Part shown: positions 1-64,000 of the stretch, piece after piece | Layout of the letters: every line of letters starts with the position of its first letter | Position numbering within the stretch: position 1 is the first letter of the stretch | Source of the DNA: an uncultured Chromatiaceae bacterium | GTDB lineage: Bacteria; Pseudomonadota; Gammaproteobacteria; Tenderiales; Tenderiaceae | Direction of reading: 5' to 3' | Assembly: GCA_945787785.1 (NCBI GenBank) | Contig: CALZIO010000004.1 | Coordinates: 31,087-95,086 of the forward strand | Length of the DNA stretch: 64,000 nucleotides | Position numbers and translations under genes: made by a program | The notes under the pieces: generated by a model | Databases searched by the model: none | The model's input: the letters and a program-made list of their open reading frames with translations, nothing else | What the model was told of the DNA's origin: nothing

Positions 1-321
<321 letters not shown>

Positions 322-323
322 CT

Positions 324-959
324 ATGGCAACCTCGCTTGACCGCTTACCCACACGTAAAGCACTTAGCAATATCGCCCAAGACTTCTACATGCGGGGCTG
401 GATGGCAGGCACGGCAGGCAATTTAAGCGCTATTTCAAATAAAAACCCGGATTGTTTCTGGATAACCTCCAGTGGATTACCTAAAGGCCACCTGGACACC
501 TATGATTTTATCCTGATCAACATTACATCAAATGAAGTCGCCCACAGATATAACGATGATGCCAACCCATCGGCAGAAACCAGTATTCACAAAGTGGTTT
601 ACCAGCTCTTCCCAGACACCAAGGCTTGTTTTCATGTCCACAGCGTGGATGCATGTATCGCTGCTAGTGGCATAGCTGCCAATGAGAATCACATGTCTTT
701 ACCCGCGTTGGAAATGCTCAAGGGATTAGATATCTTGCAACAGACCCCAGAAGTGAATCTGGCACTGTTTGATAATTTGCTTGACGTGAGTGAAATCGCC
801 GAACAGATTCAACAGCGCTTCCAATCAAACCCACCTGAAGTGCCCGCACTCATGATCCGAAACCACGGAATTACCGTGTGGGGCACATCGCTGCAACAAG
901 CCTATAATCGTGTTGAGATAATTGAATTTTTAATGAGTTACCTGGCGCGTCAAGCCTAG
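324..959 (+). CDS. mtnB: methylthioribulose-1-phosphate dehydratase (class II aldolase/adducin family)
   Basis: 211 aa. N-terminal RGWMAGTAGNLS motif and overall length and pattern are typical of MtnB in the methionine salvage pathway. Confidence 0.75.
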   Translation: MATSLDRLPTRKALSNIAQDFYMRGWMAGTAGNLSAISNKNPDCFWITSSGLPKGHLDTYDFILINITSNEVAHRYNDDANPSAETSIHKVVYQLFPDTKACFHVHSVDACIAASGIAANENHMSLPALEMLKGLDILQQTPEVNLALFDNLLDVSEIAEQIQQRFQSNPPEVPALMIRNHGITVWGTSLQQAYNRVEIIEFLMSYLARQA

Positions 960-961
960 AC

Positions 962-1189
962 TTATTTGGCCTTGGCACAAGGCGAAACCTGCGGCACACC
1001 CAACTTGGTCAAGATTGTGTCCATTAAACACCAGTTGCTCAAACCACTCTGAAACAGGTTGGCGCCGACAAAGACCGTAAACCAAAGCCAATTACTTGAA
1101 TGGAAAATTGGACTCGCTTCCACCCCCAAGGCTAATGACAAAAGAATAAATGTGCCTGCCATGGTGCGCGTTATGCGGGTAATGTTCAT
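962..1189 (-). CDS. small two-TM membrane protein, DUF2892 (YgaP C-terminal-like)
   Basis: 75 aa. Two hydrophobic helices and the FQSGLSNWC motif are characteristic of DUF2892. Confidence 0.55.
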   Translation of the reverse strand: MNITRITRTMAGTFILLSLALGVEASPIFHSSNWLWFTVFVGANLFQSGLSNWCLMDTILTKLGVPQVSPCAKAK

Positions 1190-1291
1190 ATCGAACCTCC
1201 TTGATCAATATTAGTGAAAGCTAATATTGTAGCCCGCCCGTTCCTATGTTACAAGTGAATTTTTCAACTTGTTACAAGCAACGGAAAGCCA

Positions 1292-2122
1292 ATGAGTTTT
1301 GAACTTGTAATACGTCTGATCGCATTTGCAGGGGTGTTTCTCATCATCGCCTATTGGGAAACCAGACGTCCGCGCCGACCTTTACAGCAAAGCAAGAAAA
1401 TACGCTGGCTCAACAATCTCGGCCTTGTTGTGCTCAACACCGTAATTCTGCGCCTGGTCTTTCCGGCTGCGGCAGTGGGCATGGCCTCCCTGGCCAGCGA
1501 GCATGGCTGGGGCATACTCAACCAAGTGTCGCTTGGCCCAGCTACGTCTTTGCTAATCAGTTTAGTTGTGCTGGATTTAATCATTTATTTGCAGCATGTG
1601 CTGTTTCATTCAATTCCCTTGTTCTGGCGCTTGCACATGGTCCATCACGCCGACATGGATTTCGATGTCACCACCGCGCTGCGTTTTCATCCGATTGAAA
1701 TACTGCTGTCTATGCTAATCAAATTCGCGGCCATCCTGGTGCTGGGGCCTTCAGTTATTGCCGTAATCATATTTGAGATTCTGCTTAATGCCAGCGCCAT
1801 GTTTAATCACGGCAATCTGCATCTGCCCAAATGGCTAGATTCCATGCTGCGCTTGCTAATCGTGACACCCGATATGCACCGCGTGCATCACTCTGTCATC
1901 AAACGTGAAACCAACAGCAACTATGGCTTTAATCTCTCTATTTGGGATCGTCTCTTTGGCACTTATCGAGCTCAGCCACAACAGGGACACGAAGGTATGA
2001 CCATAGGCCTGAATCAGTTTCGCGACAGCAAAAAACAATCTTTGCCCTGGCTGTTACTGCTACCCTTCGTCGGCAAGGTCAGTGAATACCCTATTAATCG
2101 AGACGAACAGGACCTCCAATAG
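1292..2122 (+). CDS. fatty acid hydroxylase / sterol desaturase family membrane protein
   Basis: 276 aa, multiple TM segments, and three histidine boxes: HVLFH, HMVHHAD, HRVHH. Confidence 0.8.
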   Translation: MSFELVIRLIAFAGVFLIIAYWETRRPRRPLQQSKKIRWLNNLGLVVLNTVILRLVFPAAAVGMASLASEHGWGILNQVSLGPATSLLISLVVLDLIIYLQHVLFHSIPLFWRLHMVHHADMDFDVTTALRFHPIEILLSMLIKFAAILVLGPSVIAVIIFEILLNASAMFNHGNLHLPKWLDSMLRLLIVTPDMHRVHHSVIKRETNSNYGFNLSIWDRLFGTYRAQPQQGHEGMTIGLNQFRDSKKQSLPWLLLLPFVGKVSEYPINRDEQDLQ

Positions 2123-2320
2123 TTGCCCACACATACCCTTACAGTTTATAAGACTATGAAAAATAAAATATTCTTCATACTTGACAGGCAATAGATAGGC
2201 GTGGCATAACTTTTCCACGGAACAGTTGTGTAGGTTGGGGATCTGACTCTATTAGCAATATGTTTTGGTGGTTTGGCGAGATTCTGTTGGAGGGGAAAAA
2301 GACGGTGTCACGCTTTATGA

Positions 2321-2343
2321 AACAGCAATATTGCTGTTTTTTA
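2321..2343 (+). terminator. intrinsic-terminator-like hairpin about 30 nt upstream of the cytochrome c start
   Basis: aacagcaa-ta-ttgctgtt perfect 8-bp stem (2321-2338) running into a T6 tract. Confidence 0.45.
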
Positions 2344-2371
2344 TAACTAATAAACTTGAGGGGAGAAACTC

Positions 2372-2701
2372 ATGAAAGCACGTTGGTTAAGTATTCCTGC
2401 AGCTGCAGTAATGATGATGAGCATGGGTCAAGCGAGTGCGGACGACCTGGATCTAGCGAAGAAAAGTGGCTGCCTGGCATGTCACAGCATTGAAAAGAAA
2501 GTTGTTGGTCCAGCCTGGAAAGATGTTGGAGCCAAATACAAAGGTGACGCCGCTGCGCGTGCATCCTTGATTGAAAAAGTCCAAAAAGGTGGCAAAGGCA
2601 ACTGGACAGCAGTGACTGGCGGCGTACCAATGCCTCCATACTCGCCACGTGTTGCTGACGCAGACATTGAAACACTGGTTGACTTTATCTTAGCGCTATA
2701 A
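2372..2701 (+). CDS. periplasmic class I c-type cytochrome (c-551/c-552-like)
   Basis: 109 aa. Signal peptide ending QASA, single haem motif CLACH, distal Met region GGVPMPP. GGGGAG Shine-Dalgarno upstream. Confidence 0.85.
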   Translation: MKARWLSIPAAAVMMMSMGQASADDLDLAKKSGCLACHSIEKKVVGPAWKDVGAKYKGDAAARASLIEKVQKGGKGNWTAVTGGVPMPPYSPRVADADIETLVDFILAL

Positions 2702-2723
2702 GTTAATCAGCTAAGTATTATTA

Positions 2724-2751
2724 AGCCAGCCCTTGTGGCTGGCTTTTTTTT
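2724..2751 (+). terminator. rho-independent terminator of the cytochrome c gene
   Basis: agccagcc-cttg-tggctggct hairpin followed by a T8 run. Confidence 0.8.
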
Positions 2752-2853
2752 GCCTGACAAACAAAGGCAAGTGTTAGAATTAGTACCTGTAAACGTCTAA
2801 AATCCAACGCTCACCAACCACAACGACCTTAACTATTCACATGAGGGTACGCC

Positions 2854-3666
2854 TTGACTTCACATAACACCATCCCTGTTGTCATGACCCTGTCTGGAAA
2901 TGATCCGACTGGGGGCGCCGGAATACAGGCTGATATCGAAGCCTTAGCCAGCATGGGCTGTCATGCTGCACCGGTAATTACCGCATTAACCATCCAGGAC
3001 ACTGGCGGCGTGTACAGGTTTGATCCCGTTGACCCTTCTGTAATCATTGAACAGGCCCGCGCTGTTTTGGAAGACATGCCGATTGCTGCTTTCAAGATCG
3101 GCATGGTCGGCAGCATGGAAAATGTGGAGAGCATCCATAGCATTTTAATTGATTATCCTAAGCTCCCGGTAGTGCTAGATCCGGTCCTGGCCGGAGGCGG
3201 TGGAGGCACGCTGGCTGATGATGATGTTATCGATGCCATCATCAGCATGTTGCTGCCGCAAACCACAGTTCTGACACCCAACAGCAACGAGGCACGGCTA
3301 CTGGCAGCCGAGGCCGACAGCCTTGATGCCTGCGCCCAGGAGCTGCTCGACATGGGCGCTGAGTTTGTCCTGATTACCGGCACTCATGAAAACACGCCAA
3401 CAGTGGAAAACCGCCTGTATGCAGAGCATCGCCGCCTTGAGACATTTACCTGGGAAAGATTGCCATCCACCTATCACGGTTCAGGCTGCACCCTCGCCTC
3501 GACCATCGCCGGTCTGCTAGCCCAGGGCCTGGAACCGTTCTCGGCAATTCATGAGGCACAGGAGTACACCTGGGAATCACTCAAACATGGCTACCGCATC
3601 GGCATGGGCCAGCACTTACCCAACCGCCTGTTCTGGGCACGCTCTGATGAAGAGGCAGAAGAGTGA
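2854..3666 (+). CDS. thiD: hydroxymethylpyrimidine/phosphomethylpyrimidine kinase
   Basis: 270 aa, TTG start. Shows GNDPTGGAGIQADI and PfkB-type C-terminal GSGCTLASTIA motifs. Confidence 0.9.
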   Translation: MTSHNTIPVVMTLSGNDPTGGAGIQADIEALASMGCHAAPVITALTIQDTGGVYRFDPVDPSVIIEQARAVLEDMPIAAFKIGMVGSMENVESIHSILIDYPKLPVVLDPVLAGGGGGTLADDDVIDAIISMLLPQTTVLTPNSNEARLLAAEADSLDACAQELLDMGAEFVLITGTHENTPTVENRLYAEHRRLETFTWERLPSTYHGSGCTLASTIAGLLAQGLEPFSAIHEAQEYTWESLKHGYRIGMGQHLPNRLFWARSDEEAEE

Positions 3667-4316
3667 TTTCCCGACTATCCGGCCTTTATGCCATTACCGA
3701 TTCACAGTTGTTACCTGGCGATAAATTATATGGCGGTGTGGCTGCGGCTATAGCTGGTGGCGCCCGAATCATCCAGTATCGTGACAAGAACAACGACCGG
3801 CAACAACGTCACCAAACAGCAAGGCAGTTGTTAACGCTGTGCCGGGAACAAGATATTCTTCTAATTATTAATGACGATGTGGCATTGGCTGCTGAAATCG
3901 GCGCCGATGGCGTCCACCTCGGCAAAGATGACACTGATCTTCACTTAGCCCGGCAGATGCTCGGCAAGGCGATCATTGGTGTCTCCTGCTACAATGACTG
4001 GCAACAGGCCGAAGTAGCCCATCAATCCGGAGCCGATTACATCGCCTTCGGTGCCTTTTATCCGTCAGCCACCAAACCAAATGCTGTTACAGCGGACAAA
4101 TCCCTGCTGCAGCGCGCTAAACAGGAATTAAATCTTCCCGTGGTGGCGATTGGTGGTATCACCACAAACAATGGTGCTGAACTAATTGAGGCCGGCGCGG
4201 ATATGCTGGCCGTGGTGCAGGGAGTATTTGCTCAAAAAGATATTCGCCAAGCAGCAACTGAGTACGCCCAACTATTTAATCAACAAAATATTATTAACGT
4301 GAAGGACGCAATATGA
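3663..4316 (+). CDS. thiE: thiamine-phosphate synthase
   Basis: 217 aa, GTG start overlapping the thiD stop (GTGA). LYAITD N-terminus, QYRDK and VAIGGI motifs. Confidence 0.9.
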
Positions 4317-5593
4317 CCCGTTCGCATGAACTATTCGAAGCTGCACAAACCCATATACCAGGTGGCGTAAATTCACCCGTGCGCGCCTTTCGCGGCGTTG
4401 GCGGCGACCCCATCTTTTTCAAAAAAGGCGAAGGCGCCTACTTGTTCGACGAAGATGGCAAAAAATATATCGATTATGTTGCATCTTGGGGGCCAATGAT
4501 CCTCGGCCATGCTCATCCTAAAGTGTTGGCAGCGGTGCAAGAGACCATCAAGAACGGACTCAGTTTTGGCGCACCTACCGCGCTGGAAACCGCCATGGCC
4601 GACAAGGTCTGCGAGATCATGCCATCGATGGATATGATCCGCATGGTCAACTCAGGCACTGAGGCAACCATGAGCGCCATCCGTCTGGCGCGCGGCTTCA
4701 CCGGCCGTGACAAAATCATCAAGTTCGAAGGGTGTTATCACGGTCACGCCGACTCACTGCTGGTAAAGGCCGGTTCCGGCGCCCTGACCCTGGGTGTGCC
4801 TACCTCACCCGGCGTGCCGGTGGCCCTGGCCGAACACACCATCACGCTGAATTTTAATGACCTGGACCAGGTGCGTGAGACTTTCGCCCATGTCGGCGGC
4901 CAGGTCGCCTGCATCATCGTTGAGCCGGTGGCCGGCAACATGAACTGTGTACCACCCAAGGCCGGTTTCCTCGAAGGACTGCGCGAAATCTGTGATGAAT
5001 ATGAATCGGTACTGATTTTCGACGAAGTGATGACCGGCTTCCGTGTCGCCCTGGGTGGCGCCCAGGCCCACTACGGCATAAAGCCTGATCTGACCACACT
5101 GGGCAAGGTCATCGGCGGCGGCATGCCTGTGGGCGCCTTCGGCGGCAAACGCGAAATCATGGAGCAGATCGCCCCACTCGGCCCGATTTATCAGGCCGGC
5201 ACCCTGTCAGGTAATCCGGTCGCCATGGCAGCTGGCCTGGCCAACCTGGAAGAAATCTCTAAACCAGGCTTCTATGACGAACTCAACCGCCTCACTGAAA
5301 AATTGGCCAAGGGACTGGTGACGCGCGCCCAGGCCTTCAATATCCCCATGTGCGAGAACCATGTCGGTGCCATGTTTGGCATCTTCTTTTCCGACGAAGA
5401 GAAAATCGACAACTTCTATCAGGTCACCCAATGCGACATCGACCGCTTTAAGTTGTTCTATCATGGCATGTTGAACGAAGGCATCTATCTGGCACCGTCT
5501 GCTTATGAGGCAGGATTTGTCTCAGCGGCCCACACTGATCGTGACATCAAGGGCACCTTGGTCGCAGCCGAGAAGGTCTTTTCAAGCCTCTAA
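4313..5593 (+). CDS. hemL: glutamate-1-semialdehyde 2,1-aminomutase
   Basis: 426 aa. [13 protein letters not shown]-terminus and PLP-lysine region [20 protein letters not shown] overlap with thiE. Confidence 0.95.
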
Positions 5594-5607
5594 ATGGAGA
5601 AAGCATC

Positions 5608-6648
5608 ATGGAATACCGCCGCCTCGGCCGCACTGACCTAAAGGTCAGCGCCCTCTGCCTCGGCACCATGACCTATGGTGAACAAAACAGCGAGACCGAC
5701 GCCCATCAACAACTTGATGCTGCGTTGGCCGCGGACATCAACTTCATCGACACTGCGGAGATGTACCCGGTACCACCCAAGGGTGATACCCAGGGACTGA
5801 CCGAGGCTCACATCGGCAGTTGGCTCAAGGCACGCGGCTGTCGCGACAAAGTAATTCTGGCCACCAAGGTCTCCGGACCCTCAGCCAGTTTTACCTACCT
5901 GCGCGGTGGCAAGCTCGGTTTCGATCGCAACAATATCGAGGCGGCGCTGGAACAAAGTCTCAAACGACTGCAAACCGATTATGTCGACTTGTATCAGCTG
6001 CACTGGCCGGAACGCAGCACCAATTTTTTCGGCCAGCTGGGTTATCAACACCACCCTGAGGAAATTTTCACTGCTTTCGAAGAGATTCTCACCGTACTGG
6101 GTGATCTGATTCAGGCGGGCAAGATTCGCCACATCGGGCTCTCCAATGAGTCGGCCTGGGGGGCGATGAAAGTTTTAAGCATTGCCGAAAAGCTGAACCT
6201 GCCGCGCATGGTCAGCATTCAAAATCCCTATAATCTACTGAACCGCAGTTTCGAAGTCGGACTGGCCGAAGTCGCCCAGCGCGAAGATGTCGGCCTGCTG
6301 GCCTATTCACCATTGGCGTTTGGGGTGCTGAGCGGCAAATACCTGGATGGTCCCTGGCCAACCGGCGCACGCCTGACCCTGTTTGACCGCTTCCAACGCT
6401 ACACTGGCGAACGCGGTGTTGCCGCCACCCGCGCCTATGTTGACCTGGCCCGTGAACATAGCCTGGAACCGGCTCAGATGGCACTGGCCTATGTCACCAG
6501 CCGGCCGTTCTTGACCAGCAACATCATTGGCGCCACTACCCTGGCGCAACTGCAACATAACATCGATAGTGAGAAACTGACTCTCTCTAACGAGCTACTA
6601 GAGGCCATCGAGAATATTCACCAAAAATATACCTACCCCTGCCCCTGA
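5608..6648 (+). CDS. aldo/keto reductase (Tas-like)
   Basis: 346 aa. Shows LGTMTYGEQ, FIDTAEMY, DLYQLHWP and GLSNESAWG motifs of the AKR family. Confidence 0.85.
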   Translation: MEYRRLGRTDLKVSALCLGTMTYGEQNSETDAHQQLDAALAADINFIDTAEMYPVPPKGDTQGLTEAHIGSWLKARGCRDKVILATKVSGPSASFTYLRGGKLGFDRNNIEAALEQSLKRLQTDYVDLYQLHWPERSTNFFGQLGYQHHPEEIFTAFEEILTVLGDLIQAGKIRHIGLSNESAWGAMKVLSIAEKLNLPRMVSIQNPYNLLNRSFEVGLAEVAQREDVGLLAYSPLAFGVLSGKYLDGPWPTGARLTLFDRFQRYTGERGVAATRAYVDLAREHSLEPAQMALAYVTSRPFLTSNIIGATTLAQLQHNIDSEKLTLSNELLEAIENIHQKYTYPCP

Positions 6649-6663
6649 GAACTCACCGGTTTT

Positions 6664-9423
6664 ATGCGATTCAACACTTCACTACATTCCCTGATGCTCG
6701 CCCTTGTTGGCGCGGGACTCTGCACCAGTGTGCAGGCGGTCGTCACCGTTGAACCCGCCACTGCCCCGGTTGGAAAGACCAATGAGCTAACACTGCGTTT
6801 TGATCATCCAGAGACGATTGATTCGGTCAGTCTGCAACCGGGCAGCCCCTATCTGGTCGAGCGGCTAGATCTCAACAGTGAGCACCCTACCTACCAAATT
6901 ATCCGCCGTCACAACGGAATCTATCTGCGTGATCGCGACAATAACGTCATCGCCGTTTTCGCCAATAAACGCGGCTCGGTGAGTAGCAAGCACTATGATT
7001 TTATTGCCGCCGCTGAAGCCGGTTTGCAAGTGTATAAAGAGCATGACTGGCGTCATAAAACCCCTGTGGTCAGCTACCGCAGTAGCACTCCGAGCCACGA
7101 TGTTGCAGTCAGCGATGGACTGGCGTTTGTTGCCAACGGTAACGGTGGTTTAACCGTGCTGGATATTGAAAATCCGGAGCAGCCTTTATGGTTAGGTAGT
7201 CATCAAAAATTAGGGTGTACAGTAAAAGTGTCCTCTGAAGCCCGTCGTGTTGCAGTTTTGAATGATGCCGGGATGATCTTTTTGATTGCTGCCACTAACC
7301 CGCTCGAACCAACCACCCTGAGCAGCTACCGCAGTGATGACACGCTTTTGGATATCGCATTACACGGTAATCTGCTGTTTGTACTCACTCCGGATGAGAT
7401 TCAGGTCATGGATTTCAGCGCTACCTCACCACAGCTGAGCAACGAGGGACTCGACTTTGGACAAGGGGTAAATCTGGGTGGCGAGCGGCGCGTCTATATC
7501 GACAATAATCTGGCTTATGTGGCCGACTGGTTTTCCGGAATTCACATCTATGACCTGAGTCGGCCGCGCCAACCTGAGCTGCTGTCGAGCTACCATACTC
7601 CGGGCTCACCCAAGGGCATCGTGGTGCGTGATGGGGTCGCTTTCGTTGCCGACGATGACCATGGCCTGCAGGTACTCGATGTCAGCAATCCACTCGAACC
7701 AACACTGGTTTCGACCCTACTGACCCAGGGCCTGGCCTACACCCCACGACTGGTCGGCGACCTGCTTTATCTGGCCAGCCATCGCGGCGGTTTTCAGATC
7801 ATTGATATCAGTGACGTGAGCTCACCCCGCTTGGTCAGTGAATATGACACCGACGGTAAGGCCTGGTCGATGGAGATTCACAACAATATTGCCTATGTCG
7901 CCGATGATGACAGCGGTCTGCTGATGTTCGATGTCAGTGATCCGACCCGGCCAGAATTGATCGGCCAACACTTTAACGGTGGCGCGGCCGAAGAGGTGGT
8001 GGTGCGTGACAACATTGCCTATGTTGCCTTTTTCGACGATGGCCTGCAGATCCTCGATGTCAGCGATCCTCGCCAACCACAGCTGATCACTCACCTGGCT
8101 CTACCCGGTAACGCCCGCGGCCTGGATCTGGTAGGTGACAAACTCTATGTTGCCGGCTGGCTGGCCGGGGTGCATATCGTCGATGTAAGCAACATCAAAC
8201 AACCGCAACTACTCGGCAGTCATGACACGCGTGGTGCAACCTGGGGCTTGAAGGTGGTCGACACCCATCTCTACGCCATGGACTGGTGGGGCGGTGTCAG
8301 CGTCATCGATATCAGTGAGCCAAACCGGCCAAGAGCTGTCGGCGGTTACCACAACCGCGGTCAAGTGCATGATATTTCCGCCTTGGATAACTACAGCTTT
8401 GTTGCGCATGGCAGTAACGGTCTGCAGGTATTTGATATAAAGAATCCGCTCAATCCTACCTGGACCACGGGCGTTAACTTCCCCGGGCAGGCACGACAAA
8501 TAGCACTGCAAGGTCAGCATGCCTATGTCGCCGCGGGTGACGGCGGCCTCGCCATCATTGATATTAGCAACCCCTTTTCGCCTCAATGGCTGGGTAGCAT
8601 TGATACCCGCGGTGAAGTAATGGCGGTTAACACAGATGCAAAACATACCTATCTGCTTGATAGCCGCGAAGGCTTGATTGCCTTGGACATCAGTCATGAA
8701 CCGCCACGCAAGCAGGCCCGTCTCAATATCAAGGCCAATGACCTGTGGCTCTATGATGAACAGCTCTATCTCGCCACTGATAATGGTGTCGAGGTCGTAC
8801 GTTTAAATAAAGACACGCAGTTCGAATTTCTTACTCGTTTTGATATCGCCAATGGTGCCCAACGCATCAGCGGCAATAACCGCCTGGTTTTCGTCAGTTC
8901 GGGCAAATCATTATTAAGCTTGAAACGTGGATTACAAATGGAAAAACTGGGCCACATTAACGTTGAAGGTCAGATTAGTGACATTGAGCCTCATGTAGAG
9001 GGGCTGTTGATCAGCACCTCTAACGCCTTGTATAACATAGACAATCGCCATGCCGACAAGCTAGAAATAAATACCCATTATCCCTTGCTGGCAAATAGCA
9101 GCAACATCACCTATCACCAGGGTGTTATCTATATCAGCGGTGAAGAGACCATCACAGCACTTCAACCGATGCCCGTATTAAAGCAACAAATACAAGGAAT
9201 GGATGAAATAACATTCAACCTGCCTGCATCACTGGGTATTGGCAGTTATAACCTCAAGGTCAGCTATAATGACGGGACAGATGAGCTTATCCGCAACGCG
9301 ATACAGATTGAGATGCCGAAATTCTCTAAACCCAAAATGAGTATGGAACAGTTCAAAAAGCTAATGCAGCAGCAACAAGGCAATAGCAATCTTTTCACCA
9401 AACCTGTCACACCAGAGCCATAA
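6664..9423 (+). CDS. secreted LVIVD-repeat beta-propeller protein with C-terminal IPT/TIG-like domain
   Basis: 919 aa. Signal peptide (..CTSVQA). At least 13 copies of a roughly 43-45 aa repeat ending in G(L/V)x(V/I)xD(V/I)SxPxxP (GLQVLDVSNPLEP, GLLMFDVSDPTRP, GLQILDVSDPRQP, GVSVIDISEPNRP and others). Confidence 0.7.
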   Translation: MRFNTSLHSLMLALVGAGLCTSVQAVVTVEPATAPVGKTNELTLRFDHPETIDSVSLQPGSPYLVERLDLNSEHPTYQIIRRHNGIYLRDRDNNVIAVFANKRGSVSSKHYDFIAAAEAGLQVYKEHDWRHKTPVVSYRSSTPSHDVAVSDGLAFVANGNGGLTVLDIENPEQPLWLGSHQKLGCTVKVSSEARRVAVLNDAGMIFLIAATNPLEPTTLSSYRSDDTLLDIALHGNLLFVLTPDEIQVMDFSATSPQLSNEGLDFGQGVNLGGERRVYIDNNLAYVADWFSGIHIYDLSRPRQPELLSSYHTPGSPKGIVVRDGVAFVADDDHGLQVLDVSNPLEPTLVSTLLTQGLAYTPRLVGDLLYLASHRGGFQIIDISDVSSPRLVSEYDTDGKAWSMEIHNNIAYVADDDSGLLMFDVSDPTRPELIGQHFNGGAAEEVVVRDNIAYVAFFDDGLQILDVSDPRQPQLITHLALPGNARGLDLVGDKLYVAGWLAGVHIVDVSNIKQPQLLGSHDTRGATWGLKVVDTHLYAMDWWGGVSVIDISEPNRPRAVGGYHNRGQVHDISALDNYSFVAHGSNGLQVFDIKNPLNPTWTTGVNFPGQARQIALQGQHAYVAAGDGGLAIIDISNPFSPQWLGSIDTRGEVMAVNTDAKHTYLLDSREGLIALDISHEPPRKQARLNIKANDLWLYDEQLYLATDNGVEVVRLNKDTQFEFLTRFDIANGAQRISGNNRLVFVSSGKSLLSLKRGLQMEKLGHINVEGQISDIEPHVEGLLISTSNALYNIDNRHADKLEINTHYPLLANSSNITYHQGVIYISGEETITALQPMPVLKQQIQGMDEITFNLPASLGIGSYNLKVSYNDGTDELIRNAIQIEMPKFSKPKMSMEQFKKLMQQQQGNSNLFTKPVTPEP

Positions 9424-9454
9424 TGTAGCAGTAGTAAATAAGGAAGTACGCCCG

Positions 9455-10327
9455 ATGTCTTTAAAGAAACTTATCCCCCTATTCAGCTTATTAGCCTTAC
9501 TTTTCAGCGCAATACCCAACCTGCTATTGGCGGCACCACGTGATGTCAGCCATTCGACCAATGCTGAGCTGCGCCTGGATTACCTAAATAAACTGCTTGA
9601 ATCACGCAGCGGTCAACGTCTTTCACAACATAACAACGGTAAAACCAAGGCTAAGGTGGAAAATATGCTGACGAAGGCTCAAGCCGCCATCGCAGCGGAC
9701 AATAACGAAAAAGCCAACAAACTTACCAAACAAGCAGTCAAAACATTCATGTCCGCGGTGCGTGATCTGCCTGAAGACCCGGAAGAACTGGAACGCAGTA
9801 AGAATCGTTATCAGGATTTACGCCGCGGCCTGGAAAAGTTTACCTACGCCCAAAAAGACAATAAAGAGCGTTTTGCCGCCGAAGAAAACAGTGCCAAGAA
9901 CTATAATCAGACACAGGTCAACAAACTGCTATCACAAGCCGATAAAAACGCGGCAGCGGGTAGTTATGATAAGGCCATCGCACAGTTAACCGAGGCCCAA
10001 ACAATAGTCACCAGCTCGTTGCAAGGCATGCTAAATGATAAGCAGCTGGTAATAGAACTTGATATCAGCACACCGGAAAAGGAATATTTTTACGAATTGC
10101 GCCGCTATCAGGGCTATGAAGAATTAATTGTCGTTGCAATTGAGGTAAAAAAACCAAGTGAAATGGCAGTTGAGACCATGCTTAAATTGGGTGAAAAAGC
10201 CAAATGGATGTCGGAGCAATCTCGCGACAAGGCAATGCAAGGTGAATACCCAGTGGCAATTCGCATGATCATGGATGCCACCAATACGGTAAAACAGTCG
10301 CTGCGTCTCGCAGGCGTAACCATGTGA
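9455..10327 (+). CDS. hypothetical secreted, predominantly helical protein
   Basis: 290 aa. N-terminal signal peptide (LLLAAP), Lys/Glu/Ala/Gln-rich helical composition, no recognisable motif. AAGGAAG Shine-Dalgarno upstream. Confidence 0.45.
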   Translation: MSLKKLIPLFSLLALLFSAIPNLLLAAPRDVSHSTNAELRLDYLNKLLESRSGQRLSQHNNGKTKAKVENMLTKAQAAIAADNNEKANKLTKQAVKTFMSAVRDLPEDPEELERSKNRYQDLRRGLEKFTYAQKDNKERFAAEENSAKNYNQTQVNKLLSQADKNAAAGSYDKAIAQLTEAQTIVTSSLQGMLNDKQLVIELDISTPEKEYFYELRRYQGYEELIVVAIEVKKPSEMAVETMLKLGEKAKWMSEQSRDKAMQGEYPVAIRMIMDATNTVKQSLRLAGVTM

Positions 10328-10439
10328 TGTAGTCATGAAAAAACACGATCTTTATTTTTGACTTGAGCAGACATCCCATTGAAATATGACTAGAATCATG
10401 GGACTGCACTCAGGCAAACAACTAGTCATACAAGGACGC

Positions 10440-11357
10440 ATGATTCGGTTTATTGGCATACTGCTGATATTACTATTGAGTTTTATCTCGCCGATTCAAG
10501 CCGCCGAGAAAACCGCCAATCTTCTGATTTTATTTCCCAAGCTTAATGCCGCCTATGATCGGGTGTTTGCCGAGATAGTAGACGGGATAGATTCACACAA
10601 AGATATCACTCCTCATACCTATACGCTGACACAATCAAGCAGCGCAAACGATATACAGCAACTAATCAACGAACAGAAGATAGACGCAATTATCGCGCTC
10701 GGGCAATCAAGCTACGACATTGGCCAATCGTTTGGTAAACAACTACCCGTGATCCATGGCGGCATGATCATCAACCCCGGCAGTCATAGTGGTATCAGTC
10801 TGGCAGGTTCTCCACAACAATTTTTTAATCACTTACAAACCGTTGCGCCATCCGTTAAACGTGTCTTCACTGTTTATAGCGAAGCAAATAGTGGTTGGCT
10901 GATTCGTCTGGCACAGGAAGAGGCAAAAAAGGCAAATATCGAATTAGTGGCAATCGCAGCAAAGGATATTCGACAAGCAGCACAATCATTCCGCAAGATT
11001 CTGGATGAGGCCAATGGATCGACAGACGCTATTTGGCTGTTACTCGACAGGGTTCTACCTAGCCAAACAGTTTTACCTCTGGCACTGGAAGCTGCCTGGA
11101 AAAGAAATATTGTGATTTTTTCCAACAATCCTTTACACACCAAACGAGGAGCATTGTTTGCATTATTTCCTGATCATCGCGAGATGGGCTATAAACTGGC
11201 TGATCTGAGTTTGCAACAAATCTCTTCGACACAACCATTAGTTATACCTTTATCCAGCCTCAAAATAGCAGTAAATGAACGCACCGCATCACATCTGGGT
11301 TTACGTTATTCAAATGCAGAACGTGAATCATTCGACATTATTTATCCATCTAGATAG
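10440..11357 (+). CDS. periplasmic ABC-type substrate-binding-like protein (ABC_sub_bind/COG2984-like), likely sensor accessory protein
   Basis: The ORF opens at 10386, but the signal peptide begins at Met 10440 (MIRFIGILLILLLSFISPIQA). Overall alpha/beta pattern resembles stand-alone binding proteins found beside sensor kinases. By-eye call only. Confidence 0.5.
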   Translation: MIRFIGILLILLLSFISPIQAAEKTANLLILFPKLNAAYDRVFAEIVDGIDSHKDITPHTYTLTQSSSANDIQQLINEQKIDAIIALGQSSYDIGQSFGKQLPVIHGGMIINPGSHSGISLAGSPQQFFNHLQTVAPSVKRVFTVYSEANSGWLIRLAQEEAKKANIELVAIAAKDIRQAAQSFRKILDEANGSTDAIWLLLDRVLPSQTVLPLALEAAWKRNIVIFSNNPLHTKRGALFALFPDHREMGYKLADLSLQQISSTQPLVIPLSSLKIAVNERTASHLGLRYSNAERESFDIIYPSR

Positions 11358-12907
11358 TGAAGAAGAGAAAAGTGATAGACCAACAAACACATATCCGATC
11401 AAAAAGTTTTCGTGTTCAGCTGACCACGATCTTTTCGATTGGCATACTGGCGTTGGGTCTAGTGGGTGCGCTATCGTCTGCCTGGGTTACCAAGGTGCAT
11501 ATTGAAGACCAGTTGTTTGAAAATGGCCTTCAGGTTACCGAATCACTTGCCACTCAATCTGTCCTGGCGCTAATTTACGATAGCCCGGAAAATGCCGATG
11601 ATGCCGCCATCGCAGCCATGGGGTTTCCCTCGATAGAACATGTGGCTATCTTAACCACCGCTGGTAATGCACTGTTAAGCAAAGGTGAAACAATCGAGCA
11701 ATACGATATATCGAAAATTACTAACAAAGTTGCACTGCTAGAGGAAACATTGGAACACTGGGTATTTGCTGCACCTGTTTATATTCTCGATCAAATCACT
11801 GCTGACGAACAACCTTTGCTATTTGAAACCGAACAACAACAAGAGCTACTTGGCTACGTTTTGGTTAAGAAGAGCAAAGAAAAGATTGGTCAGGTCTTCA
11901 CAGCTGCCCTTACCAATAATCTTGGGATTGGATTACTATTTGCGTTGTTACTACTCGCCATCATTCACCTTTTCTTCAACCGCCTGATCACTCCACTGGA
12001 TAAGCTCTCCGTAGTAATGGGACGTGCTGAAGAAGGTGACACAAATGCCTATGCTAGTCTTGAAGGTCCACGTGAAGTCATGGACATCGCCCGCGCTTAT
12101 AACAAAATGATCGAAGCGCTGGCACAACATCAATATCAGTTGACACGTCATAATGAAATACTTGAATACGAAGTTGGTGAACGAACCCGTGATCTAGTCT
12201 ATGCAAGGGATATGGCGATTCAGGCAAATCGAAATAAATCTAACTTTCTCTCCAATGTTAGTCATGAACTACGCACACCATTACAGTCTATACTTGGGTA
12301 TAGTGACCTGGTTCTGGAGACCTTGCCGCCTGAGCAAGACGATATTCGCCACGACATCAATACCATCGTTCAGAATGCCGAAAACCTGCTGCATATGATC
12401 AATTCAGTTCTTGATATGTCAAAGATTGAGGCTGGCCGCATTGAAGTTTCCAAACGAGAGACTAATATTGAGCAGCTTGTCAGTGGGGTGATTGAAACAA
12501 TCAAGCCTTTGATGACACCGAACCAAAATCAATTTGAGCATTCTATGCAGCTGGTTAGCCCAGTAATCAATGTTGATGCTGATAAACTACGCCAGGTAAT
12601 GCTCAATCTACTCAGCAACGCCGCCAAGTTTACCCATAACGGCACTATCCAGTTCACCATTACTCAAACTGATGAGGTACTCAACTTGCAAGTCGAGGAT
12701 AATGGCATCGGCATGAACAAGGATCAGGCCGACCATATTTTTGAGCCTTTTTACCAGATTGATGCAGGCCATACTCGCCGTTACCAAGGAACTGGGCTAG
12801 GATTAGCTATTACGCATCAATTTTGTCAGTTAATGGGTGGCTCCATTAGCGTGAAAAGCACGTTAAATCAAGGGTCTATGTTCGATGCATCTATTCCTTA
12901 CGACTAA
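11357..12907 (+). CDS. membrane sensor histidine kinase (two TM, HAMP, HisKA, HATPase_c)
   Basis: 516 aa. H-box SHELRTPL, N-box NLLSNAAKFT, G1 DNGIGM, G2 GTGLGLAI. GTG start abuts the stop of the binding-protein gene. Confidence 0.85.
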   Translation: MKKRKVIDQQTHIRSKSFRVQLTTIFSIGILALGLVGALSSAWVTKVHIEDQLFENGLQVTESLATQSVLALIYDSPENADDAAIAAMGFPSIEHVAILTTAGNALLSKGETIEQYDISKITNKVALLEETLEHWVFAAPVYILDQITADEQPLLFETEQQQELLGYVLVKKSKEKIGQVFTAALTNNLGIGLLFALLLLAIIHLFFNRLITPLDKLSVVMGRAEEGDTNAYASLEGPREVMDIARAYNKMIEALAQHQYQLTRHNEILEYEVGERTRDLVYARDMAIQANRNKSNFLSNVSHELRTPLQSILGYSDLVLETLPPEQDDIRHDINTIVQNAENLLHMINSVLDMSKIEAGRIEVSKRETNIEQLVSGVIETIKPLMTPNQNQFEHSMQLVSPVINVDADKLRQVMLNLLSNAAKFTHNGTIQFTITQTDEVLNLQVEDNGIGMNKDQADHIFEPFYQIDAGHTRRYQGTGLGLAITHQFCQLMGGSISVKSTLNQGSMFDASIPYD

Positions 12908-13004
12908 AGAAAATAGAACTTACGCCGATCTAGATATCGCGTATATCGCAACCTTAATAGATATGCCTACTGGGTCGATGCTGTATAGGACGGAGGACTA
13001 AGTT

Positions 13005-15491
13005 TTGGTAACTAATCAACGCATATTGATTGTTACGCTGGATGAAACGCAAAGCAGCGCGATTCAGAAAGTTCTAGAGGATTCAGGCTTTACCAACCTG
13101 ATCTTCGCGAATAGCAGCCATGCCGCCATTAACCTGCTTACTGACCAACAAGTAGATGCCATCGTCAGCGCCGCTGAGTTGCAGCCCGTCGACGGTTGGC
13201 GATTTGCCAGGGTTATTCGTTCCGGGGCCTTGGCCGTAAAGCAAGGTGTTCCGATCATCATGCTTTCTGATGGTTACAGCGAACGCATTGCACAAGCGAC
13301 ATCAAAGGCCTTTCAGGTTAACCGTTTTATCCCATTCGAAAAATTCCATACCCTGCCCTCTGTCATTACTGATCTATTCCGTCAGGAACATCCCGGGATT
13401 CCTAAATCACGATTGTTAGTGGTAGAGGATTACATGGATACCGTTGAACTGGTAAAGCGAGTTCTCTCCAGTCGATTTGAGATCGATGTGGCAATGACCG
13501 GTAAACAGGGTCTTGAAATCTGGCAAGAAAAACGACATGACCTGGTCCTACTCGATGTCATGCTGCCAGAAATGTCAGGTAATGATGTACTAAAAGAGAT
13601 CGTAAAGCAGGCACCTACACAATCCGTTGTCATGATGACGGCACAATCCACGCCGGAACGTGCTGCTGAACTTATACTGGACGGCGCAGTAGATTATATA
13701 TCAAAACCATTTCGCGCCGACCAATTACGCCAAGTATGTGAAATAGCCGTGCAGAGAGAAGACTTTCTCATTAGTAGCCAGGAATTCGCACAACATGAGG
13801 AAGCACTATTCCACGAGAAAGAGCTGGCCCAGATTACTCTACAATCAATTGCAGATGGCGTAATCCGTACCAATGCAGCAGGTGAAATAGAGTATATGAA
13901 CCCTGTTGCAGAACAAGTAACAGGATGGAGTTTTGACGAAGCTCGTGATCAAGCTTTCAGAAATATACTGCATTGCTTCGATAATAATGAACAGTCTGCG
14001 GACATTCCCGTTGAAGTTTGCCTCAGCAACCAAATCACACTGTATGGCTCACCTAACCTTTACTTTTTAAACCGTGAAGGGGCCAAACTAATTCTTGACC
14101 ATGTGACATCACCCATAAAAAATCGCTATAACGATATTATTGGAACGGTCATGGTGTTTCGCGATATAACCGAGGAACATGCGCTGGCAAGACAACTTGA
14201 CTATCAGGCAAAACACGATGCCCTGACTGGTCTGACAAATCGAGCAACGTTTGAAGCCCGCCTAGAAGCCTTGCTTGAAAAAATAAAGGAAAGTGATAAT
14301 ACACACGCACTCTGTTATATCGATCTCGACCAATTTAAAATAGTGAACGACACTTGCGGTCACATTGCAGGTGATCAGTTATTACAAAAAATATCTTCCA
14401 TTATTTTAAATAAAATTCGTAAAGACAGGGACGTGCTCGCTCGTTTTGGCGGTGATGAGTTTGTATTGATGCTGTCTGACTGCCTAATAAATCAGGCCAC
14501 CAAGATTGCAGAATCAGTTTGTAAAGAGATACAAGAATACCACTTTGTTTATGATGACAAAACATTTGTCGTTGGCGCCAGCATTGGCGTTGTACCACTT
14601 ACATCTGATATTACCAGTGCCAATGATGCCTTGCGTATGGCTGACAATGCTTGTTATGTCGCCAAGGAGAAAGGCCGCAACCGTGTTCATCTTTATCATA
14701 TAGATGATCAGGAGCTGGTACGGCGCAGTGGCGAGATGCATGTTGTCTCCAAAATTAATTACGCCCTGGAAAATAAAGGCTTCTCGCTGTTTTATCAGGG
14801 GATATTGCCATTAAAGGAGAGCGATGAGAATAATAAACATATTGAGATTTTGATACGCATGAAAGATGACGCCAACAACTGGATTACCCCCGGCTTTTTC
14901 TTACCCGCTGCAGAACGTTATGGTGTGGCATCAAAAATCGATCGCTGGGTGGTAAGTACATTAATGGAATGGTTATCAAATCATCAAAGATGTCTGAAGC
15001 AAATCAATATGGTTTCGATCAATCTATCGGGGCTTTCATTTCGTGATGAAAAATTTCCCGATTTCGTTAAGGGTGAAATTCTGAAAAGAAAAATACCTGC
15101 TAAGAAAATTTGTTTTGAAATTACAGAAACAGCCGCTATCAGCAATCTTCAGGATGCAGCAGACTTCATCAATACCATGAAAGAGGTCGGCTGTAGTTTT
15201 GCCCTGGATGACTTTGGTAGTGGCATGTCTTCTTATGCGTACCTAAAAGCGTTACCCGTTGATTACTTAAAAATAGACGGTATGTTTGTCAAAGACATAA
15301 TGGATGATCCCATCGACAAAGCCATGGTTAAATCAATAAATGAGATTGGTCATGTGTTTGGCTTAAAAACGATTGCTGAATTTGTCGAAACAGAAGATAT
15401 CATCGATGAACTGTGTAAACTTGGTGTCGACTTTGCTCAAGGATATGCCATAAGCAAACCTATATCCATTGATGAACTCGCTTGCACTTAA
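13005..15491 (+). CDS. response regulator with two REC domains, PAS, GGDEF and EAL domains (c-di-GMP turnover)
   Basis: 828 aa, TTG start. Second REC has LVLLDVMLPEMSG. The GGDEF motif is intact (RFGGDEFVLML). The EAL domain shows EILIR, DDFGSG and LKIDG motifs. Confidence 0.9.
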   Translation: MVTNQRILIVTLDETQSSAIQKVLEDSGFTNLIFANSSHAAINLLTDQQVDAIVSAAELQPVDGWRFARVIRSGALAVKQGVPIIMLSDGYSERIAQATSKAFQVNRFIPFEKFHTLPSVITDLFRQEHPGIPKSRLLVVEDYMDTVELVKRVLSSRFEIDVAMTGKQGLEIWQEKRHDLVLLDVMLPEMSGNDVLKEIVKQAPTQSVVMMTAQSTPERAAELILDGAVDYISKPFRADQLRQVCEIAVQREDFLISSQEFAQHEEALFHEKELAQITLQSIADGVIRTNAAGEIEYMNPVAEQVTGWSFDEARDQAFRNILHCFDNNEQSADIPVEVCLSNQITLYGSPNLYFLNREGAKLILDHVTSPIKNRYNDIIGTVMVFRDITEEHALARQLDYQAKHDALTGLTNRATFEARLEALLEKIKESDNTHALCYIDLDQFKIVNDTCGHIAGDQLLQKISSIILNKIRKDRDVLARFGGDEFVLMLSDCLINQATKIAESVCKEIQEYHFVYDDKTFVVGASIGVVPLTSDITSANDALRMADNACYVAKEKGRNRVHLYHIDDQELVRRSGEMHVVSKINYALENKGFSLFYQGILPLKESDENNKHIEILIRMKDDANNWITPGFFLPAAERYGVASKIDRWVVSTLMEWLSNHQRCLKQINMVSINLSGLSFRDEKFPDFVKGEILKRKIPAKKICFEITETAAISNLQDAADFINTMKEVGCSFALDDFGSGMSSYAYLKALPVDYLKIDGMFVKDIMDDPIDKAMVKSINEIGHVFGLKTIAEFVETEDIIDELCKLGVDFAQGYAISKPISIDELACT

Positions 15492-15520
15492 TGCTATATC
15501 AATTATTAACAACTATTTCG

Positions 15521-17389
15521 CTATGACGTGAAATCTGCTCGATCAGGCATCCGCCTTTCCTGCCTGCCAGGACGACCTGATTGACGCCGATCCAAAACAC
15601 GCATCCGAATCCCCATTGGCGGTATCTCTTCAGAATCGATGTAAACATCTAAAAGACTGGGGCCAGGTCTGGCTAATATTTTAGCAAAATCGAGCTGCTC
15701 AAAATCCGTATGGCTTCGTACTGTATAACCATCCGCCCCCATGGCGCGCGCCATCGCTGAGAAATCAACAGGTGGTAATTTATACCCAATTGATTCACCA
15801 CCACCCAGACGTTGACCATGCTTTACCATACCCAAAGCCTGGTCATTTAAAACGATAAATAAGACTGGAAATCCCTCTTGCACTGCAACAGTGATTTCCT
15901 GACCGCTCATTAACATCGCACCATCACCCGTAATAATTACAACCGGTTTTTCAGGGGCTGCTGTGGCAACGCCTATAGCATTTCCGATTGCCCAGGCCAT
16001 GGAACCAAAGCCAAGGCCAATGCGCAAATTTCCACTCGTTCTAAGATTTAGATAATGTATTGTCCAGGCCCATGCATTTCCTGCATCGATAACATAACGA
16101 GTATCTTGCGGAAAAGCGTTTGGTAATTGCTGCATTAACCATTGCGGCTTTATTGAAGTCTGCTGAACAAGTTTAGTTGCAAAACTCTCACTCGCATTTT
16201 CTTCATCAACATCACTCTGGAATACTGTGTTTAAAGTAAAACCCAATTCGCTATCAGTTTGAACTGTAAATGGTGGTAACTTGTTTACATACTTTTCTGT
16301 TTTTGCAGATGCAAGAATATCTGAATTTAATTTGTGAAAAATTTCCTTGGGATCACCAAAAACATGCAACCTAGCCATGGGTGATTGGGCGAAATTATCA
16401 AACGTAGAATCAATATGAACAAGCTTGTTGTTTAGAATGGCCAGCTTATCCCAGGCAGATGTATCAAACTCATCCAAATTGCTACCGATAGCAATCAACA
16501 GATCAACGTCAGGGTCCAATAAAACCTCACGTGCAGTAATATGGCCTGCGAACCCAAAAACACCTCTGTACAAGTGATGGAAAGCATTCACCCACGTCTT
16601 ACCTGATGGCGTTGAAACAATGGTTGAATTTGTCATTTCTGCAATCTTGATGACTTCTTCTATCGCACCATCTCTACAGCCACCACCAACCAGCAGTACC
16701 ATTTTTTTAGAATTTCCAACGATGTTTAATAACTTTGAATAGCTCAGGGCATCAATAAACGTTGAAGGCCGCATGAGCTCTTGAATATCATAGCTAGGAC
16801 GGCGAGGTGCTGATTCGTCTTTCAGAATATCCATCGGTATACTGAGATGAGCTGGGCCTTGTGGCTTAGAAAAAGCTGCCGCTATCGCTTTTAGAAGCTT
16901 TCCTTCTAGTTGATCACGGTGTGACACCATGGAATTAAAGCGAGTGCAATGGGTCAACATCCCGACAATATCAATACCCGCATCAGAAGAGTCTTGCAGT
17001 GCTAAACGACCAAAGTCACGCAGTGCTGTTTGCGGTGTAATAACAAGAATTGGATCGCGTTCAGCAAACGCAGTGGCAATCCCCGTCACTAAGTTAGTTG
17101 CACCTGGTCCGGTTGTCGAACAGCAAACACCCAGATTGCCTGTTTCCCGCGCATAACCTGTGGCCATGAAAGCAGCGCCAGTTTCATGCCTGGCAACAGT
17201 TAATTTAATCCCGTCTGGATAGCGACGAATGTGCCTGGCCAAGGCATCAAACAAAGGTTCAATTGCGCCCCCCGGCACACCAAAGACACGTCTGACGCCT
17301 AGATGATAAAGATAATCGACGATTAAATCTGCGTAGGTATGCTGAATAAAATAATGGCTAGTGGTGTCACGAATTCTTTTTGCCGCCAT
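15521..17389 (-). CDS. thiamine-diphosphate-dependent enzyme, acetolactate-synthase-like (COG0028), paralogue 1
   Basis: The ORF opens at 17401 (GTG), but ATG 17389 follows a GGAG Shine-Dalgarno. Shows RHETGAAFMATGYARETG, TTGPGATN, and GDGAMLM plus NDQALGMV ThDP-binding motifs. Arg-rich C-terminal tail. Confidence 0.8.
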   Translation of the reverse strand: MAAKRIRDTTSHYFIQHTYADLIVDYLYHLGVRRVFGVPGGAIEPLFDALARHIRRYPDGIKLTVARHETGAAFMATGYARETGNLGVCCSTTGPGATNLVTGIATAFAERDPILVITPQTALRDFGRLALQDSSDAGIDIVGMLTHCTRFNSMVSHRDQLEGKLLKAIAAAFSKPQGPAHLSIPMDILKDESAPRRPSYDIQELMRPSTFIDALSYSKLLNIVGNSKKMVLLVGGGCRDGAIEEVIKIAEMTNSTIVSTPSGKTWVNAFHHLYRGVFGFAGHITAREVLLDPDVDLLIAIGSNLDEFDTSAWDKLAILNNKLVHIDSTFDNFAQSPMARLHVFGDPKEIFHKLNSDILASAKTEKYVNKLPPFTVQTDSELGFTLNTVFQSDVDEENASESFATKLVQQTSIKPQWLMQQLPNAFPQDTRYVIDAGNAWAWTIHYLNLRTSGNLRIGLGFGSMAWAIGNAIGVATAAPEKPVVIITGDGAMLMSGQEITVAVQEGFPVLFIVLNDQALGMVKHGQRLGGGESIGYKLPPVDFSAMARAMGADGYTVRSHTDFEQLDFAKILARPGPSLLDVYIDSEEIPPMGIRMRVLDRRQSGRPGRQERRMPDRADFTS

Positions 17390-17489
17390 TGCTTTCTCCA
17401 CGGCTGATCATTAATCCCTAATATACCCCACACTAATATAAATGGAATTTATATGCAATAATTGATTAATTTTTCAGCCTCAGCATTTC

Positions 17490-17555
17490 ATTTATCTAAA
17501 TAAATTCACACATAATTCTTGCCAAAATAGATGATAAATATTTATCTTTGATAAT
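17490..17555. promoter_or_regulatory. candidate Fur-family-like operator in the divergent promoter between the ThDP enzyme and the O-methyltransferase
   Basis: Perfect 14-bp palindrome GATAAATATTTATC at 17533-17546. Further heptamer ATTTATC at 17490-17496 and GATAAT at 17550-17555. A TTGCCA -35-like hexamer lies at 17519-17524. Confidence 0.3.
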
Positions 17556-17595
17556 TTATACTTAACCCGTGAAGATTTAATTAGGAGAACATATT

Positions 17596-18624
17596 TTGGA
17601 CTTTGACAATCTCGCATCTTCTAATTTAGAAGAAGATAAGGCGCTGTGGAATATTATCTGTGGCCTAATTGGATTACCAGCTGTGTTTGTTGCCCACAAA
17701 CTTGGCCTATTCTCACTCTTGAATAAGGGTAGTAAAACAACTGATGAAATTTGTAATGCGCTTGGTACGGAGAAACGTGCAACTCATGCGATGCTGGATG
17801 TGAATGTGTCATTAGGTTTGATTACCAATAATTCAAATCAATATTTACTAACAAACACCGCAAAAAATTATTTACTAAATTCCAGCCCTACTTACTTAGG
17901 GTGTTTTTTAGATCTTGTTATCGCTAACAACAGTTCGATCTCAATTGATAGCCTGCATAACGCATTAAAGACCGGTAAAGCTCAAGCCTATGAAGGGCAA
18001 GATATTTTCGAATCACATGCAGAAATGGAAGAACGAGCACGCGTTTTCACACGAGCAATGCACAGCGCGAGTGTTGGTCCGGCAATGCATTGGCCTAAAC
18101 ACCTCGATCTTTCCGACAGCACATGTTTTTTAGATATCGGTGGAGGCTCCGGAGCTCATGCCATTAGCGCTCTCAATGCATGGTCAAACCTCAAGGGCAT
18201 TGTTTTTGATCTGGCACCTGTTTGTGAAGTTGCAAAAGATATTGCTCTTGAAAGTGGCGTATCTGACCGTTTTAATGCTGAATCCGGAGATTTATGGGAG
18301 ACGCCCTTCCCTTCTGCTGATGTCCATTTCTACTCACAGATCTATCACGACTGGCCTGAGGATAAATGCCAATTCTTAACTCAAAAGAGCTTTGACTCAC
18401 TCGAGCCCGGTGGAAAAATTATTATCCATGAAATGCTTTATAACGATGATAAATCAGGGCCGTTTGTCACTGCTGCATCCAGCATAGGTATGCTTCTTTG
18501 GACACAGGGTCGCCAGTATTCAGGTAAAGAGTTAACAGAAATGTTAACTACGGCTGGCTTTATTGAGGTGGAAGTTAAACCAACATATGGTTACTGGAGT
18601 ATTGTGACTGGGCGTAAACCTTAA
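17596..18624 (+). CDS. class I SAM-dependent O-methyltransferase (Methyltransf_2 / natural-product OMT type with N-terminal dimerisation/wHTH domain)
   Basis: 342 aa. TTG start 8 nt after an AGGAG Shine-Dalgarno. SAM motif I LDIGGGSGAH and downstream FDLAPV, typical of the COMT/ASMT-like family. Confidence 0.75.
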   Translation: MDFDNLASSNLEEDKALWNIICGLIGLPAVFVAHKLGLFSLLNKGSKTTDEICNALGTEKRATHAMLDVNVSLGLITNNSNQYLLTNTAKNYLLNSSPTYLGCFLDLVIANNSSISIDSLHNALKTGKAQAYEGQDIFESHAEMEERARVFTRAMHSASVGPAMHWPKHLDLSDSTCFLDIGGGSGAHAISALNAWSNLKGIVFDLAPVCEVAKDIALESGVSDRFNAESGDLWETPFPSADVHFYSQIYHDWPEDKCQFLTQKSFDSLEPGGKIIIHEMLYNDDKSGPFVTAASSIGMLLWTQGRQYSGKELTEMLTTAGFIEVEVKPTYGYWSIVTGRKP

Positions 18625-18669
18625 TAACACGCGGCCCATAGATTTATCAAATAGAAACTAATTTTTCAA

Positions 18670-19485
18670 TTAGTCTGACACTGGCCGATATGGGTTACCT
18701 TGGTAATCTATATCTTCGCATTGCATCGGTAAAAAAGAATTGGGGGCGGTGTCTCGAGTATCAACGTAACAGGCGGTAACTCCGCTTGCTACGAGAACTG
18801 AAAAAATACGGTAACACTCCTCTGGAGTAATACCCTGGTCAGATAAAAAACCAGACATATATCCATTTATGTTCATCGTTTCATCATAAGTATTCGAGAG
18901 ATACTGTTCAATGGAATAAGCGAGAGATAAATGATCACCTATTTCGAAACCTAAACTCTCAGTTACTCGCTCCATGGCGGGTATACGTTCATCACCTTTT
19001 GCGATAGGTCGCGCATACCCCATGATTTCAGGTGTACCTTTGCGAACACGGTTTGCTGCCATCACAATTTCTTCGACTGATTTACCGCTATGGTAATCAG
19101 ATAATGCCTGCTGAATAAATCTAAGCCCTTCAAGCAAGGGCCTCACGCCATATGAACGAGCATCCGTTGCTAATATACCAGCACAGGTCGCGGCAATGAC
19201 AGTGGTTTGTGTTGTTCCTCCCAAGGCCCCAACCTGGTTGCACCAAATACGTGGATCAGGCCAACTCAAGCAAATAAAAATTGCATCCATCCAGTCAGCC
19301 AAGCGTCGCTCAGGCAGACGACCCGTCGCATTAAGAAATACCACCTGCATGTAAGACGTTTTACCAACAAAATCATCCATCATGGAATAGCCATGACTGA
19401 GCACACCTTGACCAATCTTCCAACCGCCTTTTTTGCTGACTATTTTTCCACGGTGTTGATCCCAAAAACTTGTGTCATTAATCAT
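18670..19485 (-). CDS. citrate synthase / citryl-CoA lyase superfamily-like protein (degenerate), copy A
   Basis: The ORF is open to 19557; possible starts at 19557, 19509 and 19485. IMGYARPIAKGDERIP aligns by eye to the citrate synthase GFGHRVY..DPR motif. Helical repeat pattern resembles the citrate synthase large domain. Confidence 0.4.
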   Translation of the reverse strand: MINDTSFWDQHRGKIVSKKGGWKIGQGVLSHGYSMMDDFVGKTSYMQVVFLNATGRLPERRLADWMDAIFICLSWPDPRIWCNQVGALGGTTQTTVIAATCAGILATDARSYGVRPLLEGLRFIQQALSDYHSGKSVEEIVMAANRVRKGTPEIMGYARPIAKGDERIPAMERVTESLGFEIGDHLSLAYSIEQYLSNTYDETMNINGYMSGFLSDQGITPEECYRIFSVLVASGVTACYVDTRDTAPNSFLPMQCEDIDYQGNPYRPVSD

Positions 19486-20302
19486 TTTCAATGAAGTAGT
19501 CCTCGTCATCAATGAATGGCATGGCGGTGATCGGTTTATTGGATAATTCACTGCCATGCGCCAATAATCCTGGGGCGCTCATGATTTGATAAATTCCAGC
19601 TGCAGCACGGGGCTGAAAACCCAGGTTTGTTAACACCGCTGCAACCACACCTGTCGCTAACCAACCCATTCCCTCTTTATTCAACGCTTGAGTAAATTGC
19701 TGCCCCCAATGCAACACAGAGCCCGCGGCAGGCAATCCTCTCAAGTGTTTAGCTATTTCCGCACTAAGCAAATCAATACCGTTATAGTAACTTCCAAATC
19801 CAGGGGCAATATGCCAATCACCCTGTTCGGGGCGTTCATTTTCTTCAACCAGGCGTGCCGCGACTTCAGCCGCATTTTGTCGCTGTTGTTTGCGCAAGAA
19901 ACGCATGGATGCTTCCAATGTGCCAGCAGCATTATACGTACCACTTAATGTTGTTAATGCGATAGGCAAAATCAAAGCGGGGTCCGTTTTGCCAACTCCG
20001 GCATTCATAGCCGCACGCGTTGCCGGATGCCGTGGACCTGGATTAATAAACCCTATCATTAATGTCTCTAACAATTTTGCTTCGTCTACACTTGGCAGTT
20101 CACCTCGAAACAATAAATACAGGACGTCAACAAAACTCCGCTTCTGCATCAGCTCAATCATGTCATAGCCGTGGCAAAGACTTTGCGCTGCGATGTAAGG
20201 ATTGTCCGCTGATGGCACCTCTTGCCATATTCGTGTTGCGGGCCGCTTTACAAAAACATCACTTCGTTTACGCACCTGGGCTGAGGGTTTGGATGATTTC
20301 AT
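19478..20302 (-). CDS. citrate synthase / citryl-CoA lyase superfamily-like protein (degenerate), copy B
   Basis: 274 aa. CHGYDMIELMQKRSFVDVLYLLFRGELPSVDEAKLL matches the canonical citrate synthase N-terminal signature (Y.GY....L....SF.EV.YLLL.GELP). APGFGSYY sits at the GFGH position. Confidence 0.5.
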   Translation of the reverse strand: MKSSKPSAQVRKRSDVFVKRPATRIWQEVPSADNPYIAAQSLCHGYDMIELMQKRSFVDVLYLLFRGELPSVDEAKLLETLMIGFINPGPRHPATRAAMNAGVGKTDPALILPIALTTLSGTYNAAGTLEASMRFLRKQQRQNAAEVAARLVEENERPEQGDWHIAPGFGSYYNGIDLLSAEIAKHLRGLPAAGSVLHWGQQFTQALNKEGMGWLATGVVAAVLTNLGFQPRAAAGIYQIMSAPGLLAHGSELSNKPITAMPFIDDEDYFIEND

Positions 20303-20557
20303 AATTAATTCATATGTAATAGTGATTCATGACCCTTCCCACAAGATAATACTATACCCACACCGGCTGAGATTAGCATAGAAAAGCTGGGGATAAGTAG
20401 GCTCTAGAAGCGTTGTTGTCATGCCACTAGCGAGTGTTCACAAACCCTCTAAGCTCCGTTTAGTAAAGACGGGCCTATTGTTTATATTTTACATATGGCA
20501 ATGCTTGCAGGTTTGCGAGTGGAGCTAATTGCGCTAGTTAAAGATTTACTTTTTCAA

Positions 20558-22720
20558 TTAGCGGATGTGGGCAATAGCCTCAAGAAATACGCTACGCCCT
20601 TCGAGAGGATAGTCATCTGGAATTGCGCCATTACTTGGTTCACGCGCATCCTCATCAAACAGATTATTCACCCTAGCGGCTACTTCCCATTTCTGACTTC
20701 GAGCGTGATAACGCAAAGCCATATCCACTGTTGAGTAGTCATCAATGGCCGGACGGGGATCCGAATCGGCGCGGGCTCGGTCTGCAATCCAATTGAACTG
20801 ACCATAGAGCAGCCATGCCTGAGCAAAATTCCAATTGGCAGCCAAAAATAGCTGCCGCCTTGGCGCGTTGGGTATCACAACACCCGTTTCAGCATCTTCG
20901 GAATACTGTAGCGCATAATTACCTGACAACTCTAAAGCATCACTTGCTTGCCATGTTGCTTCAAATTCAAGCCCCTCGCCATTTTGTTTTCGTGCATTTT
21001 GCGCTAAGCCATTAACGTATTCAATTAGATCATCAATCTGATATGTATAGAGATTAAGTATTAAATGCCAATCGAAGCTGGGGCGATAATCGAACGCCAA
21101 TTCGACCATATCAATTGTTTCAGGCTTCAATGAGCTATTTCCTGTTAGCGATGGGTTATTCTGAAAATAAAGCTCACCGAAACTTGGAGCACGGAATCCT
21201 CGACCGTAGAGCAATTTGCTTGTCAGGTTGTAACGCGTTGCCCAGACCAAGGCTAATCGTGGATTGGTGGTACTGCCGAAATCAGAGTAATTATCATAAC
21301 GAATCCCCGCTGTCAGCTCCCAATCCCGTCCCAAACTCCATTCATCCTGAATTGATAAGTAATAAAGTTCACGCGTCTCATCCGGTAAAAAGATATTTTC
21401 TGTACCCGTCACATCTGTCAACGTGCCATCAATAGGGCTCACTGAACCATCAATCACGCCGGGGCCATAATTCTGAGTAGCACGGGCTTCTAAATCGTCT
21501 CTGTCAAACCCCAAAGCAAGTCGAATACGATGGACATCAAATCCTGTATAGGTTGTGGCTACTTCAAAGCGCCATTCCTCTTGTAAAACACCAGGATTTC
21601 CATGCATGCCATCGGTAAACTCAACAGGACAGACATCGCCTAAAATTGGGTGCGGTGTAGGAGAAGGACAACCCGGGGGCGTTAAAAGATTACCATCGCC
21701 CCCTATCGGTAAAAGGGCACCTGGCGGAAAAAGCCTGAAAGTTGCTTGCTCATCCAACTCTCGATATGAAAGCCGGGAATCTAAACCCCAGCCCTTACCT
21801 ATGTCTTGTTTTGAATAGTCCAAAACAAGACTATAGTGGTCAACCTCCTGTTTTCCAAAAGGGTCGATCGCTTGGGCTGCACCTGGCCCCACCCCCGCAT
21901 CTCTGAGATTCCAACTATTAAACCACAATCTCCAATGCTCTTTACTAACAGTAATAGATGTATTCAACTGTTTGTAACCCGATTCGAGTGGACCTGGAGT
22001 TAATGATGCATTTGTTCCAAACATGGCATCGGCATCAAATGTAGTTTGTAAGTCAGAATTTACAATGCGGTTTCTATCACCATCTGTGCCTGTGTATTCA
22101 ACGCTTAGTGCAATATCCCAGCTACCCAGGTCTCCACCATATTGGCCCCAGATGTCTGTGGTATCGAATGAGCCAACACGGCCACCAACCTCAACACCAT
22201 CAATATCACCTCCCTCTTTAGTGATGATGTTTATGACTCCCGCAAAAGCATCTGCACCAAAGACCGCCGAACCCGGACCACGCATAACCTCAACACGTGC
22301 AATATTGGCGACCGGCATGCGGAATAATGGTGATCGATATCCATTTACAACACTTTTAATCGGCAATCCGTTTATCAGAATTAAGACTTGAGCATTTTCA
22401 CCGGTATGAATACCACGGATAGAAATTAGACTGTTATTACGATTAAAGGATTTTGAGACATGTAGACCAGGAACACTCTCCAACGCTTCATCCAGTGTAC
22501 GAGCACCACTGGCTTTTATATCTGCAGCAGTAATAACAGATGCAACTGAGGGCGCCAAGTGTATTGGCTTGCTAGTCCCGGTCGCGATATTTACGATCTC
22601 TTCATCTTCATACAACAGCAGAAAATCTTCATCCGCAGAATCCATTAAAGGATCAGCTTGAGCGATAGAAAAGTTCAGCGCGGTAGCAACTGAAATTGCT
22701 ATTCTATTCTTGTTAAGCAT
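20558..22720 (-). CDS. TonB-dependent outer-membrane receptor
   Basis: 720 aa. Signal peptide (..SIAQA). Plug-domain motifs (ITAADIKASGARTLDEALESVPGLHV, IRGI, NGLPI, VEVMRGPGSAVFGADAFAGVINIITK) followed by a beta-barrel. GGAG Shine-Dalgarno 6 nt upstream. Confidence 0.9.
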   Translation of the reverse strand: MLNKNRIAISVATALNFSIAQADPLMDSADEDFLLLYEDEEIVNIATGTSKPIHLAPSVASVITAADIKASGARTLDEALESVPGLHVSKSFNRNNSLISIRGIHTGENAQVLILINGLPIKSVVNGYRSPLFRMPVANIARVEVMRGPGSAVFGADAFAGVINIITKEGGDIDGVEVGGRVGSFDTTDIWGQYGGDLGSWDIALSVEYTGTDGDRNRIVNSDLQTTFDADAMFGTNASLTPGPLESGYKQLNTSITVSKEHWRLWFNSWNLRDAGVGPGAAQAIDPFGKQEVDHYSLVLDYSKQDIGKGWGLDSRLSYRELDEQATFRLFPPGALLPIGGDGNLLTPPGCPSPTPHPILGDVCPVEFTDGMHGNPGVLQEEWRFEVATTYTGFDVHRIRLALGFDRDDLEARATQNYGPGVIDGSVSPIDGTLTDVTGTENIFLPDETRELYYLSIQDEWSLGRDWELTAGIRYDNYSDFGSTTNPRLALVWATRYNLTSKLLYGRGFRAPSFGELYFQNNPSLTGNSSLKPETIDMVELAFDYRPSFDWHLILNLYTYQIDDLIEYVNGLAQNARKQNGEGLEFEATWQASDALELSGNYALQYSEDAETGVVIPNAPRRQLFLAANWNFAQAWLLYGQFNWIADRARADSDPRPAIDDYSTVDMALRYHARSQKWEVAARVNNLFDEDAREPSNGAIPDDYPLEGRSVFLEAIAHIR

Positions 22721-22822
22721 CGATTACTCCATCTGCAACATCAATGACTCCCTTCAAATGTTAGCTCAGGATAACATAAGCCCTGAATTTATAAACATTT
22801 TTACTACCCATCAGTATTTTTA

Positions 22823-24700
22823 TTATTGATTAAGTGTATCCACACGCGCGCCGATAGGTGGCACTGATTCCGGGTCAATATAAACATCCAACAAGGTCGG
22901 GCCTTTTGCCTGACAAATTTTATTGATGTCCAACTGATCGAAGTCATGCGGTGAACGAATCGTATATGCCTGTGCCCCCATGCCTCTTACCACGTGGGCA
23001 AAATCGACAGGGGGTAATTCAAAACCCATTGCTTCGGCACCAGCAAGGCGTTGGCCATGCTTAACCATGCCTAAAGCGTGATCATTGAGCACAACAAAAA
23101 TTACAGGTAGCTGTTCAGCGACGGCAACAGTCAATTCCTGACCACTCATTAAAAAGCTACCATCACCAGTGATACAAACAACCGGATTTTTACGCCCACC
23201 CAGCGATGTCCCAATCGCTGCACCAATCGCCCAGGACATGGCACCAAAACCAAAACCTATACGTTGCATGCCAACACTTTCGAGAAACAGATAATGTGTA
23301 ACCCAGGCCCAGGCATTGCCGGCATCCACCACATAACGAGTGTTATCCGGAAAACGTTGAGCCAGCGCTCTCATCAAGCGTTGAGGTTTTATGGGCGTAG
23401 ATTCATTTGTTGTACTGCCAGGATCATTTACACTTAGTTGATGTGGTAGATACTGACTTGTATCAGTAACAGGTTTTATATCTGCCTTCTCTGATAAATT
23501 CGCATGTAGCTTTGTAGATTTCAGAATGTAGTCTTTATGTAAGCAGGCAAAGATACTTCTTATGTCACCTGATAAGTGTAAGCAGGCCATTGGCGAGCGG
23601 GCAAAATCTTCTGGTGATGCTGATATATGAACCAGCTTGTTATTCATCAGTTGCTTGTTCCAGCCGCTAGTTGACAGTTCGCCCATAGAAGTGCCAACCG
23701 CAAGTATTAAATCAACATTCTCATCAGAGAGCGTTTCATGGGCAGTTTGATGGCTGGCAAAGCCAAACACACCTCGATTAAGTGGGTGATAGGCATTCAC
23801 CCAGCTTTTACCTGATGGTGTGGTGACGATAGGGGTATTTGTCATTTCGGCATATGCCATGATGATATCGATGGCGTGTCGGCATCCACCACCTAGAAAC
23901 AGGACATTCTTTTTGGTTTTTCCAATGGCTTCTGCCAGTGTTTGATAGGCATCATCATCCATCGAGCGTGGCTGGCGAAATAGATGCGCCACCTGATAAC
24001 CTGTTGCATCTGCAGATGGGGTCGCATTAAGAATATCCATTGGAATACTGAGATGAACAGGACCACGTGGTCGACGGAAAGCATTCAATAAGGCGGTATA
24101 GAGCTTACCTTCAAGTTGATTCGGGTGTGATACGAGGCTGTTGTATTTGGTGCAATGTTCAAACATGCCGACGATATCAATCGCATCCATGGAAGATTCC
24201 TGCAAACCTTGTTTACCAAAATCAGGGAGCTTGGTTTGCGGTGTAATCACCAACATGGGAACCCGGTCAGCATACGCTGAGGCGACACCAGTAATTAGAT
24301 TGGTCGCACCAGGACCTGTGGTAGCACAACACACGCCGAGACGGCCTGTTTCTCGGGCATAACCGTCGGCCATGAAGGCCGCTCCGGATTCATGACGGGA
24401 TATGATTGGCTTGATATGTGCCTTTCCATCACGCCGCCGCATCGGTGCCAAACTATTAACCGCTAAACACCGAGTTGACATGGCGACGGGCTGACGCAGT
24501 TGACGCGCCAAGGCATTGTAAAGGGGCTCAATCGCGCCACCAGGAACACCAAAAATATATTCCACATCGATTTGAACCAGGTAACTGACAATCAAGTCTG
24601 CATAGGTAAATATTTGCACCGGTAAAGGTTCTGGCGCATACATCTCGACTGCCTGTGTCATAGAACCCATAGAATCACTCATAGTTAGAATCCCACCCAT
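22823..24700 (-). CDS. thiamine-diphosphate-dependent enzyme, acetolactate-synthase-like (COG0028), paralogue 2
   Basis: 625 aa. Collinear with 15521-17389 (YADLIV.YL, GVPGGAIEPL, RHE.GAAFMA.GYARETG.LGVCC, TTGPGATNL, GDG..LMSGQE.TVAV, VLND.ALGMVKHGQRL). The start codon is uncertain (24700 or 24682). Confidence 0.8.
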   Translation of the reverse strand: MGGILTMSDSMGSMTQAVEMYAPEPLPVQIFTYADLIVSYLVQIDVEYIFGVPGGAIEPLYNALARQLRQPVAMSTRCLAVNSLAPMRRRDGKAHIKPIISRHESGAAFMADGYARETGRLGVCCATTGPGATNLITGVASAYADRVPMLVITPQTKLPDFGKQGLQESSMDAIDIVGMFEHCTKYNSLVSHPNQLEGKLYTALLNAFRRPRGPVHLSIPMDILNATPSADATGYQVAHLFRQPRSMDDDAYQTLAEAIGKTKKNVLFLGGGCRHAIDIIMAYAEMTNTPIVTTPSGKSWVNAYHPLNRGVFGFASHQTAHETLSDENVDLILAVGTSMGELSTSGWNKQLMNNKLVHISASPEDFARSPMACLHLSGDIRSIFACLHKDYILKSTKLHANLSEKADIKPVTDTSQYLPHQLSVNDPGSTTNESTPIKPQRLMRALAQRFPDNTRYVVDAGNAWAWVTHYLFLESVGMQRIGFGFGAMSWAIGAAIGTSLGGRKNPVVCITGDGSFLMSGQELTVAVAEQLPVIFVVLNDHALGMVKHGQRLAGAEAMGFELPPVDFAHVVRGMGAQAYTIRSPHDFDQLDINKICQAKGPTLLDVYIDPESVPPIGARVDTLNQ

Positions 24701-25285
24701 TGAGTTGTATCGTACACGCTAGTAATTTATTAACCACAATTAAAATGATCATAAGTAAACGCCAAGTAAATTAATCAATTACTCACATGGACAATTACTA
24801 ATTGAGTGAACGAATTAAAGCAAAAAGTAAGAATCTATCCTTTACGACAGACAACCAGGCTATTGATTGGCGGCTTGAATGGCCACACACTGAATAAATA
24901 TCTACGTTGATTAAATTCACCGCACCATCCTTGTTTCGGTGTAATACTGTTAAATTATTAGTGCAAACCACCCCCTTGGTTTAGACACAGTACAGTGCTT
25001 CCCGGTTTTTATAGCAGAAAAACCCTCATTTGGCTTCTTGCTTTTTTAGCTTATGGGCGCAGATAAAAATATCAGAACTAATTATTTTTCAATAGCGACT
25101 ACATCAATTGAGTACATAAGGGCTTATGTATTGAATTAAAATCCGTCTAAATAATCTCCAATTGGACAAATTACAATTTTTTACTTCAAACTTTTATGGT
25201 CAGTATTTTGTAACACGGTTGTCACTAATTCACTCAATATACATATTGTATATATGAAAAAATCGCAAGATTTTGGCAATAGTAA

Positions 25286-25326
25286 ACAAAAACCCCCGGC
25301 ATACCTTAGGCATGCCGGGGGTTTTA
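25286..25326 (-). terminator. rho-independent terminator of fbp
   Basis: cccccggcat / atgccggggg 10-bp stem. On the minus strand it is followed by TTTTTGTTT. Confidence 0.8.
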
Positions 25327-25346
25327 TAAGGTGCTTTAGAGTCCGT

Positions 25347-26351
25347 TTAATCTTTATGATAAGAAGCAACGACCTCAACTTCATTTTTTGAACCCAGAAT
25401 AACAGGCACACGTTGATGAATGTCTTCCGGTTTAAGTTCCATGATGCGTTCGCGGCCAGTGCTTGAGGCGCCGCCCGCCTGTTCGACAATCATGGACATT
25501 GGGTTTGCTTCATACATTAAACGCAGTTTGCCGGCCTTGCTTGGATCTTTGGTATCTTTTGGATACAAGAAGATGCCACCGCGAGTCAGGATGCGATGTA
25601 CTTCGGCCACCATTGAGGCAACCCAACGCATGTTGAAATTATCACCGCGTGGACCCTCTACACCCGCCATACACTCGTCTACATAGCGTTTCACAGGTGC
25701 TTCCCAGAAGCGCATGTTTGAGGCATTGATGGCAAATTCGCGGGTATCGGCCGGGATAGTCATATTTGGATGACTGAGGATAAATTCACCGATGTCGCGA
25801 TCCAGAGTAAACCCATTAACACCGTTACCCGTGGTCAGCACCAACATGGTAGATGGACCATACAGAGCATATCCGGCACAAACCTGCTCCGTGCCAGGCT
25901 GGAGGAAATCTTCCTTGGTTGGGTCGGTAACACCTTCAGGACATTTCAGGATTGAGAAGATGGTACCAACAGAGATATTGACATCGATGTTGGAAGATCC
26001 ATCCAATGGATCGAAACACATCAGGTATTTACCACGTGGATACTGGGCAGGAATCGGATAGATATCATCTTCTTCTTCAGAGGCCATGGCAGCCAAGTGA
26101 CCGGCCCATTCATTAGACTTGATAAACACTTCGTTAGTGATGATATCCAGTTTCTTCTGGGTTTCGCCTTGAACGTTTTCAGTATCAGCCGTACCCAATA
26201 CACCAATAAGGGCGCCTTTGTTTACTGCATTAGAAATCACCTTACAGGCGCTGACGACATCGTTCAGAAGTGAAGTAAAATCGCCAGTAGCATTTGGCAG
26301 GCGGCGTTGTTCTTCGATAATGAACTGAGTTACAGAAACTCCGTTATGCAT
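25347..26351 (-). CDS. fbp: class 1 fructose-1,6-bisphosphatase
   Basis: 334 aa. Shows [20 protein letters not shown], and [15 protein letters not shown] motifs. Confidence 0.95.
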
Positions 26352-26483
26352 AGTCCTATTCCTTATATATGAGTGAGAAACTGGGGTATTCTATTTTTTT
26401 TATATCCGGATATTATCCTGCTTTCGGGCACCAAAATAAAGCCAAAATCGACTAATGAGCAGTCGTGCAGCGACACCTTGTCC

Positions 26484-26520
26484 CCCTCTCCCGTGTACGG
26501 GAGAGGGTCAAGGGTGAGGG
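26484..26520. repeat. GC-rich REP-like palindromic element
   Basis: ccctctcccg-tgta-cgggagaggg perfect 10-bp stem followed by tcaagggtgaggg. It sits in the divergent fbp/rlmI promoter region with no adjacent T-tract. Confidence 0.45.
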
Positions 26521-26620
26521 ATTTAGCTAAATTCTTTATCTTTCCTAGGCCTTAATCCAAGATTTAGACGTAAATGAATGAGCTATAATGCCGCGCACCA
26601 TATCAAGGCCAAATAGATCA

Positions 26621-27817
26621 ATGAGCACCGTCACAGAATTAAGACTGCGTAAAAATGAGGAGCGCCGCCTGCGCGCCGGCCACCTATGGGTGTTCAGTAA
26701 CGAGGTGGATACCAAGCTTACACCGCTGGACCAGTTTGCCCCTGGCGATCTAGTTCAAGTCTCTGATTACAAAGGTAAGTTTATTGGCAATGGCTACATC
26801 AATCCGCATTCTTTAATCAGTGCCAGACTGGTTAGCCGTGATCTTAATTATCAGCTGGATCAGTCGCTACTAACGCATCGCTTTAAAGTGGCATTGAGTC
26901 TGAGAGAGCGGCTTTTTCCGGATCCCTTTTACCGCCTCGTGTTTGGTGAGAGCGATTACCTTCCCGGCCTGGTGGTGGATCGCTTTGGTGATGTCTTGAG
27001 TGTGCAGATCACCACGGCTGGCATGGAGGGATATAAAGAACAAATCATCGCCGCGCTGGACAAAGTAATTCGGCCCAAGACAATCATTTTGCGCAATGAC
27101 ATCTCTGTGCGTGACCTGGAGGGTCTGCCCAGTTATGTTGAAACGGCTTTGGGCGAAGCCCCTGAACACATCCAGATTGTTGAAAATGGCTGCCGTTTTC
27201 AGGCACCGGCCTTGAGTGGACAAAAGACGGGCTGGTTTTATGACCATCGCCTTAATCGTGAACGCGCCAGTCATTATGTGAAGGATCTGCGTGTGCTGGA
27301 CGTGTTCAGTTATATGGGGGCCTGGGGCATTCCAGCCGCGGTAAATGGCGCCAAAGAAGTGTTTTGTATTGATGCCTCTGCCACCGCGCTGGATCAGCTC
27401 GACGCCAATGCCGCCCTGAATAACGTGGCCGATAAAGTCACCACGATAGAGGGCGATGCTTTTGAGGCGCTCAAGGCACTGCGCGAAGATAAACAACGTT
27501 TTGACGTGATCCTGCTCGATCCGCCTGCTTTCATCAAACGGCGCAAAGATGTGAAGCAAGGCCTGGAGGCCTATCGACGTATAAACCAGTTGGCTATGCA
27601 GTTGCTAAGTCGTGATGGGGTGTTAGTATCAGCCTCGTGCTCGTATCATCTGGAACGCAACCGCTTGCAAGAGATACTGCTCAAGACCAGTCGCCATCTG
27701 GACCGAAATCTGGTGCTACTGGAACGAGGCCATCAAGGGCCGGATCATCCGGTGCATCCCGCTATTCCGGAAACTGACTATTTGAAGGCTTTTTTCTGTC
27801 GAGTCACACCCAGTTAA
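26621..27817 (+). CDS. rlmI: 23S rRNA (cytosine-C5) methyltransferase RlmI-like (PUA + class I SAM MTase)
   Basis: The ORF opens at 26588, but that ATG overlaps a TATAAT box (26584-26589). Met 26621 gives the canonical [30 protein letters not shown]-terminus. DPPAF motif present. Confidence 0.85.
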
Positions 27818-27852
27818 CTCTTATTGACACAGCAGTTGATATACTAGCGCCC

Positions 27853-28644
27853 ATGTTGACATTCCCCGACATTAATCCAGTTGCACTCGATCTCGGCCCC
27901 GTGAAAATCCACTGGTACGGCATTATGTACCTGGTGGGATTTGCCGCCGCCTGGTGGTTGGGTCACATGCGCGCCAAGCAACCACACTCACCGTTTAAGC
28001 CGGAACAGATATCCGATCTAATCTTTTATGGTGCCCTGGGGGCGGTGCTGGGTGGGCGCTTGGGTTATATGCTGTTTTATGACCTGGCCAACTACCTGGA
28101 ACATCCGCTGAATGTATTTAAGGTCTGGGAAGGCGGCATGGCTTTTCACGGCGGCCTTATCGGTGTGCTGGTGGCAATGTGGCTCTACAGCCGCAAACTT
28201 AAACTGGGCTTTTTTGTGGTCACCGATTTTCTCGCCCCGCTGGTGCCGATTGGTCTGGGCGCTGGCCGTATGGGTAACTTCATCAACGGCGAACTCTGGG
28301 GTAAGGTCACGGATGTGCCCTGGGGTATGGTGTTTCCTCATGCCGGTGAACTGCCACGTCATCCATCGCAACTCTATCAGGCAACCTTGGAAGGTCTGGC
28401 CCTGTTTTTGATTTTGTGGTTCTACTCTGCTAAACCACGGCCGACCCTGGCGGTTTCAGGTTTGTTTTTAATCTGCTACGGCCTGTTTCGGTTTATCGTC
28501 GAATTCGCCCGCCAACCCGATGCCCATATTGGTTATCTCGCCTTTGGCTGGGTGACCATGGGTCAGGTGTTGTCGCTGCCGATGATTATTGCCGGTATCG
28601 TGTTGATGGTATGGGCCTATAAACGCCAGGCTCAGGCTAGCTGA
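27853..28644 (+). CDS. lgt: prolipoprotein diacylglyceryl transferase
   Basis: 263 aa. Shows [35 protein letters not shown] and HPSQLY motifs. Confidence 0.95.
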
Positions 28645-28649
28645 TCAAT

Positions 28650-29043
28650 ATGTTGCTCGATCATGTGGGTTTGAACGTTACCGATTTGGAACAAAGCATT
28701 CATTTTTATCGTGACTGGTTTGCGCTGGACTTAATAGAAATCTGGGACTCACCCAGGCAAGCCTTTGTCGGCAATGGTGGTGTGGTGTTGGGATTAATGG
28801 AAGTGACCGATTACGATTTTCAATCGCTACACCATGGCCCATCTCGCCTGTGCCATCAGTAAAGAAAGATTTACCCGGGTTGGTGAAAAGGTGAAAAAAG
28901 AAGAGCTGTATATCGTGTCCGGACCCAAACCTCAACGGAGTGGGGAAACAGTTTTATTTCGCGATCCATCAGGTTACATACTCGAAGTTTGTTATCCTTC
29001 AATCACAGAATGGTCCTCCTCTGGAAAACTGGTTGAACCTTGA
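28650..29043 (+). pseudogene. VOC/glyoxalase-family gene split by a +1 frameshift (or a sequencing error)
   Basis: ORFs 28650-28862 and 28834-29043 carry the N- and C-halves of one VOC fold (MLLDHVGLNVTDLEQSIHFY... / ...MAHLACAISKERF...[12 protein letters not shown]). Removing one T from the T4 run at 28817-28820 fuses them into a 130-aa ORF. Confidence 0.7.
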
Positions 29044-29071
29044 ATTAGCCACTAAACGAGCAACAACAAAC

Positions 29072-29905
29072 ATGCAACAATACCTCGATTTAATGCGTCA
29101 TGTATTTGAAAACGGCGATCGAAAACAGGACCGCACCGGTACCGGCACGACCAGTGTATTTGGTTATCAAATGCGGTTTGATTTGAGCCAGGGTTTTCCA
29201 CTAATTACTACCAAAAAGTGTCACCTGCGCTCCATTATTCATGAATTGCTCTGGTTTCTAAAAGGAGAAACCAATACCCGCTATCTTAAAGACAATGGCG
29301 TTAGCATCTGGGATGAGTGGGCCACTGAAGAGGGAGACCTGGGCCCGGTGTATGGCCACCAGTGGCGGTCATGGGCAGCACCCGATGGACGCACGATCGA
29401 TCAGATCAGTGAACTGATCGAACAGATCAAACACAAATCTGATTCGCGGCGCTTGATCGTCAGCGCCTGGAATCCTGCAGACCTGCCAAACGAATCTATC
29501 AGTCCTCAGGCCAATGTGCATGAAGGCCGTATGGCCTTAGCCCCCTGCCATGCCTTTTTCCAGTTTTACGTAGTAGGTGGCAAGCTCTCGTGCCAACTCT
29601 ATCAACGCAGCGCCGATATATTTTTAGGCGTGCCGTTTAATATTGCCTCGTATGCCTTGTTGACCATGATGATTGCCCAGGTCTGTGACCTGGCACCCGG
29701 TGATTTTGTTCATACCTTTGGTGATGCCCATCTCTATCTTAATCACATGGAACAGGCCGACACCCAGCTGGCACGCGAACCTTATCCACTGCCGCAGATG
29801 AATATCAATCCGGACGTAAAGAATATTTTTGAATTTAAGTTAGAAGATTTTGAACTGGTGAATTATCAGTGTCATCCACATATAAAAGCGCCTATAGCCA
29901 TATGA
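29072..29905 (+). CDS. thyA: thymidylate synthase
   Basis: The canonical N-terminus [26 protein letters not shown] begins at ATG 29072; the ORF-track start at 28940 is an upstream extension. Catalytic ALAPCH motif present. Confidence 0.95.
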
Positions 29906-29906
29906 G

Positions 29907-30044
29907 TGCCTCTTATAATCCGCTGAAGCTACGCTTGCTGCGTTGCAAACTGACTCAAAATGCTCATTTACTGACTTGTAGACTACGCTTTTTCGCCAGT
30001 TTGCGCCTTGCCATCATCAGCTTGATCGAACTATAAGAGGTACT
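29907..30044. other. structured spacer of about 140 bp with terminal and internal inverted repeats between thyA and folA
   Basis: cctcttata (29909-29917) pairs with tataagagg (30032-30040). gcaaactg (29945-29952) pairs with cagtttgc (29997-30004). Direct repeat ctacgctt occurs twice. Confidence 0.3.
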
Positions 30045-30047
30045 CAA

Positions 30048-30533
30048 GTGATTATCTCCATCATCGCCGCAATGGCCGATAACCGCGTCATCGGCATAGA
30101 CAACAGCTTGCCCTGGAACCTGCCGGCCGATATGAAATGGTTTCGCCAGCAGACCATGAATAAACCTGTGTTGATGGGGCGCAAAACCTTTGACTCCATC
30201 GGTAAACCTCTACCGAAGCGACGCAATATTGTCATCAGCCGTGATATAGCACTTGAAATTGAAGGGTGTGAGGTCGTCGGCACAATTGATGAAGCATTAA
30301 ATCTGTGTGCAGATGAAAACGAGGTGATGATAATTGGTGGCGCATCATTTTATGAGCAGATGCTGCCACGGGCAAATCGTCTCTATCTAACCCTGGTGCA
30401 TGCTGACATCGCTGGGGATGCATGGTTTCCAGAACTGGACTTCGAGCACTGGCGTGAAATACAACGCACTGATCATCGGGCAGATGAATCAAATGCCTTT
30501 GATGTCAGCTTTGTGATTCTAGAGCGGAATTAA
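30048..30533 (+). CDS. folA: dihydrofolate reductase
   Basis: 161 aa, GTG start. Shows IAAMADNRVIG..LPW.LPADMKWF, VLMGRKTFDSIG and IIGGASFYEQ motifs. Confidence 0.95.
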   Translation: MIISIIAAMADNRVIGIDNSLPWNLPADMKWFRQQTMNKPVLMGRKTFDSIGKPLPKRRNIVISRDIALEIEGCEVVGTIDEALNLCADENEVMIIGGASFYEQMLPRANRLYLTLVHADIAGDAWFPELDFEHWREIQRTDHRADESNAFDVSFVILERN

Positions 30534-30540
30534 AAATTAA

Positions 30541-30566
30541 AAAGGGGAGTTGTTAACCTCCCCCTT
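30541..30566 (-). terminator. intrinsic terminator (for yhcB; possibly bidirectional with folA)
   Basis: aaggggag...ctcccctt hairpin. The minus-strand reading is followed by TTTTTAATTTTTAA. Confidence 0.65.
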
Positions 30567-30602
30567 GCTGATTCTGGATCTCTGCTGCAAGCAGCTGATT
30601 GT

Positions 30603-31187
30603 TTAGTGAATAGTTCGATTTTCGCCAGCCTTCTGATCAGCAGACTTAGTTTCTGTAACGGTAGGTACAACTGGCTCTTCTGAACTACCGTTACCCTTTT
30701 TGTCATCGGCGGCTGCAACAACTTCCGATTCGGCGGCCTCTTGTTTAACGTCAGCCTTAGTGGTTGAATCTTGAGTCTCTGATTCCTGACTTGCCGCTTC
30801 TTGTGCGGGCTCTGGTTCTGCTGTTGGGGCCTCGCCAACAGAGCTCTCAAGTTTTTTACCTTCCACTTCCACTTCATTTTTATCAGATGTCAGCCCCTTT
30901 AACTTAGCTACCTGATCGCCGCAAAGTTGGTCCGAGCTGTTAGCCAGGTGTTCATAAACCTCACGATAATCATTGGTGAGCTGGTTAAACAGGTTAGCGG
31001 TAGTTTCGAAATGCTGGGTAACCTGGGTGCGGTACCCTTGCATCTCTTCGTTAGCCTTATTGAGATTCTGTTCCAGTTCTCTTACCTTAGGTGCAGAGGT
31101 GTCACCTTTGCTTCGACCCATAAAAAAGCCGAACACTATCCCTACACCCAGCATACTCGCCAGTATTAACCACATATACGCTTCCAT
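30603..31187 (-). CDS. yhcB: YhcB/ZapG family (DUF1043) inner-membrane protein with extended acidic C-terminal tail
   Basis: 194 aa. One N-terminal TM helix, then a coiled-coil segment with HFETTANLFNQLTNDYREVYEHLA, typical of YhcB. The tail is Glu/Ala/Thr-rich and low-complexity. Confidence 0.7.
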   Translation of the reverse strand: MEAYMWLILASMLGVGIVFGFFMGRSKGDTSAPKVRELEQNLNKANEEMQGYRTQVTQHFETTANLFNQLTNDYREVYEHLANSSDQLCGDQVAKLKGLTSDKNEVEVEGKKLESSVGEAPTAEPEPAQEAASQESETQDSTTKADVKQEAAESEVVAAADDKKGNGSSEEPVVPTVTETKSADQKAGENRTIH

Positions 31188-31383
31188 AATCTCTCCTCAA
31201 GCTAATTTTTGATTCTAATCGATAAGAGTATGTAACTCACCGCAAGTGGTCAAGCTGCTTGTTTTTGTGCCGATGATATAGAGTGCATTATTGGTATTAT
31301 ATTAGAAAAAGTTAATTTACTTATTCTTTTCGTACTGAAACCTTAAGTCAGGTTTTTAATCAAGTAAATCATTTGGATCAGGG

Positions 31384-32955
31384 ATGGGTGCCACAAAAGA
31401 ACAAACGCTGGAACTGTTAAAACAGAAAATTGATGAACACGGTGACTTACCTGTCTTTAGCGCCTCGGTAAATCATATCTGTTCAGTCAGCTCTGATCCC
31501 GATGCTGATGTGATGTCGCTTTCACAAGAAGTATTAAAAGATGCCAATTTAAGTATCAAGCTATTGCGGTTAGCTAATTCCCCTTACTACGCTCGTGGAA
31601 ACAGTAAAATTGGCGTGGTGTCGCGTGCCATCATCGTGTTGGGGTTTGATACGGTAAAAAATCTCAGCTTGACCATGAAATTTATTGAGAGCTTTCAAAA
31701 TGAGCACCCCTCGATAGATATGGACAAGCTCTTGGTACGCGCTTATATCACCGCGGGGTTTGTGCGGGATCTTGCTATGAAGATCGGGGTCAAGGATGCT
31801 GAAGAGACCTATACATGTTCTCTGCTGCATGACTTGGGCGAAATCGCCGTTGCTACCTACTTACCCGATAAATATATCGAGATCACTTCACTTAACAAGC
31901 AAGGCCATTTAGAATCCCTGAAAAATGAACAAATAGTACTGGGTGCTTCAATGATGGTTCTTGGCAAAGAATTAGCCAATAGTTGGGAATTCTCATCCAG
32001 GGTCGTCGCAACCATGGATAATGATCTGGGCACAATCAAAGGTCAAATTACCAAACCTTACGAGCTAAACAAGGCACTCGCCTCGCTTTCTTCTTGCCTT
32101 GTCGGCTCCCTTTATACAGATAATCCTGCTAACAATACCAGCATGCGTGAATTGATGCTTGATCTTTCCAAGGCCACTGGTATACAACTTAACTCGATTG
32201 AATCATCACTGAGTGATTCGTTTAAGATGTCTTGTGATTTGGCCAAGACTTATGGCTTATCTGCCAGGAAGTTAATGCCTGTCGTCGCTGATACAGGTGA
32301 TGAGGGTCGTGATAAATTAGCTAGTCAATTTTCTTTTTATGTCAGTAACGAGCTTCCTGCGGCCAAACCAACCACAGCAAAATCAGAAACTGCCACGACT
32401 GATGTTATAGATTCAACAAATAAATCTGATGTAAAAAATGATGACGTTAATAAAGAGCTTCAGCTTCAGTTCATTCAAGAGATCACTTCATTAATCACAG
32501 ATGCGGCGAAACTGAATACTGTGCTGGTAAAAGTGCTTGAAGGCGTTCATGTTGCTGCCGGCTTCACACGTGTGGTGCTCTGTTTACTCGGCGTTGATCA
32601 TAAAAATTATAGTGGCCGTATCGCAATTGGCACTGATAAAGACATCATGAAGGAGTTTTTCTCTCTTCCGGTTGATGTTACAAAAGATATTTTTTCACGC
32701 GTCCTGACAGAGGGTGTAGATATTTTTGTGGAGGATAGTCACGATGAACGTTGGGGAAATGTGCTACCGGCGAAATATCATGACAAAATTTCAGCAAATG
32801 GTTTTGTCGCTGCCGCGTTAAAATCTGGTGTTAAACCGATCGGTTTCGTTTATGCTGATAAAGGTCCTTCAAAGCATCCGATATCAACGGAGCAAAATCG
32901 TGCCTTTACCCAGTTCATCGCACAAGCACGGCTCGCTTTTCAAACATGTCGTTGA
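31384..32955 (+). CDS. HDOD-domain signalling protein with C-terminal GAF-like domain
   Basis: 523 aa. The N-terminal half has the HDOD pattern (LPVFSASV..I....D.DA....L.EV.LKD..LS.KLLRLANS, LLHDLGEI). The C-terminal roughly 170 aa looks GAF-like. By-eye call. Confidence 0.65.
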   Translation: MGATKEQTLELLKQKIDEHGDLPVFSASVNHICSVSSDPDADVMSLSQEVLKDANLSIKLLRLANSPYYARGNSKIGVVSRAIIVLGFDTVKNLSLTMKFIESFQNEHPSIDMDKLLVRAYITAGFVRDLAMKIGVKDAEETYTCSLLHDLGEIAVATYLPDKYIEITSLNKQGHLESLKNEQIVLGASMMVLGKELANSWEFSSRVVATMDNDLGTIKGQITKPYELNKALASLSSCLVGSLYTDNPANNTSMRELMLDLSKATGIQLNSIESSLSDSFKMSCDLAKTYGLSARKLMPVVADTGDEGRDKLASQFSFYVSNELPAAKPTTAKSETATTDVIDSTNKSDVKNDDVNKELQLQFIQEITSLITDAAKLNTVLVKVLEGVHVAAGFTRVVLCLLGVDHKNYSGRIAIGTDKDIMKEFFSLPVDVTKDIFSRVLTEGVDIFVEDSHDERWGNVLPAKYHDKISANGFVAAALKSGVKPIGFVYADKGPSKHPISTEQNRAFTQFIAQARLAFQTCR

Positions 32956-32992
32956 TCCTTTACATTTTGTTTATTGGAGTTAATATAAATCC

Positions 32993-33727
32993 GTGTCCAG
33001 TTATAAAATAATCAAACCCGATCCTGAAGCAGCTTGTTTGGAAGCCGCAAAAAACTTTTTACGTTTGGCACATCAATGTGTAGAACAAAAAGGCGAATTC
33101 AGCGTCGCTTTAGCAGGTGGCTCTACACCAAAGAAGTTTTATCAAATTCTTTCACAAGCACCTTATTCAACATCCATTCCTTGGGGAAAGATGCGTGTTT
33201 TCTTTGGTGATGAACGTGCCGTAGCGCCAGATCACCCTGATAGTAATTACGGAATGGCAAATCAGAATCTGTTTAAAAAGATTAGTATTGATCCCCTGCA
33301 TGTTCATCGAATCAGCGCAGAGTTACCCCCTGAACAGGCAGCTGAGGCATATCATACAATTCTAAAGACCTTTCTGCCTTCCAATGATGCAGGCATACCT
33401 GTTATCGATCTTGTAATACTTGGGCTGGGAGATGATGGCCATGTCGCTTCTCTATTTCCCGGCACCGAGATTTTAGACGTTGAAGATAAAACCGCTGCCC
33501 CTGTATGGGTTGAAAAGAAAAACAGCTGGCGCATTAGCTTAACTTTTCCAATTATTAATAGTGCAGAAAATGTTTGGATGATGGTTACTGGTGAAGGTAA
33601 AAACGATATCGTTGATCGAATTTTCAACTACCCTTCCGTTAGCGATCCGTTACCTGTGGAGCGGGTTAACCCACAGAGTGAAGTTATATGGTATCTCGAT
33701 GAGGCCGCTGCTAACTGGGTAAGATAA
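32993..33727 (+). CDS. pgl: 6-phosphogluconolactonase
   Basis: 244 aa, GTG start. Shows ALAGGSTPK, FFGDERAV, and LGLGDDGHVASLFPG motifs. Confidence 0.85.
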   Translation: MSSYKIIKPDPEAACLEAAKNFLRLAHQCVEQKGEFSVALAGGSTPKKFYQILSQAPYSTSIPWGKMRVFFGDERAVAPDHPDSNYGMANQNLFKKISIDPLHVHRISAELPPEQAAEAYHTILKTFLPSNDAGIPVIDLVILGLGDDGHVASLFPGTEILDVEDKTAAPVWVEKKNSWRISLTFPIINSAENVWMMVTGEGKNDIVDRIFNYPSVSDPLPVERVNPQSEVIWYLDEAAANWVR

Positions 33728-34731
33728 TGAAGCTACTTTGTGGTGATATTGGTGGCACAAAAACCCTGTTACAACTTGTCGATGTACATGAAAATCACAT
33801 CGAAGTCCTCGTAGAAAAACGCTATTCCAGTAGTCATTATAATTCGTTTGATTTAATCCTCGAAGAGTTCCTTTCAAAACCAATACAAACCAATACCATT
33901 TCAGCCGCCTGTTTTGGTGTCGCTGGTCCAGTCATTCGCTCTGATACATCGCAATCTGCCACGATAACCAATTTACCCTGGCAAATGGACTCCTCAAAAA
34001 TAGCTCATCGCTTCAAGCTTGAACATGTCGCCTTGATTAATGATTTCGAAGCTATTGGTTATGGAATCACTGCACTGACGACTGAAGACTTTGTTAACCT
34101 GCAACAAGGCGAATCGGTTAGGCATGGTAATCAGCTCGTGATTGGAGCCGGTACAGGTCTGGGTGTGGCACAACGAATCTGGACAGGTGGAGAGTATTTA
34201 GTCATTCCCACAGAAGGAGGACATACGGAATTTGCCCCTGCAGATCCACAGCAACTTAAATTGGCCGAGTATCTGATGCAACACAAAGGCCGCAGTTCGA
34301 TTGAGTTTGTGTTGTCTGGCCCTGGTCTGGTAAATCTTTATTCCTTTTTGCATGAACAGGATCAACCATCGGATTCAGCTGAATATCAGAGCATCATGCA
34401 ATCGCCAGACCCCGCTGCTGCGATTGCCCAGGCAGCCAACGCGAGCCAAACCTCTCTCGCCTCTCAAGCCATGACCATTTTTGCGCAGGCCTATGGTGGG
34501 CAAGCTGGCAATTTCGCTTTATCCAGCTTGGCCGTCGGAGGTGTCTTTATTGCTGGCGGCATTGCCGCCAAGAATTTGCATCACTTACAGGCTGGACTCT
34601 TCATCGATGCCTTTAATGCTAAAGGAAAGATGTCACATATAATGCAACGAATACCCGTAAATGTGATTGTAAATCAATCGGTTGGACTGATAGGTAGCCG
34701 TGTATATGGTGAAAAAATAGCTAGGCTATAA
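33727..34731 (+). CDS. glk: glucokinase
   Basis: 334 aa. LCGDIGGTKT N-terminus, NDFEAIGYG, TEGGH and GGVFIAGGI motifs. Its start overlaps the pgl stop. Confidence 0.9.
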   Translation: MKLLCGDIGGTKTLLQLVDVHENHIEVLVEKRYSSSHYNSFDLILEEFLSKPIQTNTISAACFGVAGPVIRSDTSQSATITNLPWQMDSSKIAHRFKLEHVALINDFEAIGYGITALTTEDFVNLQQGESVRHGNQLVIGAGTGLGVAQRIWTGGEYLVIPTEGGHTEFAPADPQQLKLAEYLMQHKGRSSIEFVLSGPGLVNLYSFLHEQDQPSDSAEYQSIMQSPDPAAAIAQAANASQTSLASQAMTIFAQAYGGQAGNFALSSLAVGGVFIAGGIAAKNLHHLQAGLFIDAFNAKGKMSHIMQRIPVNVIVNQSVGLIGSRVYGEKIARL

Positions 34732-34753
34732 TTATACAGTCTACTATAATATT

Positions 34754-37186
<2,433 letters not shown>

Positions 37187-37263
37187 CTAAAGTCTCTGAT
37201 TTATTTGAAAAATGGCGCATTACGGAATCATTCCAGCGTAACGGATTGATTATACCCCTTTGC

Positions 37264-38352
37264 TCAATTTCCGTCTTCTTTCTCTACAGTAAAACCACCT
37301 TGTTTCACGTGAAACAATTTCTTTTCAGAATAACGAGAAATATCCACTAATGACTGGCTAGTTGCTGTCACAAACAGTTGGCCTCCCTGGGAGTAAAGCA
37401 GGTCCATTAACAACTGACGATGTATAGAGTCCAACTCCGCCGGTAGATCATCCACCAGAATTAAGCAATTCTCCTGTTTACACTGATTAAACACTGCTGC
37501 TTGCGCGAGCAACAATGCACAGGCGGCTAGTTTTTGTTGGCCGCCAGATAACACCTCAGCTGCCGAACGCCCATCTACCCGCATTATCAAATCAGCTCGA
37601 TGGGGCCCTCTTTGGGTAAACCCCGCCTTGATATCACTATCAATATTTTCAATAAAAGCGATTTGATACTCTTCAGCACTGGGCCAACCTGCCCGATAGC
37701 GAAATTCTATTTGCTCAATATCAAGCAACTGGGACAGGTAGTCTTGAGCCTGCCGAACCAGTGCCATGACATAGTCGCGCCGAAATTGATCCAGTTTGAT
37801 TGCAGCATCGATCAGTTGAGCATCCCAGGATTGAAGTATTGTGCTGTTTTTTTGCCTTAAGAGGGCGTTGCGTTGTTGCAATATACGGTTATAACGCTGC
37901 CAAACCGCTAAAAACTCTTGTTTCACGTGAAACAATCCCCAGTCAATGAAGCGACGGCGTTGCCTGGGGCTCCCTTTGATTAATTTGTCACCATCGGGAG
38001 AAATCAGCAATAAAGGCAGAAGTGAAGCAAGCATTGAGCTTTTTTGCTCATATTTTCCATCAATCTTGGCACGAAACCGCCCTTCTTTGATCTGTATACC
38101 TAAAGAATGAGTTTGCTCACCCTGATAATCTGTTTTGCCAAATACAGTTAATTCAACTTGGTCGTGTCGAACAATTTTGCGGCTATACGCTGAACGGAAT
38201 GACTTCCCCCTACCCAACAAATATATGGATTCAAGAAGACTAGTTTTACCACTGCCGTTTGAACCAATAATCAGATTTAATCGAGTGCTTGGCTCAACTG
38301 TGGCAATTTGAATATTTCTAAGATTGTGAATAGACAACAAACTCAGTGCCAT
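37264..38352 (-). CDS. recF: DNA replication and repair protein RecF
   Basis: 362 aa. Walker A GSNGSGKTSLLE, signature LSGGQQK, Walker B LILVDD. Confidence 0.95.
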   Translation of the reverse strand: MALSLLSIHNLRNIQIATVEPSTRLNLIIGSNGSGKTSLLESIYLLGRGKSFRSAYSRKIVRHDQVELTVFGKTDYQGEQTHSLGIQIKEGRFRAKIDGKYEQKSSMLASLLPLLLISPDGDKLIKGSPRQRRRFIDWGLFHVKQEFLAVWQRYNRILQQRNALLRQKNSTILQSWDAQLIDAAIKLDQFRRDYVMALVRQAQDYLSQLLDIEQIEFRYRAGWPSAEEYQIAFIENIDSDIKAGFTQRGPHRADLIMRVDGRSAAEVLSGGQQKLAACALLLAQAAVFNQCKQENCLILVDDLPAELDSIHRQLLMDLLYSQGGQLFVTATSQSLVDISRYSEKKLFHVKQGGFTVEKEDGN

Positions 38353-38408
38353 TGCGCAGAGTCCGTTTTAATTCTAAATATTGACGGGAAACGCTCTCTG
38401 ACCAGAGA

Positions 38409-39515
38409 CTATAACCTCATTGGCATCACAACGTAACGCGAATTTTCGGAAGCGGGCGAACGGATCAGACAACAACTATTTTGATCTGTCAGTTCCAACT
38501 GAACTTGTTCATTATCAATAACATTTAATGCTTCAAGCACATAACTGGCATTAAAACCAATTTCCAGACTAGGTCCATCATAATCGACACTGATTTCTTC
38601 TTCGGCTTCCTCTTGTTCTGGGTTATTGGCCATCACCTGCAGGCTGCTGGAAGATAAAGTAAAACGGACACTGCGATATTTTTCATTGGACAGGATCGAA
38701 GCACGACTTAACGCCTGATGGATCAGATTTCGGTCAGCGATGACAATTTTATCCCCCCCTTGTGGTACAACCCGCTGATAATCAGGAAAACGGCCATCAA
38801 TCAGTTTGGTAATAAAACTCAAATCCCCTGTCGTCAGGCGAATATGATTGCTACCCAGCTGAACTTTCACCATCTCATCGCTATTTTCCAGCAATCTGGC
38901 AAGTTCCATTACCGCCTTACGCGGCACAATGACCTGTTGTAACTCACTAACCCCCGTATTTATCTCGACATCGCTGAGTGCCAAACGGTGACCATCCGTA
39001 GCGACAACACGAATCAGGTTGTCTGAAAACTCAAACAAAAGACCATTCAGATAATAACGTACATCCTGCTGTGCCATAGCAAAGTGAGTATTATCAATAA
39101 GTTGTTTGAGTTGTTGTTGTTGAATTTTAAACTCGACTAATGGCTCAAATGAATCGATATTGGGAAACTCAGTGGCTGGCAAAGTGGCTAAGACAAAACG
39201 GCTTTTACCAGAGCGTATGGTTGCCCGCTCAGCATCGACCTTGATACTTAGATTGGCATCATTGGGTAAAGCCTTACAAATATCGATGAATTTTCTCGCG
39301 GGAAGTGTCGTTTCGCCGATATCACTATTTTGTAATGCGATGTGACTGACCATTTCGATTTCAAGATCAGTGGCTGTAATAGACAGCTCATTGTCTGATG
39401 TTTTGAGTAGAACGTTACCCAATATGGGAAGTGTCTGTCTGCGTTCTACTACCCCTATGACTTGTTGTAAGGGTTTTAACAACAGTTCACGTTCAATCTT
39501 GAGTTCCATGATCAT
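38409..39515 (-). CDS. dnaN: DNA polymerase III beta sliding clamp
   Basis: 368 aa. Shows LLKPLQQV.GVVERRQTLPIL.NVLL, ATDGHRLA and a MPMRL C-terminus. The start may be Met 39509. Confidence 0.97.
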   Translation of the reverse strand: MIMELKIERELLLKPLQQVIGVVERRQTLPILGNVLLKTSDNELSITATDLEIEMVSHIALQNSDIGETTLPARKFIDICKALPNDANLSIKVDAERATIRSGKSRFVLATLPATEFPNIDSFEPLVEFKIQQQQLKQLIDNTHFAMAQQDVRYYLNGLLFEFSDNLIRVVATDGHRLALSDVEINTGVSELQQVIVPRKAVMELARLLENSDEMVKVQLGSNHIRLTTGDLSFITKLIDGRFPDYQRVVPQGGDKIVIADRNLIHQALSRASILSNEKYRSVRFTLSSSSLQVMANNPEQEEAEEEISVDYDGPSLEIGFNASYVLEALNVIDNEQVQLELTDQNSCCLIRSPASENSRYVVMPMRL

Positions 39516-39732
39516 CCCTAATAATAAATAATATTAATTTAAGATCTTTTATTGTTGTTATTATTAACGCAACTAAAAATTCTTAATAACTACAATTTAT
39601 TTTTTAAAAACATATAGTTAAACAAGCATTTAGACTAACTAACCTGGAGATAACAAGTCAGCTCCCCGTTAGTATCTTGTGGATAAAATGCTTGGTTATC
39701 CACAGGCTATTTTTATCCACAGATTAATAACA
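39516..39732. promoter_or_regulatory. DnaA-box cluster plus AT-rich tract in the dnaA-dnaN spacer (candidate oriC/DUE or dnaN regulatory region)
   Basis: Three perfect 9-mers are present: TGTGGATAA at 39678-39686, and TTATCCACA at 39696-39704 and 39713-39721. 39516-39660 is almost entirely A/T. Confidence 0.5.
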
Positions 39733-41109
39733 TCATGTAGTGAGTATTCTCAACAGGTTTTGATAATCTTCATTTACACGTACGTCGGAATCACGTAATT
39801 CACGAATTTTCTTACATCCATGCAATACAGTCGTATGATCTCTACCACCAAACACGTCACCAATCTCAGGCAAACTATGATTGGTTAATTCTTTTGCCAG
39901 TGCCATGGCCAATTGTCTGGGACGGGCCACGGAGCGAGAACGTTTTTTTGATAATAAGTCGGCTACCCGGATTTTAAAATACTCAGCCACCGTTTTTTGA
40001 ATATTTTCGATGGTAACCAGCTTATCCTGAGCGGCGAGTAGATCGCGCAAGGCGTCTTTGGCAAAATCTAGTGTAATTGGCCTAGCCATGAATCTGGAAT
40101 TGGCGATAACCCGTCGCAATGCCCCCTCCAGTTCACGCACATTAGAGCGGATACGTTTGGCCATGAAAAATGCGACCTCGTGGGGCAACTCAACATTCAT
40201 TTGTTGTGCCTTGCTCATCAGGATAGCCACCCGGGTTTCCAGTTCCGGTGGTTCGATTGCAACGGTCAGACCCCATCCAAAGCGAGATTTGAGCCGTTCC
40301 TCCAAACCATCAATCTCTTTTGGGTAACGGTCACAGCTGATGATAATTTGGCGTTGTCCCTCGATTAAGGTATTGAAAGTATGGAAGAGCTCTTCCTGTG
40401 AGCGTTCCTTGCCGGCAAAAAACTGGATGTCATCAATAAGCAAGGCATCGACGGAGCGGTAATAACGTTTGAAATCATCAATGGCATTATGTTGTAAGGC
40501 CTTGACCATGTCGGCTACGAAACGCTCAGAATGAACATAAATGACGCGGGATTCCTGTTTCTTTTCCAGCATCAAATTGCCCACAGCATGCATCAAGTGG
40601 GTCTTACCCAGTCCAACACCCCCATAAATGAACAACGGGTTATAGGCCACGCCGGGGTTTTCACCTATCTGGACAGAAGCTGCCTTGGCAATTTGGTTGG
40701 ATTTGCCTTCAACAAAGGAGCTGAAGGTAAATTCATCGCGTATGTTGCTGACATAATGAATTTGACTTTGATCTTCACGGCGGCGGAAATTGGCACGGCG
40801 TTTATCTTCTTGTTTAGCCGTGTTATTCGCCACTTTAGCAACGCGTACCGCCGGTTCTTGTGTTTTTCTTTCCCGGCTGCCAATCTCAAGCACTACCTGA
40901 TGTTGGTCGCCGGTGCCGATTTGCGTCACGATGTTGCGAATATTATCGATAAAGCGCTCATTTACCCAGTCGAGTACAAATCGATTGGGCGCCAGTAAAC
41001 GCAAAGATTCATCCTCTTCAACAGCTTGCAAGGGACGAATCCAGGTGTTGAACTGTTGCGCATTGAGTTGGTTTTCCAACTGCTCTAGACATTGCTGCCA
41101 AAGTGACAT
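39733..41109 (-). CDS. dnaA: chromosomal replication initiator protein DnaA
   Basis: 458 aa. Walker [16 protein letters not shown], a sensor/AAA+ region, and the C-terminal DNA-binding motif [10 protein letters not shown]. Confidence 0.98.
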
Positions 41110-41186
41110 CGTAGCCAGTAACCTCGTAGTAGCGCGTTCATTACACTGATTTGGGGGACTGGCAAGTCTACCCCCCTTTTACGAAG

Positions 41187-41195
41187 TTATCCACA
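41187..41195. promoter_or_regulatory. single consensus DnaA box upstream of dnaA
   Basis: TTATCCACA lies in the rpmH-dnaA intergenic region, consistent with dnaA autoregulation. Confidence 0.5.
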
Positions 41196-41332
41196 CCCAT
41201 AATTGATCTATTTTTTACACTCTGGATTGACAAAAAGGGGCATTCCGGCTATCTTTGCGCGCTGTCCGCAGATAGGGGCGACGGCTCCCGCGGAACCGAA
41301 CTAATGTGATCACAACTAGATGGATGTAGGCA

Positions 41333-41467
41333 ATGAAAAGAACATTTCAACCTAGCGTACTTAAACGCAAACGTACTCATGGATTCCGTAGCCGCATGGC
41401 GACAGCCAATGGCCGTAAGATTATTAAAAATCGTCGTGCCAAAGGCCGTAAGCGCCTGGCAGTCTAA
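41333..41467 (+). CDS. rpmH: 50S ribosomal protein L34
   Basis: Not in the ORF track because it is under 60 aa. Manual translation gives [44 protein letters not shown], with stop TAA at 41465-41467. Confidence 0.95.
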
Positions 41468-41488
41468 TTCAAAGACTTCCCGGTCATC

Positions 41489-41851
41489 TTGGATGCCCGC
41501 CATCAGGGGTTTTCTGAAAACCTCAGAATAAAAACCGCGGGCGACTTTGACTATGTCTTTGAGAAGCCATGTCGCTCAGCAAATCGTTGCTTCACGGCCT
41601 TAGCCCGACCTAATCAACGTCCCCATCCACGCTTGGGACTGGTAATATCCAAACGTTGCGCCAAATCAGCTGTTCAGCGGAATCGTCTTAAGCGCTTAAT
41701 TAGAGAGAGTTTCCGTCACGTACAAGGTAATTTAGCGGGGCTCGATATTGTCGTGATTGGTAAACAGGCTGCGGTCGCAAAAACAAACCAAGAATTATTC
41801 ACACTACTTCACAGGCAATGGATGGAGCTGGAACGATGCAAAGACTCTTAA
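41489..41851 (+). CDS. rnpA: ribonuclease P protein component
   Basis: 120 aa, TTG start. Basic protein with RLGLVISKR.AKSAVQRNRLKRLIRE, lying immediately downstream of rpmH. Confidence 0.9.
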   Translation: MDARHQGFSENLRIKTAGDFDYVFEKPCRSANRCFTALARPNQRPHPRLGLVISKRCAKSAVQRNRLKRLIRESFRHVQGNLAGLDIVVIGKQAAVAKTNQELFTLLHRQWMELERCKDS

Positions 41852-42072
41852 TCCTATTTGTACGCGCTTACCGGTTGTTATTGTCACCTTTTTTAGGGCA
41901 CCATTGCCGTTTTTATCCAAGCTGCTCCTGCTATGCCGAAACTTCAATACAGCGATACGGCGTAATTAAAGGAAGCTGGTTGGCGATTAAACGAATCGCG
42001 CGCTGTCATCCCTGGCATTCAGGCGGTGTAGATCCAGTGCCGGAACAACTTGAAAATAAGCATGCACAATAA
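41836..42072 (+). CDS. yidD: membrane protein insertion efficiency factor YidD
   Basis: MQRLLILFVRAYRLLLSPFLG..CRFYPSCSCYA...RCHPWHSGGVDPVP. The ORF-track start at 41818 is probably an extension. Overlaps the rnpA 3' end. Confidence 0.9.
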   Translation: MQRLLILFVRAYRLLLSPFLGHHCRFYPSCSCYAETSIQRYGVIKGSWLAIKRIARCHPWHSGGVDPVPEQLENKHAQ

Positions 42073-42074
42073 TC

Positions 42075-43757
42075 ATGGATAATCAGCGTCTTATACTATT
42101 TATAGCTCTTGCCTTTGTACTCTTCTTGACTTGGGAGGCATGGCAGGAGGATTACGCACCGAAACCGGCTGCAACCGCCGCGGTCGAAACAACAACACCG
42201 GCTCTTGAGCCACCCAAGGATGTGCCCTTCGCACAACAGACTCTGGCTGATACCCCTGCAGTCATCAAACCAGACACCCCCGAAGCGTCTACAACAGGCA
42301 TGGAAGCCAGCGGTAGCAGCCAACGCATTAATGTTGTCACTGATACCCTGGACGTCATCATTGACACCCGTGGCGGTGATATTCGTCAGGCAGACCTGCT
42401 GAAATATCCTGTCGCCAGCGACAAACCGGATGAGCCCTTTCGATTAATGAAGGAAACGTTTCCAAATCTGTTTGTGGCTCAGAGTGGTCTACTTTCAAAT
42501 AATAATGCGCCTGATCACTATGCAATTTTTCAGTCCGAGAAGAATGACTATCTATTACAGCCGGGCCAGGATGAGCTGCGCGTCCCCCTTGTCTGGCAGG
42601 ATGAAGATGGCGTCAAGGTGACTAAGACTCTGATCTTTCATCGTGACAGTCATGTGATCGACATTGAACAAAAAATTGAAAACAACTCAGCAGAACCATG
42701 GCAAGGCAGTCAATACCGCCAATTGCAACGCAGCCGTCCCGATGGCAGTGGTGAATCTGCCTTTATTTACACCTATACCGGTGGTGTCATCTACAGTGAA
42801 GAAGAAAAATACGAAAAGCTAGAATTTGATGACATGGCCGAGAACAATCTCAGCCGTGATGTCGATGGCGGCTGGGCAGCCATGATCCAACATTATTTCC
42901 TGGCCGCGATTGTGCCACCGGCGGATGAGACCAATCATTTTTATAGTAAGGCGCCCGGGGATGATCGTTTTGTACTGGGAATGGTGTCACCTAGCAAGAC
43001 AGTCGATGCGGGCCAGAGTGATACGTTTACTACACGCTTTTATGTTGGTCCGAAAGACCAAAGTGTGTTGGAAGAGTTGGCCGACAATCTTGATCTGACC
43101 GTGGACTACGGCATACTGAGCGTTATTGCCAAACCATTATTCTGGGTGCTGAGCTGGTTCCATAGTCTATTCGGCAACTGGGGTTGGGCCATCCTGATGG
43201 TTACCCTGATCATCAAATTGATTTTCTATCCGTTGTCAGCGGCCAGTTATCGTTCCATGGCCAACATGCGCAAATTTGCCCCCAAGATGCAGCAGCTCAA
43301 GGAGCGTTATGGTGATGACCGCCAACGCATGAGCCAGGCGATGATGGAGCTGTATAAGAAAGAGAAGATCAATCCGCTCGGTGGTTGTTTACCGATGGTA
43401 GTACAGATTCCAGTGTTTATTGCCTTGTACTGGGTACTGCTTGAATCGGTAGAATTGCGTCAGGCGCCGTTCATTTTCTGGATTCAGGATCTCTCTATCA
43501 AAGACCCTTTTTATGTGCTGCCACTGTTGATGGGTGTCAGTATGTTCATCCAGCAAAAACTGAATCCGCCACCACCTGATCCGGTACAGGCCAAGGTGAT
43601 GATGGCATTGCCCATTATTTTCACCCTGTTTTTCGCCTTCTTCCCGGCGGGTTTGGTACTGTATTGGTTGGCTAACAGTGTCCTATCAGTGGCGCAACAG
43701 TGGTACATCACCGCCAAGATTGAAAAGGCAGCCGCAGCGGCCACGCCAAACAAATAA
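42075..43757 (+). CDS. yidC: membrane protein insertase YidC
   Basis: 560 aa. N-terminal TM helix, large periplasmic domain, and a conserved C-terminal core (MQQLKERYGDDRQRMSQAMMELYKKEKINPLGGCLP). Confidence 0.97.
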   Translation: MDNQRLILFIALAFVLFLTWEAWQEDYAPKPAATAAVETTTPALEPPKDVPFAQQTLADTPAVIKPDTPEASTTGMEASGSSQRINVVTDTLDVIIDTRGGDIRQADLLKYPVASDKPDEPFRLMKETFPNLFVAQSGLLSNNNAPDHYAIFQSEKNDYLLQPGQDELRVPLVWQDEDGVKVTKTLIFHRDSHVIDIEQKIENNSAEPWQGSQYRQLQRSRPDGSGESAFIYTYTGGVIYSEEEKYEKLEFDDMAENNLSRDVDGGWAAMIQHYFLAAIVPPADETNHFYSKAPGDDRFVLGMVSPSKTVDAGQSDTFTTRFYVGPKDQSVLEELADNLDLTVDYGILSVIAKPLFWVLSWFHSLFGNWGWAILMVTLIIKLIFYPLSAASYRSMANMRKFAPKMQQLKERYGDDRQRMSQAMMELYKKEKINPLGGCLPMVVQIPVFIALYWVLLESVELRQAPFIFWIQDLSIKDPFYVLPLLMGVSMFIQQKLNPPPPDPVQAKVMMALPIIFTLFFAFFPAGLVLYWLANSVLSVAQQWYITAKIEKAAAAATPNK

Positions 43758-43760
43758 AAT

Positions 43761-43789
43761 AAGGGCGCCTTCGGGTGCCCTTTTCATTT
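43761..43789 (+). terminator. rho-independent terminator after yidC
   Basis: aagggcgcc-ttcg-ggtgccctt hairpin followed by TTTTCATTT. Confidence 0.7.
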
Positions 43790-43795
43790 CAGTCC

Positions 43796-45148
43796 ATGGA
43801 ACAAAGCAACGACACCATTGCAGCGATTGCCACCCCACCTGGCCAAGGCGGGGTAGGTATCATTCGTGTGTCCGGACCCAAAACAAAACAGATTGCCCAC
43901 GCAGTGCTTGGCCAATGTCTTGCACCACGCCAAGCACATTATCTACCCTTCAAGGATACAAATAATACAGTGTTGGATGAGGGTATCGCCCTCTTCTTTC
44001 AGGCGCCCAATTCGTTTACCGGTGAAGATGTGTTGGAGCTGCAGGGCCATGGTGGCCCGGTGGTACTCGACATGTTGTTATCCAACGTGGTGGAATTGGG
44101 TGCGCGCCTGGCACAACCGGGAGAGTTTTCCCAGCGCGCCTTTTTAAACGATAAACTGGATTTGGCCCAAGCCGAGGCGATAGCCGATCTCATTGACAGC
44201 TCATCGATTGAAGCAGCGCGTTCAGCCTTGCGTTCACTGCAAGGCGAATTTTCCCAACGTATACATCGACTGCTCGAAGCGATGATTAAATTACGCATAT
44301 ATGTGGAAGCAGCAATTGATTTTCCCGAAGAAGAGATCGATTTTCTTTCAGACTCAGCAATCACTGAACAACTGCAAACCATCATCACAGATTTGCAAAA
44401 TATTATTGCTCAGGCTCAACAAGGTTGTCTGTTGCGTGAAGGCATGAATGTGGTTATCGCTGGCCAACCCAATGTTGGCAAATCCAGCCTGTTAAATAAA
44501 TTGGCACAACGTGAACTGGCGATTGTCACTGATATCGCCGGCACCACTCGCGATACGCTGCGCCAGGAAATCAGTATCGATGGATTGCCAGTACACATCA
44601 TTGACACGGCCGGTCTGCGTGAGAGTAGCGATACCGTAGAACAGATTGGGATTGAAAGGGCCTGGTCCGAAATCGAACAGGCCGATCGTATTCTTTTACT
44701 GATTAACGATGCCAGCGGTATTACAGCAGACGATCAGCACATCATTGATAAGCTGCCACAGAATATAGCGATAACCGTAGTACGCAATAAAATCGATATA
44801 AACAATCACCAGCCAAATATCAAACAGGGCCCTCTAGGTAAAGAGATTGGCCTGTCTGCTAAAACAGGTGCAGGTCTGGAACTGCTAACTCAACATCTTA
44901 AAGAATGTGTTGGTTTTCAAAGTGCAGGTGAAGGCAGTTTCATGGCGCGGCGCAGACATGTTGAAGCGCTGCAACGTGCCCTGGATTTTGTTTTGCAGGG
45001 TCAACAGCAACTACAACAACACCAAGCGGGTGAGTTATTGGCTGAAGATTTGCGTTTGGGGCATGAGGCCTTGAATGAGATCACGGGTGAATTCAGTTCT
45101 GATGATTTATTAGGTCGTATCTTCAGTTCTTTTTGTATTGGAAAGTGA
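43796..45148 (+). CDS. mnmE: tRNA modification GTPase MnmE
   Basis: [23 protein letters not shown]-terminus, G1 GQPNVGKSS, and a C-terminal FCIGK. The ORF-track start at 43775 lies inside the yidC terminator, so ATG 43796 is preferred. Confidence 0.95.
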
Positions 45149-45444
45149 TTAACGTTTACGCTTGGTCAAACACAAACCCCCATCGCTGATCAATTCAACT
45201 TTGTTGTTCCAGCAACTTACAAAACACTAATACGAAAATCTTTGCATCGTCCTGTTCGGTTATTCATGCAGTGCGCTTATTGTAAGCGTAGTTATAAATA
45301 TCAGCGGCGAAATAACAAAGCATTCATGTAGACATTTACGCAAAATGGTCTAATCTAAAATTAGAATTAGTCTACCCCATACGCATCTATTTGGAGAGCT
45401 TCATCACGCATTACATTTATTAACAACTGAAAGGGAGGGATTCC

Positions 45445-46461
45445 ATGAGAAAAATTTCAAGACGACAATTCCTGGGGGTGTCGCTAAAGGCAGGCGCGGC
45501 AACAATGTTTGCGGGTATGTTTGCACCGACCGCGACCAGTGTCATGGGGCTGGGTGGTATCGCCCATGCAGCCGACAAGAAGATATCGCCGTTCACTTTT
45601 GCAGTGCTGACTGACGCGCATCTATACGATATTCCTGATCACAAGTTCGATGCCATCTTGGAAAAGGGGGTTGCCGATGTCAACAGTCTTAGCCCGGCGC
45701 CAGATTTTGTCCTCTACGGTGGTGACTTGGGCCAATCAGGCAAAGAGGCGGAGCTGGTCAAAGGCAAGAAAATCCTCGATAAGCTCAAGATGCCATACAA
45801 GATCATTCCTGGGGAACATGATTACTATCTCGATATGGGCAAGGCTTGGCGTGGCCTGTTTGGAGATGAACACTGGTCCTTTGACCATAACGGCGTTCAC
45901 ATCATCGGCATGAACTCTATTCTGGTGGACGACTTCTGGACCATGGCCGAGCTAACGCCGCTAGAGCGTATGGGTCGGATGGAAGAACTGGAGTGTCATC
46001 AGTGTGGCCTCTGGGGTGTGCACGAAAAGCAACTCGATTGGCTTGAGAAAGATGTAAAAAAACTCAGTCCCAGTACCCCCATTATGATCATGACGCACTC
46101 ACCACTGTGGGACTATTATCCACGTTGGAACTTCCAGACCAGCGATGCGCCTGAGATCCGCGCGATCTTGCGTAAATTTGACAAGGTCATGGCGATTCAT
46201 GGCCATGTGCATCAGGTGGTCTACAATTCCATCGGCAATATCAATTCCGCCGGCCTGTTATCAACCTCCTGGCCCTGGCCTTATCCGCCGGTTGAACTTC
46301 CTTATCCCGATATCAGGATGAACCGCGTCGACCCGGGTGATTTCGAGGATGGCCTTGGTAGCCATCACATCGCTATCGCCAAAGAATTCGATGGCGTCGT
46401 GAACTACCGTGCGTTCTCCGACCTGTTACCGGAAAACGTTAAACGCGGTGTCAAACTCTAA
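45445..46461 (+). CDS. Tat-exported calcineurin-like metallophosphoesterase
   Basis: 338 aa. Twin-arginine signal SRRQFLGVS. Metallophosphoesterase motifs LTDAH, GGDL, GEHD, THSP and HGHVHQ. GGGAGGG Shine-Dalgarno upstream. Confidence 0.8.
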   Translation: MRKISRRQFLGVSLKAGAATMFAGMFAPTATSVMGLGGIAHAADKKISPFTFAVLTDAHLYDIPDHKFDAILEKGVADVNSLSPAPDFVLYGGDLGQSGKEAELVKGKKILDKLKMPYKIIPGEHDYYLDMGKAWRGLFGDEHWSFDHNGVHIIGMNSILVDDFWTMAELTPLERMGRMEELECHQCGLWGVHEKQLDWLEKDVKKLSPSTPIMIMTHSPLWDYYPRWNFQTSDAPEIRAILRKFDKVMAIHGHVHQVVYNSIGNINSAGLLSTSWPWPYPPVELPYPDIRMNRVDPGDFEDGLGSHHIAIAKEFDGVVNYRAFSDLLPENVKRGVKL

Positions 46462-46477
46462 TTCGGGAGAAAAGGAA

Positions 46478-46972
46478 ATGAATAATCGTCGATTTAAAAC
46501 ACTCACAACTGCGGTCGTGGCTGTATGCACCCTGGCCACAATGTTTGTTGTGAGTAATGTTCAGGCCAAAAAACCCTTCTCAGGTGCAGAAGCAGAGGAC
46601 CAGGTGAATATGCTGATGGCGGCTGTGAAGCGCGGTGATGATTTATGGCATAACCCCAAACTGGGTACTAACGGACTGGCTTGTGGTAATTGCCATCCGG
46701 ATGGTTCGGCCTCTAATCCGCACACCTGGCCCAAATACCAGACCAACCTGGGCAAGGTGGGTACGCTACGCGAGATGATCAACTGGTGTATTTCGGTACC
46801 GATGCTGGGTAAACCATTAGCGCCGGACAGTGATGACATGATTGCGATGGAGGCCTATGCCATGTACACCCATCGCGGTGTTGCCATTGCTCCGGCCAAG
46901 GATGAACAGCATGGTGCTGTGCCGGTGGTGAGTGGCCCAGGGTATCCCAATGCGGATTCTGGTAATCGCTAA
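46478..46972 (+). CDS. periplasmic monohaem c-type cytochrome (SoxA/CCP-like haem environment)
   Basis: ATG 46478 follows a GGGAGAAAAGGA Shine-Dalgarno; the ORF-track start at 46409 overlaps the upstream gene. Signal peptide ..SNVQA, single CGNCH motif, and a downstream TLREMINWCI segment reminiscent of SoxA-type cytochromes. Confidence 0.7.
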   Translation: MNNRRFKTLTTAVVAVCTLATMFVVSNVQAKKPFSGAEAEDQVNMLMAAVKRGDDLWHNPKLGTNGLACGNCHPDGSASNPHTWPKYQTNLGKVGTLREMINWCISVPMLGKPLAPDSDDMIAMEAYAMYTHRGVAIAPAKDEQHGAVPVVSGPGYPNADSGNR

Positions 46973-47023
46973 CCCGGTTGCTGTAATTGCAGCAGCAGAT
47001 AGCACACTGAAAGGAACTTCATC

Positions 47024-47587
47024 ATGTTAAATATCCTAAAGCAGTTACTGGCCGTCGTGACCGCAACATTCATTGTCTTCAGCTCGAGTTGGGCTGGCAC
47101 ATGCCGCACTGACACACTCGTAGAGTCCACACCAACAAGCAGATTTTCCAGCTTGGGTGAAACGGTGACAGATCAGGAAACCACACTCTCATGGATGCGC
47201 TGCGCCGTAGGTCAGCAGTGGGATGGTAAAAGCTGTTTGGGTCAAGCACAAACCGTTGACTGGCAAGATGCGATGGCAATGGTTGAACAGGCAAACAGCC
47301 ATAAAATTGGTGGCCATAGCGACTGGCGTATGCCAATGGTACCGGAACTGGCTTCCATCGTTGAACGGCAGTGTTTTAACCCGCGCATGAATACCACAGT
47401 GTTTCCTGGTGCGTCCTCTGAAGTATTCTGGAGTAGCATGGAAAAGAAGGGTACCAAAAACTATGTTTATACCCTCGACTTTGGTGGCGGCCAAGCTGTT
47501 GCCAGTGACAAGCAGCGTCTGGGTGCAGTCAGACTGGTACGCGGTGGTCCATGGTGGCAACCACCCAAAATAATGTCACAGCGCTAA
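47024..47587 (+). CDS. secreted DUF1566 (Lcl C-terminal domain-like) protein
   Basis: 187 aa. Signal peptide, plus the hallmark DWRMPMVPELASIV and FWSS motifs of DUF1566. Confidence 0.6.
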   Translation: MLNILKQLLAVVTATFIVFSSSWAGTCRTDTLVESTPTSRFSSLGETVTDQETTLSWMRCAVGQQWDGKSCLGQAQTVDWQDAMAMVEQANSHKIGGHSDWRMPMVPELASIVERQCFNPRMNTTVFPGASSEVFWSSMEKKGTKNYVYTLDFGGGQAVASDKQRLGAVRLVRGGPWWQPPKIMSQR

Positions 47588-47604
47588 TATGAAATAGAAA
47601 TGGT

Positions 47605-48249
47605 TCAGGGTGTTGGATTTAAATGTTCAACATCCTGAACACGTTCCTCAGGCAGTGCATCTTGCTCGACTTCATTCTCATCCGTAGTTTCTTCAATCTC
47701 AGGTTCTACTTCATCACGGTAGCGTTTGTAGATAGATATTTTATCGCTGGCTTCGACGTAGACCCTTTCCAGGCACTCACCATCTTTTGTCGAGTATTTA
47801 GTTAGATCGCCACTGCTGCAATGGTCGCCACCATGCACTCTAAGAGTTTTTATTTTTTTACATTTTAAGCCGCGGAAAGTGATTTCTTTATACAGGTGTT
47901 TAGTCGGTTTTATATTTGGAAAACCTCGTTTAACCGATTCATAAACAATGTCTTCTTCAGTATAGGCAGAAAAACTTAGCACCAGACTGCCGATTTTTAC
48001 TGCCAGGCCATTGCGTAAACGTAAGCCTATACGACAGGAGCCGGCGGTGTCTTCAACACGCACAACACTAAGATAGGCATAACGAGAGGACGAATCATTT
48101 GATTTATCCTTTTCAACATACTCCCAGCTCATATCATCTTTAAGTAGAATTCGTTTGCCGTCCGGGGCAATCAATTCCATGTCAGCAAGACAAAAGCTGC
48201 TGTATGCCAACAGCAAAGAACCTAACAAGGAAGTAATAGTTGTTTTCAT
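47605..48249 (-). CDS. hypothetical secreted protein with acidic C-terminal tail
   Basis: 214 aa. Signal peptide (..SFCLA), no recognisable motif. Coding status rests on ORF length and the signal peptide only. Confidence 0.4.
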   Translation of the reverse strand: MKTTITSLLGSLLLAYSSFCLADMELIAPDGKRILLKDDMSWEYVEKDKSNDSSSRYAYLSVVRVEDTAGSCRIGLRLRNGLAVKIGSLVLSFSAYTEEDIVYESVKRGFPNIKPTKHLYKEITFRGLKCKKIKTLRVHGGDHCSSGDLTKYSTKDGECLERVYVEASDKISIYKRYRDEVEPEIEETTDENEVEQDALPEERVQDVEHLNPTP

Positions 48250-48350
48250 TGGCCGAGCCTATTTTCTGAATGCAGCAATTATTATATCGGGGGATGCTAA
48301 CAGCGAGTTTAATTCAATGATACGGAATTTGTTATCTTGAAATATTTTTC

Positions 48351-48674
48351 TCATTTAGGGTATGGAAGTTCATGGTCTTCCTCCAGGTCATCATCATCCA
48401 TATATTTTCTGGCTTCAATAAATTCAGCTTCAGTTAAATATTTTCGTTGCACTTCTTCCAGCTGTTGCGGGTCTGTGATGATTTTACCAACGGCATGAAT
48501 CCAGCTGTCCAATTCCGGATCCTGGAAACGAAATTCATGGAAGGTAAAATCCATCCACCCAGCCCCATCTCGGGCGGCAAATTCATCAGGATCGGTAGCG
48601 ATTGGGAATACCTCACGCACGTGGGTTTCCATTTCATTCGTGGCAAGTGGCAAGTGACTTCTATCGTTTGTCAT
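48351..48674 (-). CDS. hypothetical acidic protein
   Basis: 107 aa ORF immediately downstream of the GGCT-like gene on the same strand. No recognisable motif. Confidence 0.35.
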   Translation of the reverse strand: MTNDRSHLPLATNEMETHVREVFPIATDPDEFAARDGAGWMDFTFHEFRFQDPELDSWIHAVGKIITDPQQLEEVQRKYLTEAEFIEARKYMDDDDLEEDHELPYPK

Positions 48675-48681
48675 GACAACC

Positions 48682-49188
48682 TCAACTTCTGTATTTATCT
48701 AATTCAATACCCAGGATTGAAAAATGGTGATCATTGCGCTCAGCGTCCGGATCATTAATCGAATTCTGTAATGAAATCAATGAGCAGTAATCAGCATCCA
48801 AGCCGTGCGAAAGCGCGCCTTGCAATACATATAATTTGTACCAATGGTAGGGCAACAGGTCGTGATTAATTTTTTCATCATGGGCGATGTAGGTATACGC
48901 CGGCATCGTACCTGTTCTGGTATCAACCTTAACCTGGTGAAAAGTATAACCAGCTTCGTGTTCGTCCAGTAGTGACTGTTCCCGCTCTGCAATTTCGTAA
49001 ACAACACCATGTACCTCGGCATCTCCAACGATGATGTTGCATTTGCCCGAGTCATCAGCACCATGTTTGTGAAACGCGAGCTGGTAACCCGGCAAGATGG
49101 CTTTATCGATAACACGCGCTGAAGCTACGCGTTGCTTGAGGCGTGAAAAGTGCAGATTGGAGCCGTAGGCAAAATACGTTACCGTCAT
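48682..49188 (-). CDS. gamma-glutamylcyclotransferase-like (AIG2/GGACT fold) protein
   Basis: 168 aa. The N-terminal YFAYGSNL motif is diagnostic of the GGCT fold. Start lies 3 nt after the transglutaminase gene stop. Confidence 0.65.
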   Translation of the reverse strand: MTVTYFAYGSNLHFSRLKQRVASARVIDKAILPGYQLAFHKHGADDSGKCNIIVGDAEVHGVVYEIAEREQSLLDEHEAGYTFHQVKVDTRTGTMPAYTYIAHDEKINHDLLPYHWYKLYVLQGALSHGLDADYCSLISLQNSINDPDAERNDHHFSILGIELDKYRS

Positions 49189-49190
49189 AA

Positions 49191-51167
49191 TCAGGGGTTA
49201 AACTCAATTACTCGCTGTTTGAATTGTAACAATTGTTTATCACTACTTTTATTAGCATAGCGCAAATGGGAATAGAGTGCTGTGATGCGATCGACTTGTT
49301 CACTCAACTCCGGGCGATTTGCTTTGACACGTTTGGCAAAGTCAGTTGCGGTTTCATTCTCGCCGCGTAACAAACCCCGCCTGGCCAGCTTGCGGCAAAA
49401 GCGCTGATAACTTTTTAGTACCGGATCGATTTGTTTCTGCCGCGGAATCAATACAAACGCCGTGATCAAGGCAAATAGGCCGCCAATAATCAACAGAAAT
49501 TTCCAGGCCAAACTGCGCCAGTCGGTAATGTCGAGGCCCAGGTTGTGTAAAAATTCGGCCTGCTGTTTGGGGCCATACCCGAGTACCCATTGGTTCCAGC
49601 GGTTATTGATGGCATCGAGATTGAGCTGCAGCTGCTGCCACGCCTTGGCCAGCAGCTCACTATGGGGCACATTAAAACGTACCGCCTCTCCGGCGCCAAG
49701 CAGCGAGGTGTTAATGCTGCGTTCAACCCGCTCGGGAGCGACGGCGGCCGTCGGATCAATTCGAACCCAGCCTTGTCCAGCGAGCCAGACCTCGGCCCAG
49801 GCGTGGGCATCGCGCTGACGCACAATATAGTAGTCATCCACCGGATTCAGTTCGCCGCCCTGATAACCGGTCACCACCCGTGCTGGTATCCCGGCGGCGC
49901 GCATCAGCATGGTGAAGCTAGAGGCGTAATGTTCACAAAAGCCGGTACGGCTCTCAAACAAAAACTGGTCGCTCGGGTCATTGCTGGTTAGCAGTGGAGG
50001 ACTGAGTGAATAAACAAACGGCTGCTCGCGGAACATGGCCAAGGCCTGTTCGACAATATTGATCTCAGAGCGGGCATTCTGGCGCAGTGATTGACCCAGT
50101 TCGAAGGTACGCGGGTTGCTGTCTTGCGGTAATTGTAATCCCAGCCGGCGCTCAATTTCCGGTAGCTCACCGGTGAGATAATCGGTGTATGAGACCATAT
50201 GATATTTGAGGCGCTGGCGTACCTTCTTAGAGGAAGTTAGCTGATATTCCCTGCCAATTCGGCCGTGTTCACTGGCGGTTGCCGGTAGATCGAGCACGAA
50301 GAGCCAGTTGCGATTGTGCGGCTCCAGCGTCACGGTGTAGGCGATAGAATTATCATGCCAGGCCAGTTCTGGTGTTTGCCAGTCGGGTTGGCGCAGTTGC
50401 GGTCCTGGATTCCAGTTACGTCCATCGGTGCTCCATAACACCGGTCCGCGCCAATAACGCTTGGCCGGTGGCGGAGCCGGGCCATCGAATTTGACCCGGA
50501 AGGCCACCGCATCCGATTGGCTCAAATGGCTGATGGCACCGGGACTCATGCTGTCATCCAGGCCGGTCATGCCGGCGTAGGCATCCTTGGGTAGTCCCCA
50601 GATCGGGCCGGCGGCTCGCGGAAACAGCACAAACAGGGCCAACATCAGTGGCAAGCCCAGCAGCATCAGGCCAGCGGCGCTGCGCAAACTGTGGCGCATA
50701 GGACGTTGGTCAAGGCTGGTCAGGTGCATGTGCAGACTAATCAACAGCCAGGCCACCAGCATCACATAAGCCGCCAGCGGGATGGTTTGGCTATAGAGGA
50801 AATGGGTCACCAGAATGAAATAGGCCATAAACATCAACACCAGCACGTCGCGGCGTTGGCGCAGTTCCACCAGTTTCAAACCCATCATCAACACCAGCAA
50901 GGCGGTACCCGATTCCCGCCCGACCAGGGTGCCATAATTGACAAACACGGCGATCAGCAAGCCGAGGGTGAGTAACAGCTTGATGGTGTTATTGGGCAGA
51001 TGCCAGTTGCGCCGGGTGGCCAGCCAGCGCCACATGCCGATACCCACGGCCAGAATGGCGGCCCACAGGGGCAAGTTTATTAAATGGGGCAATATAGTCA
51101 GTCCCAAGCCGGCCAATAACCAGGTCATGGCGCGTTGGTCGAGCACGGTAATCACCGGGCCATTCAT
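49191..51167 (-). CDS. transglutaminase-like membrane protein (DUF3488 + TGase core, TgpA-like)
   Basis: 658 aa. Multi-TM N-terminus and catalytic Cys motif GFCEHYASSFTMLMRAAGIPARVVTGY. A C-terminal TM helix is followed by a DUF4129-like tail. Confidence 0.8.
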   Translation of the reverse strand: MNGPVITVLDQRAMTWLLAGLGLTILPHLINLPLWAAILAVGIGMWRWLATRRNWHLPNNTIKLLLTLGLLIAVFVNYGTLVGRESGTALLVLMMGLKLVELRQRRDVLVLMFMAYFILVTHFLYSQTIPLAAYVMLVAWLLISLHMHLTSLDQRPMRHSLRSAAGLMLLGLPLMLALFVLFPRAAGPIWGLPKDAYAGMTGLDDSMSPGAISHLSQSDAVAFRVKFDGPAPPPAKRYWRGPVLWSTDGRNWNPGPQLRQPDWQTPELAWHDNSIAYTVTLEPHNRNWLFVLDLPATASEHGRIGREYQLTSSKKVRQRLKYHMVSYTDYLTGELPEIERRLGLQLPQDSNPRTFELGQSLRQNARSEINIVEQALAMFREQPFVYSLSPPLLTSNDPSDQFLFESRTGFCEHYASSFTMLMRAAGIPARVVTGYQGGELNPVDDYYIVRQRDAHAWAEVWLAGQGWVRIDPTAAVAPERVERSINTSLLGAGEAVRFNVPHSELLAKAWQQLQLNLDAINNRWNQWVLGYGPKQQAEFLHNLGLDITDWRSLAWKFLLIIGGLFALITAFVLIPRQKQIDPVLKSYQRFCRKLARRGLLRGENETATDFAKRVKANRPELSEQVDRITALYSHLRYANKSSDKQLLQFKQRVIEFNP

Positions 51168-52147
51168 GTTGATTCACCAAACAGGGCTAGCCGCGCCAGG
51201 CATTGTTCCAACTGGTTTTTACCCTGGGCGGGGGGTAGCACCTCGCCCGGCAGGCGCAGACCATAGCGCTGTTGCTGGTTGTCGGCATCCAGCAGCCAAC
51301 GGCATAACTGACTCAGGCGTGTCTCAATATCGGCGCCGCGGGTATCATGCCAGTCAAACCATAATTCCGGTGATTGATGGCGCTGAAACTGTTTGGTTAC
51401 CAGGCCATGCTCTCGCGCCAGCGCCTTCCAGTTGATATGGCGTGGCGAATCACCCGGGTGATAAGCGCGAAAGCCATGGAAATCATCGCTGCCCTCTTCA
51501 TGGGTCTGTTTGCGTTCACCACTGCCTTGCCCTTGTGGAGGCAACGGTGAGTGATCGCTGGGGTGCGGATAGACCAGGGTCTCTGCCTCTACATCGACAT
51601 AGGCCCAGGCGCGAAACAAGCCTAAGGGATAACAGCTGGAGAGGGTGATTCTGCCCAGCTGTGATCGGCCTCGTTGTGACGCGGGAACGGCAAGCGTGAT
51701 TTGGGTATGATCCTGACGGGCGATCGATGCGACGGCGTTGATGCCTGTGGCATTTCTAGCGTCAATATCAAACCGTTGGCGCAGCTGATGATTTGTCAGT
51801 ATTAAATGAAAGGCGGCGTGGCCACCCGCGAAACAAGGTTCAGCACCACTGAGTTTGATGTCGAGATTGACCAGATTACGATATGTGTAAAGCATCGATA
51901 CCAGCGTGACGCTGCCGAGCCAAAAGGTCAGCACAAATGCCATGCTGTTGCTGTAATTGATGGCGCCGAGCAGCATCAATAACAACACGGTAAAAAACAC
52001 CATGCCCTGCTTGGTGGGCAGGATGAAAATGCGTTTGCCACGCAAGGTGGCGGTCTGTTTGGCTGAAGCGGCTTGATAACGAATGCCGCGTGGACGCAGC
52101 CTGGGCGGCAGTTTATCGAGCCAGCTATGTAGCGCTGTTACGCCCAT
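51164..52147 (-). CDS. DUF58 family protein (MoxR partner)
   Basis: 327 aa. Two N-terminal TM helices and the FHGFRAYHPGDSPRHINWKA motif typical of DUF58. 4-nt overlap with the downstream gene. Confidence 0.75.
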   Translation of the reverse strand: MGVTALHSWLDKLPPRLRPRGIRYQAASAKQTATLRGKRIFILPTKQGMVFFTVLLLMLLGAINYSNSMAFVLTFWLGSVTLVSMLYTYRNLVNLDIKLSGAEPCFAGGHAAFHLILTNHQLRQRFDIDARNATGINAVASIARQDHTQITLAVPASQRGRSQLGRITLSSCYPLGLFRAWAYVDVEAETLVYPHPSDHSPLPPQGQGSGERKQTHEEGSDDFHGFRAYHPGDSPRHINWKALAREHGLVTKQFQRHQSPELWFDWHDTRGADIETRLSQLCRWLLDADNQQQRYGLRLPGEVLPPAQGKNQLEQCLARLALFGEST

Positions 52148-52150
52148 ACA

Positions 52151-53137
52151 TTAGGGAATAGCAACTTCCAACAGCCGACCCGCTAAAGTCTCTGGTCCCA
52201 GGCCGCTGGCCTCGCCCCGGCCTTGTAAGCGGTGGCCGCTCACCGATGGCAACACCATTTGTACATCTTCAGGTAACGCATGATTGCGGCCATGTAGCAG
52301 GGCCCAGGCCTGAGCGGCGCGCAACAGTGCCAGTCCACCGCGTGGTGACAGGCCGACAGCAAATTCGTTGGACTGGCGGCTGAAATCGAGCAGTGCTTGC
52401 AGGTAGTCCAGCAAGGCATCCGACACATGTACTTTGGTTACCTGGGCCTGAATGGCCTGAAGTTGTTGCGGTGTCAGTGCCGCTTTTAACTCCGCTGCCA
52501 TTTCGCGCCGGTCGCGCCCGGCAAGCAGATCACGTTCCGCTTGTTTGTCGGGGTAACCCATGGTCAGGCGCATTAAAAATCTATCCAGCTGTGATTCAGG
52601 CAGCGGAAAAGTACCAATCTGATGTACCGGGTTTTGGGTGGCAATGACAAAAAAGGGCTGTGGCAGATCATAGGTAGTGCCCTCGATCGTCACTTGCTGT
52701 TCTTCCATCGCCTCCAGCAGAGCACTTTGGCATTTGGGTGTGGCGCGGTTGACTTCATCGGCCAGCGCCAGCTGGGCAAATATGGGGCCGGGATGAAACG
52801 TGAATTTGCCATTGTCTTTGTCATAAATCGAGGCGCCAAGGATGTCCGCTGGCAGTAGATCCGAGGTGAACTGAATGCGTTGAAACTCCAGCCCCATCAC
52901 CCGTGCCAGCACATGGGCCAGCGTGGTCTTGCCCATGCCGGGCTGATCCTCGATCAGTAGATGGCCCTTGGCGATCAGGCAGGCCAGCGCCAGGCGCAAC
53001 TGGGTATTCTTGCCCAGGATTACCTGTTCTGATGCGGCCAGTACCTTGGCCATGGCATCGGCTACGGCCTTGGGGCTGAGCAGGTCTGAAGTGTGCGGGA
53101 CTGCAATATTCATCGCTTGATTAGGGTCAGGATTCAT
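52151..53137 (-). CDS. MoxR-family AAA+ ATPase
   Basis: 328 aa. Walker A QPGMGKTT, Walker B LADEVNRA, and VIATQNP. Typical MoxR length. Confidence 0.9.
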   Translation of the reverse strand: MNPDPNQAMNIAVPHTSDLLSPKAVADAMAKVLAASEQVILGKNTQLRLALACLIAKGHLLIEDQPGMGKTTLAHVLARVMGLEFQRIQFTSDLLPADILGASIYDKDNGKFTFHPGPIFAQLALADEVNRATPKCQSALLEAMEEQQVTIEGTTYDLPQPFFVIATQNPVHQIGTFPLPESQLDRFLMRLTMGYPDKQAERDLLAGRDRREMAAELKAALTPQQLQAIQAQVTKVHVSDALLDYLQALLDFSRQSNEFAVGLSPRGGLALLRAAQAWALLHGRNHALPEDVQMVLPSVSGHRLQGRGEASGLGPETLAGRLLEVAIP

Positions 53138-53285
53138 TTCAATTATGTTAGTTATTTAAGAATAGTGATAGTTCATTGACATGAAAGATTCACGAATATT
53201 AGCGGTCCGCATACAAACGAACTTTATTGTAATTAGTGCGAACAGGCCCTAGGGAGAAACTCAAAGACTGAATTTGGAATTAAGA

Positions 53286-54800
53286 TCACAAATCAAACTT
53301 GATCCCCTGTGCTAGCGGTAATTCATCACTCCAGTTGATGGTATTGGTCTGCCGGCGCATATAGGCTTTCCAGCAATCCGAGCCCGCCTCACGCCCTCCC
53401 CCCGTTTCCTTCTCACCACCAAAGGCGCCACCAATTTCCGCACCTGAGGTGCCGATGTTGACATTGGCAATGCCACAATCAGAGCCACGCTGGGATAAGA
53501 ACTGTTCAGCATTTTTGACTGAGTTAGTGAAGATGGCAGAGGATAAACCCTGTGGCACATCATTTTGTAAATGAATCGCCCCTTCAAGATTGCGATAATG
53601 CATCACATATAATATTGGGGCAAAGGTTTCCTGCTTCACAATGGCGTATTGGCGTTTAACTTCAACAATGGTGGGTTCTACAAAAAAACCGTTACCTTCA
53701 CAGACTTTACCGCCCGTTAGAATTTTCCCTCCCCTGGCCTGCACGTGAGCAATAGCCTCCTGAAAATCATTCACTGCATGTTGATCAATCAATGGCCCCA
53801 TCAACACATCATGGTTAAGTGGATTGCCGATGCGTACCTGTTTATAGGCATTAACCAGTTGAGGAATTAAGGTGTCGTAGATTGATTCATGCACAAACAG
53901 ACGCCGTGTCGAGGTGCAGCGTTGCCCGGCTGTGCCGACGGCACCAAACACGATAGCAGGTAATGCCAGCTTAAGATCGGCGGTTTCATCCACAATGATG
54001 GCGTTGTTACCACTGCATTCTAGTAGATAACGGCCCAGGCGTTTGGATACCGTGCGAGCAACATAGTGACCCACTTTACTCGAGCCGGTAAACGATACCA
54101 GGTTAATGCGCTTGTCACTGACAAAGCGCTGGGCGGTGTTATTGTTTTCAGGAATGAACATGGAGAAGATACCGGGATAACCCAGTTGTTCTAATACACT
54201 GTTGCAGATGTGTTGTACGGCAATCGCACATAAAGGTGTTTTGGATGATGGTTTCCAAATGACCGTGTTACCGGCAATGGCGGCAATAAAGGCATTCCAG
54301 GACCACACTGCGACGGGAAAGTTAAAGGCACTGATTACGCCCACCACACCCAGCGGATGCCATTGTTCATACATGCGATGTTCGGGGCGCTCGCTATGCA
54401 TGCTATTGCCATACAGCATACGCGATTGACCCACGGCAAAGTCGGCGATGTCGATCATCTCTTGGACTTCGCCATCACCTTCCTGTTTGATCTTGCCCAT
54501 TTCCATGGCGACCAAACTGCCAAGCGCATCCTTGTGTTGGCGTAAGGCATCGCCAATCTGGCGAATCACTTCACCCCGTTTAGGTGCAGGGACTTTGGCC
54601 CACTCTTTTTGAGCAGCGGCACTTTCAGAGATTACGGTTTCATAGTCTGAGCCTGAACAGGTATAGACCTTGGCGATTAATTCTTCGGTAGCTGGATTAA
54701 TGGATTCAATCAGACTGGCATCGGCTGTTGAGGCCCAACCGCTGGCACCATAGCTGGAGGCATTTTCATTCGTTAATTTTAACGCCTTCAGAACATCCAT
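53286..54800 (-). CDS. ALDH7-type aldehyde dehydrogenase (alpha-aminoadipic semialdehyde / piperideine-6-carboxylate dehydrogenase-like)
   Basis: 504 aa. [42 protein letters not shown] closely follows the ALDH7 family pattern. Catalytic LECSGNN and GQRCTS motifs present. Confidence 0.8.
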
Positions 54801-54809
54801 CTAATTCTC

Positions 54810-55901
54810 CTATGCGTAATATTTACCAAAGCGGTTATTGATCACGTCATCTAAAGCAATGCTCTCTTGCGTGACAAAGCCATGAAACTTGTCCTGGTTA
54901 TCAAGCACAATATCCACCACACTGCAGATACCTGCGGCAGTTGTGACTTGAATGGATGACCAGCGCTTACGCGCAATGTCTTGAGGATAGACTTTTTTGA
55001 CATAGTTTTCTTCCAGCAGTTCGCCATTTTTGCGTCCTGCCACAGCAACATAAATCAGCACTACGTCCTGCAATGTTTTGGGAATGGCATTTTCGAGAAT
55101 ACGTTTTAATGTATCGCGATCATCATTCAGGCGTAGATCATTCATCAATAGTTTGATCTCTTTGCAATGGCCGGGATAACGCATGGTTTTGTAATTCATG
55201 CTACGGATCTTGCCGTCATAGGTTTCCGCCAGGGTACCTAGACCACCCGAGGTGTTAAAGGCTTCATACAATACCCCATCAAGGGTAATGGTTTCATAAC
55301 CTTCCAATGGTTGCAGAGCAATCATTTCACCCTCTTCAATGCCATAGCAGGTGTTGCCGTATTCGTTGATTAAACCATCGGTAGACCAGGTGAGTGAATA
55401 TTTCAAGACATTACTGGGGTTGACCGGCAAGGCCCCGACACGCATCTTGACCATATCCAGTTCATCAAAGTGTTGAATCAATTCATTGGCGGCGATGCTG
55501 ATAAAGCCTGGGGCAAGGCCACATTGGGGCATGAAGACATTTTGTTTGCCAGCACTAATTTTCTGTACATGATGTGTAACTTCTACGTCTTCGGTGAGGT
55601 CAAAGTAATTAAGACCATAACGGGCGGCAAGATCAGCAACCAGAGGATTGCAGTAATATGGCAGGCTGGAAATGACAGCGTCATAGGTGTGTTTTTGCAT
55701 TGCCTCGGCCAGGTCGGTTTCATTGCGTACATCAAGCATGAAGGCATTGACATCGCATATGCCGGCCTCCTGGCACAGTTGTTGTGCTGCGTCGGTATTG
55801 AGACTGCCGACATGCACATCATAGTCACCGGACTCTGCCAGCATGCAGGTAATCAATGAGCCAATCTTGCCAGCACCTAAGAGTAATACTTGACGTTTCA
55901 T
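54810..55901 (-). CDS. saccharopine dehydrogenase-family NAD(P) oxidoreductase (L-lysine 6-dehydrogenase-like)
   Basis: 363 aa. Rossmann fold N-terminus VLLLGAGKIGS. Length and pattern match the Sacchrp_dh family. Lies directly upstream of the ALDH7 gene. Confidence 0.6.
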   Translation of the reverse strand: MKRQVLLLGAGKIGSLITCMLAESGDYDVHVGSLNTDAAQQLCQEAGICDVNAFMLDVRNETDLAEAMQKHTYDAVISSLPYYCNPLVADLAARYGLNYFDLTEDVEVTHHVQKISAGKQNVFMPQCGLAPGFISIAANELIQHFDELDMVKMRVGALPVNPSNVLKYSLTWSTDGLINEYGNTCYGIEEGEMIALQPLEGYETITLDGVLYEAFNTSGGLGTLAETYDGKIRSMNYKTMRYPGHCKEIKLLMNDLRLNDDRDTLKRILENAIPKTLQDVVLIYVAVAGRKNGELLEENYVKKVYPQDIARKRWSSIQVTTAAGICSVVDIVLDNQDKFHGFVTQESIALDDVINNRFGKYYA

Positions 55902-55977
55902 AAACGTTTCCTCCGTTAGGCCGATAATACATGTAAATACATACGCCGCGCTTACTGCGTGGTATCAGGAGGCCGAT

Positions 55978-57159
55978 ATGTCTTCAGATCGTTATTCCAG
56001 CTTTGCCGTATCACTTGCAAAACACCTAGTTGATAACGAGTCTGCCTTTAAATCAGACACCATACAAGCCGAAGTAGTGCATGTGAATAGCTGTGAGTCG
56101 CAACGCTTTTCACTGGATATGACTCCATTTGCGACCGAACCTACTGAAGTATCAGCCATGCCACTGTTCGATGGCGTTAGCAGTGTCTCTAATTTGTTAT
56201 CGGCATATCAGTCGGCAAAACAAAGTCTGCCATTTGAGACGGATTTAACGGCAGCAACAGAAAATGTGTCAGGCTATGCAGATGATTTCCTCAATGCCCT
56301 GTTGGCTAGAGCCAATGCCGCGTTGACGGATCAACAAGCCGTGTTGATTGCAGAATGGGTTAAACACCTGGATATCTATTGCGCAGTTAAGTCCGTTGAA
56401 TCATTTTTGTATAGTCACGCGGATTTAAAACTGCTCGAGATTGCGCCTGATTACGGCTGGGATGTGATCTTTGATCATATGGCGATTCGGTGCGGTTCTC
56501 AGGCACACAAAGATGCCGAGCGTATCTCGAATTTATTGAAACAGGAACACAGCTATGTCTCAACCCAATTTCCCGGCGAGGCCTATTATCAATTTCCAGA
56601 TGGCTGGAATGCCTACCCTGTTTATAAAATATTAAATAATGGCCAGGTACTAAGAATATTTGTTGATCAGTCCGATGCTGAAACACCCGAGCAGATTATT
56701 CAACACTGGAACAGGGTGTATGGTTATACCGCTCACCATTTAGGGATTAGGGCAAGCATGTTGATAAATGGTGTGCGTGTTGCGGTGCCGCTGTATGATG
56801 TGATGAATGCACTTGAAAAAGAAGGCATCAAGATTATGACCCCGACGGGGCATTATACGGAGGGATTGTTGTTGCAGGTATTTACTCAACCTGAAAAGAA
56901 TTTTGATATCCCGCAAGACTTAAAAACAGAAATCATCTCGCATGGCCCACAACTGGAAAAGACAATTGAGAATGCCAAATTGCTTGAGCTGGTGTCACGG
57001 CGTGAGTTGGATTGTGAAATGGCAAAGAAGTATTTTTCTTTATATGGACTGAAATATGATGTAAACAATCCTCATCATTCTGCGCCGGTGTATCAATATT
57101 TTTTGCCAGCACAGGCTGCACATGTAATCGAGACCTCACAGCAGGTGACAGCTGAATAA
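55978..57159 (+). CDS. DUF1338-like protein (possible 2-oxoadipate dioxygenase/decarboxylase HglS relative) with N-terminal extension
   Basis: 393 aa. FDHMAIRCGS and TAHHLGIRA resemble the two His-containing metal-site motifs of DUF1338/YdcJ (H.AIR.G and HLT.R). By-eye alignment only. Confidence 0.45.
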   Translation: MSSDRYSSFAVSLAKHLVDNESAFKSDTIQAEVVHVNSCESQRFSLDMTPFATEPTEVSAMPLFDGVSSVSNLLSAYQSAKQSLPFETDLTAATENVSGYADDFLNALLARANAALTDQQAVLIAEWVKHLDIYCAVKSVESFLYSHADLKLLEIAPDYGWDVIFDHMAIRCGSQAHKDAERISNLLKQEHSYVSTQFPGEAYYQFPDGWNAYPVYKILNNGQVLRIFVDQSDAETPEQIIQHWNRVYGYTAHHLGIRASMLINGVRVAVPLYDVMNALEKEGIKIMTPTGHYTEGLLLQVFTQPEKNFDIPQDLKTEIISHGPQLEKTIENAKLLELVSRRELDCEMAKKYFSLYGLKYDVNNPHHSAPVYQYFLPAQAAHVIETSQQVTAE

Positions 57160-57309
57160 ACTATTTGTAAATTTCAATAGTGAAGTATAAACAACTGTGA
57201 TACTGAATTGCTGTTGTTAATCTTGAGACAGGTATACTAAGAATAACCTTGCAGGGATAGAAATTCAGAACTGGGTTAATCAACCTGAGTGGAGAGGTTT
57301 CCTACAGCA

Positions 57310-58470
57310 ATGACTAAAAAAACACTTAGCGTCAACACCATGCTAAAGCAGTTGATAGCGACGCCATCAATGAGCAGTGTCACGCCCGAATTTGATACCA
57401 GTAACCGCGAAGTGATTGAGCTGTTGGCCAACTGGCTTGATGGCTTAGGTTTTCGGATAGAAGTCACTCCTTTACCAAGGCAAGCAAACAAAGCCAACTT
57501 GCTGGCAAGTTATGGTGAGGTAAATGAACAAAGCCAGGGGCTGATGTTTGCCGGTCATACTGACACCGTGCCCTATGACGAGCACAGCTGGCATCATGAT
57601 CCCTTCCTGTTGACCGAGCGCGACAATCGACTCTATGGCCTTGGCACCTCAGATATGAAAAGTTTTTTTGCCCTGGCCATTGAAGCGGTGCGCCAGTTTT
57701 CACCACAACAACTGAAACAGCCCATATTTATTCTGGCGACTGCTGATGAAGAGAGCTCAATGGAAGGTGCCTTGCACTTGGTTGAGCAAGGTTGCCCCAA
57801 TGTGCGTTATGCCGTGATTGGCGAGCCGACCGGATTGAAACCAGTCAATGCCCATAAGGGCATTTTGATGGAAGCGATATGCCTGACAGGAAAAAGCGGT
57901 CACTCAAGTAATCCAGCGCTTGGATTAAATGCACTCGAAGCAATGCAATTGGTCATTGCTGATCTGTTGCTATGGCGTGATCAATTGCAAGCCAAATACA
58001 TTGATGATCGCTTTACTGTGCCGGTGCCGACCTTGAATCTGGGTTACATAAACGGTGGTGATAATCCCAATCGAATTTGTGAACAGTGCGAATTGCACTT
58101 TGATCTGCGTGCTCTGCCCGGCATGGATCTGAATCAATTACGCTCAGAAATACGGGACCGTTTACATAGCCTGTTTCAACACAGCGATATTCGTTGGCAG
58201 CTGTTTTCTCTCAGTCAGGGTACACCGGCGCTTCATACCGATCGTAATTCTCCGATTGTGCAAGCGGCAGAACATCATTGCAAACATCAAAGTCACGCCG
58301 TTGCGTTTTGTACTGAAGGACCTTATTTAACCGAACTGGGTATTGACACCATTATCCTTGGGCCGGGTGATATTGATCAGGCACATCAGCCGGATGAATT
58401 TATTGATCTGAACCGAATCGAGCCAACCGTTGAGTTATTAAGCCAGCTAATTCGCAAGTTTTGTCTCTAA
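57310..58470 (+). CDS. argE: acetylornithine deacetylase
   Basis: Collinear with E. coli ArgE from LIATPS through GHTDTVP, LYGLGTSDMK, ILATADEESSM, IGEPT, HKG, GHSS, NLG.I.GGD..NRIC and LGPG.I.QAHQPDE. The ORF-track start at 57289 (GTG) is an alternative. Confidence 0.92.
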   Translation: MTKKTLSVNTMLKQLIATPSMSSVTPEFDTSNREVIELLANWLDGLGFRIEVTPLPRQANKANLLASYGEVNEQSQGLMFAGHTDTVPYDEHSWHHDPFLLTERDNRLYGLGTSDMKSFFALAIEAVRQFSPQQLKQPIFILATADEESSMEGALHLVEQGCPNVRYAVIGEPTGLKPVNAHKGILMEAICLTGKSGHSSNPALGLNALEAMQLVIADLLLWRDQLQAKYIDDRFTVPVPTLNLGYINGGDNPNRICEQCELHFDLRALPGMDLNQLRSEIRDRLHSLFQHSDIRWQLFSLSQGTPALHTDRNSPIVQAAEHHCKHQSHAVAFCTEGPYLTELGIDTIILGPGDIDQAHQPDEFIDLNRIEPTVELLSQLIRKFCL

Positions 58471-58546
58471 TCAAATTGCCAGCCTTGCGCTTACTTGACT
58501 TGGTGCAGTCTATAATTGAGAGATAGCCTAAGCACGGGAGAGGGCC

Positions 58547-59395
58547 ATGCACATCGATGTCAATAAGGATATGTTGCGTACACTATTAATGATGGGCGCA
58601 GTGGTCGAGGCGCGAGACCCTTATACCGGCGGCCATTTGTGGCGAGTTTCACAATATGCTAAACGACTAGCTACACGCTTGGGGTTGAGTAACGATGAGA
58701 TATTGCAACTCGCCATTGGTGGTTATTTGCATGATCTGGGTAAGGTTGGTGTGCCGGATCAAATACTGCGTAAACCAGGATCGCTCACAGACGATGAATT
58801 TGCGGTGATAAAAACGCACCCGGAAGTGGGGGCTGAAATTATTGAAGAACACCCTTTGTCCGCCGTCGCCCATGATGCCATTCGTCATCATCATGAGCGC
58901 ATCGACGCCAAAGGTTATCCTGATGCCTTGCCCGCAGGTAAGTTGCCAATCAGTGCCAGAGTGATTGCGATAGCTGATGCATTTGATGCTATGACCAGCA
59001 CCCGTGCCTATCGCCACGGCTTGGATAAGAACATTGCCGTAGAGCGTTTGTTACAAGGCCGGGGCTCGCAGTTTGATGCAGTATTGGTCAGTCAATTTGT
59101 CACCATGGTTCACGCAGGTGAACTGGATGAAGTGTTGTTACACAGTGACGAAAATCTGCCGCTGGTTAGTTGTGATATGTGCGGGCCCATCATCGCCGTT
59201 AACAGAGATCATAAAGACGGAGATATTATCCATTGCCAGTCATGTGGCACAGAATATCGCTTGCATCGCATGGCAGATACCTTTGCCGTAGAAGCCACTG
59301 GCCGTAAGGCAAACCAAACACAGCTGCGGCCACGTGCAGACAGATATCCAATAGACGAATTGGTCAGCCAGATGCCAGGTGTGTTGAAGTTATAA
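58547..59395 (+). CDS. stand-alone HD-GYP domain c-di-GMP phosphodiesterase with C-terminal zinc-ribbon-like module
   Basis: 282 aa. Shows YTGGHLWRV, LHDLGK and HHERIDAKGYP (HD-GYP signature). The C-terminus has CDMCG...CQSCG (4 Cys). Confidence 0.85.
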   Translation: MHIDVNKDMLRTLLMMGAVVEARDPYTGGHLWRVSQYAKRLATRLGLSNDEILQLAIGGYLHDLGKVGVPDQILRKPGSLTDDEFAVIKTHPEVGAEIIEEHPLSAVAHDAIRHHHERIDAKGYPDALPAGKLPISARVIAIADAFDAMTSTRAYRHGLDKNIAVERLLQGRGSQFDAVLVSQFVTMVHAGELDEVLLHSDENLPLVSCDMCGPIIAVNRDHKDGDIIHCQSCGTEYRLHRMADTFAVEATGRKANQTQLRPRADRYPIDELVSQMPGVLKL

Positions 59396-59416
59396 ATTTA
59401 CTGTGTACCAATGACT

Positions 59417-60433
59417 CTATTCATTATTAGCAAAACCGAGCACGGTATTTCTGAGTTCAGATTTTAGTATCTTATCAATATCATTTAACAGACGCTGTTC
59501 GGTTTGCTCGGCCGTTAGCGATGCAGACTTCAAAGGCCAACGTTGTATGCCAATGTCATTGTTATCGTTATCACGCAATCTGAGTTCCAGTGTGCCACGT
59601 AACCAGATCCAGCCATTTTGTTTAAGCGGCGGATCAAGTTTTGTTTCGGCCAACAGGGTGTAATCGGCTTGACTGACATCACTGATGCTGAAGCCGGCAG
59701 TGGCAGCATTGCCGCTCAGTATGGCTTGTAGTTGCTGAGACAACTGCCCTTCTGTTTCAGGTACAAGTGAGATATCAGCAATCAGACTATCACGTGTGCG
59801 CACGAGTTCGGCCAGTGAAATAGTGGCGGGTTTGCCACGGCCACTGGCTGAGACGACTTGCAATGCACTTTGCGCACTTGCCCGCTGCAGCTGTGTATCA
59901 ATCGCCTGTTGCACCACTGCTGTTTTTCGCAGCTCATCTGTTTCAGTGTCGGCTTGTTTCAGTTTTTGCCTGGTTTGTTCATCAAGTGTGTCGATTTGTT
60001 GCTCAAATTGCAGCCTTGCCTTGCTGCGTGAAAGTGTAGCGAGGGCGTGATAGGTATGTTTGCTATCGTTATGCCAGGTATCGGCGATCTCAATGCCTTG
60101 AACCGTACGTGTGGTTTGGGTGATCAGTTGGCGTGAGACACTCTGCTTTAACTCCTCAACACTCTCTTCCCCTGTTTGCTGTTTGCTGTATTGTTGCGTT
60201 TGTAAACTGCGTGCATGTACTGCAACTTCGAACTGTTTGGCCAGATCAGCGCGGGCACGATCTTTGGCATCATCCAGATTGTCGGCCATGCCCTGCCCGC
60301 TTAGATAGAGTTGCGGGGGATAGTGTTTGCTTACATCATCAATCCAGTCGGGTTGATCGACTGGTGTCTTAGCTGTGCTGGCACAGCCACTAACGAGAAC
60401 GATAATAGATAGTAGTAGATGTTGTATTTTCAT
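59417..60433 (-). CDS. lipoprotein with N-terminal LPP20-like domain
   Basis: Met 60433 gives the lipobox LVSGC. PDWIDD...GQGMADNLDDAKDRARADLAKQ resembles the LPP20 family pattern. The ORF is open to 60457. Confidence 0.5.
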   Translation of the reverse strand: MKIQHLLLSIIVLVSGCASTAKTPVDQPDWIDDVSKHYPPQLYLSGQGMADNLDDAKDRARADLAKQFEVAVHARSLQTQQYSKQQTGEESVEELKQSVSRQLITQTTRTVQGIEIADTWHNDSKHTYHALATLSRSKARLQFEQQIDTLDEQTRQKLKQADTETDELRKTAVVQQAIDTQLQRASAQSALQVVSASGRGKPATISLAELVRTRDSLIADISLVPETEGQLSQQLQAILSGNAATAGFSISDVSQADYTLLAETKLDPPLKQNGWIWLRGTLELRLRDNDNNDIGIQRWPLKSASLTAEQTEQRLLNDIDKILKSELRNTVLGFANNE

Positions 60434-61742
60434 GGTTACGATTCCTGCTGGTGACATGGGAGGCAGGCCAATGCCAGCTGTAAAATTGTTTTTGCCCCGG
60501 TTGCAATGAAACCTGGGTTAATTGTTTAGTGGTGATTTGTTCCCCGGCACTACCTTTCAGTTTAATCTCGATATCATAGTCTTCAGGTGCTAAAGTCAGG
60601 CGGCCTAACAAAATCTGTTGCGGTAGTGAATTCCAGCCACGGGTGTCGGCTTGTTCAGTGATAAAGCCGGCTAAATTGGTAATGACACCTAGCAACTGAT
60701 TCTGGTTGCTAACATTATCAACCAGCTGATTTTTTACGGTAACCCTGGCAATAGCACGGGCGATGATGCCTGGCATTTGATCATCCAGATTGTCATAGGC
60801 CTGCTGATCAAGTTGCTCAAACAGCTCACCCTGCTGCCTATTATTCAAGCTGACCAGTTCGATGTTTTCAACGTCTGATTGCCTTTGTTCGTAAAAAGGG
60901 ATGGCGACGCGATGCAACTGACCACTGCGAGGGTCCTGGGCATTGATGGCCGTTTCGTGGCGGCGTGGCAGCAGGCCGCTAAAGATGACAACTATAAATT
61001 CACCCTGCGCTTCCAATTCAGTCTGATGGGCCCAACTGTCGAGTTGGAATTGATCGAGATAGTCTTGATGTTCATCATCAAGCCCGAGGTAATCGGTCAG
61101 GCGTAATAAATCACTCTGTAATTGTTGTGGTATTTTCATCTCAACAGCTTTGTAAGCCTCATAAGACTTTCGATATGCGATCAAGGCATCACTCAGCTCA
61201 CCATTCGCATCAAATACCAGGCCGCTTAGATAGCGTGCAAAGGGAGGCTCTTGCTCTTCAAACTTTTGATTGAGAAAGACATCCAGTTGCAGGGTTTCGA
61301 CCCGGGCACCATCAAGGTCGTTCATTTCAAGGTAATTAATAATTTTCAAGCCGTAGAGCATGGCGCGTTCAAATGGCGCTGGCAGGTAACTGCGCATAGC
61401 GTCATTGACCGAGACGGCGGCGGCCTGTTCGCGCAAACTCAATGCCTCCAGGTTGGCGCCGATCTGTTTGGCAATTTCCAGTTCGGCATTGCTTTTGTCG
61501 AACTCATCATTCATGCGCAATAGAATGGCTTTGTTGAGATGGTAGAGCGCCTGGTCACGATTTTTTTGCGGCAGTTGTTCAAGGGTGTTGAGCGCCAGAC
61601 TGGCCTGTTGGTTGACCATAAATTGCTCGAGTGGGTCATCCCGGTATGCGGTGGAGACACAGCCACTGATGGTCAACACAACTAGTAGCAGCAACAGTGG
61701 CCGCACGACTTGGCAGACCGGGCGAACTAGCCGGCGCAACAC
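60390..61742 (-). CDS. hypothetical lipoprotein with TPR-like helical N-terminal region (COG3014-like)
   Basis: 450 aa. Lipobox LTISGC. Its 3' end overlaps the next gene start by 44 nt. Confidence 0.45.
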   Translation of the reverse strand: MLRRLVRPVCQVVRPLLLLLVVLTISGCVSTAYRDDPLEQFMVNQQASLALNTLEQLPQKNRDQALYHLNKAILLRMNDEFDKSNAELEIAKQIGANLEALSLREQAAAVSVNDAMRSYLPAPFERAMLYGLKIINYLEMNDLDGARVETLQLDVFLNQKFEEQEPPFARYLSGLVFDANGELSDALIAYRKSYEAYKAVEMKIPQQLQSDLLRLTDYLGLDDEHQDYLDQFQLDSWAHQTELEAQGEFIVVIFSGLLPRRHETAINAQDPRSGQLHRVAIPFYEQRQSDVENIELVSLNNRQQGELFEQLDQQAYDNLDDQMPGIIARAIARVTVKNQLVDNVSNQNQLLGVITNLAGFITEQADTRGWNSLPQQILLGRLTLAPEDYDIEIKLKGSAGEQITTKQLTQVSLQPGQKQFYSWHWPASHVTSRNRNHENTTSTTIYYRSR

Positions 61743-61757
61743 ATTCCTCCTGTTTTA

Positions 61758-62369
61758 TTACCAGCGTAGACCGGCTTGTTTAACCATTTTCTTGATCTTC
61801 TTCTGGCCTACCCAGACCTTGCGGTTGTCGGCCATGCTGATCAGGGTCAGGTCTATCTGGTAATAACGCACCTGTTTTTTACCCTCGGTATCGAGGATGC
61901 TGTTGATGCTGCCTTTGAGCATGAAGTCAGCGCCGATTTCTTGTCCCATCGCGTTGCGCGTTGCTTCAGTTGAATGCAGTTCCTGCTCCTTACGTTCTTC
62001 GCGTATTTCACCGCGTTCGTCGCTTGAGGCGACAAATTCTACCTTGCCGGAATTGATCAACTCCCGTTCCATATCGCCGACAAAGGTATTGACGTTGATG
62101 TGCTCATGACTGAGGTTGCGGATTTCGCCAACAATCACTGCTGGAGGGTTGCCTTCTTTATTTACAAAATCAGTAATCCAGGGGCGCGACAGTACATCGG
62201 CAATCATCTCTTCAGAAACCAGGCGTGAATCGGTGTCATTCCAGGCGCCACTCAGGTCGACGACCTCATCGGTTTCTATGCGGTCGACGGTGGTCGAACA
62301 ACCCTGCAATACGCCACCAAAAATCAGAATACCTGCCAGGGTGATGGCGCCAGTCAGATGATGATTCAT
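61758..62369 (-). CDS. LpoB-like (COG3417) outer-membrane lipoprotein
   Basis: 203 aa. Lipobox VLQGC. The VIVGEIRNLSHEHINVNTFVGDMERELINSGKVEFV pattern resembles penicillin-binding-protein activator LpoB/YcfM-family proteins. Confidence 0.55.
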   Translation of the reverse strand: MNHHLTGAITLAGILIFGGVLQGCSTTVDRIETDEVVDLSGAWNDTDSRLVSEEMIADVLSRPWITDFVNKEGNPPAVIVGEIRNLSHEHINVNTFVGDMERELINSGKVEFVASSDERGEIREERKEQELHSTEATRNAMGQEIGADFMLKGSINSILDTEGKKQVRYYQIDLTLISMADNRKVWVGQKKIKKMVKQAGLRW

Positions 62370-62932
62370 GGTTTGTCTCCTGCCAGACGGTCAAAGATGC
62401 TGTCACTTTCTTGGTTGAGGAAGGCGCGCAGAGATGGGCTCATTTGTTCGGCCAACTCCAGCGTCTGTTTCATATGTTTCATATCAAGCTCGGCTATGGA
62501 ATAGATATCGCCGCTTTTCTTGTCGCGCCAGCGGCCGATGATCTTGGACCCGGTCAGGTTGACCCGGCTCAGGTTTTCGATTTCACGCGTGACACTTTGT
62601 TCATGCACCACTTCGCCGCCGCTGCTTGCAGAGGTACTGTAGTCATTGGAGGCGACGGTGAGGTATGAGTTCAGTATGCGGGCCAATTCTGCTCTGGCAC
62701 GATCATCCGCCGTGGATTTCTGCAGTGATTCATCTCCCATGGGTGTGGCAGAGCCGACACCGTGGAACAGGCGGCCATTTTTATCTTTCAGCATCTGAGT
62801 GCCTTCGTTGACCCAGTCAGGGGCGCCTTTAATATGCAGATCGCTTTCGACCATAGTCTTGCTTGAGCAGCCAGCTAAAAAGATCAATAAGATGGCGAAG
62901 AAAAGAAGCCCCTGAGTTTGTCGTCTAACCAT
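62366..62932 (-). CDS. LPP20-family lipoprotein
   Basis: Lipobox FLAGC. PDWVNEG...GVGSA...ADDRARAELARIL is the LPP20 family pattern. 4-nt overlap with the downstream gene. Confidence 0.6.
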   Translation of the reverse strand: MVRRQTQGLLFFAILLIFLAGCSSKTMVESDLHIKGAPDWVNEGTQMLKDKNGRLFHGVGSATPMGDESLQKSTADDRARAELARILNSYLTVASNDYSTSASSGGEVVHEQSVTREIENLSRVNLTGSKIIGRWRDKKSGDIYSIAELDMKHMKQTLELAEQMSPSLRAFLNQESDSIFDRLAGDKP

Positions 62933-63111
62933 AATTTGATCCTCCAAGTGGTTGAATATGCTGATTAACTGTTGTCGTTACCGCAATAGTTAAAGAATAC
63001 CATTTTCCACGGGACAAAGCCCCGTCATTCTGTATGCTTGAATTACCTGACTAATGAACTAGAGTATTACTACTTCGATAAATTTCCAGTTTTATGGAGA
63101 GGAGCTATTAC

Positions 63112-63705
63112 ATGGCAGGTTATTACCATCCCTTGTCTCATCACCAGCTCAGTCAACAAGTGTTAATTCAAACACCTCCTGAGCATCATGGTGCTGTGAT
63201 TACGCAGGAAACCCCGGCAATTCGTGGCATGACGGACCTGTCCCAGACACGACCGTTGATGATCGATCCGTTCACTACCATTACTCAAGCCAACGATAGA
63301 ATGATCATTTATGCGGTGCGCTTGTTGTTTGTTGCCGAGTCATCACAGCAGATGATTGGCATTATTACCGCGTCCGATATCCTGGGTGAAAGGCCGGTTC
63401 AGTATATGAATCAAGTGAACTGTCTCTATGACGAAATTCAGGTGCGAGACATTATGACGCCTGTTGCCGAAATTAAGGTATTGCGCCTGGATGATGTTGA
63501 GCGTGCCCGTATTGGCGATATTATTGCGACACTGAAAAGCAGTGGTCAGCAGCACGCGCTGGTTGTGGAAACGCATGATGAAACCAAGCAGGATTATGTC
63601 TGCGGAATATTCTCAACCTCGCATATCAGCCGCTTGATGAATGTCAGGGTGGAAATTGAAGAGGTAGCAACCAACTTTGCAGCGATTCAAAATGCCTTGA
63701 GTTGA
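63112..63705 (+). CDS. CBS-domain protein
   Basis: ATG 63112 follows a GGAGAGGAG Shine-Dalgarno; the ORF is open from 63094. A tandem CBS-like pattern is present (IGIITASDILGE... / VCGIFSTSHISRL). Confidence 0.6.
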   Translation: MAGYYHPLSHHQLSQQVLIQTPPEHHGAVITQETPAIRGMTDLSQTRPLMIDPFTTITQANDRMIIYAVRLLFVAESSQQMIGIITASDILGERPVQYMNQVNCLYDEIQVRDIMTPVAEIKVLRLDDVERARIGDIIATLKSSGQQHALVVETHDETKQDYVCGIFSTSHISRLMNVRVEIEEVATNFAAIQNALS

Positions 63706-63714
63706 ATGGGCTAG

Positions 63715-63742
63715 CCAGGATAGGCTGCTAAGCCTATTCTGG
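63715..63742 (+). terminator. hairpin downstream of the CBS gene (possible terminator)
   Basis: ccaggataggct-gcta-agcctattctgg forms a 12-bp stem with one G-U pair. The following T-tract is weak. Confidence 0.4.
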
Positions 63743-63806
63743 TAGCTTGCTGTTTACCCCCCGAAGTAGTGCAGCCGCCGAGAGTTGTTAACATTTCAGT
63801 TGTTGG

Positions 63807-63998
63807 TTAGGCGCCGCAACCGAAAAAGGCGCTACAACCATATTGGTAATTGAGCCGATCGCTGGCTGCGTTCTTGGACCAATCAACCACCGCCCGGATG
63901 CCAGTGGCAGTATCACAATCCTGGGAGGGGAAAAGTGTAGTGTTCAGTTCCTCTTCCAGTTCCTCGGTTTTTTCAATATCAGCCTCGGTGAGCGTGCG
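63807..63998 (-). CDS. 3' end of an unidentified ORF entering from beyond the window (Cys-rich C-terminus)
   Basis: Manual minus-strand translation is open from the window edge: RTLTEADIEKTEELEEELNTTLFPSQDCDTATGIRAVVDWSKNAASDRLNYQYGCSAFFGCGA, with stop at 63807-63809. Not in the ORF track because it has no Met. Confidence 0.25.
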   Translation of the reverse strand, partial: RTLTEADIEKTEELEEELNTTLFPSQDCDTATGIRAVVDWSKNAASDRLNYQYGCSAFFGCGA

Positions 63999-64000
63999 CA

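Follow-up and report, generated by a model that had tools for sequence, protein, structure and literature searches.

A conserved gene module in a Tenderiaceae bacterium that may link a dedicated small molecule to c-di-GMP signalling

Results

The six genes belong to a larger module

The stretch of DNA analysed here (the window) comprises 64,000 nucleotides of contig CALZIO010000004.1, from an uncultured Chromatiaceae bacterium. The original prediction drew attention to a block of six genes beginning at 15521, and all six open reading frames were found where it had placed them, with the domains claimed for them: TPP_enzyme_N/M/C in two ThDP enzymes, Methyltransf_2 in a methyltransferase, two proteins of citryl-CoA-lyase (CCL) type and the plug and barrel of a TonB-dependent receptor (TBDR) (Table 1). 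None of the six proteins reaches an NCBIfam equivalog cut-off. The prediction was also right that ilvN, ilvH, ilvC, NRPS and NIS partners are absent. As a complete unit, however, the block does not hold up. Its left boundary was set wrongly, since both a dip in GC3 and the consistent partner genes reach to 10386, and genes for a periplasmic sensor, a histidine kinase and a PAS-GGDEF-EAL protein, immediately to the left, had been missed. The six genes are thus part of a larger gene module. It is widely conserved and apparently undescribed (we came across no published account of it), and the functional unit spans roughly 10386-24700. The core of the module is CCL-A, CCL-B, the TBDR and one ThDP enzyme; it adjoins genes for a periplasmic sensor and a PAS-GGDEF-EAL protein and, in many loci, for a histidine kinase. 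Four of the six predicted families are therefore core, whereas the second ThDP gene (ThDP-1) and the methyltransferase are lineage-specific extras, and the exact six-gene set occurs in near-identical MAGs only.

Table 1. Genes and other features of the module, with positions in the window
Feature	Position	Strand	Basis or GC
Periplasmic binding protein, putative ligand sensor	10386..11357	+	PF04392 ABC_sub_bind, Pfam E=1e-14
Membrane histidine kinase	11357..12907	+	HisKA + HATPase_c (Pfam)
Cytoplasmic response regulator REC-REC-PAS-GGDEF-EAL (c-di-GMP turnover)	13005..15491	+	Pfam, translation motifs
ThDP-1, accessory paralogue of the core ThDP carboligase	15521..17401	-	TPP_enzyme_N/M/C
Spacer	17402-17595		GC 0.26
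Family-2 SAM-dependent small-molecule methyltransferase, accessory tailoring	17596..18624	+	Methyltransf_2 plus Dimerisation
CCL-B, citryl-CoA-lyase fold, without catalytic triad	18670..19485	-	NCBIfam citryl-CoA lyase E=8e-17, below cut-off
CCL-A, citryl-CoA-lyase fold, without catalytic triad	19478..20302	-	NCBIfam E=8e-27, below cut-off
Spacer	20303-20557		GC 0.40
TBDR, outer-membrane receptor	20558..22720	-	Plug plus barrel
ThDP-2, core ThDP-dependent carboligase, first gene of minus-strand operon	22823..24700	-	TPP_enzyme_N/M/C
Long promoter/leader region of ThDP-2 operon	24701..25288	-	Alignment with loci L004 and L010
Spacer	24701-25346		GC 0.35

Sensory genes, receptor and leader

The binding protein carries a cleavable signal peptide (ending ...SPIQA/AEK), and the stop of its gene is overlapped by the start of the kinase gene. 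The kinase has transmembrane helices at 18-36 and 189-207 around a periplasmic loop of ~150 aa, and the enzymes of the module are cytoplasmic. In the response regulator the GGDEF motif is intact and the EAL domain reads EIL, with DDFGSG, EITE and KIDG present. This protein lacks a DNA-binding output, and any feedback of sensing on the enzymes is therefore hypothetical. The TBDR lacks an N-terminal signalling extension and, having missed all NCBIfam subfamily cut-offs, is not assignable to a substrate class; its 146 bits fall short of the 223 required by the siderophore-receptor model, and it resembles CirA and BtuB at the level of the plug only. The leader of the ThDP-2 operon contains a conserved -10-like TATAAA and a conserved block (24881-24969, core motif 24925-24939) that nhmmer detects in the Tenderia-like clade only; it matches no Rfam family.

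ThDP enzymes, methyltransferase and CCL pair

The two ThDP enzymes (probable starts at an ATG at 17389 for ThDP-1, giving 622 aa, and at 24682 for ThDP-2, giving 619 aa) are 53% identical. ThDP-2 contains the catalytic Glu (RHE) together with the GDG...ND motif, and where other loci have a single ThDP gene, that gene is its orthologue. ThDP-1 clusters with the second copy of Tenderia; of the 43 full-flank genome loci just one showed a second full-length copy, which was otherwise seen in Tenderia-like metagenome contigs (L091-L093). The best PDB relatives of both enzymes are BbmA and CsmA (E about 1e-89 to 1e-75), as against about 1e-50 for acetohydroxyacid synthases (AHAS), with benzaldehyde lyase (1e-38) and 2-hydroxyacyl-CoA lyase (1e-35) far behind. 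Among named NCBIfam families, ScyA and ScyA-related models score alongside those for AHAS. By sequence, then, the enzymes are nearest to secondary-metabolite acyloin synthases and, as the original prediction had judged, are not ordinary acetolactate synthases; our search returned no characterised orthologue. The products of ScyA and NzsH are acyloin or beta-keto-acid intermediates (PMC9822442). The nearest PDB entries to the methyltransferase are 5i2h, DsyB and hydroxyindole OMT, and its homologues adjoin the CCL pair only in locus L046 and in a cable bacterium (L070). In their variability, tailoring genes of this kind (SDR, methyltransferase, condensation-like protein) resemble the decorating genes of biosynthetic clusters.

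Pfam recognises the CCL pair poorly, with one marginal Citrate_synt match and no match for the other protein. Both match PDB entry 6hxp (CCL-A E=5.7e-17, CCL-B E=5.5e-10), which is also the top Foldseek match of the AF2 model of CCL-A (pLDDT 85; TM 0.66/0.70). The two genes overlap by 8 nt, and CCL-A is the presumed heterodimer partner of CCL-B. The description of the pair as degenerate was borne out: the citrate-synthase catalytic His/His/Asp is lost in both proteins, and the canonical citrate/oxaloacetate-binding residues of the fold are mostly gone. Yet both are highly conserved, under strong purifying selection and with motifs of their own; CCL-A is 55-75% identical across three proteobacterial classes, and CCL-B, in which the catalytic positions are replaced, has its own invariant residues, four cysteines among them. 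The CCL-B family is small (59 representatives at E<=1e-30) and is fused to an SDR in Cellvibrio. In one clade, stand-alone CCL-A homologues end an operon of FadE, thiolase, FadB and acyl-CoA synthetase, which ties the family to CoA-ester chemistry. With the triad gone the pair might be non-enzymatic; we regard it as catalytically rewired, with a rebuilt active site that probably continues to accept a CoA-thioester or carboxylate as substrate.

Linkage across genomes and metagenomes

We examined 43 genomic CCL-A loci with at least 8 kb on both sides. CCL-B was present around CCL-A in 41 of them, a ThDP enzyme in 36, a GGDEF-EAL protein within 8 kb in 35 and a kinase in 23; a homologue of the PF04392 binding protein lay within 8 kb in 19, rising to 25 when YfiR-like DUF4154 sensors are included. 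A TBDR was found within 8 kb in 41/43. The earlier proposal of a dedicated small molecule served by its own receptor is upheld in the reading given below. A reciprocal search that started independently from ThDP-2 recovered the CCL pair in 18 and signalling genes in 17 of 22 full-flank metagenome loci; in 17 metagenome loci the GGDEF-EAL gene immediately precedes the ThDP gene on the same strand, and a PAS domain next to GGDEF-EAL is retained in every architecture. The ThDP gene is absent from 7/43 full-flank loci and fragmented in a Thiotrichaceae MAG, so that the ThDP step can evidently be dispensed with. Among the hosts are Tenderia/Chromatiales, Gallionellaceae, Desulfuromonadales, cable bacteria and Cellvibrio. 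From Tenderia/Chromatiales and Gallionellaceae to Desulfuromonadales, Desulfobulbales and Cellvibrio, the same families occur together despite differing gene order and sensor type. Cross-phylum linkage is thus strong. Of the outcomes that would have refuted the original prediction, most did not occur; co-localisation of these families, for one, extends to many genomes. De novo clustering of the loci yielded no other conserved family and no inner-membrane importer, exporter or TonB-ExbBD, which fits a ligand destined for the periplasm.

Composition and genomic context

The spacers are AT-rich, as had been noted, and the borders are free of mobility markers (no integrase or transposase between 4313 and 28644, and no tRNA in the window). 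The claim that the block is compositionally foreign is weakly supported at best. The seven 60-nt hand counts behind it are all exact, but unrepresentative: the block has 44.8% GC where the window averages 47.4%, a value as low or lower occurs in 24% of equally long windows, and 1-kb windows inside the block range over 0.40-0.48. Mean GC3 is lower than in other genes (0.39 vs 0.51 +/- 0.08, Mann-Whitney p = 1.6e-4), a depression that covers nine genes from 10386 to 24700, including the binding-protein, kinase and GGDEF-EAL genes; it is real but modest, with equally low values in 7 of the 41 other genes of the window. Nor is the block an orphan. Ca. Tenderia-like genomes have the same flanks, with fbp, lgt, thyA and folA on one side and GGDEF-EAL, kinase, binding protein and LVIVD protein on the other, while the proteins are only ~74% identical. 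The module is not a recently acquired AT-rich island.

Discussion

Our tentative reading, to which we give a probability of roughly 0.4, is that 10386-24700 is one conserved module linking a dedicated small molecule to c-di-GMP signalling. We envision that the molecule is made by the cell and then sensed. In the cytoplasm, ThDP-2, working with a CCL-A/CCL-B heterodimer, would form a carbon-carbon bond from 2-oxo acids to give a product of the acyloin or alpha-hydroxy-beta-keto-acid type, which would be tailored in a lineage-specific manner, here by ThDP-1 and the methyltransferase and elsewhere by an SDR reductase. The released molecule, or its extracellular complex, could be pumped back over the outer membrane by the TBDR. 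In the periplasm the PF04392 binding protein would detect it and control the two-TM histidine kinase, which in turn would phosphorylate the REC-PAS-GGDEF-EAL protein, changing c-di-GMP and presumably attachment or motility behaviour. A small acyloin normally crosses porins without a TBDR, suggesting a larger or metal-bound ligand. The similarity of the ThDP enzymes to BbmA and CsmA, the variable tailoring genes, the CCL-B-SDR fusion and the autotrophic hosts all suggest that the module is biosynthetic rather than degradative; several hosts are chemolithoautotrophs, for which organic catabolism is unlikely. De novo clustering found no exporter linked to the module, which counts against this model. 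The same is true of the loci without a ThDP gene, of the chance that the CCL pair is non-enzymatic and of the missing DNA-binding output in the response regulator.

The molecule could instead be a carboxylate or acyloin chelator whose metal complex is re-imported by the TBDR as a nutrient, the c-di-GMP neighbours merely responding to metal status. An energised receptor is best suited to a scarce, chelate-sized ligand, many hosts live on iron or electrode redox chemistry (Gallionellaceae, Desulfuromonadales, cable bacteria, Tenderia), the CCL fold binds tricarboxylates and CCL-B has its invariant cysteines. We nonetheless consider a metallophore locus unlikely. Nicotianamine-synthase and opine-dehydrogenase genes are absent along with NRPS and NIS; no spacer contains a Fur box (the best sites, at 6-8 mismatches, do not outdo shuffled sequence); the module has no conserved association with an inner-membrane importer, a reductase or an exporter; and the sub-threshold siderophore-receptor score and the loss of most citrate/oxaloacetate-binding residues count against it as well. 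This explanation also leaves the tight linkage to a periplasmic sensor and GGDEF-EAL protein unaccounted for.

Equally, the TBDR could import an exogenous compound that the ThDP enzyme (as lyase or decarboxylase), the CCL pair and the SDR convert in the cytoplasm, with the binding protein and kinase reporting its presence through c-di-GMP. The linkage is equally compatible with enzymes that process an imported compound, which also tells against our preferred model. Both ThDP and CCL-family enzymes can cleave carbon-carbon bonds, a CCL-A homologue sits among beta-oxidation genes in one clade, no exporter is linked, and a TBDR-plus-sensor arrangement is typical of nutrient scouting in Cellvibrio-type degraders. 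Such a catabolic role is nevertheless improbable in our view, because the module lacks a conserved inner-membrane transporter or CoA ligase/transferase, the output is c-di-GMP and not a transcription factor, the ThDP enzymes are much nearer to carboligases than to the two lyases compared above, a methyltransferase and condensation-like accessory would be unusual, and many carriers are obligate or near-obligate autotrophs.

The persistent adjacency of ThDP and PAS-GGDEF-EAL genes raises the possibility that the enzymes make an intracellular metabolite read by the PAS domain, with the TBDR, binding protein and kinase feeding a separate external input to REC. No other two genes stay side by side so persistently. 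They often form apparent operons, with ORF-based gaps that range over 28-440 nt but in most cases measure about 40-100 nt, and they remain neighbours at two loci from which the CCL pair is missing (L095 and L121); the universal PAS domain and the lack of a linked exporter also fit. This scheme, which is purely inferential, down to the PAS ligand, offers no reason for the CCL pair and TBDR being linked most tightly of all (41/43), and we think it quite improbable. Least probable is a recently acquired foreign island of genes only loosely related in function: reduced GC3, AT-rich spacers and a patchy spread over Gamma-, Betaproteobacteria and Desulfobacterota-type lineages, which implies past horizontal transfer at some time, speak for it, but normal bulk GC, the absence of integrase, transposase and tRNA, linkage across dozens of lineages and, above all, the conserved insertion context in Tenderia-like genomes with diverged proteins largely refute it.

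We therefore favor a module that couples a dedicated small molecule to c-di-GMP. The sensor, kinase and PAS-GGDEF-EAL partners shift the likeliest role of these genes away from plain metallophore production and towards signalling.

Results

The six genes at 15521-24700 are part of a larger unit. The original prediction placed six ORFs here, with coordinates that the ORF calls bear out exactly, and took them for the whole system; we find that three signalling genes immediately to the left also belong, and we refer to the nine genes at 10386-24700 as the module. None of the six block genes reaches a curated NCBIfam cut-off, and in public gene calls the two citryl-CoA-lyase-fold genes, CCL-B and CCL-A, overlap by 8 nt.

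Genes of the module, with positions in the window and principal domain matches
Protein	Position	Strand	Features
Secreted PF04392 binding protein	10386-11357
Histidine kinase	11357-12907		two TM helices, periplasmic loop of ~150 aa
REC-REC-PAS-GGDEF-EAL protein, cytoplasmic	13005-15491		GGDEF and EAL-domain motifs look intact
ThDP-1 (thiamine-diphosphate enzyme)	15521-17401	-	TPP_enzyme_N/M/C
Methyltransferase	17596-18624	+	Methyltransf_2 and Dimerisation
CCL-B (citryl-CoA-lyase-fold protein)	18670-19485	-	without Pfam match; NCBIfam citryl-CoA lyase, E=8e-17
CCL-A (citryl-CoA-lyase-fold protein)	19478-20302	-	Citrate_synt marginal; citryl-CoA lyase, E=8e-27
TonB-dependent receptor (TBDR)	20558-22720	-	Plug and barrel
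ThDP-2 (thiamine-diphosphate enzyme)	22823-24700	-	TPP_enzyme_N/M/C

A CCL-A alignment searched against one genome per GTDB species gave 180 matches. We retrieved the best 80 together with flanks of 10 kb, scored every ORF of these loci against the window proteins, and took counts on the 43 loci whose flanks reach 8 kb or more in both directions. In these 43 loci from the best 80 of 180, a search out to 8 kb from CCL-A found CCL-B, a diverged paralogue encoded together with it (22% identity), in 41, a TBDR likewise in 41, a ThDP enzyme in 36 and a GGDEF-EAL protein in 35; a PF04392 or YfiR-like DUF4154 protein was present in 25, a histidine kinase in 23 and a short-chain-type reductase (SDR) in 15, with the methyltransferase in 2 and a second ThDP copy in 1. 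The families were predicted to stand together elsewhere, and this holds for the core ones, which are linked in many genomes. The core is four of the six families. Beside the CCL pair the methyltransferase recurs among the best 80 of 180 matches only in one other Gammaproteobacteria MAG and in Ca. Electrothrix aarhusensis, and because both it and ThDP-1 are rare elsewhere, the exact six-gene set is confined to the window's own lineage. A reciprocal search from ThDP-2 in an independent metagenome collection recovered the CCL pair in 18, and signalling genes in 17, of the 22 loci with adequate flanks; in 17 metagenome contigs the ThDP gene is immediately preceded, on its own strand, by the GGDEF-EAL gene. 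De novo clustering of 2,480 neighbouring ORFs yielded no further conserved family, the extra clusters being shadow ORFs, and no conserved inner-membrane transporter, exporter or TonB-ExbBD.

Lineages differ in gene order and in the type of sensor, but they draw on the same set of families. Tenderia, the window organism and Desulfuromonadales combine a binding protein with a kinase and a REC-PAS-GGDEF-EAL protein; Gallionellaceae pair the binding protein with a membrane HAMP-PAS-GGDEF-EAL protein; some Chromatiales and Thiotrichaceae have DUF4154 with a CHASE8-HAMP-PAS-GGDEF-EAL protein; and in Cellvibrio DUF4154 is fused to a hybrid histidine kinase (as in Cellvibrio fibrivorans, L045:5227-7590, where the fused domain is YfiR-like). 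The hosts include Tenderia, Chromatiales and related sulfur-oxidiser lineages, Gallionellaceae (Gallionella, Sideroxydans, Sideroxyarcus), Desulfuromonadales (Trichloromonas, Geoalkalibacter, Desulfuromonas), Desulfobulbales including Ca. Electrothrix, Cellvibrio and other Cellvibrionaceae, and many unclassified Gammaproteobacteria. The Ca. Electrothrix aarhusensis locus (L070:7745-16820) carries a TBDR, CCL-A, CCL-B, a methyltransferase, an SDR, a 273-aa condensation-domain-like protein and a ThDP enzyme that is not of the window type. In two loci of a Thiotrichaceae MAG (L008/L009:9064-9963) the ThDP gene is reduced to short fragments upstream of intact CCL-A, CCL-B and TBDR genes; the fragments include a 50-63 aa piece matching TPP_enzyme_C, which suggests that the ThDP step is decaying in this lineage.

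The block had been described as a compositionally foreign, orphan island. The seven lines on which that description rested had their G+C counted correctly by hand, but they are not representative of the block, whose GC is 44.8% where that of the window is 47.4%; among windows of the same length about one in four has GC this low or lower, and 1-kb windows within the block range from 0.40 to 0.48. The spacers are indeed AT-rich (measured GC 0.26 to 0.40), and the borders are free of tRNA, integrase and transposase genes as stated: the window has no tRNA and no mobility genes lie nearby. GC3 is 0.39 in the nine genes at 10386-24700 versus 0.51 +/- 0.08 in the other genes (p = 1.6e-4), yet it is equally low in 7 of the 41 other window genes, and since 31384-34731 and 37264-39515 have values as low as the module (0.34-0.41), the dip is not unique to the block. 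Nor is the block an orphan: near-identical MAGs carry it, and Ca. Tenderia-like genomes carry it with the same neighbours. In the latter, fbp, lgt, thyA and folA lie on one side, as in the window, and the GGDEF-EAL, kinase, binding-protein and LVIVD-repeat genes on the other, and their CCL-A is only ~74% identical to that of the window. The shared flanks lead us to reject a recent insertion. With bulk GC in range, a modest GC3 dip wider than the block, no tRNA, integrase or transposase, and synteny in Tenderia-like genomes, the foreign-island reading is essentially excluded; the distribution of the module makes older horizontal spread between classes likely.

Just upstream of the binding-protein gene, the window encodes a 919-aa secreted LVIVD-repeat/beta-propeller protein (6664-9423) and, between the two, a 290-aa secreted protein without a Pfam family (9455-10327). 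Their synteny with the module extends to Tenderia/Chromatiales-type loci (L004, L011, L014, L041 and L076 among them) and not to other lineages. Upstream of the LVIVD gene, 4313-6648 encodes a class-III aminotransferase and an aldo/keto reductase with markedly higher GC3 (~0.65), which are not conserved with the module.

ThDP-1 and ThDP-2 are 53% identical, and both have the N, M and C Pfam domains of the superfamily, the cofactor-activating glutamate (RHE) and the GDG...LND Mg-ThDP motif. A tree of module ThDP enzymes places ThDP-2 with the ThDP gene of loci that have only one, and ThDP-1 with the second copy of Tenderia, so we regard ThDP-1 as a duplication specific to the Tenderia clade. 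The top PDB matches of the two enzymes are BbmA (8x3x; 1e-89 and 1e-87) and CsmA (8x3z; 1e-75 and 1e-78), with E-values ~25-40 orders of magnitude stronger than those for acetohydroxyacid synthase (AHAS; ~1e-50 to 1e-55); benzaldehyde lyase (1e-38) and 2-hydroxyacyl-CoA lyase (HACL; 1e-35) follow. By sequence, both enzymes are nearer to a loosely grouped ScyA/NzsH/BbmA-like branch than to AHAS, pyruvate oxidase, benzaldehyde lyase or HACL. They share with BbmA and CsmA the three-domain ThDP fold, the catalytic glutamate, GDG...N(D/N) and a similar C-terminal ...PP(I/M)G.R...L tail, but are only 31-35% identical to them; the ThDP enzymes of cable-bacteria/Desulfobulbales modules, including the BbmA-like one of Ca. 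Electrothrix aarhusensis, reach ~44% identity to BbmA. BbmA is a Brevibacillus protein with a close homologue adjoining a KAS-III-like gene, and, unlike the module, BbmA-type genes on Brevibacillus-like contigs lie beside such a gene without the CCL pair, a TBDR or c-di-GMP genes. No published function of BbmA or CsmA was found in the literature that could be reached. ScyA (scytonemin) and NzsH (neocarazostatin), both of secondary metabolism, are named members of the same broad branch; they join an aryl- or indolyl-pyruvate to a second 2-oxo acid, and the intermediates formed are acyloins or beta-keto acids (PMC9822442). The window enzymes fall far short of the corresponding cut-offs (NF035923, ScyA, 225 and 218 bits against 1020; NF035927, ScyA-related, 261 and 241 against 1000). 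The sequence affinities are those of carboligases, and carboligation of (aryl)pyruvates to an acyloin or beta-keto acid would be a candidate reaction by analogy.

Annotation as ordinary acetolactate synthases (IlvB/IlvI/IlvG or AlsS) is rejected on curated cut-offs and missing partners. The best model, TIGR00118, gives 291 and 300 bits where 538 are required, and the AlsS model 260 and 256 where 510 are. The original prediction that these enzymes lack ilvN/ilvH/ilvC partners and are not orthologues of IlvB/IlvI or AlsS thus stands: ilvN/ilvH, ilvC and alsD are absent from window positions 4313-28644 and from the families conserved across 81 loci.

CCL-A and CCL-B match the Hydrogenobacter thermophilus citryl-CoA lyase Ccl (6hxp) with phmmer E-values of 5.7e-17 and 5.5e-10, and 6hxp is the top Foldseek match (TM 0.66-0.70) of an AF2 model of CCL-A (pLDDT 85). 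Both are predicted to adopt the citrate-synthase-type all-helical CCL fold, CCL-A from sequence and model and CCL-B from sequence. They share this fold, which is also that of the CCL module of ATP-citrate lyase and of citrate synthase, and a length of ~270 aa with Ccl, but are not ordinary citryl-CoA lyases, an assignment that the curated cut-offs (94 bits against 212 for CCL-A, 61 against 245 for CCL-B), the context and the catalytic residues rule out; the reductive TCA cycle context of citryl-CoA lyase is absent around the pair. A family-aware three-way alignment with 6hxp confirms that the pair is degenerate as citrate-synthase-like enzymes, the His-His-Asp triad being gone from both. The catalytic histidines (DHG and GYGHR) and aspartate (NVD) are replaced by N-P, GFGS and gap/T in CCL-A and by W-P, GYAR(159) and NIN(205) in CCL-B, and these replacements are conserved family-wide. 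One substrate arginine is kept, only in CCL-B (AKGDER). CCL-A, which is 55-75% identical across three classes, has an invariant motif of its own, INPGPRHPATRAAM; CCL-B has WPDPRIWCNQ and four cysteines, C72, C82, C239 and C256, invariant in 73 CCL-B sequences, which could form a metal or Fe-S site. Neither protein is decaying, since each keeps a distinct set of invariant polar residues. CCL-B makes up a small family: 59 of 1.84 billion representative clusters match at E<=1e-30.

The citrate-synthase/CCL fold is obligately oligomeric, and a CCL-A/CCL-B heterodimer would be compatible with it. An A-B fusion as Rosetta-stone support for such a heterodimer was not borne out: the double-length protein examined, P0241 (523 aa; from the representative search), is a tandem repeat of a CCL-B-like unit, and GxDER, SGVTAC and LPLQCED occur in both halves. 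In Cellvibrio fibrivorans (L045:10795-12387) a 530-aa protein joins CCL-B to an SDR reductase domain at its C terminus. One Gammaproteobacteria clade (L049, L050, L051, L078 and L083; for example L051:1780-10810) has a stand-alone CCL-A-like gene, ~57% identical to the window CCL-A and without CCL-B, TBDR or ThDP partner, as the last gene of an operon for an acyl-CoA dehydrogenase, a thiolase, FadB and an AMP-binding acyl-CoA synthetase. Both the SDR fusion and this CoA-ester context point to a metabolic role of the pair and not to one that is only structural.

The methyltransferase belongs to family 2 and is otherwise generic. Among solved structures it is nearest to an uncharacterised O-methyltransferase, the S-methyltransferase DsyB and a hydroxyindole O-methyltransferase, a mixture that leaves the acceptor atom uncertain. 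The TBDR has a Plug domain (E=1e-25), a barrel of the 22-strand class (E=6e-43) and a readable N-terminal signal sequence; its subfamily scores fall below the cut-offs for B12 (151 against 600), haem (149 against 317) and siderophore receptors (146.5 against 223.5). Pfam detects no STN extension, the Plug beginning at residue 56. For the TBDR, the binding protein and the methyltransferase, solved structures gave only generic matches as to substrate class.

The minus-strand operon runs ThDP-2, TBDR, CCL-A, CCL-B and is preceded by ~590 nt of non-coding DNA, counted from a very strong intrinsic terminator that ends fbp (25289-25325, minus strand; 17-bp stem with 10 G-C pairs). This hairpin explains the single sub-threshold match, to STnc310 (25270-25333), in an Rfam E-value scan of 9000-27000, and a riboswitch or other known RNA in the spacers is accordingly rejected. 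The leader carries a -10-like TATAAA conserved with Tenderia-like loci and, ~50 nt downstream of it, a conserved block, ACACCGAAACAAGGATGGTGCGGTGAATTTAATCAA, of roughly 40-90 nt (24881-24969, minus strand; core motif 24925-24939) that the window has in common with the Tenderia-like loci L004 and L010. A small hairpin, CACCG...CGGTG, is kept in two of the three sequences; that of L010 can be drawn by eye with G-U pairs, and its predicted fold differs. The block has no Rfam match and was found in none of the other loci; being confined to the Tenderia-like clade, it is not a module-wide regulatory element. No Fur box occurs in the window at <=3 mismatches, and the best matches in the spacers are no better than shuffles, which discounts Fur regulation.

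Discussion

Our results are best explained by one module that couples a dedicated small molecule to c-di-GMP signalling. We envision a scenario in which the cytoplasmic enzymes make the small molecule, the TBDR returns it, or its extracellular complex, to the periplasm, the binding protein and kinase sense it there, and the REC-PAS-GGDEF-EAL protein would turn this signal into a change in c-di-GMP. We give this four-step version a probability of about 0.4. We favor it because of the carboligase affinities, the lineage-variable tailoring genes, as in biosynthetic clusters, the lack of a linked inner-membrane importer, the periplasmic sensor and the many hosts that live autotrophically.

The signalling half of the module has known counterparts. 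NspS-MbaA of Vibrio cholerae relays polyamines to a GGDEF-EAL protein through a periplasmic binding protein, and LuxP-LuxQ relays AI-2 to a hybrid kinase. The module resembles these and YfiR-YfiN (TpbB) in setting a secreted binding or YfiR-like protein beside a membrane kinase or HAMP-PAS-GGDEF-EAL protein, with c-di-GMP output; the Gallionellaceae version, a binding protein with a transmembrane GGDEF-EAL protein, has the NspS-MbaA layout, and the window version, a binding protein, kinase and REC-GGDEF-EAL protein, is LuxPQ-like. The binding-protein-coupled set, a secreted binding protein, a kinase with a periplasmic loop and a REC-GGDEF-EAL protein, is present here and recurs across lineages with PF04392 or DUF4154 sensors, and by analogy ligand control of the kinase and of c-di-GMP turnover is putative. 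However, the binding protein of the module belongs to another family, PF04392, with weak similarity to PDB 3lkv and 3lft, and two features of the module, its own TBDR upstream of the sensor and its linked cytoplasmic enzymes, are absent from NspS-MbaA, LuxP-LuxQ and YfiR-YfiN.

The enzymatic half recalls the alpha-hydroxyketone autoinducer systems CqsA/CqsS of Vibrio and LqsA/LqsS of Legionella, where, as proposed for the module, a histidine kinase detects an acyloin-type molecule outside the cytoplasm; by this analogy the product might be built from an acyl-CoA and a small 2-oxo or amino acid unit. CqsA and LqsA differ in being PLP-dependent rather than ThDP-dependent synthases, their kinases bind the signal directly in the membrane, and these systems have no TBDR, binding protein or CCL-like proteins.

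A metallophore, the product to which the original prediction leaned, is an unlikely alternative that nonetheless has points in its favor. Biosynthetic-looking enzymes beside a specific TBDR also make up the vibrioferrin locus pvsABCDE-pvuA, a metal complex would account for the need for an energised receptor, and the ecology of the hosts is centred on iron. However, the module has no NRPS, NIS or CntL/CntM-type synthetase, no Fur box or Fur promoter, and no linked ABC/MFS importer or exporter. Ferric-citrate sensing through FecA offers a related logic, in that the ligand is sensed without having to reach the cytoplasm; unlike FecA, the TBDR here has no N-terminal signalling domain, and the output would be c-di-GMP rather than an ECF sigma factor. 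That an exogenous compound is instead taken up and converted seems to us similarly doubtful. Less probable still is a cytoplasmic product read by the PAS domain.

The components of the module come from known families, and its combination of genes and its rewired CCL-fold pair appear to be new; a literature search found no published description of it. Public annotations name module proteins "acetolactate synthase" and "citrate synthase", and these names mislead the metabolic reconstruction of autotrophs, for example where TCA-cycle variants are inferred. If the model of a made, re-imported and sensed molecule holds, the module would bring c-di-GMP signalling a new small-molecule input, would put a TBDR to new use as the front end of a periplasmic sensor and not as a nutrient gate, and would give the citrate-synthase/CCL fold a new function after loss of its triad.

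The carriers, among them Gallionellaceae iron oxidisers, Desulfuromonadales, cable bacteria and the biocathode autotroph Ca. Tenderia, matter for both the environment and technology, though their genetics are poorly understood; one question they pose is how they come to attach to minerals or electrodes. The occurrence of the module in culturable Cellvibrio species makes it experimentally tractable. More speculatively, and with odds we put well below even, the module could represent an unrecognised class of cell-cell or cell-environment signalling, in which an acyloin-type molecule made by the ThDP enzyme and matured by a neofunctionalised CCL-fold heterodimer would be concentrated in the periplasm by the TBDR and read by a binding protein or YfiR-like sensor, to control, through c-di-GMP, attachment to minerals and electrodes. 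If true, such signalling would be widespread in iron-oxidising, metal-reducing, cable-forming and electrode-grown bacteria.
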